Assembly (NCBI GenBank): GCA_021650915.1
Contig: CP091279.1
Location: 1,050,001 to 1,082,000 of the forward strand
Length of the DNA stretch: 32,000 nucleotides
Reading direction: 5' to 3'
Source of the DNA: Candidatus Brocadia sp.
GTDB taxonomy: Bacteria > Planctomycetota > Brocadiia > Brocadiales > Brocadiaceae
Shown: positions 1-32,000 of the stretch, piece by piece
How positions within the stretch are numbered: the first letter of the stretch is position 1
Layout of the letters: the number at the start of each line of letters is the position of its first letter
The notes under the pieces: generated by a model
What the model was told of the DNA's origin: nothing
What the model saw: only the letters and a program-made list of their open reading frames with translations
Databases searched by the model: none
Made by a program: the position numbers and the translations under genes

Positions 1-1
1 T

Positions 2-433
2 CTCAGCCGGACTACCGTAGTGGAGAATATTGAACTTCCCCTTATTTATCGGAAAAGTCTGAAGAAAGGCGACCTTGACAGGATTCACCAAATCATGCAC
101 ATTCTGGGCATTAAGGGATTTGGCCGGCATTATCCCAACCAATTATCCGGTGGGCAGCAACAACGGGTTGCCATTGCGCGCGCCATTATTACTGACCCTA
201 CATTACTCCTTGCAGATGAACCGACAGGAAACCTTGACAGCGCCACCAGCAAAGACGTCATGAGCATCCTCCGCGATCTTAACCAAAACATGGGGATTAC
301 CATTGTGCTGGTCACCCATGAAACGGATATTGCGCTTTACGCCCGCAGGGTCATTGTTCTTAAGGATGGCAAGATATTAAGTGATAGCCGCTCTCCATCG
401 TCTGACATAGCTGCGTCTCCTTTTCATGATTGA
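2..433 (+). CDS. ABC transporter ATP-binding protein, MacB/LolD type, C-terminal part (5' end lies outside the window)
   Basis: The reading frame is open to the window edge. It has the ABC signature [14 protein letters not shown], Walker [13 protein letters not shown] and H-loop VLVTHE. Confidence 0.9.
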
Positions 434-487
434 TCTCTTCGACACCATGAATCGTAACAAACAAACCTCTGTCCTCTTTTGTAATCA

Positions 488-1696
488 ATGACAGCGCTTC
501 TAAAAATAGCTCTCCGTGCAATTCAGAGGAATAAGTTACGGTCTTCCCTGACCGTGCTGGGCATTATCATTGGCGTCGGCGCCGTCATTGTCATGGTAAG
601 CATCGGCCAGGGAGCAAAGGCCTTTGTTGAAAAGCAACTGGAGAGTCTGGGCACCAATGTCCTCATCATTATTCCCATCAGCACTACCCATACCTCAGCC
701 AGGGGCACAACGGGCACTATTACCTTAACCGCGGAAGACGCCTTTGCAATGGAGAAGGAATGCGGCGCCGTCAGTTACGTTTCACCGGGAATCAGGACCA
801 GCACCCAGGTGGTTTACGGCAACATGAACTGGACAACCTTTGTCTCCGGCGTGGGACCGGATTTTCAGACCATACGCAACTGGCAACTGGAATCGGGAAG
901 GTTTATTACCCAGCAGGACGCAAATAGTATGGCAAAGGTATGCCTCCTGGGGCAGACGGTGGTAACGAACCTTTTTGGGACAATGAACCCTGTTGGCCAG
1001 TGGATTCGGGTAAACAACATCCCCTTTCGGGTAATTGGCGTCCTCTACCCGAAAGGTCAATCGCCTACCGGACAAGATCAGGACGACATGGTGCTCATGC
1101 CGTACACAACCGTTCAAAGGAAAATTATGGGCGTAACGCATATTGGCTACGTCCTGGCGTCAACGATTACTGCCGAGTCGCGGTTTGAGGCCATGGAACA
1201 GATTACTTCCCTCTTGCGACAGCGCCACCGCTTGAGACCTCACGAAGAAAATGATTTCACCGTCATCAGCCAGGTGGAATTTGCTTCGACGGTGATGGAA
1301 ACAAGCCATACGATGGGCATACTCCTTGGGAGTATTGCCCTAGTATCCCTGTTTGTCGGCGGTATCGGCATTATGAACATCATGCTGGTTTCCACAACCG
1401 AAAGGACGAGAGAGATTGGCATCAGGATGGCAGTCGGCGCAAAGGAAAAGGACATCCTCTTCCAGTTTCTGATCGAATCGACGGTGCTGAGCTCGCTTGG
1501 CGGGTTGATTGGAATAATTTTTGGCATTTTTACGTCAAAATTAGTCTCTTACTATGGCGGCTGGCCATCGTTGGTATCTCCTCCCTCCATCGCCGTTGCC
1601 TTTCTCTTTTCCAATGTGGTCGGCATCTTCTTTGGTTATTACCCGGCCAGAAAGGCATCAAGACTCAACCCCATTGAGGCGCTCCGGTATGAATAA
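488..1696 (+). CDS. ABC transporter permease, MacB/FtsX family
   Basis: 402-aa ORF with an N-terminal TM helix, a periplasmic MacB-like domain and a C-terminal FtsX-type four-TM block (TERTREIGIRMAVGA motif). It sits directly downstream of the ATPase gene. Confidence 0.85.
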   Translation: MTALLKIALRAIQRNKLRSSLTVLGIIIGVGAVIVMVSIGQGAKAFVEKQLESLGTNVLIIIPISTTHTSARGTTGTITLTAEDAFAMEKECGAVSYVSPGIRTSTQVVYGNMNWTTFVSGVGPDFQTIRNWQLESGRFITQQDANSMAKVCLLGQTVVTNLFGTMNPVGQWIRVNNIPFRVIGVLYPKGQSPTGQDQDDMVLMPYTTVQRKIMGVTHIGYVLASTITAESRFEAMEQITSLLRQRHRLRPHEENDFTVISQVEFASTVMETSHTMGILLGSIALVSLFVGGIGIMNIMLVSTTERTREIGIRMAVGAKEKDILFQFLIESTVLSSLGGLIGIIFGIFTSKLVSYYGGWPSLVSPPSIAVAFLFSNVVGIFFGYYPARKASRLNPIEALRYE

Positions 1697-1728
1697 GACA
1701 AAATTTCATGTTTAGGAAATTCAAACTG

Positions 1729-1795
1729 GTAGCCGCAGACTTCAGTCTGCGCAGGCTAAAGCCATGCGGCTATCCAAGTCGTTGCCTTTGGCAAC
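1729..1795. repeat. Structured GC-rich palindromic element (REP-like) plus a small hairpin after the ABC operon; possibly acts as a terminator
   Basis: Outer arms are gtagccgca (1729-1737) and tgcggctat (1765-1773). They enclose the sub-hairpins gcagact/agtctgc (1735-1750) and gcaggc/gcc.tgc. A further hairpin gttgcc-ttt-ggcaac lies at 1781-1795. Confidence 0.4.
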
Positions 1796-1916
1796 CTAAT
1801 TTAGGGTCTTCAGGCAAGTGAGTGGGTAATTTTGAGCAGTAAATTGGCTACTATATAGCATAAAATAAGAGGAAAAAGAGGTTTTCTATGAGCAAAAAAA
1901 TCTGTAAGATTTCTCT

Positions 1917-2640
1917 ATGGAAAAAAAGAGGAGACTGCGGGACGAATATCGGTTCCCCGGATTTGGTTCGAAAGCAGAAATAAAGGGGATATTTGGAGAC
2001 TCGAAGGCACGGGTTATTCAACTGAAGCGGACACAAAAAAACGGTATGCGGGTGTTGTGGAAAAATTCATGGGAGTTATTACGACAAGAGGGTGCGTTGG
2101 ATACGGGATTTATCCTGTGGCGATGCAAGGATCTACCTGGAAGTAGAGGTGCGGCGAGTATTATGTCAGAAGTGTGAAAAGGTGAAGCGGGAGAAACTGG
2201 AATGGCTTGCGAACAACCCCTTTTACATGAAGCGGTTTGCCTATTCTGTGGGACGGAAGTCTCGGGTAATGACCCTAAAGGATGTGGCGCAGGAGTTCAA
2301 GCTGGACTGGAATACGGTGAAGACATTAGACAAAGAATACATGCAGGAGCAACTTCGGAGGTATCCAATAGCAGCGCCTGGGGTGATAGGGATAGATGAG
2401 GTATCTTTGAGGAAAGGGCATACGTATCGGATAGTGGTGAGTGATTTGGAGCGTAGAAGACCGATTTGGTTTGGAGGAAAGGATGGATCAAAAGAGAGTC
2501 TTGATATATTTTACCAATGACTTGGCGCAAAGAAGGTAAAGAAGAGACGGTTAGCAGTAATGGATATGTGGAAGGCATTTGAGAAGTCAACGAGAGAGAA
2601 TGCGTCCCAATCTGCTATTCTCTATGACAAGTTTCATGTG
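1917..2640 (+). pseudogene. ISL3-family transposase gene, decayed and 3'-truncated
   Basis: ISL3-type motifs are spread over two frames (1917-2177 and 2092-2520): RRVLCQKCEKVKREKLEWL, GIDEVSLRKGHTYRIVVSDLE, then AVMDMWKAFEKS and YDKFHV. Between the last two blocks an in-frame TGA falls in FYQ*LG, where homologues have W. The reading ends abruptly at the left inverted repeat of the next IS (2642). A possible left IS end, gggtcttcaggcaag, lies near 1804. Confidence 0.78.
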
Positions 2641-2641
2641 A

Positions 2642-4074
2642 TATCATTACTTTGTTAAAAATTTAGTAACGTTGTCAAGTGGAGACCTGAGAAAAGTCCT
2701 CCAATGTATAGTTGTCACGCATCAAAGCCGTTGTAGTAATAGGCAAGCCGAATTTTGGTAACGTTCAGCGCCCCGGCAACACTCCATTTGCTCACATTCA
2801 CCCGCAGGTTAACCGTACGTATGACGCGCTCTACATTACTTGTCGTTCTGCCATTGAGCCTCTTTTCTATCGCCGTAAACATATCAGGCCTGGCATTCTC
2901 AAGATAAGACGCGGTATGAGCATATCCCTTCGACAAACAATACTGAATCACCTCTTCCAATCGTTTCCTCTTGGACTCTATCATTTTCTCGATGGTCTTC
3001 TGACAATCAACCAATGACCGTATCGCACAGACATCCATAAGCTCCGACATTACCTCCAGCCATTCTTTCCCCTTGCTCTTGACCCCATCCTGCCACAATA
3101 CATACTTTGCCTGATACGGAATATGCCACAAACATCTCTGAACAAGCACCTTGACCTTACCTTTCAAACTATCCAAAATAGAGGTGTCTCCATCGGTTGT
3201 CAAAAGAAACTGGGAAAACTTCCTGAACACCTTAATACTCTTACCAAAAAGCTTTTCCCAACTGCCGTTGTAATTCCCTATGTCAAGCCCTGCCACCCTC
3301 ACCCCTCCACCTCTCTTATATTGCACAAAGACCTTGAGTTCCTTGCCTCGTTTGGCTATCCCCTTAATCCCTACCCCTGTCCCGTCTGCTTCTCCCAAGG
3401 GAAGTCCCTTCTCGTCGAGTTGAAAATCTATCTCTGCTGCCGTCTTTTGTACCGATTTCCCTATCGTCATCTTGTCTACGGTCCAGCCAAACATCGACAC
3501 GATTTTTTTCGCCACCCGGTAGGTCGTTAACGACCCTACCAGACCAAGCCTCCGATACGTCTCCGGTGGTATTCGCTTCATCCGCTCCATCCCGAGAAGC
3601 TTTCGCGTTATATACATCTTATGACCGCACCTCTTGCACTGCACCTGCAACTGCTCTAATCTCACCCACTGAAAGACCGTCAGTATCCTCGTCTCTTTTC
3701 CATGCCTCGTCTTCCAGATAAACCCCTTGTCATTCCCACATTCGTCGCAGCAAAATGGCTTCCGGGATTGCGCCATCGCACTCTCACCAAAACCAACCAC
3801 GATCTTCTGAATAAAATCCCTTAATATCTCCGGCAGTATCTTGCAAAATGCCTTGAGAATCGACTCCAGGCTGCCGTCCTTTAATTCAACCCGAATTTGA
3901 CAACCAAATTCTACTGTGATACTCTCTGTGCATAGGGTTGCTCCCATATAGCCCTCCTTTTCTTTATGGTTTAGTTTCTTGTATCAAAACTATTTTTTAC
4001 CATATTTGGAGGGCTTTTTCTTTAACCAAGTCTCTCTTTTTCTACTCTACCAAAGTTTTAACAAAGTAATGATA
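2642..4074 (-). mobile_element. Intact insertion sequence (about 1.43 kb) with 19-bp perfect terminal inverted repeats
   Basis: tatcattactttgttaaaa at 2642-2660 is the exact reverse complement of 4056-4074. A single 410-aa transposase ORF fills the interior. I saw no unambiguous target-site duplication. Confidence 0.8.
2715..3947 (-). CDS. Transposase, family uncertain (architecture resembles ISKra4 / ISLre2 / ISH6-type DDE enzymes)
   Basis: 410-aa ORF bracketed by the inverted repeats. It has N-terminal Cys pairs (CCDECG ... CKRCG) and the C-terminal motifs RCLWHIPYQ and TTSNVERVIRTVNLRV. The family assignment is from memory and has not been searched. Confidence 0.75.
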   Translation of the reverse strand: MGATLCTESITVEFGCQIRVELKDGSLESILKAFCKILPEILRDFIQKIVVGFGESAMAQSRKPFCCDECGNDKGFIWKTRHGKETRILTVFQWVRLEQLQVQCKRCGHKMYITRKLLGMERMKRIPPETYRRLGLVGSLTTYRVAKKIVSMFGWTVDKMTIGKSVQKTAAEIDFQLDEKGLPLGEADGTGVGIKGIAKRGKELKVFVQYKRGGGVRVAGLDIGNYNGSWEKLFGKSIKVFRKFSQFLLTTDGDTSILDSLKGKVKVLVQRCLWHIPYQAKYVLWQDGVKSKGKEWLEVMSELMDVCAIRSLVDCQKTIEKMIESKRKRLEEVIQYCLSKGYAHTASYLENARPDMFTAIEKRLNGRTTSNVERVIRTVNLRVNVSKWSVAGALNVTKIRLAYYYNGFDA

Positions 4075-4079
4075 AAGAA

Positions 4080-4277
4080 TTGAATTTAAAGGCGACTGTC
4101 TGCTCTGATAATTATGCAAAGGCAAAACTCGCTTTCGCAGCGATGAAACACGGCCAGGGTCTGAAGGTGGTAGTTGATTATGAAGTAGCCGTAACCGATC
4201 TGACAAAGGCCATGAGATCCGAAGAATACAAGGTTTTAAAACAAACCAGAAATAATCGAAACAAACTAATACTTTGA
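4080..4277 (+). CDS. TusA/SirA-like small protein, possibly N-terminally truncated by the IS
   Basis: The pattern LKATVCSDNYAKAKLAFAAMKHGQGLKVVVDYEVAVTDLTKAMRSEEYKVL mirrors the TusA fold signature, with CS in place of the usual CP. There is no ATG: only a TTG at 4080, and the frame runs into the IS inverted repeat. Confidence 0.3.
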   Translation: MNLKATVCSDNYAKAKLAFAAMKHGQGLKVVVDYEVAVTDLTKAMRSEEYKVLKQTRNNRNKLIL

Positions 4278-4931
4278 CACATTTATCTCTTCCATTTTCC
4301 CGGTAACCATGAATACGATCCGCTCGGCAATATTGGTAACCCGGTCAGCAATGCGCTCCAGGTTGTGGGATACCCAAATGAGATAGGTTGCCATGTGGAT
4401 TATCTTCGGGTTCTCCATCATCAGCAACAGGAGTTCCCGGTAAATCTGGTCATGAAGGGCATCTACCTGATCATCTTCACTGCAGACAAGCCTTGCCATT
4501 TCTATATCCCGCTGGAGAAATGCCTTGAGACAGGTATCGAGCATGGATAGTCCGATATCGGCCATCCTGGGGATGTCGATCAGGGGCTTCACGAGTGGCT
4601 CTTTGCCAAGCAGAATATTTATCTTTGCAATTCCCTCCGCGTGGTCACCCATGCGTTCGAGGTCAGTGATGATGCTTAAGATCGATGCCAGCTCTCTCAA
4701 ATCAACCGCCATCGGTTGCTGTGTGGCAATAAGAGAAATACACTTTTCTTCAATATCAAACCGTTTTTTATTGATAAGAAGGTCGTTCTTTACGATCTCA
4801 CCGGATGCGTTGGTATCCCTTTTTTTCAATGCCTCTACAGATTTCCTTATGGCATCTGCCACCATATTTCCCATCTGCAGCACTTCGTCCTCAAGATGTT
4901 TTAACGCCTTGTGATAGGCTTCACGTGCCAT
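4266..4931 (-). CDS. phoU: Phosphate signalling complex protein PhoU
   Basis: 221 aa with duplicated PhoU repeats (E..ID.. / LERIGDHA-like motifs: DLERMGDHAEGIA and NLERIADRVTNIA). It is the last gene of the pst operon. Confidence 0.93.
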   Translation of the reverse strand: MAREAYHKALKHLEDEVLQMGNMVADAIRKSVEALKKRDTNASGEIVKNDLLINKKRFDIEEKCISLIATQQPMAVDLRELASILSIITDLERMGDHAEGIAKINILLGKEPLVKPLIDIPRMADIGLSMLDTCLKAFLQRDIEMARLVCSEDDQVDALHDQIYRELLLLMMENPKIIHMATYLIWVSHNLERIADRVTNIAERIVFMVTGKMEEINVSKY

Positions 4932-5009
4932 GATTTCTCCTGTTCATTAGGTAAAGTTTATTGCAACCGTACAAAATCTTTCTTTTCTACAAGGTTTTTA
5001 AATGGTTAT

Positions 5010-5789
5010 TTATCCAAACCTTCCCGTAATATAATCCTCTGTCTGTTTTTCCCGCGGGTTCGTGAATATATCGGTGGTAATGTTAAATTCTATGAGTTCA
5101 CCAAGCATGAAAAAACCGGTATAGTCAGATATCCTGGCCGCCTGCTGCATATTATGCGTAACGATGATGACGGTGTAATCTTTCTTCAGTTCGACCAGCA
5201 TGTCTTCTATCTTGGCTGTGGCAATGGGGTCCAGGGCGGAACAGGGTTCGTCAAGGAGTATGATTTCAGGTTCCGTGGCGATTGCCCGGGCAATGCAAAT
5301 CCGCTGCTGCTGGCCACCGGAAAGATCAAGGGCATTTACCCGCAGCCGATCCTTTACCTCATCCCAGAGCGCAGCCTTTTTCAAGGCGTTTTCGCAAAGC
5401 TCATCGAGGGCACTCTTTTTATTGATACCCTGGACACGAGGACCGTATACCACATTCTCGTAAATAGTTTTGGGGAAGGGATTCGGTTTCTGGAAGACCA
5501 TGCCAACCTTTTTTCTCAGTTCCGTGACATCAACCGCAGGGGCATAGATGTCCTGACCATCGATCTTAATGCTTCCTTCGATCTTCACGCTGTCTATGAG
5601 ATCGTTCATGCGATTCAAGCATCGGATCAGGGTGGATTTCCCGCACCCGGACGGGCCAATAAACGAGGTTATCTTTTTTTTCGAAATATCCAGGTTTATA
5701 TTTTTGAGCGCCTTAGTCTTGCCATAATGAAGAGAAAGGTCTATGATATTAACAATCGGCTCAGATACGGTTATGCGTGCTCTTTCCAT
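5010..5789 (-). CDS. pstB: Phosphate ABC transporter ATP-binding protein PstB
   Basis: Motifs [35 protein letters not shown] and [10 protein letters not shown] prefer the start at MERARITV (5789) because the length matches typical PstB; an upstream ATG at 5828 is the alternative. Confidence 0.93.
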
Positions 5790-5803
5790 AAATCTTTTTA
5801 TAT

Positions 5804-7402
5804 TTAAATTGCCCCCCGGCTGTACCATTTTTTTAACTTATTTCTCACCACGATGGCCGTAAGGTTTAAGATAAGCACCGTGAAGAGCAAGACGAGGGTT
5901 GTGGTATAAACCATAGGGATGGCAGCTTCGACATTGGGCGATTGAAAGCCGACGTCGTAAATGTGAAATCCCAGGTGCATAAATTTCCTTTCCAGATGGA
6001 TGTAAGGAAAGTGGCCGTCAATTGGCAAAGAGGGAGCCAGTTTCACAACGCCGGTAATCATCAGGGGCGCAACTTCTCCTGCAGCCCGTGCCATAGCCAG
6101 AATAGTGCCCGTAAGGATACCGGGGGTCGCCTGGGGGATCACCACTTTCCAGAGCGTTTCAAACTTGGTAGCGCCGAGCGCATAAGAGCCTTCACGTATA
6201 GCCCTGGGTACAGAAGAGAGCCCCTCCTCCGTTGCCACCACAACCACCGGCACCGTCAGGAGCGACAGGGTGAGCGCTGCCCACAAGATACCCCCCGTTC
6301 CATACGTAGGGGTTGGCAGCGCATCAGAAAAAAAGAGTTTGTCAATCCCCCCGCCCAAAAAATAGATAAAAAACCCCAGACCAAAGACACCAAAGACAAT
6401 GGATGGCACACCCGCCAGATTGCTCACCGATATCCTCACCAGTCGGGAAACAAAACTGTCGCCGGCATATTCTTTCAGGTATACCGCCGTCAATACGCCG
6501 AGGGGAACAACGGCGATACTCATAATCAGCACCATCATAACTGTCCCGAAAATAGCGGGAAAAACGCCGCCTTCCGTATTTGCTTCCCGCGGATCATCCC
6601 AGACAAACTCCCAGAATTTTGCGAAATAAAAACCGGTTTTGGAAAATATCCCCATCTCGTTTGGCGCATAAAAGCGAATGATCTGAAAAACGGGCACAAT
6701 CTCTTCCCTGCCGTCTGCAAGAAGCACCACAAGCTCTTTTTCGCGCGCCTTCTCATAGAGCGCGACAAGGGTAGCTTCTTTTTCCCGGTAGCTGTTTTCC
6801 AGATGTTCCATCCTCGCCATGACTGCATCAATCTTGTTCTGAATTTTTTCAGATGGATGCTGAGACTTCAGGCCTTCCAAAGCAAGGCGGAATTTTTCCA
6901 TCCGGTAATTTATATTCCCAATTTCCTTCTTCTCCACATACCGTATCTTTTTATAAAGGGCGTGGTTTTCTGCGAGCAAAGAGGCCAGGCCTTCAGCCTT
7001 CAGGGGTTGAACACCTTCATTTCGCCGCAGGCCGTATAAAAAGCCATACAGATTGCCCCATTCACGCCTCTCCACCGTCAGGGCATGCACGGGATACGTC
7101 TGAGATACAATATCAGCGTTATCTATCCACCGGAAGTCCATCCCATAGACGTCCCTGTTGCCAACCTTGAGTTTTGTCCGATACGCACCTTTTTGATGAG
7201 GAACCAACTCTCTTTCGGCAACCTCTCCCATCACCGCCGTACCGTCCCGGAGGGTAAACCGAACGATTTGCCGAGGCCAGAAGATGTCAAATCCATTGAT
7301 CATGATCAGCACAATCAAACCCGATATCATCAGGAGAGAGACCGTCAGCGTTCCGGCGGTCAGCCATATATAATGATTGCCTGATCTCAGAAATTTTTTC
7401 AT
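5804..7402 (-). CDS. pstA: Phosphate ABC transporter permease PstA, long form (532 aa)
   Basis: The C-terminal half is a typical PstA permease core ([29 protein letters not shown]). Its start overlaps the pstC stop by 4 nt. An insert of about 230 aa follows TM1. Confidence 0.9.
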
Positions 7403-9726
7403 AGCTTACTGTACCGTAGTTTCATCCTCTGCCGAACCGTTTCTGCAATGGTATTAACAACAAAGGTGGTAATAAAAAGGAGCAACGCAGCCAGAAAAAG
7501 CACCCGGTAAAGCGTTCCGCCATGCGGAGCCTCCGGAATCTCAACCGCAATATTTGCAGAAAGCGCCCGGAATCCGTTGAATAAATTCCAGTCCATTATC
7601 GGGGTGTTGCCGGTTGCCATAAGGACAATCATGGTTTCACCCACAGCCCTGCCAAATCCGATCATGACGGCTGAAAAGATGCCCGGACTTGCCGTGGGTA
7701 ATACCACCCTGACCGCGGTCTGCCATGGAGTGGCGCCAAGGGCAAGCGAAGCCGATCTGAGACTGTGAGGAACATTGCTCATGGCGTCTTCCGATATCGT
7801 AAAGATGAGAGGGATCACGGCAAACCCCATAGCAATACCCACCACAAGGGCATTTCTCTGATCGTATTGTAATCCAAGGATATGGGAAAGCCATTCCCGG
7901 TAATCACCTTCAAGAAAGAGGGACTCGTACCCGCCGCTTAGCAAAATCGATACATACACAGCGCCAATGATAAACGGAATTAAAAAAAGCGCCTCTATTC
8001 CATGACGGCACCACCCCCTTCCAAAGACCGGCAGGATCTTCCAGCACAAAATGGCTATAACAATGGAAAGGACGATGAAAAACGGCATGATGATAATCGC
8101 AGGAAATATTCTCTCCATGAGTGGCGCAAGCCAGAGTCCGGCAAGAAAACCGAGGATTACACTGGGAAGCGCCGCCATGATTTCAATAACCGGCTTTATG
8201 ATTTTCAGGGAATTGTGAAGAAACTGAGAGGTATACAGCGCCGCAAAGATGCCAATGGGTACGGCGATGACCAGGGCATAAAGGGTGCCTTTAATTGTGC
8301 CAAAGATTAACGGCACAAGACTCAGCTTCGGCTCAAAATCATCAGTCCCGCCGGTGGATTGCCAGACAAACTCCGGTTTTTCGTAACCCTCGTACCACAC
8401 CCGTCCGAACAGGGTTTTTGCGGTAATTTCCGGATGTGGATTGGAAATACTCCAGTGGAATAGCCGATTGTTTGCATCGACCGCAAAAATGCCGTCAGCT
8501 TTTGGTGCAAATGAAAGTGCTGTAAGGGTATGTCCCGTCTCAAGACACAAAAGAGTTTGTTCAGACGTAGCATGGTTAAGATGGATTGTTCCATCAGTCG
8601 CCGCGGTGAGAAACCCTTTATCACGCATTGACGGGGCAACCGCAAGAACCGGGGCTTTATGGGAGGCAAGGGTATGCACTTTTTTCAGCACCCATCCCGA
8701 AGATGACAGCGCATCTCTTGCCTGCATCCAAACATTTACTCCGCCACCGGCATCGCCGACGACAAGGGAAACGTCTCCCAATACAAAACCGAGTGCCGTT
8801 ACCGCATCACCCGACACTTTTACCTTTTCGACAAGATAAGGATTTTCTCTGTCCTTCACGTTTATGTGAAATAAGTCGCCAGATGACGTCCCCGCATACA
8901 GATTTTCCATAAAAAGATCAAGTGCAAGGGAGGTTATTTCCGTCTTGGCGCTCGGTTCCATCACATTTTCTGACAGGTCAAATGCCGTTCGCATTTCATC
9001 GGTATCGGCTTTTTCCAACCCACCCGTGTCTCCCATTTGCAGGAGATGAGCAACAGGGGAGAAGTTTTGAGTTAAATCATGCTCTACAAAAAGACCGGTA
9101 ATATCCTTCCGGATTTCTTTTTTTTCTCCGCTACCGAAAAGCGTTTTTTCAGTTTCGGAGGCCACAAGGACGAGATGGTTATCCTTGGTGCAAACGGCGG
9201 CAACAGTTGTACTGTCGTCTCCCCGGGAACTAATGCAGTGGATACCTTCTTTTTGATTGCTTGCCGGAATCCATCCTTCTTCAGATACTTCAGGGATAAC
9301 AGTCCGTCTGTCACCTGCAAATAACTCAGAGAAACTGATTGAGACCGCAAAGATCTTCCCATCATTGGTTCCCAGGAGCAGACGGTTGCGATCTTTATTA
9401 ACACACGTTATAACGGAGCTATTCAGGCCGGCAATAGGGTATCTTTTCAGGATTACACCATTTTGCAGAGAAATAAATTCCACCGTACCGTTGTTGTACA
9501 TACTATAAGCAATCTCCTGGTGGTCGTCCACACCCAGGGATATTGCCTTATCATGTACAGAGTAAGTGTTTTCCTTTGTTACTCTGGCGCCTTGTAAAAG
9601 CGGGTATACCTCCAGGAAAATAAAAACAAATAAGGCCAGGATAACAAAGACCGTGGCCGCTCCGCCGAGCTTAATTATCCAGCGGGCAGCCATGTCAGCA
9701 CACTTTCTTCGCTTTAAACTCTTCAT
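7399..9726 (-). CDS. pstC: Phosphate ABC transporter permease PstC, giant form (775 aa) with a large extracytoplasmic domain
   Basis: The C-terminal roughly 300 aa is a PstC core (SASLALGATPWQTAVRVVLPTASPGIFSA). The N-terminus has one TM helix followed by about 425 aa of repeated blade-like motifs. Confidence 0.9.
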   Translation of the reverse strand: MKSLKRRKCADMAARWIIKLGGAATVFVILALFVFIFLEVYPLLQGARVTKENTYSVHDKAISLGVDDHQEIAYSMYNNGTVEFISLQNGVILKRYPIAGLNSSVITCVNKDRNRLLLGTNDGKIFAVSISFSELFAGDRRTVIPEVSEEGWIPASNQKEGIHCISSRGDDSTTVAAVCTKDNHLVLVASETEKTLFGSGEKKEIRKDITGLFVEHDLTQNFSPVAHLLQMGDTGGLEKADTDEMRTAFDLSENVMEPSAKTEITSLALDLFMENLYAGTSSGDLFHINVKDRENPYLVEKVKVSGDAVTALGFVLGDVSLVVGDAGGGVNVWMQARDALSSSGWVLKKVHTLASHKAPVLAVAPSMRDKGFLTAATDGTIHLNHATSEQTLLCLETGHTLTALSFAPKADGIFAVDANNRLFHWSISNPHPEITAKTLFGRVWYEGYEKPEFVWQSTGGTDDFEPKLSLVPLIFGTIKGTLYALVIAVPIGIFAALYTSQFLHNSLKIIKPVIEIMAALPSVILGFLAGLWLAPLMERIFPAIIIMPFFIVLSIVIAILCWKILPVFGRGWCRHGIEALFLIPFIIGAVYVSILLSGGYESLFLEGDYREWLSHILGLQYDQRNALVVGIAMGFAVIPLIFTISEDAMSNVPHSLRSASLALGATPWQTAVRVVLPTASPGIFSAVMIGFGRAVGETMIVLMATGNTPIMDWNLFNGFRALSANIAVEIPEAPHGGTLYRVLFLAALLLFITTFVVNTIAETVRQRMKLRYSKL

Positions 9727-9729
9727 GAA

Positions 9730-10722
9730 TTATTCTATTTTTTTCAATTCCTCTTCAACAACTGATACTGGCAAGGGCAAATAACCATCTTTTACAATCA
9801 GTTCCTGCCCCTCTTTGCTCAGGATAAATTTTACAAATTCCTTAACCAAGGGATCAAGCGGTTGACCAGGCTTTTTATTAATATATACATAGAGAAACCG
9901 TGCCAGTGGGTAAGAACCGTTCATAACATTCTTCATGTCGGCTTCTTTATATGGTTTTCCTTCCATAAAGGAAAGGGGAACGGCGCGAATGCCGGATGTC
10001 TGATAGCCAATGGCGCTGTACCCCATGGCGTACCGGTCTTCGGTTGCGCCCTGCACAACAGAGGCAGAACCTGGTTGCTCCTTTACGGTATTCTTGAAAT
10101 CCCCCTTATACAGGGCATGTTCCTTAAAATAACCATAGGTGCCGGAGGCAGAATTACGCCCGTACAGGCTTATTGGTTTGGCCGCCCAATCTCCCGTTAA
10201 GCCAAGCTGTCCCCATGTCGTAATATCCGTCTTGTATCCACCTTTACGAGTCTTTGAAAAGATAGCGTCGACCTGAGGCATGCTTAAACCCTTCAGCGGG
10301 TTATCCTTGTTTACATACACGGCAAGTGCATCCAGGGATGTTCTGATTGCTGTCGGTTTATAGCCGTATTTCTTATCAAAGGCGTCAATTTCTGTCGGCT
10401 TCATAGTCCTGCTCATGGGTCCTATCTGTGCTGTGCCTGAGATTAAGGCGGGCGGTGCGGTTGTAGAGCCCTTGCCTTCTATCTGCACATTCACATTCGG
10501 ATACGCCTTGTTAAACCCCTCGGCCCAGTAAGTCATGAGGTTATTCATGGTGTCAGAACCGATGCTGTTGAGATTCCCAGAAACACCACCCACTTTGACA
10601 TAAGGTTTTATCTGTTCAGGAACCACAACAGCTCCGCCTGCGGTAGTCAATCCCATCATACTAAAACTGAAAACCGCTATTGAAAACCATGCCCTTTTTG
10701 CCATAGACTTTTTTCCTTTCAT
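9730..10722 (-). CDS. pstS: Phosphate-binding protein PstS
   Basis: 330 aa with a signal peptide. PstS-like motifs include GSDTMNNL, ASGTYGYF and the PBP fold pattern. It sits directly upstream of pstC. Confidence 0.9.
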   Translation of the reverse strand: MKGKKSMAKRAWFSIAVFSFSMMGLTTAGGAVVVPEQIKPYVKVGGVSGNLNSIGSDTMNNLMTYWAEGFNKAYPNVNVQIEGKGSTTAPPALISGTAQIGPMSRTMKPTEIDAFDKKYGYKPTAIRTSLDALAVYVNKDNPLKGLSMPQVDAIFSKTRKGGYKTDITTWGQLGLTGDWAAKPISLYGRNSASGTYGYFKEHALYKGDFKNTVKEQPGSASVVQGATEDRYAMGYSAIGYQTSGIRAVPLSFMEGKPYKEADMKNVMNGSYPLARFLYVYINKKPGQPLDPLVKEFVKFILSKEGQELIVKDGYLPLPVSVVEEELKKIE

Positions 10723-10908
10723 TGTTTCCTGCCAAGTTCGAGGACAGTATCTTACTCAAATTATTTAAGGAAGTCGACTTATTTTTTTTGCCGACGGTAG
10801 TTGTATTCTTTCAAGGCCTCGACAGAGTCAAAAACAACCGTTTGACCACTCGGTCTGTGATCTATCTTGATTGTATAGGAATTTTCATTTTATTTATGCG
10901 GATTTGCG

Positions 10909-10998
10909 GTAGGGTGGATTAAGCGAGAGCGAATCCACCTTTCCTGTAAATAGTGTTGGTGGATTCGGCGTAAAAACCAACGCATTGATCCACCCTAC
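10909..10998 (+). repeat. Palindromic intergenic repeat, family B, copy 1
   Basis: Nested inverted repeats: gtagggtggattaagcg ... cgcattgatccaccctac on the outside and cgaatccacc ... ggtggattcg inside. A second copy in the same orientation lies at 12893-13005. Confidence 0.75.
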
Positions 10999-11193
10999 TC
11001 ATAACTGGATAATTGCCTTACCAGGTTCTCCCGATTTTTCAAAATCCGTTAACCGCGTGGATGAAGTATTAAACCAGTCGTAGGCAAGTACTTTTGATCG
11101 TCTATTTAAAAAAAAGGGAGTGGGGTGCATTACCTGCATCATTACACATCACCTGATCTCTTCCCGTCAGAGGGGAAAACTACCTTTTCAACA

Positions 11194-12588
11194 TTAAAAT
11201 ATGATCTGATATTGCAATCTCACCTGGTTTTCGCTTCCGCTCTGTTCTCTACCCCGTTCGTCTGAGTTCTCATAGTGTCCAACATCTGCCTGTAGTTTAG
11301 AGCGATGAACCCCGGGACGGAAGTAATAGTTTATACCCCCTGAGTATTCCCTTCCGATGTCATCAGATACGTCTTTATCTCGATCAAGGTAGGAATAGCG
11401 GGCTGCAACCTCCAGCCGTTTAGGTATTACAAAATAGCCTGCCTGGCTGAAAAATCCGTTGGAATCAAATGAATCACCACCGTGTTCCGGATCCGCACTC
11501 CTCATAAAATACTCGTTGTGCCATGAGAAACCACGATATTTCATGCTCAGTTCAAGAACCCCCTGGAGGCCATCGGTATCTTCAAGCTTTTCATCCCTTT
11601 CCTTTGGATTAACCACAACGGACGCAGCAACTGATGCCTTGAATTTTTCTGTAAACTTTATATCTGTTTCGTCAACGGTATCATATTTCCCAAACGGATT
11701 ATATCTCACATTAAACACGTACATAAGTTCGTTGTCCAGGTTATCTTCTGAGCCTCTGTCTTCATCATCTTCTCCTGCCCCCTGGAACATTGCTGCATGG
11801 TATTCAAGGTGTCCGTCAAAGGGCTTTCCATAAATATCAAAGCCATAGTCGCGGTCCTGATCAAATTCTTCACTGGTAATGGCTCTGTCCTGGAAGAGGA
11901 GTTTTGCAGAGGTTGACATCCTTTGCTGGTTAAAGGGCACTTTGAAATAGCCGAGCTTCGCATTTAATTCTGACATTGGAGTCCAATATACATAAAAATC
12001 CCTTACGCCAACGTCAAAACTATCCCCGTCAAATTCGACATAATAGTGCGTCATTTTGCTGTATATATTCCCTCCAAAACAGAGCCTTGCCCGGCGGACA
12101 TCCATATTGTTGGTATCATCTCTCCCAACATCCTCATTCCTATCTTTATAGGTATACCGGAATTGCATTCTCAAGCCTATACCCAGCGAATAATTATCAT
12201 CTGCTGATTTAAAGCCGATAGAAAATTTTTCCTCATCAGGGGTATAAAGGGTGGTCATTGCAGGCATGCCGAGCGCCATCTTTTTTCGCGCCTCGTCTGT
12301 GGATAGGTAGTCTTCGATCTCATGTTTAATCTCTTCCCTTGTAACCGGTGGTTTTTCGTCAGTTAATGCCTCCACGCGCCTTTTTAAGGCCTGTATCTGT
12401 TCCTGCTGCTTTTGAAATGCCTCCTCCATCTGTTTTAACTGCCATTGCAAATAATCCCGCTCGCTTCCGGATATCTCTTCTGTTTGTGCCGTTTGCTGGG
12501 CAAAGACACCAGGTAACATACTACCGGCAAATACGTCACCAATCACCAATGCCGACAATACTACTAACCTACGCCATTTCCTCCCCAT
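11194..12588 (-). CDS. Phosphate-selective porin O/P family outer-membrane protein with an N-terminal coiled coil
   Basis: 464 aa with a signal peptide and a Q/E-rich coiled coil. The beta-barrel body ends in an aromatic residue (QYQIIF). Motifs RMQFRYTY and RRARLCFGGN are typical of the OprO/OprP family. It lies upstream of pstS on the same strand. Confidence 0.8.
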   Translation of the reverse strand: MGRKWRRLVVLSALVIGDVFAGSMLPGVFAQQTAQTEEISGSERDYLQWQLKQMEEAFQKQQEQIQALKRRVEALTDEKPPVTREEIKHEIEDYLSTDEARKKMALGMPAMTTLYTPDEEKFSIGFKSADDNYSLGIGLRMQFRYTYKDRNEDVGRDDTNNMDVRRARLCFGGNIYSKMTHYYVEFDGDSFDVGVRDFYVYWTPMSELNAKLGYFKVPFNQQRMSTSAKLLFQDRAITSEEFDQDRDYGFDIYGKPFDGHLEYHAAMFQGAGEDDEDRGSEDNLDNELMYVFNVRYNPFGKYDTVDETDIKFTEKFKASVAASVVVNPKERDEKLEDTDGLQGVLELSMKYRGFSWHNEYFMRSADPEHGGDSFDSNGFFSQAGYFVIPKRLEVAARYSYLDRDKDVSDDIGREYSGGINYYFRPGVHRSKLQADVGHYENSDERGREQSGSENQVRLQYQIIF

Positions 12589-12782
12589 TTACTCCTCCTT
12601 TTCAAAAAGTAACCTTTCATATTTAAACATCCGTTGAGTTTCCGAAAATCATGGGCAGATGAGGAAGCATTTCCACCGTCCTTTCTATTCCATCTCAATT
12701 TTGCGACCATATACACCGCCCATTCAAAGGTTGTATGCTCCTTTTGCGCGTCGCTATTCTTGATGAAATTGTACTATTCATT

Positions 12783-12821
12783 TGTTAAGGAACGATTAAG
12801 AAAACATAAATTTTCCGTTAA
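12783..12821 (-). promoter_or_regulatory. Candidate Pho box: four hexamers in 11-bp register upstream of the porin gene
   Basis: The minus strand reads TTAACG-gaaaa-TTTATG-ttttc-TTAATC-gttcc-TTAACA. A TACAAT -10-like hexamer follows 9 nt downstream (12768-12773). The site is about 195-230 nt upstream of the porin ATG. Confidence 0.3.
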
Positions 12822-12892
12822 AATGAATAATGAACGAAGATATGCAAGTGCCTGTTTGTTGATAATTATTTAGCCAAGTGAAGTTAAACAGT

Positions 12893-13005
12893 GCAGGGTA
12901 GATTAAGCGAAACGAATCCACCATTGAGAAAGACGGGGAAAGCGGACTTCATTGTGAGCTCGGTCGGACGTTTCGGCGTAAAATACAGCGCTTAATCCAC
13001 CTTGC
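12893..13005 (+). repeat. Palindromic intergenic repeat, family B, copy 2
   Basis: gcagggtagattaagcgaaacgaatccacc ... ttcggcgtaaaatacagcgcttaatccaccttgc. It has the same ends and orientation as copy 1, with a longer centre. Confidence 0.7.
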
Positions 13006-13327
13006 CCACGGGCAATTTTAATTATAATAAGGTATGAAAGTGTGGGGTATCTGCGAAAGCCGTTGTGATGTGTATTTGAACACCGTACAAATTCACTAAT
13101 ATCACCTGCACCAATCCTATGATGAATCCTGGTACACCACCTGAGATTTATACAAACCTGACCTCTTTTTTCATGATGGAGTTCAGTATTTCTTCCCGTT
13201 TGTCAGAGGGAAAATTCGCGCCCTCGCTGGCAAGAGTACTTTCTCTACTCACGACATTCAGCGATTTCTCTACGCCTTCTTTATAGGGAGCATTCCCGAT
13301 TTCTTGTAAACTCACAATTTGAAGGGG

Positions 13328-14262
13328 ATAGGGGTAGGGAAGGCTTTCGCCTCCCCTCCCTCCGAACCATACAGGCGGATCTCCCGCATACGGCTCTCCA
13401 GTCAGTGGTTACCCCTTCGGGATTGACCGTTGAAAATATAAATTGCGGATACGTGAACAATTCATACCTCATAGCGCGGCACAGCCGCAACCAAATTTCC
13501 TTTATGAAAGCGGGGAGATTGCTTCGGAAAAGGCCCTCGCAATGACAGCGACCATGCACTTTGATGGCACACGGCACGTTGCCATTGCGAGTGAAGCGAA
13601 GCAATCTTTCACTCATAAAAAACGGTACCTCCTGAAAGGGGTTTGTGAAAAAACTTACAAAAAAAGAAGTTTTTATACAGTAATACTATAATGATGACAT
13701 CGATTCTCATCATTCACCTTATGCAAGCCGTCAACAGGTAGTCCGCTATAAGCCAGGTTCAAATCCGTTTCTACGGATTTCTCCAACTTGTTTAGGCATT
13801 TCTGCCACTCACCTTGGTTTGTCTTCCCAGCTTACCCACTTCATACCTCCACCTTCCTGCCTCCCTTCGCTCCACATCCATTACGATGCTTCTTCGCTCT
13901 TATGAAGTCTCTGACTCCTGACTTTGTCACTCCCTCTGTCAGGTATCCCTGATTCATGCACCTTGTCTTCCTGCCATTCCGTCTCCAACCACCCATTGCT
14001 CCCTATCATCGCTTTATCACGCTACCCCTCAGCTTGATAGACTTCCTTCTTTTTCCAAAAAGGTCTGGGCTTCACCACTCTCTAGCAGGCTCGCCGTTAC
14101 AACAGGCCGAATCGAGTTCGTCATTCTACGGACTAGCTTTTCACCTCCCGTTGCTCCCCACCCCATCTCACGATGATGCAGTTACGGTCGGTTACAGGGT
14201 TGGAAAGCGTTTTCCCTGAAGGGGACTTTCACCCCTCTGACATTGTGCACTCTCAGGCGCAC
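13328..14262 (-). ncRNA. Group II intron RNA, ORF-less (about 935 nt)
   Basis: All read on the minus strand. The 5' end is GTGCGCC (14262-14256). Domain V is GAGCCGTATGCGGGAGATCCGCCTGTATGGTTCGG (13396-13362) and includes the AGC triad. Domain VI is a 12-bp stem with a GAAA tetraloop and a bulged A (13335) 7 nt before a 3'-terminal TAT (ending at 13328). No reverse-transcriptase ORF is present. Confidence 0.85.
13470..13690 (+). repeat. 221-bp intergenic repeat element, family A, copy 1 (inside intron domain IV)
   Basis: Its ends are catagcgcggcacagccgcaacc and gtaatactata. An internal long inverted repeat pairs agattgcttcgg..ctcgcaatg with cattgcgag..gaagcaatct. By eye it differs at only about a dozen positions from the reverse complement of 22025-22246. 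Confidence 0.85.
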
Positions 14263-14314
14263 TAGCGCAGGCATCTTGCCTGCGTCGTTGGAGGCAGGCA
14301 AGATGCCTGCGCTA
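14263..14314. repeat. Perfect 21-bp stem / 10-nt loop hairpin abutting the intron 5' end
   Basis: tagcgcaggcatcttgcctgc (14263-14283) is the exact reverse complement of 14294-14314. It lies downstream of the HMA2-like gene on the minus strand. Confidence 0.85.
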
Positions 14315-14588
14315 CAGTATTCCCCGGCTGTTTTTTACCTTCCGGGTTTACAAAAAATCGGGCATGCTCTCTTCTTTATACGTATTTAAGATCAGGGGAA
14401 GAAGTGTCTCAATTTCTTTCATGGTCAAGTCTTTGAATTGATGTATGATGTGATTATAGATGAACATGACGATTTGGGAATAGGCCTCTTTTAATTTTGC
14501 ATTAAAAAAGTATGGACGTGCTTGTCTATCAGGGCTTTTCCATCACGATCGATGTTTGACTGATTGATTTTTCCTTTTATGAATATTT

Positions 14589-14873
14589 CTAGCTTACTTC
14601 CCTTATAATATTTTGTATCTCGGCACTGGATGAAAGAGAGTCAAGGGTGGTTTTAATGAATTCTATTACATCCACTTCTTTCGGTTCATAAACAATAACA
14701 AGACTCCCGGTAAATGGGTTAGCACGAATATCTTTTATTCCTGAAGGCATGGAAATAAATGAAAGGTTTTTAATATGGTCAGGTAAGTTTCTGATACGCC
14801 TGAGTTTTTTTATAAACGGTACCTTTAACCGTATGCGACCATCAATATGATGAACAATATTATAGGTAATCAT
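14589..14873 (-). CDS. HMA2-like (heavy-metal-associated-type) small protein
   Basis: 94 aa. The pattern HHIDGRIRLKVP ... GIKDIRANPFTGSLVIVYEP matches the small HMA_2-type proteins as I remember them. It is the last gene of the minus-strand metal cluster. Confidence 0.6.
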   Translation of the reverse strand: MITYNIVHHIDGRIRLKVPFIKKLRRIRNLPDHIKNLSFISMPSGIKDIRANPFTGSLVIVYEPKEVDVIEFIKTTLDSLSSSAEIQNIIREVS

Positions 14874-14991
14874 CGCGATCCTCCATCAGACTCAAATTAA
14901 CTGTGTGTACCAGGATATCTTAAAGTGTAATAAATATGCTTTTTCAATGGAAAAACAGTCAAAAAAATGAAAGTCTCATACAATGAACTTT

Positions 14992-15657
14992 TCATGCTTG
15001 AACCTTTTGGTGACAGGCACATGCAATACCTTTGGCTTTTTGAAATGCTTCACGCCCCTCCTTGAGTGAAAAGAACGCAATGGCCAGAGTGCCCATGGCA
15101 TCCATGCCGCCAATACCAGTATATTCATACCCAATACTTGTCAGAAGAAGAACTACCGAGAGGTACAAACAGGTCTTTGTGCAGTTTGCGTCAGTTAGTA
15201 TAGCTTGGGAGTTCAGTTGTCTGCCAACTTTGACCTTGAAATGGATGAGCAACCACATAGATGAGATCGATACAAGCGCCACCACAATGCCCCAAAAGGT
15301 TGTTACTGGTTTGTGTCCCTGGTAGAGATTCAGTATGGCGGTTGTCGTCAGCCCAAAGACGAGAATATAAAAGGCTGTCCCGGTAATTCTCAAAGCCTGC
15401 TGTTCGAATCTGTCAGGATGCGTGTCGTTCTTTTTTTTAAAGCGGTGAATCATATGCCACACCCCAATACCGGAGATCACCTCTACGAACGAATCCAGCC
15501 CGAATCCAAAGAGAGAAAGAGTTTCGTCCTCCATGCCAAGCAAGAGAGAAACAATCCCTTCAATGATATTATAAAAAATCGTAACAAGTGCCAGGATCGA
15601 TGCCCTTTTATAAAGATATGTTTTTGCCTGGAGTTTTACTGGTTCTTGGTTAACCAT
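14992..15657 (-). CDS. CDF-like cation transporter, membrane domain only
   Basis: About 6 TM helices with acidic/His positions in TM2 and TM5 (FGLDSFVEVISG; ILTDANCTK). The C-terminus has a CACH motif and no cytoplasmic CDF domain. The first ATG is at 15657; a TTG at 15720 is the alternative start. Confidence 0.55.
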   Translation of the reverse strand: MVNQEPVKLQAKTYLYKRASILALVTIFYNIIEGIVSLLLGMEDETLSLFGFGLDSFVEVISGIGVWHMIHRFKKKNDTHPDRFEQQALRITGTAFYILVFGLTTTAILNLYQGHKPVTTFWGIVVALVSISSMWLLIHFKVKVGRQLNSQAILTDANCTKTCLYLSVVLLLTSIGYEYTGIGGMDAMGTLAIAFFSLKEGREAFQKAKGIACACHQKVQA

Positions 15658-15721
15658 AACAATAGGTATACATTTCCACTTACTACGAACAATGGCATTA
15701 TATTTTTGTGCATTTACCAAC

Positions 15722-16414
15722 TCATCTTGACCGTCTTAACTCTACCGAATTTGAAACTGATTTAAAGTATTCAAACAGATGAGCTATTTCGTTACCCTGT
15801 AGCATTGGCCAGTACATATTTTGCATTTCTATTTTATCACACATATAAGGTGCATGAGAGAGTAATTGGCTCGCAAATCGTAGTACATCTCCACCATTTT
15901 TTGCAATGCCTGATAAACTTGGTCCAACGCGTCCTCCTTCACCGTTAATTGAATGGCAAACCTTACAGCCTAAATAAGAGAAGAGAAAAGACCCCCTGGA
16001 CGCATTTCCCGTAAATTTAATTTGTGCGTGTTTTTCACTGGCAGTGTTTAGAGATTCAAAGATATAAATAAGTTCATCATTTTCAAATTTCGGTATCCCT
16101 TTTTTTGCTTCCGTAAAGGCTTTAACCATTTCCGGAACATGATTCCACATAATAGCAGCCCAAAGCACAGGAGAGGAAAGCTCTTTCCATCTTTCCAGAT
16201 CAGGCACCTGTTCTTTCTTGATATTTTCACTATTATGGCAATATGAGCATTGCTTTGTTTCAAAAAGATGATTTCCCATTGCAACCCGATCCTCTTTTGT
16301 CAATGTTTTATTTTCCGCGGCATTTACAAAAGCAATGTTTGTAACGGTAAGAAATAGAGGCAAAATAATCATAAAACTTAAAAAAAATCTATCACTTCTT
16401 CTTTGATTATTCAT
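15722..16414 (-). CDS. Dihaem c-type cytochrome, secreted or membrane-anchored
   Basis: Two CxxCH motifs (CSYCH, CKVCH). A signal/anchor sequence follows MNNQRRSDRFFLSFMIILPLFL. The longer ORF reaching 16534 only reads into repeat A2, so I chose the ATG at 16414. Confidence 0.8.
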   Translation of the reverse strand: MNNQRRSDRFFLSFMIILPLFLTVTNIAFVNAAENKTLTKEDRVAMGNHLFETKQCSYCHNSENIKKEQVPDLERWKELSSPVLWAAIMWNHVPEMVKAFTEAKKGIPKFENDELIYIFESLNTASEKHAQIKFTGNASRGSFLFSYLGCKVCHSINGEGGRVGPSLSGIAKNGGDVLRFASQLLSHAPYMCDKIEMQNMYWPMLQGNEIAHLFEYFKSVSNSVELRRSR

Positions 16415-16473
16415 TTCTACATCCTCATATTTAATTGATGGAACGTGTAATCTGCCTTCCTGATACCAGATTA

Positions 16474-16691
16474 CATAGCGCAGCACAGCCACAACCAGGT
16501 CCCCGTTGTGAAAGCGGAAGATTGCTTCGGACAAGACCCTCGCAATGACGCGGGCTATGTCTTTGATGAAATACTATCCGTTGTCATTACGAACGAAGCG
16601 AAACAATCCTTCTCTTATAAATAAACGGCACCTTCTGATAAGGGGTAAATAGGGTTGCAAAAAAAGAAAAATTTTATGCGGTAATAGTATA
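16474..16691 (+). repeat. Family A repeat element, copy 2 (diverged)
   Basis: It has the same ends (catagcgcagcacagccacaacc ... gtaatagtata) and the same internal attgcttcgg / cgcaatgac / cattacgaa / gaaacaatc arms as copy 1. Confidence 0.75.
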
Positions 16692-16805
16692 AGACAGTTC
16701 AACCTGCATGCATTACCTGATGCGAATGTTATTCGTCAATAGCTCATGTTCATTCGTCTTTTTCACCAATGACACAATATTGACAATCTCATATCACAAA
16801 ACATG

Positions 16806-18395
16806 TTAAAAGTTTACCTGTGTTCTAAAACCTGTCACTATAGCCGTATCATCACTGTCTGCGCCAGCAGGGTCAAATATTGCCTGAACATGTGGTGACA
16901 ATGAAAGATGTTCATTAATATCAACCTTGTAATAAAGTTCTGTACTACTTTCATAATCTCCACCAGCTTTATCTATCTGGCCAAAAGCAATGGCTACTTC
17001 ATCTGTAAATCGTTTAAGGAATGGAACGCTCATTCTCATTCCCGCACTCCATGCGCTTGCAATTTCCGTCTCTTCTGGATTATTCTCATTGGCTCCATAT
17101 CTGCCAAAGAGGGCTATCCGGTTGGTAATCCCCTGATCTATGCTCACACCAAATCCTTTGTTATCACCGTTATCACCATTCATTCGTCCCCAGATTCGGT
17201 ACGTGCCTTCACGACCAAGTAATTTATCAGTCGTATAACCGATTTCTGCTATAGCATAGAGTTCATCAGTAATCCTCGTCCCTGAATTATCATTACTTTG
17301 CAATCCCAATCCCATAGTAAGACCCTTTTTTGTATCAAAAAACGCTACCAGTCCAGGACCTGGATCAGGAGGTTCCAAGGTTGCGCCATTTACAAACGCA
17401 TCAGTTATAAATTGTGATGTTTCATCATTGGCAAGCGCATTAGCATCAAAATAGTTTCCCAAATCTATCTTACCAGAAACAAGGCTCAACCTCTTATCAA
17501 ATAGTTCCGATCCCAACCATACTTCACGAACAGCTACCCTGTCCAGCCCATCATCATCATCCTGGTTTGAACCCGAATCTGCGTTAAGGCCTGCTAAACT
17601 ACCTATCGCTTCATCAGGTCCGTTACCCCCTATTGCCTCAATATCAATAAAGAATGTAGTATAGAGAAAAGGTTTGGTAAGGAAAATCAGATCAAATGAG
17701 CCTGAGCCAAAATTCTCTTCTTCAACATCGCTACTCACTATCTGTTGAAAGATACCGGTGCCACTGGCACCAAGCAAAACCTGTTTGGCACGGTCTTCTT
17801 CAAATGCCGCATTAATCATTTGAGAGATATTTTCCCTTCTGGCATAGTTAAAAACTCTCTCGTGAGTTCGCGACCGTTGCATAGCGCCGCACACAGGGCA
17901 TCTGTTATTGTCACCGGAAACTGGCAATACGTGATCGTTCAGACAAACATATTCCTGGTTTCTTCTAATCTCATCCTGAAAAAAATCAAATATGGTAAAT
18001 CTATCTTTTAACACATCTACCGCCCCTTCAACATGTGAAAGCCTATCGTTTATATCTTTTTCACTTTCACTATCAAGAGATTCAACGGGAACAGTATCAC
18101 TTACTTCTGTTTCCTTTGCGGAAACCAGTTTACTAATATTTTCCTCAATTTCACTCATACGATCATATATTCGGTTTACACTTTCATTATCAATAGGCTT
18201 ACCGGAAACAGTGTCTCTTGCTTCCCTTTCCTTTGTGGAAACTAGTTTGTTAACAATCTCCTCAAGTTTGGTTATACGGTTACTCAAGGCATCAAAGTCT
18301 TCTCGCGAAACTTCTGCAAACAATACACTCGGGGAAAATAATGCACAAAATGAAATACCATACAGCGTCCCCTTATATGGCAAAACTTTTCCCAT
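16806..18395 (-). CDS. OprB-like (carbohydrate-selective porin family) outer-membrane protein with a coiled-coil and Cys/His N-terminal region
   Basis: 529 aa with a signal peptide. It has the OprB-type motif GKIDLGNYFDANALANDETSQFITDAFVNG and a C-terminal aromatic residue (QVNF). Confidence 0.7.
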   Translation of the reverse strand: MGKVLPYKGTLYGISFCALFSPSVLFAEVSREDFDALSNRITKLEEIVNKLVSTKEREARDTVSGKPIDNESVNRIYDRMSEIEENISKLVSAKETEVSDTVPVESLDSESEKDINDRLSHVEGAVDVLKDRFTIFDFFQDEIRRNQEYVCLNDHVLPVSGDNNRCPVCGAMQRSRTHERVFNYARRENISQMINAAFEEDRAKQVLLGASGTGIFQQIVSSDVEEENFGSGSFDLIFLTKPFLYTTFFIDIEAIGGNGPDEAIGSLAGLNADSGSNQDDDDGLDRVAVREVWLGSELFDKRLSLVSGKIDLGNYFDANALANDETSQFITDAFVNGATLEPPDPGPGLVAFFDTKKGLTMGLGLQSNDNSGTRITDELYAIAEIGYTTDKLLGREGTYRIWGRMNGDNGDNKGFGVSIDQGITNRIALFGRYGANENNPEETEIASAWSAGMRMSVPFLKRFTDEVAIAFGQIDKAGGDYESSTELYYKVDINEHLSLSPHVQAIFDPAGADSDDTAIVTGFRTQVNF

Positions 18396-18585
18396 AAGTT
18401 TTTCCTTTCATTTAACGAAACGATAGCACAGACATCAAATCACCCGTTTTAGTAGCGCTTGCAATTTTTTATACCTGTCGCATCGTTATCCCATATCCCT
18501 CCCATAATTCCACGGTCTTCTTTCCCAAATGCCAGTTCTCTGTGCGGAGATAACGATTACCATACTTGCTTTTGTCATAGCCGTC

Positions 18586-18807
18586 TCAACCTACCCACTC
18601 ATAAACTTCAATCATTGCAGGATCACACTTCACGCATGTCTTGCATTTCACAACAGGCTCTGAATGTTTTCGAACCTTACCCTTACGTATCCAGTGTTCC
18701 AGTACACCGCATACAGCATCAGGCTCCATGTCAAAGTGTATAGCCATATCGTTCAAGGTGGCCATTCCGCGTTCAGAAAGATATCGTTTTAGTTCGGAAA
18801 GAATCAT
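18586..18807 (-). CDS. feoC: FeoC-like winged-helix protein
   Basis: 73 aa. MILSELKRYL...ATLNDMAIHF followed by a Cys cluster (CKTCVKCD). It lies directly downstream of feoB. Confidence 0.75.
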   Translation of the reverse strand: MILSELKRYLSERGMATLNDMAIHFDMEPDAVCGVLEHWIRKGKVRKHSEPVVKCKTCVKCDPAMIEVYEWVG

Positions 18808-18873
18808 GGCCAGGTTTCCTGATCGTTTCTTTTTTACTACTCAACCAAAATATTTTAAAAGAGGTACTGTGTT

Positions 18874-21189
18874 TCATTGTACGGTTGCAGCCACCATAAC
18901 CGGTCTCGCCTTACGAACTCCCCGGCCAAAACACCACATGACAAAAAGAGCAACTGCAAAAGCTGCTACTTCACAGCCGATCCATACCTTCGAGAACGTT
19001 GGATGCTGATGAAAAGTGGCTACCTGATAGAAAAATGTGGATGCCAGATATGCGAGTCCCGTAGTCCAGGCTCCGACAAAAATCGTCCATTTTATGTTAG
19101 TCTCACGATATACAGCAGCCATGGCAGCTACGCAGGGGAAGTAGAGCAAGATAAAGATGAGATACGCAAAGGCGCCGATCTTGCCGGAAAAAAGACTGGT
19201 CATAGCAGCAAGGGTACCAACAGTCACCTCCTGCTCCTCTGCAGCATGCTCAACAGTTTCAATCTCACCCACGGACATACCGAGGGGATCGAGGATCGTT
19301 CCAGCCACATCTGCGAGATTTGCGGGAATAGTAGCAAATGCATCGAGAATCCCACCCCAGAAGTCAAATACTTCTTCAACTGCTCCCTCTTCAGCAGCTT
19401 GGGAATAAATGGAATCAAGTGTCCCCACCACTGCCTCCTTAGCAAAGATTCCGGTGAATATGCCCACCGTAGCAGGCCAGTTCTCTTCATTAAGCCCCAT
19501 AGGAGTAAAAGCAGGGGTAATGGTCTTCCCTATACTTGCCAGCACGGACTTATCAGTGTCCTCATTACCGATAGTGCCATCTGTTCCCATGGAATTAAGA
19601 AAGCTTAATACGATGATTACCGGGATAAGGACACGGCTGGCTCGTAACATAAACGCCTTCAGCCTGTCCCATGACAGCAAAAGTACACCCCTGGCCGTTG
19701 GCCTGTGGTATGGAGGCAATTCCATAATAAAGGATGATAGCTCACCTTTGAGAAGGGTATTCTTTAAAACAAGACCGGTTATCACGGCAAAGCCTATACC
19801 TAAAAGGTAGAGACCGAAAACAAGATTCTGCCCACCTACAGGAAAAAAGGCCGCAGCAAAAAGCGCGTAAACAGGCAATCGGGCACCACAAGACATGAAG
19901 GGGTTCATCATGATATTCAGGGTACGGTCCCGCTGATGCTCAAGGGTGCGGGTAGCCATAATAGCCGGAACGTTGCAACCGAACCCCACCAGCAATGGAA
20001 CAAAGGATTTACCGGGAAGTCCGATAAACCTCATGAACCTGTCCATAACAAAAGCAGCCCGGGCCATATACCCTGAATCCTCAAGACAAGCGAGTACCAT
20101 AAACATAAAACCAATGGGTGGAATAAAGGTGGATATTGTCTGAATACCGCCACCGATGCCGTTGGCCAGGATGACAGTCAGCCATTCAGGAGTGCCGATG
20201 GAGCCAAGAAGTACTCCAAAGCCGTCCACAAAAATAGTACCGAAAAAGATGTCAAAAAAGTCGATAAACGCACCACCAATGTTGATAGTCCACATGAACA
20301 TAAAATACATAGCCACCAGGAAGATAGGGATTCCCAGCACCCTGTTAAGCACTATCCGGTCGATTTTATCGGATACCGTCCTTGTCAACTTGGTTGGTTT
20401 GCTTACTATCCCTTTTGTCAACCAGTTGATAAAACCATAACGACTGTCTGCTATTACGATATCTGGCTCTTCTCCAAGCTTGGCCTCTATCTTCTTTACG
20501 TGGTGTTCTAAGATATCATCAGCGATACCTCCAATCATGTTTAAGGCTATAGCATCACCTTCCAGCAGCTTTACTGCAACCCAGTGAGGGGCTACCTTTT
20601 TACCCTGCACCGCTTTCTCTACAATCGGCACCAATTCATTGACGGCCTCCTGGATTTCCACAGGATATACCACCTGAGTTTCTGATACCGGTATCTCCTC
20701 GGCAGCTTTGTTGATTGCCGACATCAACTCTTTAACACCCTCTTTTTTGGAAGCGACAATGGGAATGACCGGGCTACCTAATTGTTTTGCCAGGCCGGAA
20801 ATATCTATTTTGATATTACGGCTCTTTGCAATATCCATCATATTAAGAATAATCAACATCGGCACCTTCATTTCAAGGAGTTGAGTCGTCAAATAGAGAT
20901 TACGTTCCAGGTTTGACGCATCCACTATGTTTAGTATGAGATGAGGCTCCCCTGAAAGGATATAGTCCCTGGCAACCATCTCATCCACTGAGGCAGCGGA
21001 TAGCGAATAGATTCCGGGAAGGTCTACCAGCTGGATCTGACGATCTTCATGCTTGTAATAACCAACCTTGCGATCCACGGTTACTCCGGGCCAGTTACCC
21101 ACCCGTTGAGCGGAGCCGGTCAGGACATTAAACATCGTGGTCTTGCCGCAGTTGGGATTTCCTGCAACACCTATGATAAAATCAGTCAT
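18874..21189 (-). CDS. feoB: Ferrous iron transporter FeoB
   Basis: G-domain motif GNPNCGKTTMFN and a long polytopic membrane domain. I chose the start at MTDFIIGVAG (21189), which has GGAGGT 6 nt upstream. Confidence 0.95.
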   Translation of the reverse strand: MTDFIIGVAGNPNCGKTTMFNVLTGSAQRVGNWPGVTVDRKVGYYKHEDRQIQLVDLPGIYSLSAASVDEMVARDYILSGEPHLILNIVDASNLERNLYLTTQLLEMKVPMLIILNMMDIAKSRNIKIDISGLAKQLGSPVIPIVASKKEGVKELMSAINKAAEEIPVSETQVVYPVEIQEAVNELVPIVEKAVQGKKVAPHWVAVKLLEGDAIALNMIGGIADDILEHHVKKIEAKLGEEPDIVIADSRYGFINWLTKGIVSKPTKLTRTVSDKIDRIVLNRVLGIPIFLVAMYFMFMWTINIGGAFIDFFDIFFGTIFVDGFGVLLGSIGTPEWLTVILANGIGGGIQTISTFIPPIGFMFMVLACLEDSGYMARAAFVMDRFMRFIGLPGKSFVPLLVGFGCNVPAIMATRTLEHQRDRTLNIMMNPFMSCGARLPVYALFAAAFFPVGGQNLVFGLYLLGIGFAVITGLVLKNTLLKGELSSFIMELPPYHRPTARGVLLLSWDRLKAFMLRASRVLIPVIIVLSFLNSMGTDGTIGNEDTDKSVLASIGKTITPAFTPMGLNEENWPATVGIFTGIFAKEAVVGTLDSIYSQAAEEGAVEEVFDFWGGILDAFATIPANLADVAGTILDPLGMSVGEIETVEHAAEEQEVTVGTLAAMTSLFSGKIGAFAYLIFILLYFPCVAAMAAVYRETNIKWTIFVGAWTTGLAYLASTFFYQVATFHQHPTFSKVWIGCEVAAFAVALFVMWCFGRGVRKARPVMVAATVQ

Positions 21190-21190
21190 T

Positions 21191-21427
21191 CTATACCTCC
21201 TTTTGTACTGAGAGCGCAGATGCCTCACCTTTTCTCAACGTCAAGTTAAAGCCGCGTACATTGATTTCTACAGGGTCCCCCAATGGAGCTACCCGTTTCA
21301 CAGTAAATTCGACCCCCTTTGTAAGACCCATCGCCATCAGTTTCTCCCTATATGTCTTGTCAACCTTCTCGAAACCAATAACCCTGCCTTTTTCCCCCAC
21401 AGCCATTTCAGTTAATGTAATAGCCAT
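21191..21427 (-). CDS. feoA: FeoA family protein (second copy)
   Basis: 78 aa with an SH3-like FeoA pattern (GEKGRVIGF ... LMAMGLTKGVEFTVKRVAPLGDPVEI). The ATG at 21427 is preceded by GGAGGAGG. Confidence 0.9.
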   Translation of the reverse strand: MAITLTEMAVGEKGRVIGFEKVDKTYREKLMAMGLTKGVEFTVKRVAPLGDPVEINVRGFNLTLRKGEASALSVQKEV

Positions 21428-21440
21428 ATTCGCCTCCTCC

Positions 21441-21731
21441 TTAAATCTGTACGACCATAATTTTTTGTGCCATGCCTCCCCCAAGGATGTAACGGCCTCC
21501 TTCACTGGCAACCAGCACAGAACCCTGTTGACGAGATTGTACAATTTCAATCTCATCACCCGCATTAAACCCCATACTGATGAGCCGTTCCTGAAACCCT
21601 CTTCCACCTTTCAGGGCAACAATCCTGACCTTTTGTCCTTCACTGGCAAAGGTCAGCGGAAAAGCACTCCCCGAAGAAGAGTCTTCCTCTGAATTCATAT
21701 GCTCATGTTTTTCATTACTATTATTATTCAC
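21441..21731 (-). CDS. feoA: FeoA family protein (first copy) with an acidic/His-rich N-terminal tail
   Basis: 96 aa with the FeoA pattern GQKVRIVAL...RLISMGFNAGDEIEIV. The N-terminus is MNNNSNEKHEHMNSEEDSSS. Confidence 0.85.
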   Translation of the reverse strand: MNNNSNEKHEHMNSEEDSSSGSAFPLTFASEGQKVRIVALKGGRGFQERLISMGFNAGDEIEIVQSRQQGSVLVASEGGRYILGGGMAQKIMVVQI

Positions 21732-21810
21732 AACAACACCCTTCCTTTCGTCGCCTGGTTATTGCAGGTATCGTTTTTTCATAAACAGTTCACACCAGGG
21801 GGTGAACTGT

Positions 21811-21926
21811 TATAGTATTACTTCATACAAACTTCTTTTTTCTGTAATGTTTTCTTTGTGATCTTTGTGCAAAGCTTTGCGTTCTTTGTGGTTAAACTTT
21901 TTTGGTTGCGACTGTGCTGCGTTATG
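21811..21926 (-). repeat. Family A-related short element (same termini, different core)
   Basis: The termini tatagtattac (21811-21821) and ggttgcgactgtgctgcgttatg (21904-21926) match those of family A. The core is replaced by ctttgtgatctttgtgcaaagctttgcgttctttgtgg. Confidence 0.6.
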
Positions 21927-22024
21927 TTTTTTCTGGGTAACAACCATCTTTATAACAGGAATACCAGTCTCTTTCTTAAATTTAAATGTACCAACATATT
22001 TGTTATTACCCATAATTGCTGCTG

Positions 22025-22246
22025 TATAGTATTACTGTATAAAAACTTCTTTTTTCTGTGAGTTTTTTCACAAACCCCTTTCAGGAGGTACCGTTTTTTA
22101 TGAGTGAAAGATTGCTTCGCTTCACTCGCAATGACAACATGCAGTGTACCATCAAAGTGCATGGCCAGTGTCATTGCGAGGGCCTTTTCCGAAGCAATCT
22201 CCCCGCTTTCATAAAGGAAATCTGGTTGCGGCTGTGCCGCGCTATG
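22025..22246 (-). repeat. Family A repeat element, copy 3 (inverted relative to copies 1 and 2)
   Basis: Its reverse complement aligns end to end with 13470-13690. Confidence 0.85.
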
Positions 22247-22657
22247 TATAGCCACATATTATTTGAGACAAAGACTCAAACGCATTGCAATTTTATATAT
22301 TAAATCATCAATGTCAACCTTTTTTTATAACAAATCGTCAGGGCGCTTCATTTCTGAATTTCAATCTCTCTGCCATCTTTACTCATGGGTTTGTCGCCTT
22401 TGTCGCTCACAACCTTACCGTTATCTTCGACCACTTGCAAGAGGCTCTATTAGCCCACCTCTATGTCACGATCTCATCAAAAGGCATACATAAGCCGTAC
22501 AGGCTATTGCTGGGATGAGCTATTCTTTTCATTTCATCATCAGATGGTATTTTTATGGATTCTTTTATCCGCAGATTTGTAAAGATAAAAGGTGTTGCTA
22601 TAAACATCAAAGATAGTATAATTTGAAAAAATTTTACATGGGTTAACGATACGAATT

Positions 22658-24040
22658 ATGCAGTATGATTTTAAAAACAAAAAGATTACAGTTATGGGGT
22701 TAGGCCTGTTTGGCGGCGGGGTGGGTATTGCCCAATTTCTTGTAAGACAAGGCGCTCGTGTTACGGTAACGGATGTGAGAACCGCTCAGGAATTATCCCC
22801 TTCCGTAAAACGGCTTGAAGGTCTTCCCATTTCCTATAAGCTTGGCGGGCACTGCGAGGATGATTTTGTCAGCGCAGATATGGTGATTGTGAATCCTGCT
22901 GTGCCAAAGGATTCAAGGTACCTGCACCTCGCAAGAAATAACCATGTACCCATGGATTCCGAAATTAACATTTTTTTTCAATTATGTCCGGCTCCCATTA
23001 TCGGTATTACCGGCAGTAATGGAAAGTCAACCACGACCACCCTTACCGGCAAAATATTGCACCAGACACAAAGAACGACCTGGGTGGGTGGGAACATTGG
23101 GAAATCCTTACTTTCAGACCTCGGAGAGATACAACCCGCAGATATCGTAGTCCTTGAGCTATCCAGCTTTCAGCTTGAGGAACTCCTGTGCTCACAAACA
23201 AGCCCGGGCATCAGCATTGTAACCAATATATCACCCAACCACCTTGACCGATATCCAGGAATGAACGAATATATCCAGGCCAAAAAAGGTATTATTGCAC
23301 ATCAAAAGCCAACAGATTACGCGATTCTCAATTACGATGACCCGGAATTACGAAGGTGGGAGAAGGAATGCAAAGGTAACGTTTTATGGTACAGTACCAG
23401 GACAACGCTGTCAGAAGGTGCCTTTATCGACGGCAACTCCCTCGTCCTGTCTGTGAAAGGCAATACAATAGCAGTGCCGTGTGTCTCCGGTATTAAAATA
23501 CCTGGTATCCATAACCTGCAAAATATCCTGGCTGCCTCCTGTGCCGCCTATCTTGCCGGTGCAAATGGACGGCATATTGAAAATACGATCGCCACCTTCC
23601 CCGGATTAGAACACCGCCTGGAATTCGTCCGTCAAATCAATGGTGTACAATACTATAATGACTCCAAGGCAACAACGCCAGAATCTGCCATGGCAGCCGT
23701 TACGGCATTCCAGACACCCGTGATCCTGATTGCCGGCGGCTATGATAAGGGAAGCGACTTTGAGGAATTTGCCGGGGTTTGTGCAAAACGCGCCAGGTCG
23801 GTTATTCTTATCGGGAAAACGGCAAAGAAGATAGAAGAACTCATCCGCCAGAAAAAAGAGGGAAGAGAAATGCCGTCCCTCTTTACCCCCACAACCTTCA
23901 GGGAGGCATTTCAACAGGCAACTACGATAGCAAAGTCCGGAGACGTTGTATTGTTGTCTCCCGCCTGCGCCAGTTATGACATGTTCCTGAATTATGAAGA
24001 ACGGGGAAGACAATTTAAGGACATGGTTCGGGCCTTATAA
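22658..24040 (+). CDS. murD: UDP-N-acetylmuramoyl-L-alanine--D-glutamate ligase MurD
   Basis: 460 aa with an N-terminal Rossmann motif (GLGLFGGG), the Mur ligase P-loop GITGSNGKSTTT, and C-terminal YDMF..YEERG. Confidence 0.93.
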   Translation: MQYDFKNKKITVMGLGLFGGGVGIAQFLVRQGARVTVTDVRTAQELSPSVKRLEGLPISYKLGGHCEDDFVSADMVIVNPAVPKDSRYLHLARNNHVPMDSEINIFFQLCPAPIIGITGSNGKSTTTTLTGKILHQTQRTTWVGGNIGKSLLSDLGEIQPADIVVLELSSFQLEELLCSQTSPGISIVTNISPNHLDRYPGMNEYIQAKKGIIAHQKPTDYAILNYDDPELRRWEKECKGNVLWYSTRTTLSEGAFIDGNSLVLSVKGNTIAVPCVSGIKIPGIHNLQNILAASCAAYLAGANGRHIENTIATFPGLEHRLEFVRQINGVQYYNDSKATTPESAMAAVTAFQTPVILIAGGYDKGSDFEEFAGVCAKRARSVILIGKTAKKIEELIRQKKEGREMPSLFTPTTFREAFQQATTIAKSGDVVLLSPACASYDMFLNYEERGRQFKDMVRAL

Positions 24041-24167
24041 TATAGTAAACGCTAAAGGAAAGATGTCATTGCGAAGGCGTTAGACCGAAGCAATCTCAAG
24101 GGTGGGATTGCTTCACTGTCGTCCGCAATGATTATCACCTGTCAACTTATTTAAGGCGCTTACTATA
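24041..24167. repeat. 127-bp palindromic MITE-like element related to family A
   Basis: Terminal inverted repeats tatagtaaacgc (24041-24052) and gcgcttactata (24156-24167). The inner arms cattgcga..cgaagcaatc and gattgcttc..cgcaatg form a near-perfect palindrome. Confidence 0.7.
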
Positions 24168-24218
24168 GTATCTTGTGATAAACTTTTTCTTTCATGCATC
24201 TTTTTATAAAGGACTATC

Positions 24219-25160
24219 ATGGTATTGCAAATCGTCTTGTTATTTGCAGGACTTGCCGGGCTCTATTATGGGGCTGAATGGCTCGTCGGCGGGGCATCAA
24301 GATTCGCCCGGTCATTTCAAATCAAACCCGTAGTTATCGGACTCACCATCGTTGCTTTTGGCACTTCGACTCCGGAACTTGTCACCAGCGTAACCGCCGG
24401 TATGAGGCATTTAAGCGACATTGCCATGGGAAATATTATTGGAAGCAATATCGCCAATATCGGCCTTATCCTGGGGTTATCGGCGCTCGTTCGTCCCCTT
24501 ACGATTGATACGAAGCTCCTCTATCGTGAAATGCCGATTGTGGTGGGTATCTCATTCCTTTTATATTTCATGGTGTGGGACGGCACCCTAAGCAGGACGG
24601 AGGGCGCCATTCTCCTTGGTGGTATTGTACTTTATACGTGTTATGTATACCGCATAGCCTTAAAGGAAGCCAGCCTTGTTGAGCAGGAGTATGAGGAATT
24701 TCTTGGAACGGAGGATACGAACGTCAGAAAAAACATCTTCCTTATCCTCATCGGACTTGGGGCGCTCATGGGAGGAGCGCATTTTCTGGTCCATGCTGCG
24801 ATCTTTATCGCCAAGGTCATAGGAATCAGCGAACTCGTCATTGGCCTCACCGTTATTGCCGTCGGGACGTCTCTTCCGGAACTGGCAACTTCCCTGGTTG
24901 CCGCCATCCGCAAGGAATCCGATATCAGTGTCGGGAACGTGCTGGGGAGTAATATCTTTAACATCCTTACAGTCCTCGGCATTTCCTCCATAATCCAACC
25001 CCTGTCTGTCAATGCGGCTTCCCTCCGTGTTGATATGCCGGTCATGCTGTTCTTCAGCATCTTCATCATTCCTCTTATTACCTGGAAGTTCATGATTAGC
25101 AGGGTACAGGGAATGATGCTGCTGATTGGGTATGCTGTCTACATTCTCTGGCTATTTTAG
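24219..25160 (+). CDS. Calcium/sodium antiporter (CaCA family, YrbG-like)
   Basis: 313 aa and about 10 TM helices. It has the duplicated alpha-repeat motifs GNIIGSNIANIGLILG and GNVLGSNIFNILTVLG. Confidence 0.88.
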   Translation: MVLQIVLLFAGLAGLYYGAEWLVGGASRFARSFQIKPVVIGLTIVAFGTSTPELVTSVTAGMRHLSDIAMGNIIGSNIANIGLILGLSALVRPLTIDTKLLYREMPIVVGISFLLYFMVWDGTLSRTEGAILLGGIVLYTCYVYRIALKEASLVEQEYEEFLGTEDTNVRKNIFLILIGLGALMGGAHFLVHAAIFIAKVIGISELVIGLTVIAVGTSLPELATSLVAAIRKESDISVGNVLGSNIFNILTVLGISSIIQPLSVNAASLRVDMPVMLFFSIFIIPLITWKFMISRVQGMMLLIGYAVYILWLF

Positions 25161-26198
25161 TAGTTCCAGGCAACTCCTGGCGACCATTTCCGGTTGTATC
25201 TGCGTCATGCAGCGATGGTCATTCGGACAGATCTTTAAATGACAGGCAAGGCAGTCCACATTGGCGTGAATTACCTCTCCTATTTCTGCCGGAGTGTAAG
25301 TATACCGCGGGTCATTTGGCCCCATGAGCGTTACCACCGGTCTCTGAAAGGCGACGGCGATATGCCGGGGGCCTGAGTCAACCGTGATCAACAAGGAACA
25401 CCTTTTGATAAGCGCTTTCAGGACGTCGAGCGAAACGACCTCATGTGCCAGATTGATCACCCGGGACTTTGCTGCCTGTTCAATGTCCGTTGCCAATTGT
25501 GCTTCATGGGGAGCACCTACAACGGCGATGGTACATTCCAATTGGCTCTTTATGAGGTCTGCCGTCCCGGCGAATCCCTCGGCTGTCCAGCATTTCGATG
25601 ATCCGTATGCGGCGCCCGGATTTAATAAAATAAAGGGATGACCGTTGTTCAAATGATATTTTTTCCCTATTTCGTCTGCGCGACACTCTGCGGCATCAGA
25701 AACAAAGAGTTCCAGGTCTTTCGATTTCACCTCACAGCCAACCTCGGTGCACAACCGCAGGTAATAGTCTCCCATATAAGTCGGGAGGAAACGCCCGTTT
25801 TCAGATAACCGGCGGATTCCGTCGGTAAGCAGCCATGAACGGGCGTCTCTCCGGTACCCAATCCGCCGCTTTACGCCGCCGAACCAAAACATGCATGCGG
25901 AGCTAAAGGAATTGGGAAAGAGAAAGCCCATGTCGTACTTTCCGGAACGGATGCGTTCTATTATCGAAATAGCATGTGCCCGCTGGGACGCCTGGTCTTT
26001 TTTGTCCAAAAGAAGGAATTCGTCAAACCAGGGAGTGTCTTCGATAAGCCTCTGAACGTACGATTTTAAGACCAGGGTGATTTTCGCATCCGGAAAATTT
26101 TCCCTGATACACCGAAAGGCAGGGGTAGCCATAACGACGTCACCCACCCAATTGGGCGAACGGATGATGATGTTTTTTATATTGGCTGGTTTTTCCAA
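25152..26198 (-). CDS. Glycosyltransferase family 9 (ADP-heptose:LPS heptosyltransferase, WaaF-like)
   Basis: 348 aa. The N-terminus reads IIIRSPNWVGDVVMATPAFRCIRENFP, followed by VDSGPRHIAVAF and a C-terminal Cys/His cluster. The convergent 3' ends overlap the antiporter gene by 9 nt. Confidence 0.88.
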   Translation of the reverse strand: MEKPANIKNIIIRSPNWVGDVVMATPAFRCIRENFPDAKITLVLKSYVQRLIEDTPWFDEFLLLDKKDQASQRAHAISIIERIRSGKYDMGFLFPNSFSSACMFWFGGVKRRIGYRRDARSWLLTDGIRRLSENGRFLPTYMGDYYLRLCTEVGCEVKSKDLELFVSDAAECRADEIGKKYHLNNGHPFILLNPGAAYGSSKCWTAEGFAGTADLIKSQLECTIAVVGAPHEAQLATDIEQAAKSRVINLAHEVVSLDVLKALIKRCSLLITVDSGPRHIAVAFQRPVVTLMGPNDPRYTYTPAEIGEVIHANVDCLACHLKICPNDHRCMTQIQPEMVARSCLELLK

Positions 26199-26358
26199 TG
26201 AAACTCCGGATGTATGAGAATTCAGGAAGTATCTAAAATTCCTCTGTAATCAGATAGGATTTTACTGAATGCCTTCATACGTTGTCAAGCCAGCGGTTAC
26301 TTATGGAGTATTGCTGTATGCGATGGATGGGTTTATCAAAACCTTTTATTACTCTTTT

Positions 26359-26510
26359 GGTAACACTTTAGTTTTTTGAAAATTACAATAATAACAATGT
26401 TACCGCACGGTGTAGGGGCGAAGCATTTGCCATAAATTGATATAAATGTATTCACACCCCAAGCAGGCAAATGCTTCGCCCCTACTTTTTCAAAAAACTA
26501 AAGTGTTACC
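26359..26510. repeat. 152-bp nested perfect palindrome (MITE-like)
   Basis: The outer 24-bp arms (26359-26382 and 26487-26510) and the inner 20-bp arms gtaggggcgaagcatttgcc (26412-26431 and 26466-26485) are each exact reverse complements. Confidence 0.85.
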
Positions 26511-26601
26511 TCTTTTGTAAGTAACCATTGAGTTTTTTGAAAAAACCCTCTGTATGAATAATATTGCCATGTAGTGGTAGGTTTGAAACCTGCCTTCAGG
26601 G

Positions 26602-26628
26602 CTGGTGCAATCTTGCAGATTGCACCAG
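26602..26628. repeat. Perfect 12-bp stem / 3-nt loop hairpin
   Basis: ctggtgcaatct-tgc-agattgcaccag. Confidence 0.6.
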
Positions 26629-26929
26629 AAATTCTGAAAGGTACTAAAATAAACTGCTAATTGCAATGGAACCATACGAAACGTTTCAGTGCAATCGGGG
26701 ACGATTGAACCAGCTACAACCAGCCAGAAGTATACCGTGAAAATATTAGCTAATAACCGTCTCTCAGAGTATAATCACAACGCAATGAGTACCTATGAGA
26801 CAATGATTTACTGGTGAGAAGAAGACAAAAATTTTAAACAGGGACACGGACAATACAAAAAGCTGACATCCCCTTCAGATATGCACGTCAACTATAGTGT
26901 GTAACTGAAACAATGCATGAGGAAAAAAA

Positions 26930-27211
26930 ATGGCCCGGGCAATAAAAGAAAGAATTGGTTCAGTAGATGAACCGCTAGAGAAGAAGCTCTGGAAGGCGGC
27001 AGATAAGTTGCGGAAGAATATGGATGCCGCTGAATACAAGCACGTTGTATTAGGCTTGATTTTTTTGAAATACATTTCTGATGCCTTTGAAGAACTCTAT
27101 GAAAAGCTAAAAGAAGGTAAGGGTGACTACGAAGGTGCTGACCCGGAGGACAAAAATGAATACACAGCCGAAAAGGTGTTTTATGTGCCACCCTCTGCAC
27201 GATGGAAATAG
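26930..27211 (+). CDS. hsdM: Type I R-M methyltransferase HsdM, N-terminal fragment ending at an in-frame TAG
   Basis: HsdM_N signature [40 protein letters not shown]. It is in the same frame as 27263-28975 and is separated from the continuing homology only by the TAG at 27209-27211. Confidence 0.85.
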
Positions 27212-27262
27212 TTACAAGGCAGGGCAAAGCTCCCAACCATTGGCAAGGATATCGACGATGCA

Positions 27263-28975
27263 ATGGATGCCATCGAAAAAGATAATCCGTCACTCAAAGG
27301 GGTGTTGCCGAAGGTGTTTGCGCAGGAGAAGTTAGACAAGCAGAGTTTAGGCGGTTTGATTGACCTTGTGGGTAGCGCCACATTGGGCACAAAGGTGGCT
27401 CAAAGCAAAGATGTATTGGGCAAGGTGTATGAATATTTTTTAGGTGAATTTGCCCTGGCGGAAGGCAAAAAAGGCGGACAGTTTTATACCCCTGGTAGTG
27501 TGGTAAAACTCTTGGTTGAAATGCTTGAGCCTTATGAGGGCCGCGTGTTTGATCCCTGCTGTGGTTCTGGCGGTATGTTTGTCCAGAGTGAAAAATTTGT
27601 GGAGGCCCACCGGGATTACTACAAAAAGCACAACGGGAAGAAACTGAACATAAACCCAAAAGACCGTATCTCTATTTACGGACAGGAAAGCAACCAGACC
27701 ACCTGGCGTTTGGCCAAGACAAACCTGGCTATCCGTGGTATTGACAGCAGCAACGTAAAGTGGAACAACGAAGGCTCTTTTCTCAATGATATGCACAAAG
27801 ATCTGAAGGCCGATTACATCATTGCCAATCCACCCTTTAACGATAGCGATTGGAGCGGTGAGTTACTTCGTGACGATGCCCGGTGGAGCGTGCTGGGACA
27901 GAAATTACCACCACCCCCAAATAATGCCAACTATGCCTGGATACAACACTTCCTCTATCACCTGGCGCCTTCCGGCCAGGCAGGTTTTGTACTGGCGAAG
28001 GGTTCGCTGACCACCAAGACCAGCAATGAAGGCGATATACGAAAGGCAATGGTGGAAAACGATTTAATTGACTGCATTGTAAACCTGCCTACCAAGCTAT
28101 TTCTCAATACACAAATACCAGCCTGTTTGTGGTTTATTTGCCGGAATAAGTCCGGCAAACCCTCATCCGGCGCCACGCACCACCTTCTTCCAGTGGGAGA
28201 AGGGCATTATCGGGGAGGATTTGATTTCTCAGGACAATTGGAATTGGCAAGAATGCTTCGGAATAATGCCACGCCGGCGGAGCAGCTTTTTTGGGAGTTA
28301 GTGCGCGATCGCCGTTTTCTGGGATTAAAATTCAGACGTCAGCACCAAATCGGCGCCTACATTGCGGATTTTTACTGTGATGAAAAGAAACTGGTAGTAG
28401 AACTGGATGGCGGAGTACATAACGAGCCCACAAGGATAAAGATCGATCATAAGCGAGATGCTTATATGAAATCGCTTGGCATAACCGTGTTTCGTTTAAG
28501 TAATGAGCAATTAATGCGTAATCCAGAAAAAGTATTAACTTCAATTGCTTCTGCTGTTTCCCCTTCTCCTTTTGGGAGAGGGGAAGGGGTGAGGGTGAAC
28601 GAATCTCGCAACCGAAAGGGAGAGATGCTGTTTATAGATGCCCGCAATATGGGTTTTTTAATAAACCGCAAAAACCGCGAGTTGTCTGATGATGATATTG
28701 CCCTGATTGCAACTACCTATCACAACTGGCGTACTGGCGAGGGCAAGTACAAGGATGTGCAGGGCTTCTGCAAATCGGCAACACTGAATGAAGTAAAAGC
28801 TTTAAACTATGTATTGACACCAGGCAGGTATATTGGCTTGCCCGATGATGAAGATGATTTTAATTATGAGGAAAGAATTATAAAATTGAAAGCTGAGTTA
28901 CACCAACAAATGCGGGATGAAATAAAGTTAAATGAAATAATCAATAGGAATCTTGAAAAAATTCGATTGCAGTAA
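27263..28975 (+). CDS. hsdM: Type I R-M methyltransferase HsdM, main body, carrying an in-frame DUF559 insertion
   Basis: AdoMet motif VFDPCCGSGGMFV and catalytic NPPF (IIANPPFNDSDW). HsdM homology actually resumes right after the TAG (LQGRAKLPTIGKDIDDAMDAIEKDNPSLKGVLPK). A block of about 154 codons is inserted between CRNK and RKGEMLFIDARN. Confidence 0.88.
   Translation: MDAIEKDNPSLKGVLPKVFAQEKLDKQSLGGLIDLVGSATLGTKVAQSKDVLGKVYEYFLGEFALAEGKKGGQFYTPGSVVKLLVEMLEPYEGRVFDPCCGSGGMFVQSEKFVEAHRDYYKKHNGKKLNINPKDRISIYGQESNQTTWRLAKTNLAIRGIDSSNVKWNNEGSFLNDMHKDLKADYIIANPPFNDSDWSGELLRDDARWSVLGQKLPPPPNNANYAWIQHFLYHLAPSGQAGFVLAKGSLTTKTSNEGDIRKAMVENDLIDCIVNLPTKLFLNTQIPACLWFICRNKSGKPSSGATHHLLPVGEGHYRGGFDFSGQLELARMLRNNATPAEQLFWELVRDRRFLGLKFRRQHQIGAYIADFYCDEKKLVVELDGGVHNEPTRIKIDHKRDAYMKSLGITVFRLSNEQLMRNPEKVLTSIASAVSPSPFGRGEGVRVNESRNRKGEMLFIDARNMGFLINRKNRELSDDDIALIATTYHNWRTGEGKYKDVQGFCKSATLNEVKALNYVLTPGRYIGLPDDEDDFNYEERIIKLKAELHQQMRDEIKLNEIINRNLEKIRLQ
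28151..28612 (+). other. DUF559 (Vsr/PD-(D/E)xK-like endonuclease-fold) cassette inserted in frame within hsdM
   Basis: The core ARMLRNNATPAEQLFWELVRDRRFLGLKFRRQHQIGAYIADFYCDEKKLVVELDGGVHN...DAYMKSLGITVFRLSNEQL matches DUF559 as I know it. It is flanked by GC-rich hairpins built on ggagaaggg (28196-28204) and cccttctcc (28561-28569). Confidence 0.75.
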
Positions 28976-28994
28976 AACTTGAAAAGGTATAATT

Positions 28995-29516
28995 ATGATT
29001 ACACAGCAACAGGCGGATTATCTCGTTGCTCTGCCAAAACATATCATTGAAGATGATGCGCTGTTAGAAAGAAAATTGTATGCTCCCTCGTTCCCTATTG
29101 ACGACCGAATGTATTCGGTCTCAAAAGCAGACGATGAGTTCTCCTTTTTTCTGGAAATAACGCAAAGCTCCAAAAAAAATCTGAAATTGACTTTGCACTT
29201 TCAAGAAGAAGATGCCAGTATAGGTTTGTTAAGAGTTGATTTCAACGGAAGGCATCCTAATCCTGAAATTGCAAATGATAAAGTGCCTGACATTTTTAGG
29301 TCTTTTGCCGGTCAATGGCTTGAAGAAAGCCATATTCATTATTTTGTAGAAGGGTATAAACCGTTGGCATGGGCTATCCCGTTAAAAGCAGATAATACAT
29401 TTTCTGTTAAGGATTTTACCAATATAAGTGAATTTGGCGATATCTTTCGGGTATTTGGGAATAAAATCAATCTCCAAACTGTTTTAGAAATTTGCATTCA
29501 AAGGCAACTTATATGA
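28995..29516 (+). CDS. Hypothetical protein (173 aa), no family recognised
   Basis: The ORF starts 19 nt after the hsdM stop. Its stop overlaps the next start (ATGA). Motifs are RVDFNGRHPNPE and ESHIHYFVEGY. Confidence 0.65.
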   Translation: MITQQQADYLVALPKHIIEDDALLERKLYAPSFPIDDRMYSVSKADDEFSFFLEITQSSKKNLKLTLHFQEEDASIGLLRVDFNGRHPNPEIANDKVPDIFRSFAGQWLEESHIHYFVEGYKPLAWAIPLKADNTFSVKDFTNISEFGDIFRVFGNKINLQTVLEICIQRQLI

Positions 29517-30298
29517 CCTGGATTGACAGACTTATAGATGATTACTACCGTTTTCTCAGGCAAAAAACGGTAATTACCGAATTGCCATCAAGTGGGTGGA
29601 TTGAAATAAGCACCCCGTTTACGGATGTGTTTAATGACACCATTGAAATTTATGCAAAAAAGAGTAACGGAAAAATTATTTTATCGGATGATGGACAAAC
29701 ATTAAAAAATCTTGAATTAAGCGGGGTTGAAATATCACGTTCTCAAAACAGGAAAGAAATGTTAGAAAGAATATTGTTGAACTATGGAGTACGACTCGAA
29801 GATAAAGAATTGCTTGCGGAAGCTACAGAAAGCACTTTTCCTCAAAAAAAACTTAATCTGCTTGCCGCCATTTCCGAAGCAAATGATTTATACGTACTGG
29901 CGAAACATACTGTGGCAGGTCTTTTCCGGGAAGACGTAAAAGCATATCTTGACGAACAGGGGTTAGTATATACGCCTTACTTCCTTTCAAAAGGAAGCAC
30001 GGGACTGGAATTTACCTTTGACTTTCAAATTGCTTACCGGCAAACTGAACTTTTAATTAAGGCATTTAACACAATAAATAAACTTAATCTTCCTCATTTT
30101 CTCTTCACATGGGATGATGTTAAGCAAGTAAGAGAAAAACAAACCGAAAAAAAGGTAATTGGTCTGGCAGTAATCAATAACGAAGACCGTGAAGTGAAAG
30201 ATGAATACCTTGAAGCCTTGCAAAACAAGGGTGCCGAGTTTATTTTATGGACGGAAAGAAATAGGCCAGAGAACATCAAAAAGCTGAAGGCGGCTTAA
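29513..30298 (+). CDS. DUF1828/DUF1829-like two-domain protein (261 aa), function unknown
   Basis: The N-terminus WIEISTPFTDVFNDTIEIYAKK and the overall architecture recall DUF1828+DUF1829; this is from memory and has not been searched. I chose the ATG at 29513, which is coupled to the upstream stop. The ORF track starts at 29492. Confidence 0.65.
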   Translation: MTWIDRLIDDYYRFLRQKTVITELPSSGWIEISTPFTDVFNDTIEIYAKKSNGKIILSDDGQTLKNLELSGVEISRSQNRKEMLERILLNYGVRLEDKELLAEATESTFPQKKLNLLAAISEANDLYVLAKHTVAGLFREDVKAYLDEQGLVYTPYFLSKGSTGLEFTFDFQIAYRQTELLIKAFNTINKLNLPHFLFTWDDVKQVREKQTEKKVIGLAVINNEDREVKDEYLEALQNKGAEFILWTERNRPENIKKLKAA

Positions 30299-30299
30299 A

Positions 30300-31478
30300 A
30301 TGTCTGAGTGGAAGGAATATAAATTTTCAGATTTTGTTCATATCAATCCTACCTTAAAGTTGAGTATAGGAGAAACATATTCTTTTGTTGAAATGAAAGA
30401 CCTTAGTAACGGTCATAAATTCTGCACTCCGAGCATAGAAAGAAAACTAACAAGCGGTTCAAAATTTCAGGAAGGTGATACATTATTTGCTCGAATAACT
30501 CCGTGTTTAGAGAATGGGAAAATATGTCAAGTACGTGGTTTAAAGAATGGTGTAGGTTTTGGCTCAACTGAATTTTTTGTTTTTCGCGGTAAGCATGATG
30601 TTTCCGATAATGAATTTGTCTTTTATTTGTCTCGATGGGATGAAGTGCGGTCGTTTGCTGAAATGAATTTTGACGGAACATCTGGACGTCAAAGAGTTCC
30701 AAAAGAATCACTTGACAATCTTTTTTTAAAATTACCCCCTCTCTCCGAACAAAAATCCATCGCCTCCATCCTCAGCAGCTTAGATGACAAGATAGACCTG
30801 CTGCACCGTCAGAACAAAACCTTAGAGGCATTGGCGGAGACGTTGTTCAGGCAGTGGTTTGTGGAGGAAAATGAATCTTTGGAAATCGCAAAATTAAAAG
30901 ACTTTTGTAATCATCTAAAGGCAAATGTCAATCCTTTAAAACAGCCTGACAAAATATTCCATCATTACAGCATACCTGCATTTGATGAAGGACAAGAACC
31001 TGAAATTACTCCAGGAAGAGAAATAAGAAGTAACAAGTATCAAATAAAGGAAGGTACAATTCTGATTTCAAAATTAAACCCTCGCTTCCCTCGTGTATGG
31101 CCGATTCTCGAAAATATCGGAAAAAATCATTCAATCTGTTCTACGGAATTTCAAGTTGTCGAACCAAAAGATTCAAAATACTTTGGATTTATCCTTTGCT
31201 TTCTAAAATCAAAAGCAGTAAAAGATGAATTAATTCAATCAACAAGTGGCACAAGTGGCAGTCATCAAAGAGTTAGTCCTGAAGATATTTTTAACTTAAC
31301 TATTCCTGTTACAAATGACGATAAGTTAAATGAATTCAATCTTATTACTAATCCATATTGGGATAAGATTAAAAATAACAAACGCCAAATCCGCACCCTC
31401 ATCCGTTTACGTGATACGCTCTTGCCCAAGCTGATGAACAGAGAGGTACGGGTTAAAGAGTTGGATTTACTTACTTAG
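30300..31478 (+). CDS. hsdS: Type I R-M specificity subunit HsdS
   Basis: 392 aa with two target-recognition domains. They are separated by the conserved helix LPPLSEQKSIASILSSLDDKIDLLHRQNKTLEALAETLFRQWFVE and followed by the C-terminal helix IRTLIRLRDTLLPKLM. Confidence 0.9.
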   Translation: MSEWKEYKFSDFVHINPTLKLSIGETYSFVEMKDLSNGHKFCTPSIERKLTSGSKFQEGDTLFARITPCLENGKICQVRGLKNGVGFGSTEFFVFRGKHDVSDNEFVFYLSRWDEVRSFAEMNFDGTSGRQRVPKESLDNLFLKLPPLSEQKSIASILSSLDDKIDLLHRQNKTLEALAETLFRQWFVEENESLEIAKLKDFCNHLKANVNPLKQPDKIFHHYSIPAFDEGQEPEITPGREIRSNKYQIKEGTILISKLNPRFPRVWPILENIGKNHSICSTEFQVVEPKDSKYFGFILCFLKSKAVKDELIQSTSGTSGSHQRVSPEDIFNLTIPVTNDDKLNEFNLITNPYWDKIKNNKRQIRTLIRLRDTLLPKLMNREVRVKELDLLT

Positions 31479-31522
31479 ATAAAATGCTATGATCTTTTTC
31501 CAGGTAAAGCATTGGAGAAGCT

Positions 31523-32000
31523 ATGACAAACGATAGCAAGACTTACGAAATTTTCAAAAGCGGTAGCGCTTGGATACGTGCGGACTTTCATCTTCATACG
31601 AAGGCAGACAAAGAGTTCAAATATGACGGTAAAGAGAATGAGTTTGTAAATGCTTATGTTCAGCAATTGAGAGATGCTGGAATTTCCATTGGCGCTATTA
31701 CGAATCATAATAAATTTGATCTTGGCGAGTTTAAAGCCCTCAGGACTAAAGCACATAAAGAAGAAATTTTCCTTCTGCCAGGAATCGAGCTTTCAGTAAA
31801 GGATGGTTCAAATGGACTCCACACACTGGTTATTTTTAGTGATGAGTGGGTAATCAATCAAGAGAACACAGACTATATCAATAGTTTTCTGAGTGTGGCT
31901 TTTGCCGGTCAATCGAATTATGAGAATGAAAATGCCCGCACAAATCACGACCTGTTGGAGACCATCCGGGAGCTGGATAAATTCTCCAAGGAGTATTTTC
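31523..32000 (+). CDS. PHP-domain protein, N-terminal part (continues beyond the window); possibly the PHP+ATPase class seen in defence islands
   Basis: ATG at 31523 with GGAGAAG 3 nt upstream, and an open frame to the window end. The PHP signature is WIRADFHLHTKAD ... GAITNHN ... LPGIELSVKDGSNGLHTLVIF. Confidence 0.75.
   Translation, partial: MTNDSKTYEIFKSGSAWIRADFHLHTKADKEFKYDGKENEFVNAYVQQLRDAGISIGAITNHNKFDLGEFKALRTKAHKEEIFLLPGIELSVKDGSNGLHTLVIFSDEWVINQENTDYINSFLSVAFAGQSNYENENARTNHDLLETIRELDKFSKEYF

Follow-up and report, generated by a model that had tools for sequence, protein, structure and literature searches.

A group II intron without a reverse-transcriptase gene lies directly behind a DNA hairpin in Candidatus Brocadia fulgida

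Introduction

The closest described systems to the intron analyzed here are the bacterial group II introns of class C (IIC; B.h.I1, GsI-IIC, O.i.I1 and A.v.I2), which insert just after a DNA stem-loop. They combine a very short EBS1-IBS1 pairing and the absence of an IBS2 with a compact ribozyme and an enzyme that has RT and X domains only, and their IBS1 lies in the T-tract that follows the stem. Target choice by a short pairing beside a stem has been described for this class (PMC4424553, PMC12584367, PMC7306698). D.p.I1 is a divergent class C intron (PMC3552965), while the group IIC-attC introns of integrons use an imperfect inverted repeat and no terminator with its T-tract (PMC4424553). 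The U1, U2 and g6 lineages, which lie near classes C and F, were likewise found just after terminators in a 2022 survey (PMC8919778). In class F, variety g5, c-Ku.st.I1 of Kuenenia stuttgartiensis has been placed together with So.us.I2, Ge.ur.I1 and Pe.th.I2 (PMC3552965, PMC4244168). A domain V with a 4-bp distal helix and a 5-nt loop is a trait of IIE and IIF introns, and the IIF introns that have been characterized were selected for EBS2-IBS2 pairings of 5 bp or more (PMC3753933).

Introns that lack an open reading frame (ORF) of their own form a second point of comparison. In bacteria, they nearly always accompany related introns that code for an enzyme (PMC4424553, PMC12584367). The trans-served cyanobacterial examples, such as that of Trichodesmium dnaN, have a domain IV devoid of an enzyme gene and full-length relatives in the same genome or community; these examples reside in housekeeping genes or at sequence-specific homing sites.

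Here we analyze an intron in a 32-kb stretch of DNA, the whole of which is referred to as the window; a sequence-only reading of this DNA had proposed an ORF-less group II intron placed against a hairpin. The intron is well supported but, among mobile elements, a fairly ordinary case of a known kind, and it leaves the known intron mechanism unchanged. In our preferred reading, to which we assign a probability of roughly 0.7, it is an ORF-less derivative of a hairpin-targeting lineage that spread non-autonomously by means of the enzyme of its siblings. What this appears to add to the known kind is a gene-less sub-lineage that is spreading in anammox bacteria.

Results and discussion

Identity, boundaries and context of the intron

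The Rfam scan found a single domain V in the window. The full RF00029 model matched positions 13398-13328 of the minus strand with 51.5 bits, above the gathering threshold of 40 (E = 1.6e-7 for the whole window), which settles the covariance-model check that the sequence-only reading had called for and agrees with its description of domain V (AGC triad) and domain VI (GAAA loop, bulged A). The 5' end that it had named, GTGCGCC at 14262, was also present; the termini, GUGCG at 14262 and ...CUAU at 13328, fit the group II pattern of 5' GUGYG and 3' AY, and on sequence comparison the homology with copies at other loci ran exactly from G1 to the final T. All elements named in that reading were recovered at the positions it gave, and the minus-strand span 14262-13328 is a real group II intron without a reverse-transcriptase gene (Table 1).

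Table 1. Positions of the intron, its parts and its flanks in the window (all on the minus strand; the caret marks the splice junction)
Feature	Position	Description
Target hairpin, 5' exon	14263..14314	TAGCGCAGGCATCTTGCCTGC / GCAGGCAAGATGCCTGCGCTA; 3' arm ends at the last exon base
IBS1 (CGCUA), last five exon bases	14263..14267	-1 to -3 and -5 can pair with EBS1; -4 cannot
Whole intron	13328..14262	935 nt, GUGCGCC to CCCCUAU
Domain I	13948..14257	intron positions 6-315; consensus fold and covariation
Proposed EBS1 (UAGAG)	14080..14084	within the 11-nt loop of hairpin 14095-14068
Domain II	13913..13947	short, 35 nt; consensus fold and covariation
Domain III	13861..13907	47 nt; consensus fold and covariation
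Domain IV, without enzyme gene	13400..13857	boundaries approximate; from alignment with full-length siblings
Repeat, about 215 nt, TA-flanked	13472..13690	lengthens the domain IV loop by 217 nt net (935 vs 718 nt)
Domain V	13362..13396	AGC triad, 2-nt bulge, 4-bp distal helix, 5-nt loop
Domain VI	13331..13359	GAAA loop; bulged branch A at 13335, 7 nt before the terminal TAT (13328)
First 3' exon base	13327	C; also C at most related sites
Expected ligated-exon junction (predicted)	spanning 14263/13327	...GCCUGCGCUA^CCCCUUC, also written ...AGAUGCCUGCGCUA^CCCCUUCAAAUUG

Contigs of Candidatus Brocadia fulgida (GCA_000987375.1, GCA_019186885.1 and GCA_029760155.1) encode the proteins that flank the intron and match at 99.7-100% DNA identity; this organism is the host. 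On the upstream side and on the strand of the intron, Pfam matches identified FeoB, an OprB-type porin, cytochrome c, a cation efflux protein and HMA_2; on a near-identical contig (L001), FeoC was called between FeoB and the porin. The hairpin had been located downstream of a "metal-cluster operon"; the location is correct, but the genes constitute a metal-transport cluster and not an operon for metal-cluster assembly. Downstream of the intron, about 740 nt without a convincing gene are followed by a phosphate porin and pstSCA. Exact-protein look-ups with the small intron ORFs at 13956-14219 (plus strand), 13881-14009 and 14029-14166 (both minus strand) found no record. Related strains yielded no empty site, and the genes upstream of the nearest porin orthologues (those of Brocadia sp. 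WS118 and one further Brocadia) are different ones.

The intron is co-oriented with both flanking gene sets in a gap of about 1.7 kb, an arrangement that would suit a domesticated module, in which the hairpin and a self-splicing intron, with the metal-transport genes on one side and the phosphate porin/pst operon on the other, serve host regulation, e.g., by conditional read-through and splicing, with no need for an enzyme. In favor of this idea, the ORF-less C.te.I1 has been reported to splice although its genome holds no related enzyme (PMC4424553). The arrangement is not conserved, however: at the porin locus of the two other Brocadia genomes, there is no intron and the upstream neighbors differ. 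Moreover, the same type of intron occurs elsewhere in unrelated contexts, and nothing ties it to phosphate or metal regulation. We therefore regard domestication as very unlikely.

The ribozyme fold

A consensus fold of domains I-III was derived from a seven-sequence alignment of the first ~450 nt of the introns. It contained 107 predicted pairs, with 94% of the cells paired. Compensatory changes were seen in 39 of the 107 pairs, compared to 12.4 +/- 2.9 upon shuffling of the columns and 4-8 when the partners were slid by 1-3 columns; thus, the domains whose folding had been named as a check do fold, and do so with support from covariation. The catalytic motifs were all intact in the window copy, and its helices have been kept through compensatory changes relative to its relatives. 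It may be mentioned here that in one related copy (L030), a match to the c-di-GMP-I riboswitch (35.7 bits vs 35) was obtained antisense to domain VI, which we regarded as chance.

The hairpin and the pairing with the exon

The hairpin that directly precedes the intron had been described as a perfect 21-bp stem. All 21 perfect pairs were recovered; beyond them, a C-C mismatch and two more pairs lead to a 4-nt loop, so that the 52-nt element has arms of 24 nt that are 96% complementary. Each arm is in itself a small palindrome (GCAGGCA-TCT-TGCCTGC). Folded as DNA, the hairpin scored -31.3 kcal/mol with z = -7.9, and none of 200 shuffles folded as well. The terminator scan did not flag the hairpin, and the reconstructed empty site reads CCCCTTCAAATTG after it, with no T-run; the hairpin is not a canonical terminator.

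The same relationship was then sought at the junctions of relatives that have intact 5' ends. These relatives, from Brocadia, Kuenenia, other metagenome contigs and plasmids of Burkholderiaceae, provided about nine independent sites (Table 2). Nearly every site has a stem, unrelated in sequence to the others, that ends at the splice site or 2-5 nt before it, and for the five sites at which the stem was compared to shuffles, z ranged from -2.2 to -7.9. A distant relative, L017, has a small stem, and an alternative stem spans its insertion site. In the window itself, a further hairpin at 26412-26485, which ends CCCCTA^C, is unoccupied.

Table 2. The 5' exon junctions of the lineage and the proposed EBS1-IBS1 pairings (the caret marks the splice site)
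Locus	Source	Stem and exon end	Stem z	EBS1	IBS1
Window	Ca. B. fulgida	...CCTGCGCTA^ (GCGCTA^)	-7.9	UAGAG	CGCUA
L027/L025	497-kb metagenome contig	TAGGGGCAGG...CCCGCCCCTA^ (CCCCTA^)	-3.8	(C)AGGG (L027)	CCCU(A) (L027)
L056	Kuenenia MAG	TAGGGGCTGAA-GAT-TTCAGCCCCTA^			
L031	B. fulgida MAG	21-nt arms, 2 mismatches, ending ATACTA^	-3.5		
L023b	Metagenome	TAGCGC...GCGGGGG-ATGAA-CCCCCGCGCTA^ (GCGCTA^)	-2.2		
L030/L026	Metagenome	CGACC-ATAAA-GGTCGGTGCTA^ (GTGCTA^)	-2.9	UAGCG (L030)	UGCUA (L030)
L048/L051 and L049	Metagenome	ATTCCCGC...GCGGGAATGA^		UCAUU (L048-L050)	AAUGA (L048-L050)
L057/L058	Cupriavidus and Paraburkholderia plasmids	ACCGCGTCAGCGGT, then TTAGT^		ACUAA	UUAGU
L020	Bacteroidetes			UAGC	GCUA
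L017	Alphaproteobacterium			UCAUU	GGUGA

Across the relatives, one aligned loop, the proposed EBS1, covaries with the last 3-5 bases of the exon, so that the pairing with the hairpin flank that the sequence-only reading had suggested looking for was indeed detected. At the window copy, it amounts to three contiguous exon bases (CUA) and one more, i.e., 3+1 of 5. An alternative, IIB-like reading that placed EBS1 at UAGCGU (near position 243) was dropped, as it is the aligned loop at positions 179-183 that covaries with the exon. Upstream of position -5, the exon sequences show no relationship, not even for introns with 84-88% identity in domain I; hence, there is no IBS2, and no second exon-binding pairing can be in use. 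In the consensus fold, there was no separate hairpin 5' of the EBS1 hairpin.

The junctions also bear on the possibility that the adjacency to a hairpin is a coincidence and that the lineage homes to a sequence-specific site, as most group II introns do. The CUA exon end that is common to most of the close relatives would fit such homing, as would the small stem of L017 and the alternative one across its insertion site. On the other hand, chance would have to account for about nine independent sites at which unrelated stems end within 5 nt of the junction, with the five z values given above, and sequence-specific homing would have to dispense with conservation upstream of -5 in spite of nearly identical domains I. 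We find this explanation barely credible. The evidence supports the view that the hairpin, which lies outside the intron, is the target behind which the intron landed; the link between the two is no coincidence.

Loss of the enzyme gene

The window intron (935 nt) is much shorter than its full-length siblings (1,836-1,851 nt), and alignment to them revealed a deletion of about 1.2 kb. What its domain IV retains of the reverse-transcriptase ORF is a degenerate copy of the first ~140 nt, next to ~75 nt of filler and the inserted repeat. The sole sense ORF in the intron span, 13281-13616 (111 aa), had no Pfam match and reads through this repeat, in keeping with the earlier statements that it lacks reverse-transcriptase motifs and crosses a repeat; a second copy of the repeat indeed lies at 22027-22242 of the window, with a match of 93% identity at 22042-22246. 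Neither the intron in L002 nor the one in L035, which occupies the same locus as in the window, contains the repeat, and both measure 718 nt. The L035 case indicates that the insertion is a recent, strain-level event.

Three ORF-less forms could be distinguished, namely the window type, L030/L026 and L014/L029, which reside at different loci on different contigs. The L030/L026 form is 88% identical to the window type in domains I-III. The L014/L029 form has shrunk to 503 nt through an internal deletion in domain I and carries a mutated 5' end, ATGCACC; this form is clearly dead. The remnants of domain IV measure 215 nt in the window type (the repeat excluded), 212 nt in L030 and 212 nt in L029, can be aligned over their whole length, and all three resume at TCAATCCCGAAGGGGTAACC, which corresponds to the end of the ORF in full-length copies. 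Over these remnants, L030 shares 93% identity with L029 and 63% with the window type. The simplest reading of this common deletion layout in three sub-lineages is one ancestral deletion followed by spread, and the gene-less form has probably spread non-autonomously. In L002, an intron identical to that of the window is joined to a different 3' flank; this junction represents a second locus or, alternatively, a chimera assembled from two copies.

The sequence-only reading had left it at either a decayed copy or a non-autonomous intron. The shared deletion leans toward a non-autonomous lineage, while the window copy itself shows signs that could be taken for decay, i.e., the weak EBS1-IBS1 match and the repeat. 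These two features would be explained by an immobile relic, a full-length intron that landed behind the hairpin and, stripped of its enzyme gene at that site, is in decay and neither splices efficiently nor moves; a relic would also be in line with two G-U pairs in domain V where the siblings have G-C, with the existence of decayed relatives (L014, L029) and with the frameshifted enzyme genes of L027 and L031. However, deletion in place leaves unexplained why an identical layout recurs in three sub-lineages at different loci, and decay is at odds with the intact catalytic motifs and with helices maintained by compensatory changes. Large inserts are normally tolerated in the loops of domain IV, and the missing repeat in L035 marks the insertion as recent. 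Taken together, we consider the relic explanation unlikely.

Full-length siblings and an enzyme in trans

Returning to the preferred reading of a non-autonomous lineage, the siblings that still carry an enzyme gene, for which a search of the genome had been proposed, were found (L027/L025 and L031). On BLAST of the 935 nt against the fetched loci, domain I and domains V-VI were homologous to the introns with a reverse transcriptase and maturase in L017, L020, L027/L025 and L031. Two of these are related introns with RT+X genes from an alphaproteobacterium (L017) and a member of the Bacteroidetes (L020, with an intact gene of 474 aa), and a Kuenenia MAG carries a lineage member that is ~86% identical. 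The full-length sibling L031 comes from a B. fulgida MAG, GCA_019186885.1, which also contains the porin flank of the window (on L037); L031 is 87% identical to the window intron in domains I-III and 95% identical in domains V-VI.

The enzyme genes of both genomic full-length siblings are frameshifted, once in L031 and twice in L027/L025. A composite of the frameshifted L027 ORF nevertheless matched many intact RT+X proteins of 449 aa at 82-90% identity; these have YADD, are devoid of an endonuclease domain, and are mostly encoded on metagenome contigs of 1.4-2.3 kb. The intact 449-aa enzymes are 95% identical to the L031 enzyme, and it is likely that an intact enzyme exists in the same cell as the window intron.

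The course of events could then be envisaged as follows. The lineage inserts directly 3' of a stem-loop, for which an EBS1-IBS1 pairing of 3-5 nt suffices and no second exon-pairing site is needed. An ancestor would have lost ~1.2 kb of the reverse-transcriptase/maturase gene in a single deletion that spared the first ~140 nt, and the product of ~720 nt would have spread to new hairpins as a non-autonomous retroelement. Splicing and reverse splicing would have relied on the enzyme made by full-length siblings in the same genomes, i.e., on mobilization in trans, and since that enzyme has no endonuclease domain, priming was presumably supplied by the replication fork. Later, in the window strain, the ~215-nt genomic repeat entered the loop of domain IV. 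We infer that the window intron may still splice today; the weak EBS1-IBS1 match, the G-U pairs of domain V and the repeat in domain IV would also fit a copy that has lost its activity. As a natural series, the lineage comprises complete introns, ORF-less ones that share a deletion, a form that has decayed further, and occupied hairpins with covarying EBS1-IBS1; it is well suited to asking how a gene-less ribozyme is mobilized in trans and which features of a DNA hairpin the ribonucleoprotein recognizes.

Relation to known classes

The sequence-only reading had invoked homing of the class C type, after a terminator-like stem-loop. The stem part of this claim is borne out by the ~nine sites; the terminator part is not, as there is no T-run, and membership in class C is not established. 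In its targeting, the lineage works like IIC: it inserts just after a DNA stem-loop, has a very short EBS1-IBS1 pairing and no IBS2, encodes (in full-length copies) an enzyme with RT and X domains only, and has a compact ribozyme, with ~405 nt in domains I-III and ~480 nt in total without domain IV. It differs from class C in that the stem reaches the splice site and contains IBS1, and its enzyme has ~55 extra N-terminal residues compared to the solved IIC enzymes. It resembles the IIC-attC introns in using a stem without a terminator and T-tract; however, the window intron has no integron context, and the stems of the lineage are not attC sites.

Class membership, C versus F or unclassified, is unsettled, as certain traits of the RNA and the protein, and also published placements such as that of c-Ku.st.I1, speak for class F or unclassified lineages. 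Among solved structures, the closest to the enzyme are the IIC reverse transcriptases (7UIM, 221.6 bits; 6AR1, 204.9), ahead of the chloroplast-like (153) and LtrA (141) ones, in a comparison to solved structures, of which there are none for classes D, E and F. Identity of the enzyme to D.p.I1 (39.7%) and to the g1 intron Rh.js.I1 (37.8%) was alike, and by tblastn against plasmids, protein identity to plasmid-borne introns outside its own and sister clades was ~38-42%. The Rfam domain I model, RF02001, scored 30.6 bits at 14177-14006 of the window, just under its gathering threshold of 32, compared to 41.8 and 34.4 bits in sister-clade plasmids, both of which pass, and 70.9 bits in D.p.I1. With respect to class F g5 or unclassified introns, compared by description only, the size and the pentaloop of domain V fit IIE/IIF (PMC3753933); in contrast to the characterized IIF introns, no EBS2-IBS2 pairing is evident in the present lineage. 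No K. stuttgartiensis member was found in the look-ups of the enzyme cluster. A scan of the genome collection by domain V pattern returned 12 loci from diverse phyla, the host genome not being among them; most were too short on the 5' side, and L016 lacked a recognizable 5' end.

Like the trans-served introns of cyanobacteria, the window intron has a domain IV without an enzyme gene and full-length relatives in the same genome or community. Unlike those examples, it lies between genes, after a hairpin, and its gene-less sub-lineage has members in several genomes. A bolder version of our reading can be put forward tentatively, although we lean against it: the gene-less intron of ~720 nt would be an actively spreading group II counterpart of MITEs and SINEs in anammox Planctomycetes, born of one deletion and hopping between hairpins with the enzyme of its siblings, in a lineage outside canonical class C that is near F/g5 or unclassified. 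If the lineage does lie outside class C, the class label would understate how widespread or how old hairpin targeting is among group II introns.

Assembly breaks at the intron

The intron also left its mark on assemblies. More than 20 short-read contigs approach from the porin side and run about 29 nt into the intron's 3' end before they stop, at 13352-13368. A de Bruijn assembler is expected to stop in this manner at the boundary of a repeat. The original B. fulgida assembly is likewise broken 61 nt inside the intron's 5' end and 15 nt inside its 3' end. The case flags the introns of this lineage, together with the palindromic repeats associated with them, as elements that drive anammox genomes to fragment and rearrange, and at the window locus, the intron accounts for the breaks in Brocadia short-read assemblies.

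A mobile repeat inside the intron and the surrounding gene order

The ~215-nt intergenic repeat, which has TA on both sides, contains a promoter-like AT-rich stretch, an AGGAGG motif, an ATG and a short open reading frame (MSERLLRFTRN...); one copy lies in domain IV of the intron, and further copies are found elsewhere in the window and in Brocadia sp. WS118 (table). Since the repeat is missing from the same intron both in L035, a contig carrying the same locus as the window, and in L002, a contig from a JGI anammox metagenome, its movement is recent. L002 (4475-5154) retains the same 5' flank and hairpin, followed by the repeat-free intron; after the intron, its sequence (CAACCGCAACC...) is wholly unlike the 3' flank in the window, and this junction reflects either another copy in the genome or an assembly chimera.

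When the window region 12630-22570 was compared with the WS118 locus (L061), the phosphate porin operon of WS118 was found to adjoin homologues of the genes at 22573-24804 (MurD, Na/Ca exchanger), and thus that position lacks the ~10 kb in which the intron lies together with the Feo/metal-transport cluster. The difference indicates a rearrangement or an insertion, bounded by repeat-rich DNA.

More than 20 independent short-read contigs that approach the intron from HMA_2 all end at 14340, at a distance of 26 nt from the hairpin and 78 nt from the intron; a single contig (L045) extends to 14310 and is divergent beyond. This break is not at the position expected for an intron repeat boundary, and could be caused by strain variation or by a drop in coverage at the hairpin.

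Coordinates of repeats, palindromes and related features (window positions unless a locus is named)
Feature	Position	Strand	Remark
Intergenic repeat, ~215 nt	13472-13690	-	TA-flanked; within intron domain IV
Same repeat	22025-22244	+	Second window copy
Same repeat, partial copies	16516-16559; 21810-21854
Same repeat, additional copy	L061 838-1069		Brocadia sp. WS118
Nested palindromes	26359-26600
Outer arms	26359-26382 / 26487-26510		24 nt, perfect
Inner hairpin	26412-26431 / 26466-26485		GTAGGGGCGAAGCATTTGCC...GGCAAATGCTTCGCCCCTA, then C
PstC-like permease	7399-9726	-	775 aa
Decayed intron copy (503 nt); second fragment	L023 346-850; 2307-2454	+; -	Related loci: L014, L024, L028, L029

Candidate target and strand orientation

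The inner hairpin of the nested palindromes may be an unoccupied intron target, as its ends, TAGGGGC...GCCCCTA, match those of the occupied targets of the sibling introns in L027 and L056, and the next base is C. By eye, the segment 26521-26600 is similar to the 5' flank of L027.

GC skew of the plus strand is negative nearly throughout the window (cumulative skew, 0 to -2.3), and the sense strand of the intron is therefore the G-rich strand. A strand bias has been reported for introns that lack an endonuclease; the orientation, as read from the skew, would fit this bias.

Related loci

The decayed intron copy occupies one fixed locus in Planctomycetes of a related lineage, represented by RIFOXYC2_FULL_41_27 and four metagenome contigs, and L023 additionally carries a 5'-terminal second fragment behind its own hairpin. 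In L030, which holds another gene-less form, a borderline Rfam match to the c-di-GMP-I riboswitch (113-197, plus strand; 35.7 bits against a gathering threshold of 35) covers domain VI and the 3' flank of the intron in antisense orientation; the match is probably due to chance.

The PstC-like permease has a WD40-like beta-propeller stretch (residues ~222-439) N-terminal to the transporter domain, an architecture also present in other Brocadia genomes (L035, L061, L062).

Follow-up and report, generated by a model that had tools for sequence, protein, structure and literature searches.

The hsdM gene of Candidatus Brocadia sp. is interrupted in frame by a discrete cassette of 152 codons, in which a DUF559 nuclease-fold domain lies between two inverted copies of what, judged by its sequence blocks, is the BoxC/PIT/TM triplex repeat. 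We believe, with some reserve, that this is a laterally acquired, self-contained cassette and most likely a selfish element of the homing type. The window, by which we mean the whole stretch of DNA analysed, comprises 32,000 nt of contig CP091279.1 (GCA_021650915.1; positions 1,050,001-1,082,000, forward strand), and all positions below are counted from its first letter (Table 1).

Table 1. Features of the hsdM locus and of the cassette within it
Feature	Position	Strand	Remarks
hsdM, 5' part	26930-28150	+	Pfam HsdM_N E=4.9e-21; N6_Mtase E=1.6e-100; ends ...PACLWFICRNK
In-frame TAG (TGG to TAG)	27209-27211	+	cuts hsdM into ORFs of 93 aa and 570 aa
Junction hairpin	28137-28159	+	TTTGCCGGA / TCCGGCAAA; straddles the host-insert boundary
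Whole inserted cassette	28151-28606	+	456 bp; not in empty alleles
Left BoxC/TM-type repeat	28159-28204	-	outer arm ACCCTCATCC (28159-28168), 14-nt spacer, hairpin CCTTCTTCC-AGT-GGGAGAAGG (28183-28204)
N-terminal extension conserved in the DUF559 subfamily	28205-28240	+	HYRGGFDFSGQL; directly after the left hairpin; in 21 aligned cassettes
DUF559/Vsr-like PD-(D/E)xK nuclease-fold core	28241-28555	+	Pfam, 3HRL, invariant residues, AF2, Foldseek
Right BoxC/TM-type repeat	28560-28596	+	CCCCTTCTCC-TTTT-GGGAGAGGGG-AA-GGGGTGAGGGT; translated SPSPFGRGEGVRV
hsdM, 3' part	28607-28975	+	starts RNRKGEMLFIDARNMG; runs to the stop codon
DUF6978 gene between hsdM and hsdS	28995-29516	+	Pfam on sibling contigs; context, outside the cassette
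DUF1828/DUF1829 gene	29513-30298	+	context
hsdS	30300-31478	+	Pfam Methylase_S on sibling contigs; weak NCBIfam S-subunit matches; context

An in-frame insertion in hsdM

The host protein matches Pfam families PF12161 and PF02384, carries the SAM motif DPCCGSGGM and the NPPF motif IIANPPFN in its translation, and matches the solved HsdM structure 3KHK at E=3.8e-121. A first-pass annotation of this DNA had placed an insert of about 154 codons at 28151-28612. The frame is indeed open on both sides, running through the two junctions as ...PACLWFICRNK/SGKPSSGATHH...GVRVNES/RNRKGEMLFIDARNMG, while DNA alignment of an empty allele (L029) with two filled ones (L001 and L002) refines the limits to those of Table 1, to within two codons either way. 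The insert splits the N6_Mtase match into two stretches, and protein alignment places it between the adjacent residues 450 and 451 of 3KHK, in a host loop whose length varies naturally among HsdM alleles; this alignment was used for the position in place of an AlphaFold model of the 570-aa HsdM, which was built on a 16-row alignment and discarded at pLDDT 41. Among the 120 closest HsdM proteins the cassette is present in four, and about 110 are empty, being 78-89% identical, drawn from many phyla and continuous across the insertion site. The segment is thus not ancestral to HsdM, and a site at which close alleles differ in having or lacking the insert is as expected of a homing element. Together with the clean DNA junction, these alleles support the earlier suggestion of a discrete, possibly mobile module in a variable loop.

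At the DNA level, the empty site reads ...CGCAACAAG/CAAAAACGC..., and NKSGKPSSGATHH is an example of the junction peptide in a filled HsdM. The motif CGCAAC is repeated on either side of the junction, a pattern that is ambiguous as a target-site duplication, and the hairpin straddling the boundary has a compensatory pair, TTCGCCGGA / TCCGGCGAA, in L001 and L002.

The hsdM frame of the window itself is broken by a TAG, overlooked in the earlier reading, that lies in the 5' part of the gene at a codon for which a sibling protein (P0121) has W (TGG). An intact, filled HsdM of 681 aa is encoded on 13 sibling contigs from several independent assemblies and a Logan run; in the window strain, because of the premature TAG, the full-length HsdM-DUF559 fusion may not be made. 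As to the surrounding genes, the empty locus L029 has the DUF6978 gene too. The first-pass annotation had also stressed that no hsdR was visible, and none is present in the window or on the sibling contigs. This carries little weight, since hsdR lies about 4.6 kb downstream of hsdS in a related empty locus, whereas the window ends 520 bp past hsdS and the sibling contigs about 4 kb further on.

A nuclease-fold domain between BoxC/PIT/TM repeats

Profile, structure database and model agree that the insert contains an intact DUF559 (Vsr-like) domain, as had been read from the sequence at the outset, and we predict it to be a nuclease. It matches Pfam DUF559 (PF04480) at E=3.9e-34 with 117 bits (cut-off 20.6) over profile positions 5-107 of 109, and PDB entry 3HRL at E=1.6e-18 by sequence. 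The catalytic residues appear intact. All the family-invariant residues are kept (R62, D73, E84, G87, H90 and D99 in insert numbering), and D73, E84, D86, G87 and H90, which form the pattern D...E-x-D-G-x-x-H, vary little or not at all across 90 aligned relatives. The AF2 model of the core has a pLDDT of 93-98, and Foldseek matches it to 3HRL (TM 0.89), to I-Bth0305I (3R3P; TM 0.75, E=1.4e-4) and to 1VSR (TM 0.53), making the homing endonuclease I-Bth0305I the nearest characterised enzyme by fold; no match of the insert to 3R3P was found at the level of sequence. The core is under purifying selection, with dN/dS of about 0.1 (0.06-0.18) among cassettes. No conserved in-frame start occurs between the left hairpin and the core, so that the nuclease has no evident start codon or ribosome-binding site of its own. 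DUF559 is a large family, with 24,699 relatives at E<=1e-3. A literature search on DUF559/PF04480 found no biochemical data, nuclease activity, target site or homing event for any DUF559 protein, and nothing relevant on its occurrence in restriction-modification (R-M) genes.

A hairpin lies at each boundary of the block, just as first described (arms 28183-28192/28194-28203 on the left and 28560-28570/28579-28589 on the right), and both ends fold better as single strands than shuffled sequences do (z=-4.5 and z=-2.6, respectively). The left repeat translates as ..PSSGATHHLLPVGEG. The inverted 9-mer that was said to bound the block is present; rather than an anonymous repeat, it is part of the two inverted BoxC/TM copies, which pair over 22 nt at 77% (28183-28204 with 28561-28582). 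The palindromic nature of either end means that the two repeat one another in direct and in inverted orientation alike. By our own estimate about 0.4 exact inverted 9-mers are expected by chance within 460 bp, so the 9-mer by itself has no significance; what gives it weight is that most related cassettes carry this palindrome at either end and that it matches a published repeat consensus.

The BoxC repeat family has been known since the early 1990s. Its TMECO consensus, CCCTCTCCC-N3-GGGAGAGGG-N4-GGTGAGGG, consists of a pyrimidine block, a purine block and a third strand, in that order, joined by short loops (Holder et al. 2015, NAR 43:10126, PMC4666352). Both ends of our cassette carry the three blocks in the same order, CCCTCTCCC-loop-GGGAGAGGG-spacer-GGTGAGGG, with a few mismatches, the left end on the minus strand and with a longer spacer; L001 and L002 have the common CCCTCGCCC variant, and solo copies in related genes match the consensus exactly. 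On the sequence of these blocks, we identify the cassette flanks as two inverted BoxC/PIT/TM triplex repeats. The only sequence seen to form a triplex in vitro is the E. coli consensus; the E. coli repeats are described as always intergenic, with no associated mobility gene or function, and their loci are rearrangement hotspots (PMC4666352). Here, by contrast, the repeats bracket a nuclease ORF, and here as at many other loci they lie in frame inside genes. An Rfam search with the hairpins and solo-repeat copies returned sub-threshold noise only.

The repeat also persists without an adjoining nuclease, since a DUF559 gene lies beside one of 80 metagenomic BoxC/TM sites and the other 79 are without. 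Solo BoxC/TM repeats are found in unrelated genes such as PKS/NRPS, KdpC and FtsJ; for such repeats in contigs of high G+C content only Pfam-backed calls of embedding were used, as long open frames arise there by chance and make unbacked calls unreliable. In the E. coli stretch examined, ycjD is the only DUF559-annotated gene, and it ends in SPSP* within a BoxC-like hairpin, with TMECO no. 9 lying 168 bp downstream. No empty ycjD site could be read from O157:H7, where the whole neighbourhood differs and is therefore uninformative on the boundaries of any ycjD element.

A cassette family in restriction-modification genes

Relatives of the cassette sit in frame in HsdM (at least three sites), HsdR (at least three sites), HsdS and type IIG enzymes of many phyla, and form a widespread family in R-M genes that has apparently not been described before. 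The frame is open into the host on both sides at about 15 of 24 genome loci, where full-length filled hosts measure 690-708 aa (HsdM) and 1245-1258 aa (HsdR). Among the best 150 representatives of the protein family, 70 are embedded in longer proteins (32 in HsdS, 11 in N6_Mtase, 12 in Eco57I/MmeI types and about nine with HsdR domains), such that some 80% of the embedded relatives are in R-M proteins; hosts outside R-M include HrpA, aminoacyl-tRNA synthetases, a CCA-adding enzyme and kinases. The layout is regular. One hairpin directly precedes HYRGGFDFSG and a second follows the core, the outer arms point outward, and the cassette is always in the sense orientation and in frame. Nearly every examined member of this DUF559 subfamily has the repeats. 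Solo-repeat "shells" occur at positions that are filled by the full cassette in other loci, one copy (L004) is degenerate, and some intact cassettes lie in pieces of a broken hsdM or form an ORF of their own (L011-L013). The cassette tree clusters by insertion site, with two exceptions.

Other DUF559 copies with the same hairpin flanks, for which the first-pass annotation had proposed a search of the genome, thus exist in frame elsewhere, mostly in R-M genes and some in unrelated ones; the window has no second copy of the cassette or of its hairpins, and about 50 kb of Brocadia sequence contain no other copy or shell. A 22-nt blastn-short match at 3294-3315, considered as a second repeat copy, forms no hairpin and appears to be coincidental.

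Synonymous divergence is 2-4 times lower in the cassette than in its host gene. Three comparisons gave 0.11 against 0.45 (Fisher 7e-10), 0.23 against 0.45 (4e-5) and 0.25 against 0.40 (0.015), and the tract of low divergence continues on the 3' side for about 25 codons of flanking sequence. Such a pattern speaks for recent lateral spread and suggests a cassette younger than the alleles that host it, with flanking sequence co-converted. Constraint at the nucleotide level could account for part of the lower divergence, and so could ordinary recombination among alleles rather than nuclease-driven homing.

Selfish element or recruited domain

Overall, between the two options of the first-pass annotation, a tolerated selfish insertion or a domain of use to the M subunit, the evidence leans towards a selfish cassette, though one that may have a function. 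Such a cassette would move between alleles of one gene and occasionally jump to a new site, selection on the nuclease would keep it active, and it would eventually decay to a solo BoxC shell or be lost. We infer that the DUF559 nuclease itself drives this spread through cleavage of targets that are empty or bear a shell. The palindromes have a high G+C content and encode peptides rich in Pro, Ser, Gly, Glu and Arg (..PLPxGEG.., ..SPSPxGRGxGVRV..), so the repeat peptides would act as flexible linkers, and the nuclease domain would protrude from a surface loop of HsdM as an additional lobe, with no splicing involved. By extension, the nuclease is possibly the missing protein partner of the BoxC repeats. 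The broader proposal, that DUF559 proteins are dedicated nuclease partners of BoxC/PIT/TM and form with it an unrecognised mobile element, one that is in frame, non-splicing, biased to R-M genes and apt to leave solo repeats behind, is one we put forward tentatively and regard as somewhat less than even in its chances. The 79 metagenomic BoxC/TM sites without DUF559 count against this link. Against the selfish reading itself stand the lack of another copy or shell in the Brocadia sequence, the failure to find cassette relatives in viral contigs, and the many different insertion sites; these go beyond what one sequence-specific homing enzyme would account for, and require diversified lineages or structure-specific recognition. 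The R-M bias counts against it as well, since it also fits a role within R-M complexes.

The latter thought leads to the rival in which the DUF559 lobe is a recruited functional domain, an extra nicking or cleavage module of M2S, R2M2S or type IIG enzymes kept for defence, its patchy distribution reflecting the modular exchange of R-M genes. The embedding of most relatives in any of the three type I subunits or in type IIG enzymes speaks for this, by contrast with the solo repeats in unrelated genes, as do the nuclease fold, the strong purifying selection and the usually intact host ORFs. We nonetheless consider it unlikely, for most near-identical alleles are without the cassette, the hosts extend to HrpA and other enzymes outside R-M, shells and degenerate copies turn up often, cassettes have stayed intact even where only a broken piece of hsdM surrounds them or where they stand alone as an ORF, the cassette appears younger than the alleles that host it, and HsdR already has a nuclease domain of its own. 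About equally improbable, in our judgement, is a passive passenger, in which two copies of a self-spreading, recombination-prone BoxC/TM repeat trapped between them a DUF559 gene of unrelated role, for example in repair, and ordinary homologous recombination now carries the cassette from one R-M allele to another. The rearrangement hotspots at E. coli BoxC/TM loci (PMC4666352), the predominance of sampled TM sites without DUF559 and the solo repeats in frame in many genes would all suit such a history. Set against them, trapping by chance would not give so regular an order of hairpin, conserved HYRGGFDFSG, core and hairpin, in the sense orientation and in frame every time, nearly every examined subfamily member has the repeats, and the same DUF559-BoxC link recurs at E. 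coli ycjD.

Removal of the insert from protein or mRNA, as an intein or intron that leaves the mature HsdM uninterrupted, is effectively refuted. The in-frame position in a gene for a DNA enzyme, the kinship of the fold to a homing endonuclease and a first inserted residue of Ser are what an intein would offer, but the insert has no Hint or intein Pfam match at E<=0.01, its C-terminal junction (..NES/RN) has no His-Asn and no Cys, Ser or Thr at +1, Rfam gave nothing relevant to group I or group II introns at E<=1 over 28050-28700, and purifying selection acts on a continuous reading frame. The genome is of metagenome type, and an error could account for the TAG at 27209; for the cassette, however, an assembly chimera or sequencing artefact is refuted still more firmly, by the identical 681-aa protein on independently assembled contigs and by related filled alleles in other phyla.

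The selfish cassette that we favour shares traits with several known elements. RAYT proteins are HUH tyrosine transposases, and the associated REPs are extragenic and species-specific. As in REP/REPIN-RAYT systems, one protein gene lies between inverted palindromic repeats whose solo copies are far commoner (here the nuclease accompanies about 1 in 80), but the cassette protein is of the PD-(D/E)xK rather than the HUH type, and its repeat, which ORFs can tolerate internally, is conserved across phyla. Another kind of short palindromic selfish DNA, the Rickettsia palindromic elements, reportedly lies in frame in protein-coding genes without destroying them; unlike the cassette, these elements are not known to contain an ORF or to occur outside Rickettsia. 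Inteins and mini-inteins resemble it in their in-frame insertion at conserved sites, their presence/absence polymorphism and their nuclease-less remnants (the shell being akin to a mini-intein), whereas the cassette is without Hint domain or splice-junction residues and presumably stays in the mature protein. Vsr-like (EDxHD) homing endonucleases are established, and genes for Vsr-like endonucleases also occur free-standing within fractured genes (Dassa et al. 2009, PMC2677866). These share with the cassette the fold, conserved genes for nucleic-acid enzymes as hosts and lateral spread, but they reside in group I introns or inteins, or between the two halves of a split intein, and are translated from a start codon of their own, while the cassette is translated as part of the host protein with repeat-encoded linkers. 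ShiLan, which interrupts a phage DNA methylase gene without stop codons and without splicing, behaves in a homing-like way and is predicted to loop out of its host (Arsenault et al. 2025, PMC11855218), and in these respects it is similar to the cassette; it encodes an HNH endonuclease in another frame, in contrast to a Vsr-like domain in the host frame with palindromic repeat ends.

If the partnership between DUF559 and BoxC is true, it would explain the origin and spread of BoxC as well as the function of a very large domain family that has a solved structure (3HRL) but no known role, and the consistent physical link between repeat and nuclease already provides a concrete, testable candidate for BoxC mobility. 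Nuclease cassettes that sit in frame in HsdM, HsdS, HsdR and type IIG enzymes and are not spliced out would represent a new selfish-DNA lifestyle, between inteins and palindromic in-frame elements. For annotation, many metagenomic ORFs labelled "DUF559" or "very-short-patch-repair endonuclease" are pieces of R-M genes, and repeat-encoded linkers that seat a folded domain in a surface loop may be of interest in protein engineering.

A nuclease-fold domain inserted in HsdM

The open part of the window hsdM frame encodes HsdM up to ...PACLWFICRNK, then about 152 unrelated codons, and HsdM again from RNRKGEMLFIDARNMG. The inserted block matches Pfam DUF559 (PF04480) over nearly the full profile length (E=3.9e-34), with the N6_Mtase match cut into two stretches by the insert, so that the in-frame DUF559 block described in the first-pass annotation is borne out by both translation and profile. 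The uninterrupted alleles that it proposed to seek by aligning close homologues also exist. Only P0121, P0137, P0152 and P0194 among the 120 closest HsdM proteins carry DUF559; the remainder, 78-89% identical, read without interruption through ...CLWFLRRNK-QKRKGEILFIDARNMG, and their source taxa include Brocadiaceae, Nitrospirota, Nitrospinota and Bacteroidota. Aligned at the DNA level with one empty allele from Brocadiaceae (L029), the insert has the boundaries listed in the table, which fall between adjoining residues 450 and 451 of the solved HsdM 3KHK.

The proposed DUF559/Vsr-like fold is likewise upheld by the profile, by a sequence match to the DUF559 crystal structure 3HRL (E=1.6e-18), and by Foldseek. 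An AlphaFold model from a 90-row alignment has a confident core (residues 24-136, pLDDT 93-98) between low-confidence flanks, as expected of linkers. Its best structural match is 3HRL (TM 0.89), followed by the homing endonuclease I-Bth0305I (TM 0.75, E=1.4e-4) and, at lower ranks, by Vsr and the AbaSI/PvuRts1I nuclease domains. The family-invariant residues R62, D73, E84, G87, H90 and D99 are all kept.

A TAG in the hsdM frame, upstream of the cassette and within the HsdM_N domain, had been overlooked. The sibling protein P0121 (681 aa, Candidatus Brocadia sp., annotated as hypothetical) equals the window protein except at four residues and has Trp (TGG) at this codon. Because P0121 is found on 13 contigs drawn from several assemblies, the cassette is no artefact; the TAG is either a strain variant, in which case the window hsdM is likely a pseudogene, or a sequencing error.

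Insertion sites of the cassette family

In public data, the DUF559 proteins nearest to the insert commonly turn out to be ORFs joined to parts of restriction-modification (R-M) proteins. We compared the family across many phyla, in 24 genome loci (table); in about 15 of them the reading frame passes from the cassette into the host at both ends, so that the host is full length. Among the 150 best relatives from a search of 1.84 billion representative proteins, 70 were embedded in proteins of at least 300 aa: 32 with Methylase_S, 11 N6_Mtase, 7 Eco57I, 5 MmeI_Mtase and about 9 HsdR domains, with a few in aminoacyl-tRNA synthetases, helicases and others.

Cassette insertion sites and positions of associated features
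Feature	Sequence	Position (strand)
Open hsdM frame	window	27263-28975
In-frame TAG	window	27209-27211
Cassette	window	28151-28606
Cassette, same HsdM site as window	L001-3, L005-7, L014-15	
Cassette, second HsdM site, after TYHAWR	L008, L009, L011-13	
Cassette, third HsdM site	L020	
Cassette inside HSDR_N nuclease domain of HsdR	L019	
Cassette in HsdR before helicase motif I	L010	
Cassette inside HsdR ATPase domain	L016-18	
Cassette in HrpA helicase	L022	
Stand-alone 180-aa cassette ORF	L012	2905-3447
Remnant DUF559 C-terminus and TMECO no. 9, between ycjD and fabI	L150, E. coli K-12	1351040-1351406
DUF6978 and DUF1828/DUF1829 genes	window	28995-30298
SMC_N/AAA_21-like and AlbA_2/HATPase_c_4 genes	window	31523-32000
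The same gene pair	L025	14594-18381
Group II intron domain V/VI	window	13328-13398 (-)
464-aa ORF	window	11194-12588 (-)
PBP-like gene	window	9730-10722
murD	window	22658

In the literature searched we found no paper describing such cassettes; the nearest precedents are the Vsr-like homing endonucleases (PMC2677866) and, in a methylase gene of a phage, the ShiLan insertion (PMC11855218). The enrichment table of one study lists "DUF559 domain-containing protein" as 14-fold enriched among predicted programmed-inversion targets (PMC9881135), an enrichment that may be due to cassettes of this family lying within hsdS and further R-M genes.

Two near-identical copies (L012, L013), on two contigs of one Sedimentisphaerales MAG, form stand-alone ORFs with their own ATG that include about 35 codons of hsdM flank 5' and 9 codons 3'. 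The type IIG protein P0246 (1214 aa) holds two cassettes.

BoxC repeats and solo copies

The two hairpins and long-range inverted repeat claimed for the window cassette are present at the positions given in the first-pass annotation and fold better than shuffled controls. The inverted 9-mer does bound the block, but an exact match at such a distance is expected about 0.4 times by chance (our estimate), and it gains its weight by recurring in relatives rather than from the single copy. In nearly every cassette the palindrome CCCTCTCCC-N3-GGGAGAGGG lies immediately 5' of the conserved HYRGGFDFSG and is repeated past the core, with outer arms CCCTCACCC at left and GGGTGAGGG at right. Judged by sequence, it is the BoxC / PIT / TM "intrastrand triplex motif", whose E. 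coli consensus is CCCTCTCCC TGT GGGAGAGGG CCGG GGTGAGGG; the cassette thus lies between two BoxC copies in inverted orientation, whose third-strand arms point outward. This repeat is reported from >260 genomes, and in E. coli it was described as always intergenic, tied to rearrangements and without an associated mobility gene (Holder et al. 2015, PMC4666352). Some cassettes (L007, L014, L022, P0014 / P0246) have flank repeats tandemly multiplied, up to five units.

Many alleles carry 8-20 additional codons (PSPxGRGxGGEG or PLPxGEG) exactly where others hold full cassettes. Each of these shells consists of one BoxC unit that has both outer arms and forms a very stable structure; in composition it is a cassette minus its ORF and one hairpin copy, and it would be the expected product of recombination between the cassette's two 22-nt direct repeats. 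Shells may also have arisen by independent insertion of solo repeats, which are far commoner than nuclease-bearing cassettes: in metagenomes scanned for the right-end pattern, DUF559 adjoins the repeat in only 1 of 80 loci among the matches listed. In some cases a solo copy is read in frame within a genuine gene; these genes are of many kinds, and the families listed include no R-M family, so the R-M bias belongs to the nuclease-bearing cassette and not to the repeat. In-frame solo hosts include ThuA/DUF7133 and PKS/NRPS genes and, judged by flanking peptides, what look like FtsJ/TlyA-like and HemN-like genes (L030, L031, L047, L051, L107).

E. coli ycjD, an annotated DUF559 protein, offers an independent check of the link between DUF559 and the repeat. 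It ends ...RRSPSP*, with the stop in a BoxC-like hairpin, and within 168 bp beyond it, on the same strand, lie a remnant duplicate of a DUF559 C-terminus (ETVLENIRQGLN) and then TMECO no. 9, before fabI. Of 5426 complete E. coli genomes, 3346 have the ycjD region and 38% lack it.

The HsdM alleles P0124 and P0125 have C-terminal extensions (..APFDSAQGA....ERSRNDR) that look like another palindromic repeat family translated in frame.

Spread of the cassette and its surroundings

The cassette core is under purifying selection (dN/dS 0.06-0.18), also when copies lying in broken hsdM fragments are compared with each other. At synonymous sites the cassette has diverged less than its host gene (0.11 vs 0.45, 0.23 vs 0.45, 0.25 vs 0.40), and the low tract continues into the 3' flank. 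Cassettes group by insertion site, with two exceptions that suggest jumps to new sites, and one copy (L004) is degenerate. The overall pattern is consistent with invasion followed by maintenance, decay and loss, as in homing endonuclease genes. Spread could be driven by homing through the putative DUF559 nuclease, which perhaps recognizes BoxC, and the cassette may affect methylation or restriction.

The first-pass annotation had pointed out that no hsdR is visible; none indeed lies in the window, but this carries little weight, as the window stops 520 bp past hsdS and in a related locus hsdR lies 4.6 kb beyond hsdS. The DUF6978 and DUF1828/DUF1829 genes between hsdM and hsdS are conserved in the related empty locus L029 and so seem to be a constant component of this type I system. 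Downstream of hsdS, an 883-aa SMC_N/AAA_21-like gene and a 385-aa AlbA_2/HATPase_c_4 gene are possibly a further defence module; the sibling contigs all stop just past this pair. Elsewhere in the window, the group II intron domain V/VI (Rfam, 51.5 bits) adjoins an ORF that may encode its reverse transcriptase, and the interval from the PBP-like gene to murD spans about 12 kb, against only 837 bp in a sibling assembly.

Follow-up and report, generated by a model that had tools for sequence, protein, structure and literature searches.

In the prr locus, the anticodon nuclease PrrC is encoded among the hsd genes of a type I restriction-modification (R-M) system. PrrC combines an ABC-ATPase-like part and a C-terminal anticodon nuclease in one protein, which EcoprrI holds under physical control. 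PrrC and RloC share with the locus described here a gene for a protein outside the R-M system that lies between hsd genes and is co-transcribed with them, an arrangement that gives a second line of defence, putatively so in Brocadia. More recently, Payne, Hughes, Fineran and Jackson used "guilt-by-embedding" in type I R-M, BREX and DISARM loci to propose PDC-M24, a cassette listed in their Table S8 as CAS_00098 (FAM_00129>>FAM_00065, count 153; Payne et al. 2024, bioRxiv 10.1101/2024.01.29.577857). It is a phage defence candidate in PADLOC-DB v2. In the literature searched, no experimental test of PDC-M24, DUF6978 or DUF1828 proteins was found, and no functional name for the pair was found in NCBIfam or PHROGs. 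Other PDC candidates assayed by others gave mixed results, with 4 of 8 active. A further comparable system is DS-6, or HipAD, a validated two-gene defence system with predicted toxin-antitoxin-like (TA-like) logic, in which one partner has a DUF1829 domain (HHpred probability 0.78) proposed to bind DNA or serve as an antitoxin, not to cut (DefensePredictor, Science 2026, PMC13092281). DefensePredictor also scores E. coli DUF1828/DUF1829 proteins, independently of the PDC-M24 proposal, as "predicted novel defense gene".

We analysed a 32,000-nucleotide window, the whole stretch of DNA from positions 1,050,001 to 1,082,000 of contig CP091279.1 of Candidatus Brocadia sp. (GenBank assembly GCA_021650915.1), in which two genes, ORF1 and ORF2, lie between hsdM and hsdS. 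Judged by its profile matches, this pair represents PDC-M24, a cassette of two genes that is widespread and has previously been catalogued as a candidate anti-phage system by prediction. ORF1 matches the PADLOC model PDC-M24A (PDLC04537) at 3e-55 over residues 1-166 of 173, and ORF2 matches PDC-M24B (PDLC04539) at 1.8e-94 over residues 1-257 of 261. The two genes are adjacent, on the same strand and in the A>>B order of the cassette definition, and with the type I R-M embedding the architecture is identical to that of PDC-M24, although the Brocadia copy has a damaged host hsdM and further embedded genes after hsdS. An earlier note on this DNA, made from the sequence alone, had proposed an accessory defence module; this agrees with the published prediction but is not novel, as PDC-M24 has been present in PADLOC-DB since 2023. 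What is new is the instance of PDC-M24 in an anammox planctomycete, the pair itself being already known, and the value for the window lies mainly in its correct annotation.

Unlike PrrC, the Brocadia pair consists of two unrelated proteins with no ATPase in Pfam or NCBIfam, and in PADLOC they match PDC-M24 only. The near-exclusive type I embedding of PrrC and RloC is not shared by the pair, which often occurs without hsd genes. In DS-6/HipAD the partner is a HipA-like kinase, the DUF1829 protein carries DUF3037 and not DUF1828, and there is no DUF6978 protein.

Layout of the Brocadia locus

The earlier note is exact in every coordinate, in the ATGA overlap and in the single base that separates ORF2 from hsdS, and the genes and gene parts are arranged as listed.

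26930-27211, forward strand: N-terminal part of hsdM with the HsdM_N domain (Pfam HsdM_N, 4.9e-21)
27263-28975, forward strand: remainder of hsdM, with the N6_Mtase catalytic domain and C-terminal region, a 570-aa ORF (Pfam N6_Mtase, 1.6e-100; PADLOC MTase_I, 9.6e-145)
28151-28606, forward strand: in-frame 456-bp insertion in hsdM encoding DUF559, a Vsr-like endonuclease (Pfam DUF559, 4.9e-33)
28976-28994, forward strand: hsdM-ORF1 spacer of 19 nt with an AAGG Shine-Dalgarno-like motif
28995-29516, forward strand: ORF1, PDC-M24A/DUF6978, 173 aa
29513-29516, forward strand: ATGA overlap of the ORF1 TGA and the ORF2 ATG, a stop/start arrangement for translational coupling
29513-30298, forward strand: ORF2, PDC-M24B, 261 aa, with TAA at 30296-30298
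30300-31478, forward strand: hsdS, type I specificity subunit (Pfam Methylase_S, 1.1e-21; PADLOC Specificity_I, 9.7e-66)
31523-32000, forward strand: 5' end, encoding the N-terminal PHP domain, of a TrlF-family AAA-like ATPase gene that extends beyond the window (NCBIfam NF045780, 3.5e-35)

Read from the sequence, hsdM ends at 28975 and ORF1 starts at 28995 after the spacer, and the hsdS ATG lies one base past the ORF2 TAA. ORF2 starts at the ATG at 29513, as in its homologues, which do not start at the upstream TTG (29492). No convincing terminator or promoter was found inside the hsdM-ORF1-ORF2-hsdS unit. These four genes had been described as one tight unit, and their order and spacing bear this out; the unit does not end at hsdS, and the TrlF-family gene starts at 31523. 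This is a second embedded defence-type gene, encoding 883 aa in L165-L168, where it is followed by a gene for an AlbA_2/HATPase protein, small ORFs and hsdR. The embedded neighbours are of defence type (TrlF/Ppl-like and IteA/IteS-like), and in Brocadia the type I R-M operon is packed with embedded defence candidates, while its methylase gene is damaged in this strain.

The earlier note was right about the stop at 28975, but hsdM is not a single uninterrupted gene here, since it has an in-frame TAG at 27209-27211 and the DUF559 insertion. The TAG closes the HsdM_N part, which shares its reading frame with 27263-28975. At the position of the TAG, the codon is TGG (Trp) in four further assemblies from this species and in the Brocadiaceae locus L002, and in assemblies L166 and L168 hsdM is a single 681-aa ORF. 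Hairpin-forming repeats at 28183-28204 and 28562-28583 flank the DUF559 insertion, which is absent from the L002 orthologue and present in L001 at 91% identity. The nonsense codon in hsdM means that the host R-M system may be inactive in this strain. Despite this codon, ORF1 and ORF2 have zero non-synonymous changes relative to the four other assemblies.

Pairing and genomic context

ORF1 lies directly upstream of ORF2 in 77 of 80 genome loci seeded with ORF2, and ORF2 directly downstream of ORF1 in all 72 eligible loci seeded with ORF1. The end of ORF1 overlaps the start of ORF2 in 73 of 77 related loci, by 4 nt in 62 and by 1 nt in 11. By these counts, the pairing of ORF1 and ORF2 is obligate, with translational coupling. 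Purifying selection on both genes is strong (dN/dS 0.05-0.11), and this, the recurring overlap and the uninterrupted unit show that the gene arrangement is not due to chance. The earlier view of a coupled pair that does not encode R-M subunits is upheld, and the survey of homologous neighbourhoods that the note had recommended found the two genes co-occurring and strongly enriched within operons of type I R-M systems, at further defence loci and in prophage lysogeny modules.

Approximately 60-80% of loci lie inside type I hsd operons, as M-AB-S, S-AB-R or R-AB-S. Of the 80 genome loci, 47 have same-strand hsd genes no more than 6 kb away, as do 31 of 39 ORF1-seeded loci at least 6 kb long (from metagenomes and one viral contig), and the association holds in 11 of 21 ORF2 clusters formed at 70% identity. 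Another 33 of the 80 genome loci had no hsd genes within 6 kb, and about 40% of genome loci were without an R-M neighbour; in 18 of these, no more than a handful among the 122 flanking proteins match defence models. The pair also occurs between the mod and res genes of a type III system (mod-AB-res, L007), beside a type ISP enzyme (L067), in a BREX-like locus (L010), on plasmids (10 PLSDB records), in prophages and solo among housekeeping genes, where its neighbours vary by locus with no conserved pathway link. The expression of the pair had been suggested to be hard-wired to hsdM and hsdS, which fits transcription at the Brocadia locus but not the family in general, since the pair is also found between S and R, in type III loci, in prophages and alone. 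Because the non-Hsd contexts range from type III, type ISP and BREX-like loci to prophages and solo sites, the pair would not depend on Hsd proteins, and a functional dependence like that of PrrC is unlikely.

The families are broadly distributed. The B family comprises at least 677 clusters at 90% identity and the A family at least 332 at 50% identity, with members in many phyla of bacteria and in one archaeon, as well as in temperate phages that infect staphylococci, lactobacilli and streptococci. Pairs are 55-96% identical across Planctomycetota, Bacteroidota, Nitrospirota, Chlorobiota, Bacillota and one methanogenic archaeon, and many of the flanking HsdM proteins, also across phyla, are 70-90% identical to the HsdM of the window. 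The insertion positions are clade-specific, which means that part of the association with R-M loci was passed down within clades and did not arise independently.

The two proteins

Profile and structure searches, as proposed in the earlier note, yielded the family names and PDC-M24 but no fold match for ORF1. The note's statement that ORF1 matches no family was mistaken, as the protein belongs to Pfam DUF6978 (3.1e-25), while its assignment of ORF2 to DUF1828/DUF1829 was correct. Conserved features of the two proteins map as follows.

29037-29039, forward strand: ORF1 K15, invariant
29232-29264, forward strand: ORF1 conserved motif R80-x-D82...H87-x-N89-P90, D82 nearly invariant
29331-29339, forward strand: ORF1 H113-x-H115, invariant
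29370-29381, forward strand: ORF1 W126-A-x-P129, listed with the invariant residues
29612-29872, forward strand: ORF2 N-terminal DUF1828 domain, aa 34-120 (Pfam, 7.1e-27)
29993-30259, forward strand: ORF2 C-terminal DUF1829 domain, aa 161-249 (Pfam, 5.8e-22)

The attention that the note drew to the His-rich motifs of ORF1 proved well placed. They hold R80, H87, N89, P90, H113 and H115, which with K15 are invariant in a family of 30% mean identity, as well as the nearly invariant D82. The AF2 model of ORF1 has a pLDDT of 94.7, and no fold match was found by Foldseek in the PDB (best E 0.63) or BFVD (best E 0.19). With the fold confidently predicted and without a structural relative, its chemistry could be new. 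A HMMER profile search of 1.84 billion representatives recovered only 332 clusters, and among the best 150 listed matches, all of 225 aa or less, there was no fusion or bridge to another family. Profile searches of PDB sequences gave no significant match for either protein.

Several other readings of ORF1 were tried and rejected. A histidine triad (HIT) protein, 3oj7, was matched at E = 1 with one profile (A1), which aligned HIHYxVxGxxxLAW to the HIT motif (HxHxHxx); the match was gone with a more diverse profile (A3), the residue at the place of the third His varies among Y, I, L and F, and no HIT protein was matched in the fold search. Cupin and HNH readings of the His motifs were set aside by reasoning, E119 being variable and the H87-N89 spacing too short, and a Pfam scan of 64 family members at E <= 5 gave no support for either. 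The notion that ORF1 is a paralogue of the N-terminal domain of ORF2 received an hhalign probability of 0.9%.

The model of ORF2 is mediocre (pLDDT 68), and every Foldseek match has E > 0.01. The matches of its C-terminal domain to PD-(D/E)xK effectors are weak but consistent and suggest a nuclease-like fold; those found include R.BspD6I (prob 0.99, E 0.02), N.BspD6I, BstEII, the Lassa L endonuclease, the Avs4 nuclease domain and MUS81. DUF1829 is reported in Pfam clan CL0236 PDDEXK. In contrast to these effectors, the ORF2 family does not conserve the lysine of the (D/E)xK motif, and catalysis is only putative. Among 23 diverse members the D...(D/E)xK catalytic motif is not conserved, with both E179 and K183 variable (K, N or Q at 183), and nuclease activity of ORF2 is uncertain for this reason; the best-conserved acidic residues of the C-terminal domain in the same members are D141, D/E170 and D202. 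By analogy with DS-6B, DUF1829 may only bind DNA. In the DUF1828 domain the most conserved acidic residues are D42, D59 and D60. The N-terminal half of the low-confidence model resembles YbjN/AmyR (6vu7, 5frk; E 0.06-0.07, prob 0.63-0.82), and no match of the DUF1828 domain to YbjN was found at the sequence level.

Candidate functions of the pair

We consider the chances slightly better than even that the pair is an autonomous PDC-M24 nuclease-type defence or abortive-infection module. PDC-M24 would be a self-contained, horizontally mobile two-protein module, most likely directed against phages or plasmids and possibly acting by abortive infection, and the Brocadia copy would ride in the type I R-M operon as a second defence layer, expressed here from the hsd operon and functioning without need for the Hsd proteins. 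The ORF1 and ORF2 proteins would form a complex with ORF2 as effector or sensor. In ORF2, DUF1829 would be a restriction-endonuclease-like module of the PD-(D/E)xK clan that binds or cuts nucleic acid, and DUF1828, possibly YbjN- or chaperone-like, would mediate regulation or partner binding. ORF1 is predicted to have a compact beta-rich fold in which the invariant Lys/Arg/His/Asn/His-x-His site may bind metal or phosphate, and it could either carry the catalytic activity or regulate ORF2 as an enzyme. We hold a bolder version to be rather unlikely: that DUF6978 is an unrecognised enzyme fold, that its invariant K/R/H/N/HxH site and the invariant acidic cluster of DUF1828 together form or control a new nuclease-based abortive-infection switch, and that the cassette has spread among bacteria, archaea and temperate phages, nesting in R-M operons as a backup when restriction fails. 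If PDC-M24 does work as a defence, it adds a widespread two-protein immune module.

A TA-type addiction cassette, in which one protein would be toxic and be neutralised by its partner, stabilising the island, prophage or plasmid on which it resides and affecting phages only incidentally, is unlikely, but it is the alternative that survives best. A pair of small genes whose stop and start codons share a conserved 4-nt overlap is typical of type II and VII TA operons, and carriage on prophages, plasmids and mobile R-M islands, as well as solo occurrence among housekeeping genes, would suit such a cassette. HEPN-MNT is a type VII TA system with an enzymatic antitoxin, and the enzyme-like invariant site of ORF1 resembles antitoxins of this type; the DUF1829 partner of DS-6/HipAD, moreover, is the one proposed as an antitoxin. 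However, neither protein matches a TA family in Pfam, NCBIfam or PADLOC, both exceed the typical antitoxin size, and no HTH or autoregulatory domain was detected. The two explanations also overlap, since a TA module can at the same time be an abortive-infection defence.

More doubtful is a non-conflict function in regulation, nucleic-acid metabolism or lysogeny, with the pair hitch-hiking in variable regions. It draws on the roughly 40% of loci without defence neighbours, on the role of YbjN-family proteins as regulators in enterobacteria, and on a function never assayed in the literature searched. Yet no association with a housekeeping pathway is conserved, the solo neighbours differing by locus, and the enrichment in R-M operons and among prophage morons would otherwise be hard to explain.

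Still less probable is a PrrC-like accessory or guard that binds to the Hsd complex and responds when this complex is blocked by a phage anti-restriction protein, or that modulates restriction or modification. The sites of the pair between hsd genes fall into three conserved positions, often with gaps of 1-20 nt, beside HsdM proteins often 70-90% identical across phyla, and PrrC, which is almost always embedded in type I loci, is a precedent. Nevertheless, the pair is intact and conserved in prophages and solo chromosomal sites with no hsd genes nearby, the partners in type III, type ISP and BREX-like loci are unrelated proteins, similarity to PrrC or RloC is absent, and in Brocadia the pair is unchanged at the protein level next to an hsdM with a nonsense codon. 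A selfish mobile nuclease cassette of the homing type, without host benefit, is the least probable reading: patchy occurrence at high identity across very distant phyla, a GC content of 37% for ORF1 and ORF2 against ~45% across the remaining window, precise intergenic placement with undisrupted neighbours and a nuclease-like fold in one partner would fit it, but no consistent terminal repeats or target duplications were found around the pair in five loci examined, no integrase or transposase accompanies it, it is not multi-copy within genomes, both genes are under strong purifying selection, and the clade-specific positions suggest few insertions followed by co-inheritance.

With regard to the favoured defence or abortive-infection reading, the phage-borne copies resemble prophage defence "morons". 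In the lysogeny modules of Lj965 (Ljo_0292/0291) and S. aureus phage 37 (ORF031/ORF014), A and B lie between the repressor and integrase genes and both match the PDC-M24 models. The phage A proteins, assigned to PHROGs families without a functional name, are ~152 aa long and 21% identical to ORF1, and are without the loop that in ORF1 separates H87-N89 from H113. Tractable hosts are available through the prophage copies in S. aureus and Lactobacillus and through the E. coli homologues that DefensePredictor flags; one E. coli pair contains WP_000968518. The Lj965 copy has a superinfection-exclusion gene two genes downstream of B.

Layout and identity of the embedded pair

Four genes form one tight unit in the window, with ORF1 and ORF2 lying between the type I restriction-modification (R-M) genes hsdM and hsdS. 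This layout, described in an earlier note, is real and was noted correctly and with care; the coordinates are borne out by the ORF list and the raw sequence (spacer and junction by the raw sequence):

28975, end of the hsdM ORF, followed by a spacer of 19 nt
28995-29516, ORF1, 173 aa
29513-29516, ATGA junction of ORF1 and ORF2
29513-30298, ORF2, 261 aa
30300-31478, hsdS, after a 1-base gap

By their Pfam and PADLOC matches, the genes on either side encode a type I methyltransferase and a specificity subunit. A promoter and terminator scan found no convincing promoter or terminator within the unit, and GC content drops from ~0.50 upstream to 0.35-0.39 over ORF1, ORF2, hsdS and the following gene.

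ORF1 had been regarded as belonging to no nameable family, which was mistaken: it matches Pfam DUF6978 (3.1e-25) and the PADLOC model PDC-M24A (3e-55), and protein DCC43_09820 is 100% identical to it. ORF2 matches both DUF1828 and DUF1829 in Pfam and PDC-M24B in PADLOC (1.8e-94). The pair is almost certainly PDC-M24, and is a fresh instance, rediscovered from sequence, of an already catalogued candidate system. PDC-M24 belongs to a set of 145 "phage defence candidates" drawn from genes that lie inside BREX, DISARM and type I R-M operons, and appears in Table S8 of that preprint as the cassette FAM_00129>>FAM_00065 (count 153); the Hma-embedded candidates are the only ones assayed there (Payne et al. 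2024, bioRxiv 10.1101/2024.01.29.577857). Other PDCs were tested in later papers, and our literature search found no published test of PDC-M24 and no papers on the function of DUF6978 or DUF1828. Independently, the DefensePredictor study described E. coli DUF1828+DUF1829 proteins as a "predicted novel defense gene" and assigned DUF1829 to Pfam clan PDDEXK (PMC13092281). A different two-gene system validated in that study, DS-6/HipAD, has a DUF1829-like region in its second protein (PMC13092281).

Pairing, mobility and genomic context

Scanning genomes with ORF2 as the seed recovered 80 loci, which belong to Planctomycetota, Nitrospinota, Bacteroidota, Ignavibacteria, Chlorobiota, Cloacimonadota, Thermodesulfobacteriota, Bacillota (Heliophilum), Saccharibacteria and the archaeon Methanimicrococcus. 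ORF1 lay immediately 5' of ORF2 in 77 of them, the three exceptions being contig edges or a degraded copy, and in a reciprocal ORF1-seeded scan ORF2 lay immediately 3' of ORF1 at all 72 loci with sufficient downstream sequence. Stop and start overlap by 4 nt in 62 of the 77 loci and by 1 nt in 11, and both genes are under strong purifying selection (dN/dS 0.05-0.11 against close relatives). ORF1 and ORF2 are an obligate, translationally coupled unit. One Bacteroidota MAG (L035, 1728-2956) has two diverged cassettes in tandem, the second and highly divergent pair lying two genes 5' of the regular one and encoding a 159-aa protein with a weak PDC-M24A match (E 0.0035) and a 250-aa DUF1828-type protein (PDC-M24B, 1.8e-15).

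With neighbour genes labelled by profiles made from the loci themselves, hsdM, hsdS or hsdR was found within 6 kb on the same strand at 47 of the 80 genome loci, and hsd genes flanked the pair (AB) on both sides at 35; the orders S-AB-R, M-AB-S and R-AB-S occurred 17, 14 and 3 times. Such neighbours were also present in 31/39 ORF1-seeded loci of at least 6 kb (metagenome, one viral contig). Despite the clade-specific position of the pair in the hsd operon, embedding is seen in 11 of 21 ORF2 clusters (70% identity) and therefore does not reflect one inherited event. The suggestion that the pair is an R-M-embedded defence module thus survives, since the two genes co-occur, lie mostly near hsd genes and give no confident match to a housekeeping family.

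The pair is mobile and occurs in other settings, including a type III locus (mod-AB-res, L007), a site immediately 3' of a type ISP enzyme (L067) and a BREX-like locus that also encodes a kinase and a phosphatase (L010). Solo insertions are surrounded by oxidoreductase, SHMT/ABC transporter, hydantoinase or TonB-receptor genes, and only a few of the 122 neighbour proteins at 18 non-hsd loci matched defence models. In temperate phages, the pair sits between repressor and integrase in Lactobacillus prophage Lj965 and S. aureus phage 37, where both proteins match the PDC-M24 models; in the former, a gene for superinfection exclusion is found two genes 3' of ORF2. Additionally, the pair was found on one IMG/VR viral contig and a few plasmids. 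These non-hsd contexts weaken the idea that the pair needs the Hsd proteins.

At eight loci from different phyla (L006, L017, L031, L034, L047, L051, L075 and L077) the adjoining HsdM is ~80-88% identical to that of the window and better conserved than the pair (ORF2 57-77%, ORF1 40-64%). It seems that embedded genes have a favoured host in one widely transferred HsdM lineage.

Protein features and a proposed mechanism

The AlphaFold2 model of ORF1 (pLDDT 94.7, pTM 0.91, 62 sequences) has an N-terminal helix, a six-strand meander, a loop with H87-x-N89-P90, a hairpin with H113-x-H115 and W126-A-x-P129, and a final, C-terminal helix. Foldseek searches of the PDB (best E 0.63) and BFVD found no fold relatives. 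When 1.84 billion representative proteins were searched with a profile, just 332 clusters were recovered, and the 150 best listed matches of these included no fusions (all <=225 aa). Across 64 members (30% mean identity), K15, R80, H87, N89, P90, H113, H115, W126, A127 and P129 are invariant and D82 and P98 almost so; K15, R80, H87, H113 and H115 are kept in the shorter phage versions. These residues look like a catalytic or metal/phosphate-binding site. A HIT-like reading was rejected by profile searches.

The ORF2 model is weaker (pLDDT 68). Its C-terminal half gave proteins with a restriction-endonuclease fold as the best Foldseek matches and its N-terminal half gave YbjN/AmyR, all at E 0.02-0.3. 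Among 23 diverse members D59, T63, R80, K113, D125 and D202 are invariant polar residues, D42, D60 and D141 are almost invariant, and position 170 is always acidic. The DUF1829 domain is placed in a nuclease-fold clan and is a putative nuclease. In the same 23 members the would-be (D/E)xK residues E179 and K183 are not conserved and conservation peaks at a site in the DUF1828 half; that ORF2 is a nuclease effector is a possibility we hold only tentatively.

We propose that the pair would act as an autonomous two-protein conflict module, its products made in a fixed ratio and probably complexed. ORF2 may combine a domain that binds or cuts nucleic acid with a regulatory domain, and ORF1, through its His-rich metal or phosphate site, could be a co-catalyst or enzymatic regulator; infection would activate the module, leading to damage to phage or host nucleic acid. 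On balance, we favour a defence or abortive-infection role for the pair, with modest confidence.

The Brocadia hsd operon and its cargo

Four other assemblies of the same Candidatus Brocadia species (L165-L168) are 99.7% identical to the window over 5.5 kb and carry the full operon: hsdM (681 aa including a DUF559 insertion), ORF1, ORF2, hsdS, a TrlF-like ATPase (883 aa), an AlbA_2/HATPase protein (385 aa), small ORFs and hsdR. Further features of the window are:

27209-27211, in-frame TAG in hsdM, 3' of the HsdM_N domain
28151-28606, DUF559 (Vsr-like endonuclease) insertion in hsdM, 456 bp, in-frame
28183-28204, hairpin-forming repeat flanking the insertion, CCTTCTTCCAGTGGGAGAAGGG
28562-28583, hairpin-forming repeat flanking the insertion, CCTTCTCCTTTTGGGAGAGGGG
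31523-32000, start of a TrlF-family AAA-like ATPase gene (NCBIfam NF045780, 3.5e-35; PHP domain at the N-terminus) running off the window end

The window differs from the four assemblies at 15 positions: one nonsense (TGG to TAG), three missense and five synonymous in hsdM, one intergenic 5' of hsdM, none in ORF1, two in ORF2 (both synonymous), two in hsdS (both missense) and one, synonymous, in the TrlF-like gene. The TAG site is TGG (Trp) in all four and in a Brocadiaceae locus (L002), and the TAG is a strain- or assembly-specific nonsense change. It would inactivate the methylase and hence the entire type I system; in this strain, then, the R-M system is possibly non-functional and the embedded pair is intact.

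The DUF559 insertion is missing from the L002 orthologue, it occupies the same site in L001, and in the other assemblies it is translated through as part of HsdM. It resembles a mobile domain cassette that does not close the reading frame of its host. Its right-hand repeat has a 22-nt match (91%) at 3294-3315 of the window and may be scattered through the genome. The operon's hsdR (L165, 15490-17494; 969 aa) has an N-terminal DUF559 match before its ResIII/SWI2_SNF2/T1R domains, which is either the hsdM insertion in a second copy or a substitute for the nuclease domain that HsdR usually has.

At least four sets of embedded genes are found in the Brocadia operon. The TrlF-family ATPase, kin of the anti-phage protein Ppl, is a second embedded defence-type gene between hsdS and hsdR, a position also taken by a gene of this type in L031. 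Before hsdR, L165 12131-14410 contains the gene for the 385-aa SLFN_AlbA_2 + HATPase_c_4 protein along with several small ORFs, of which one is weakly PIN-like. In the Brocadiaceae MAG locus L002 (7008-10498), an IteA-like AAA ATPase and an IteS-related S8 peptidase lie 3' of hsdS; among close relatives the cargo at this position is swapped and the pair retained.
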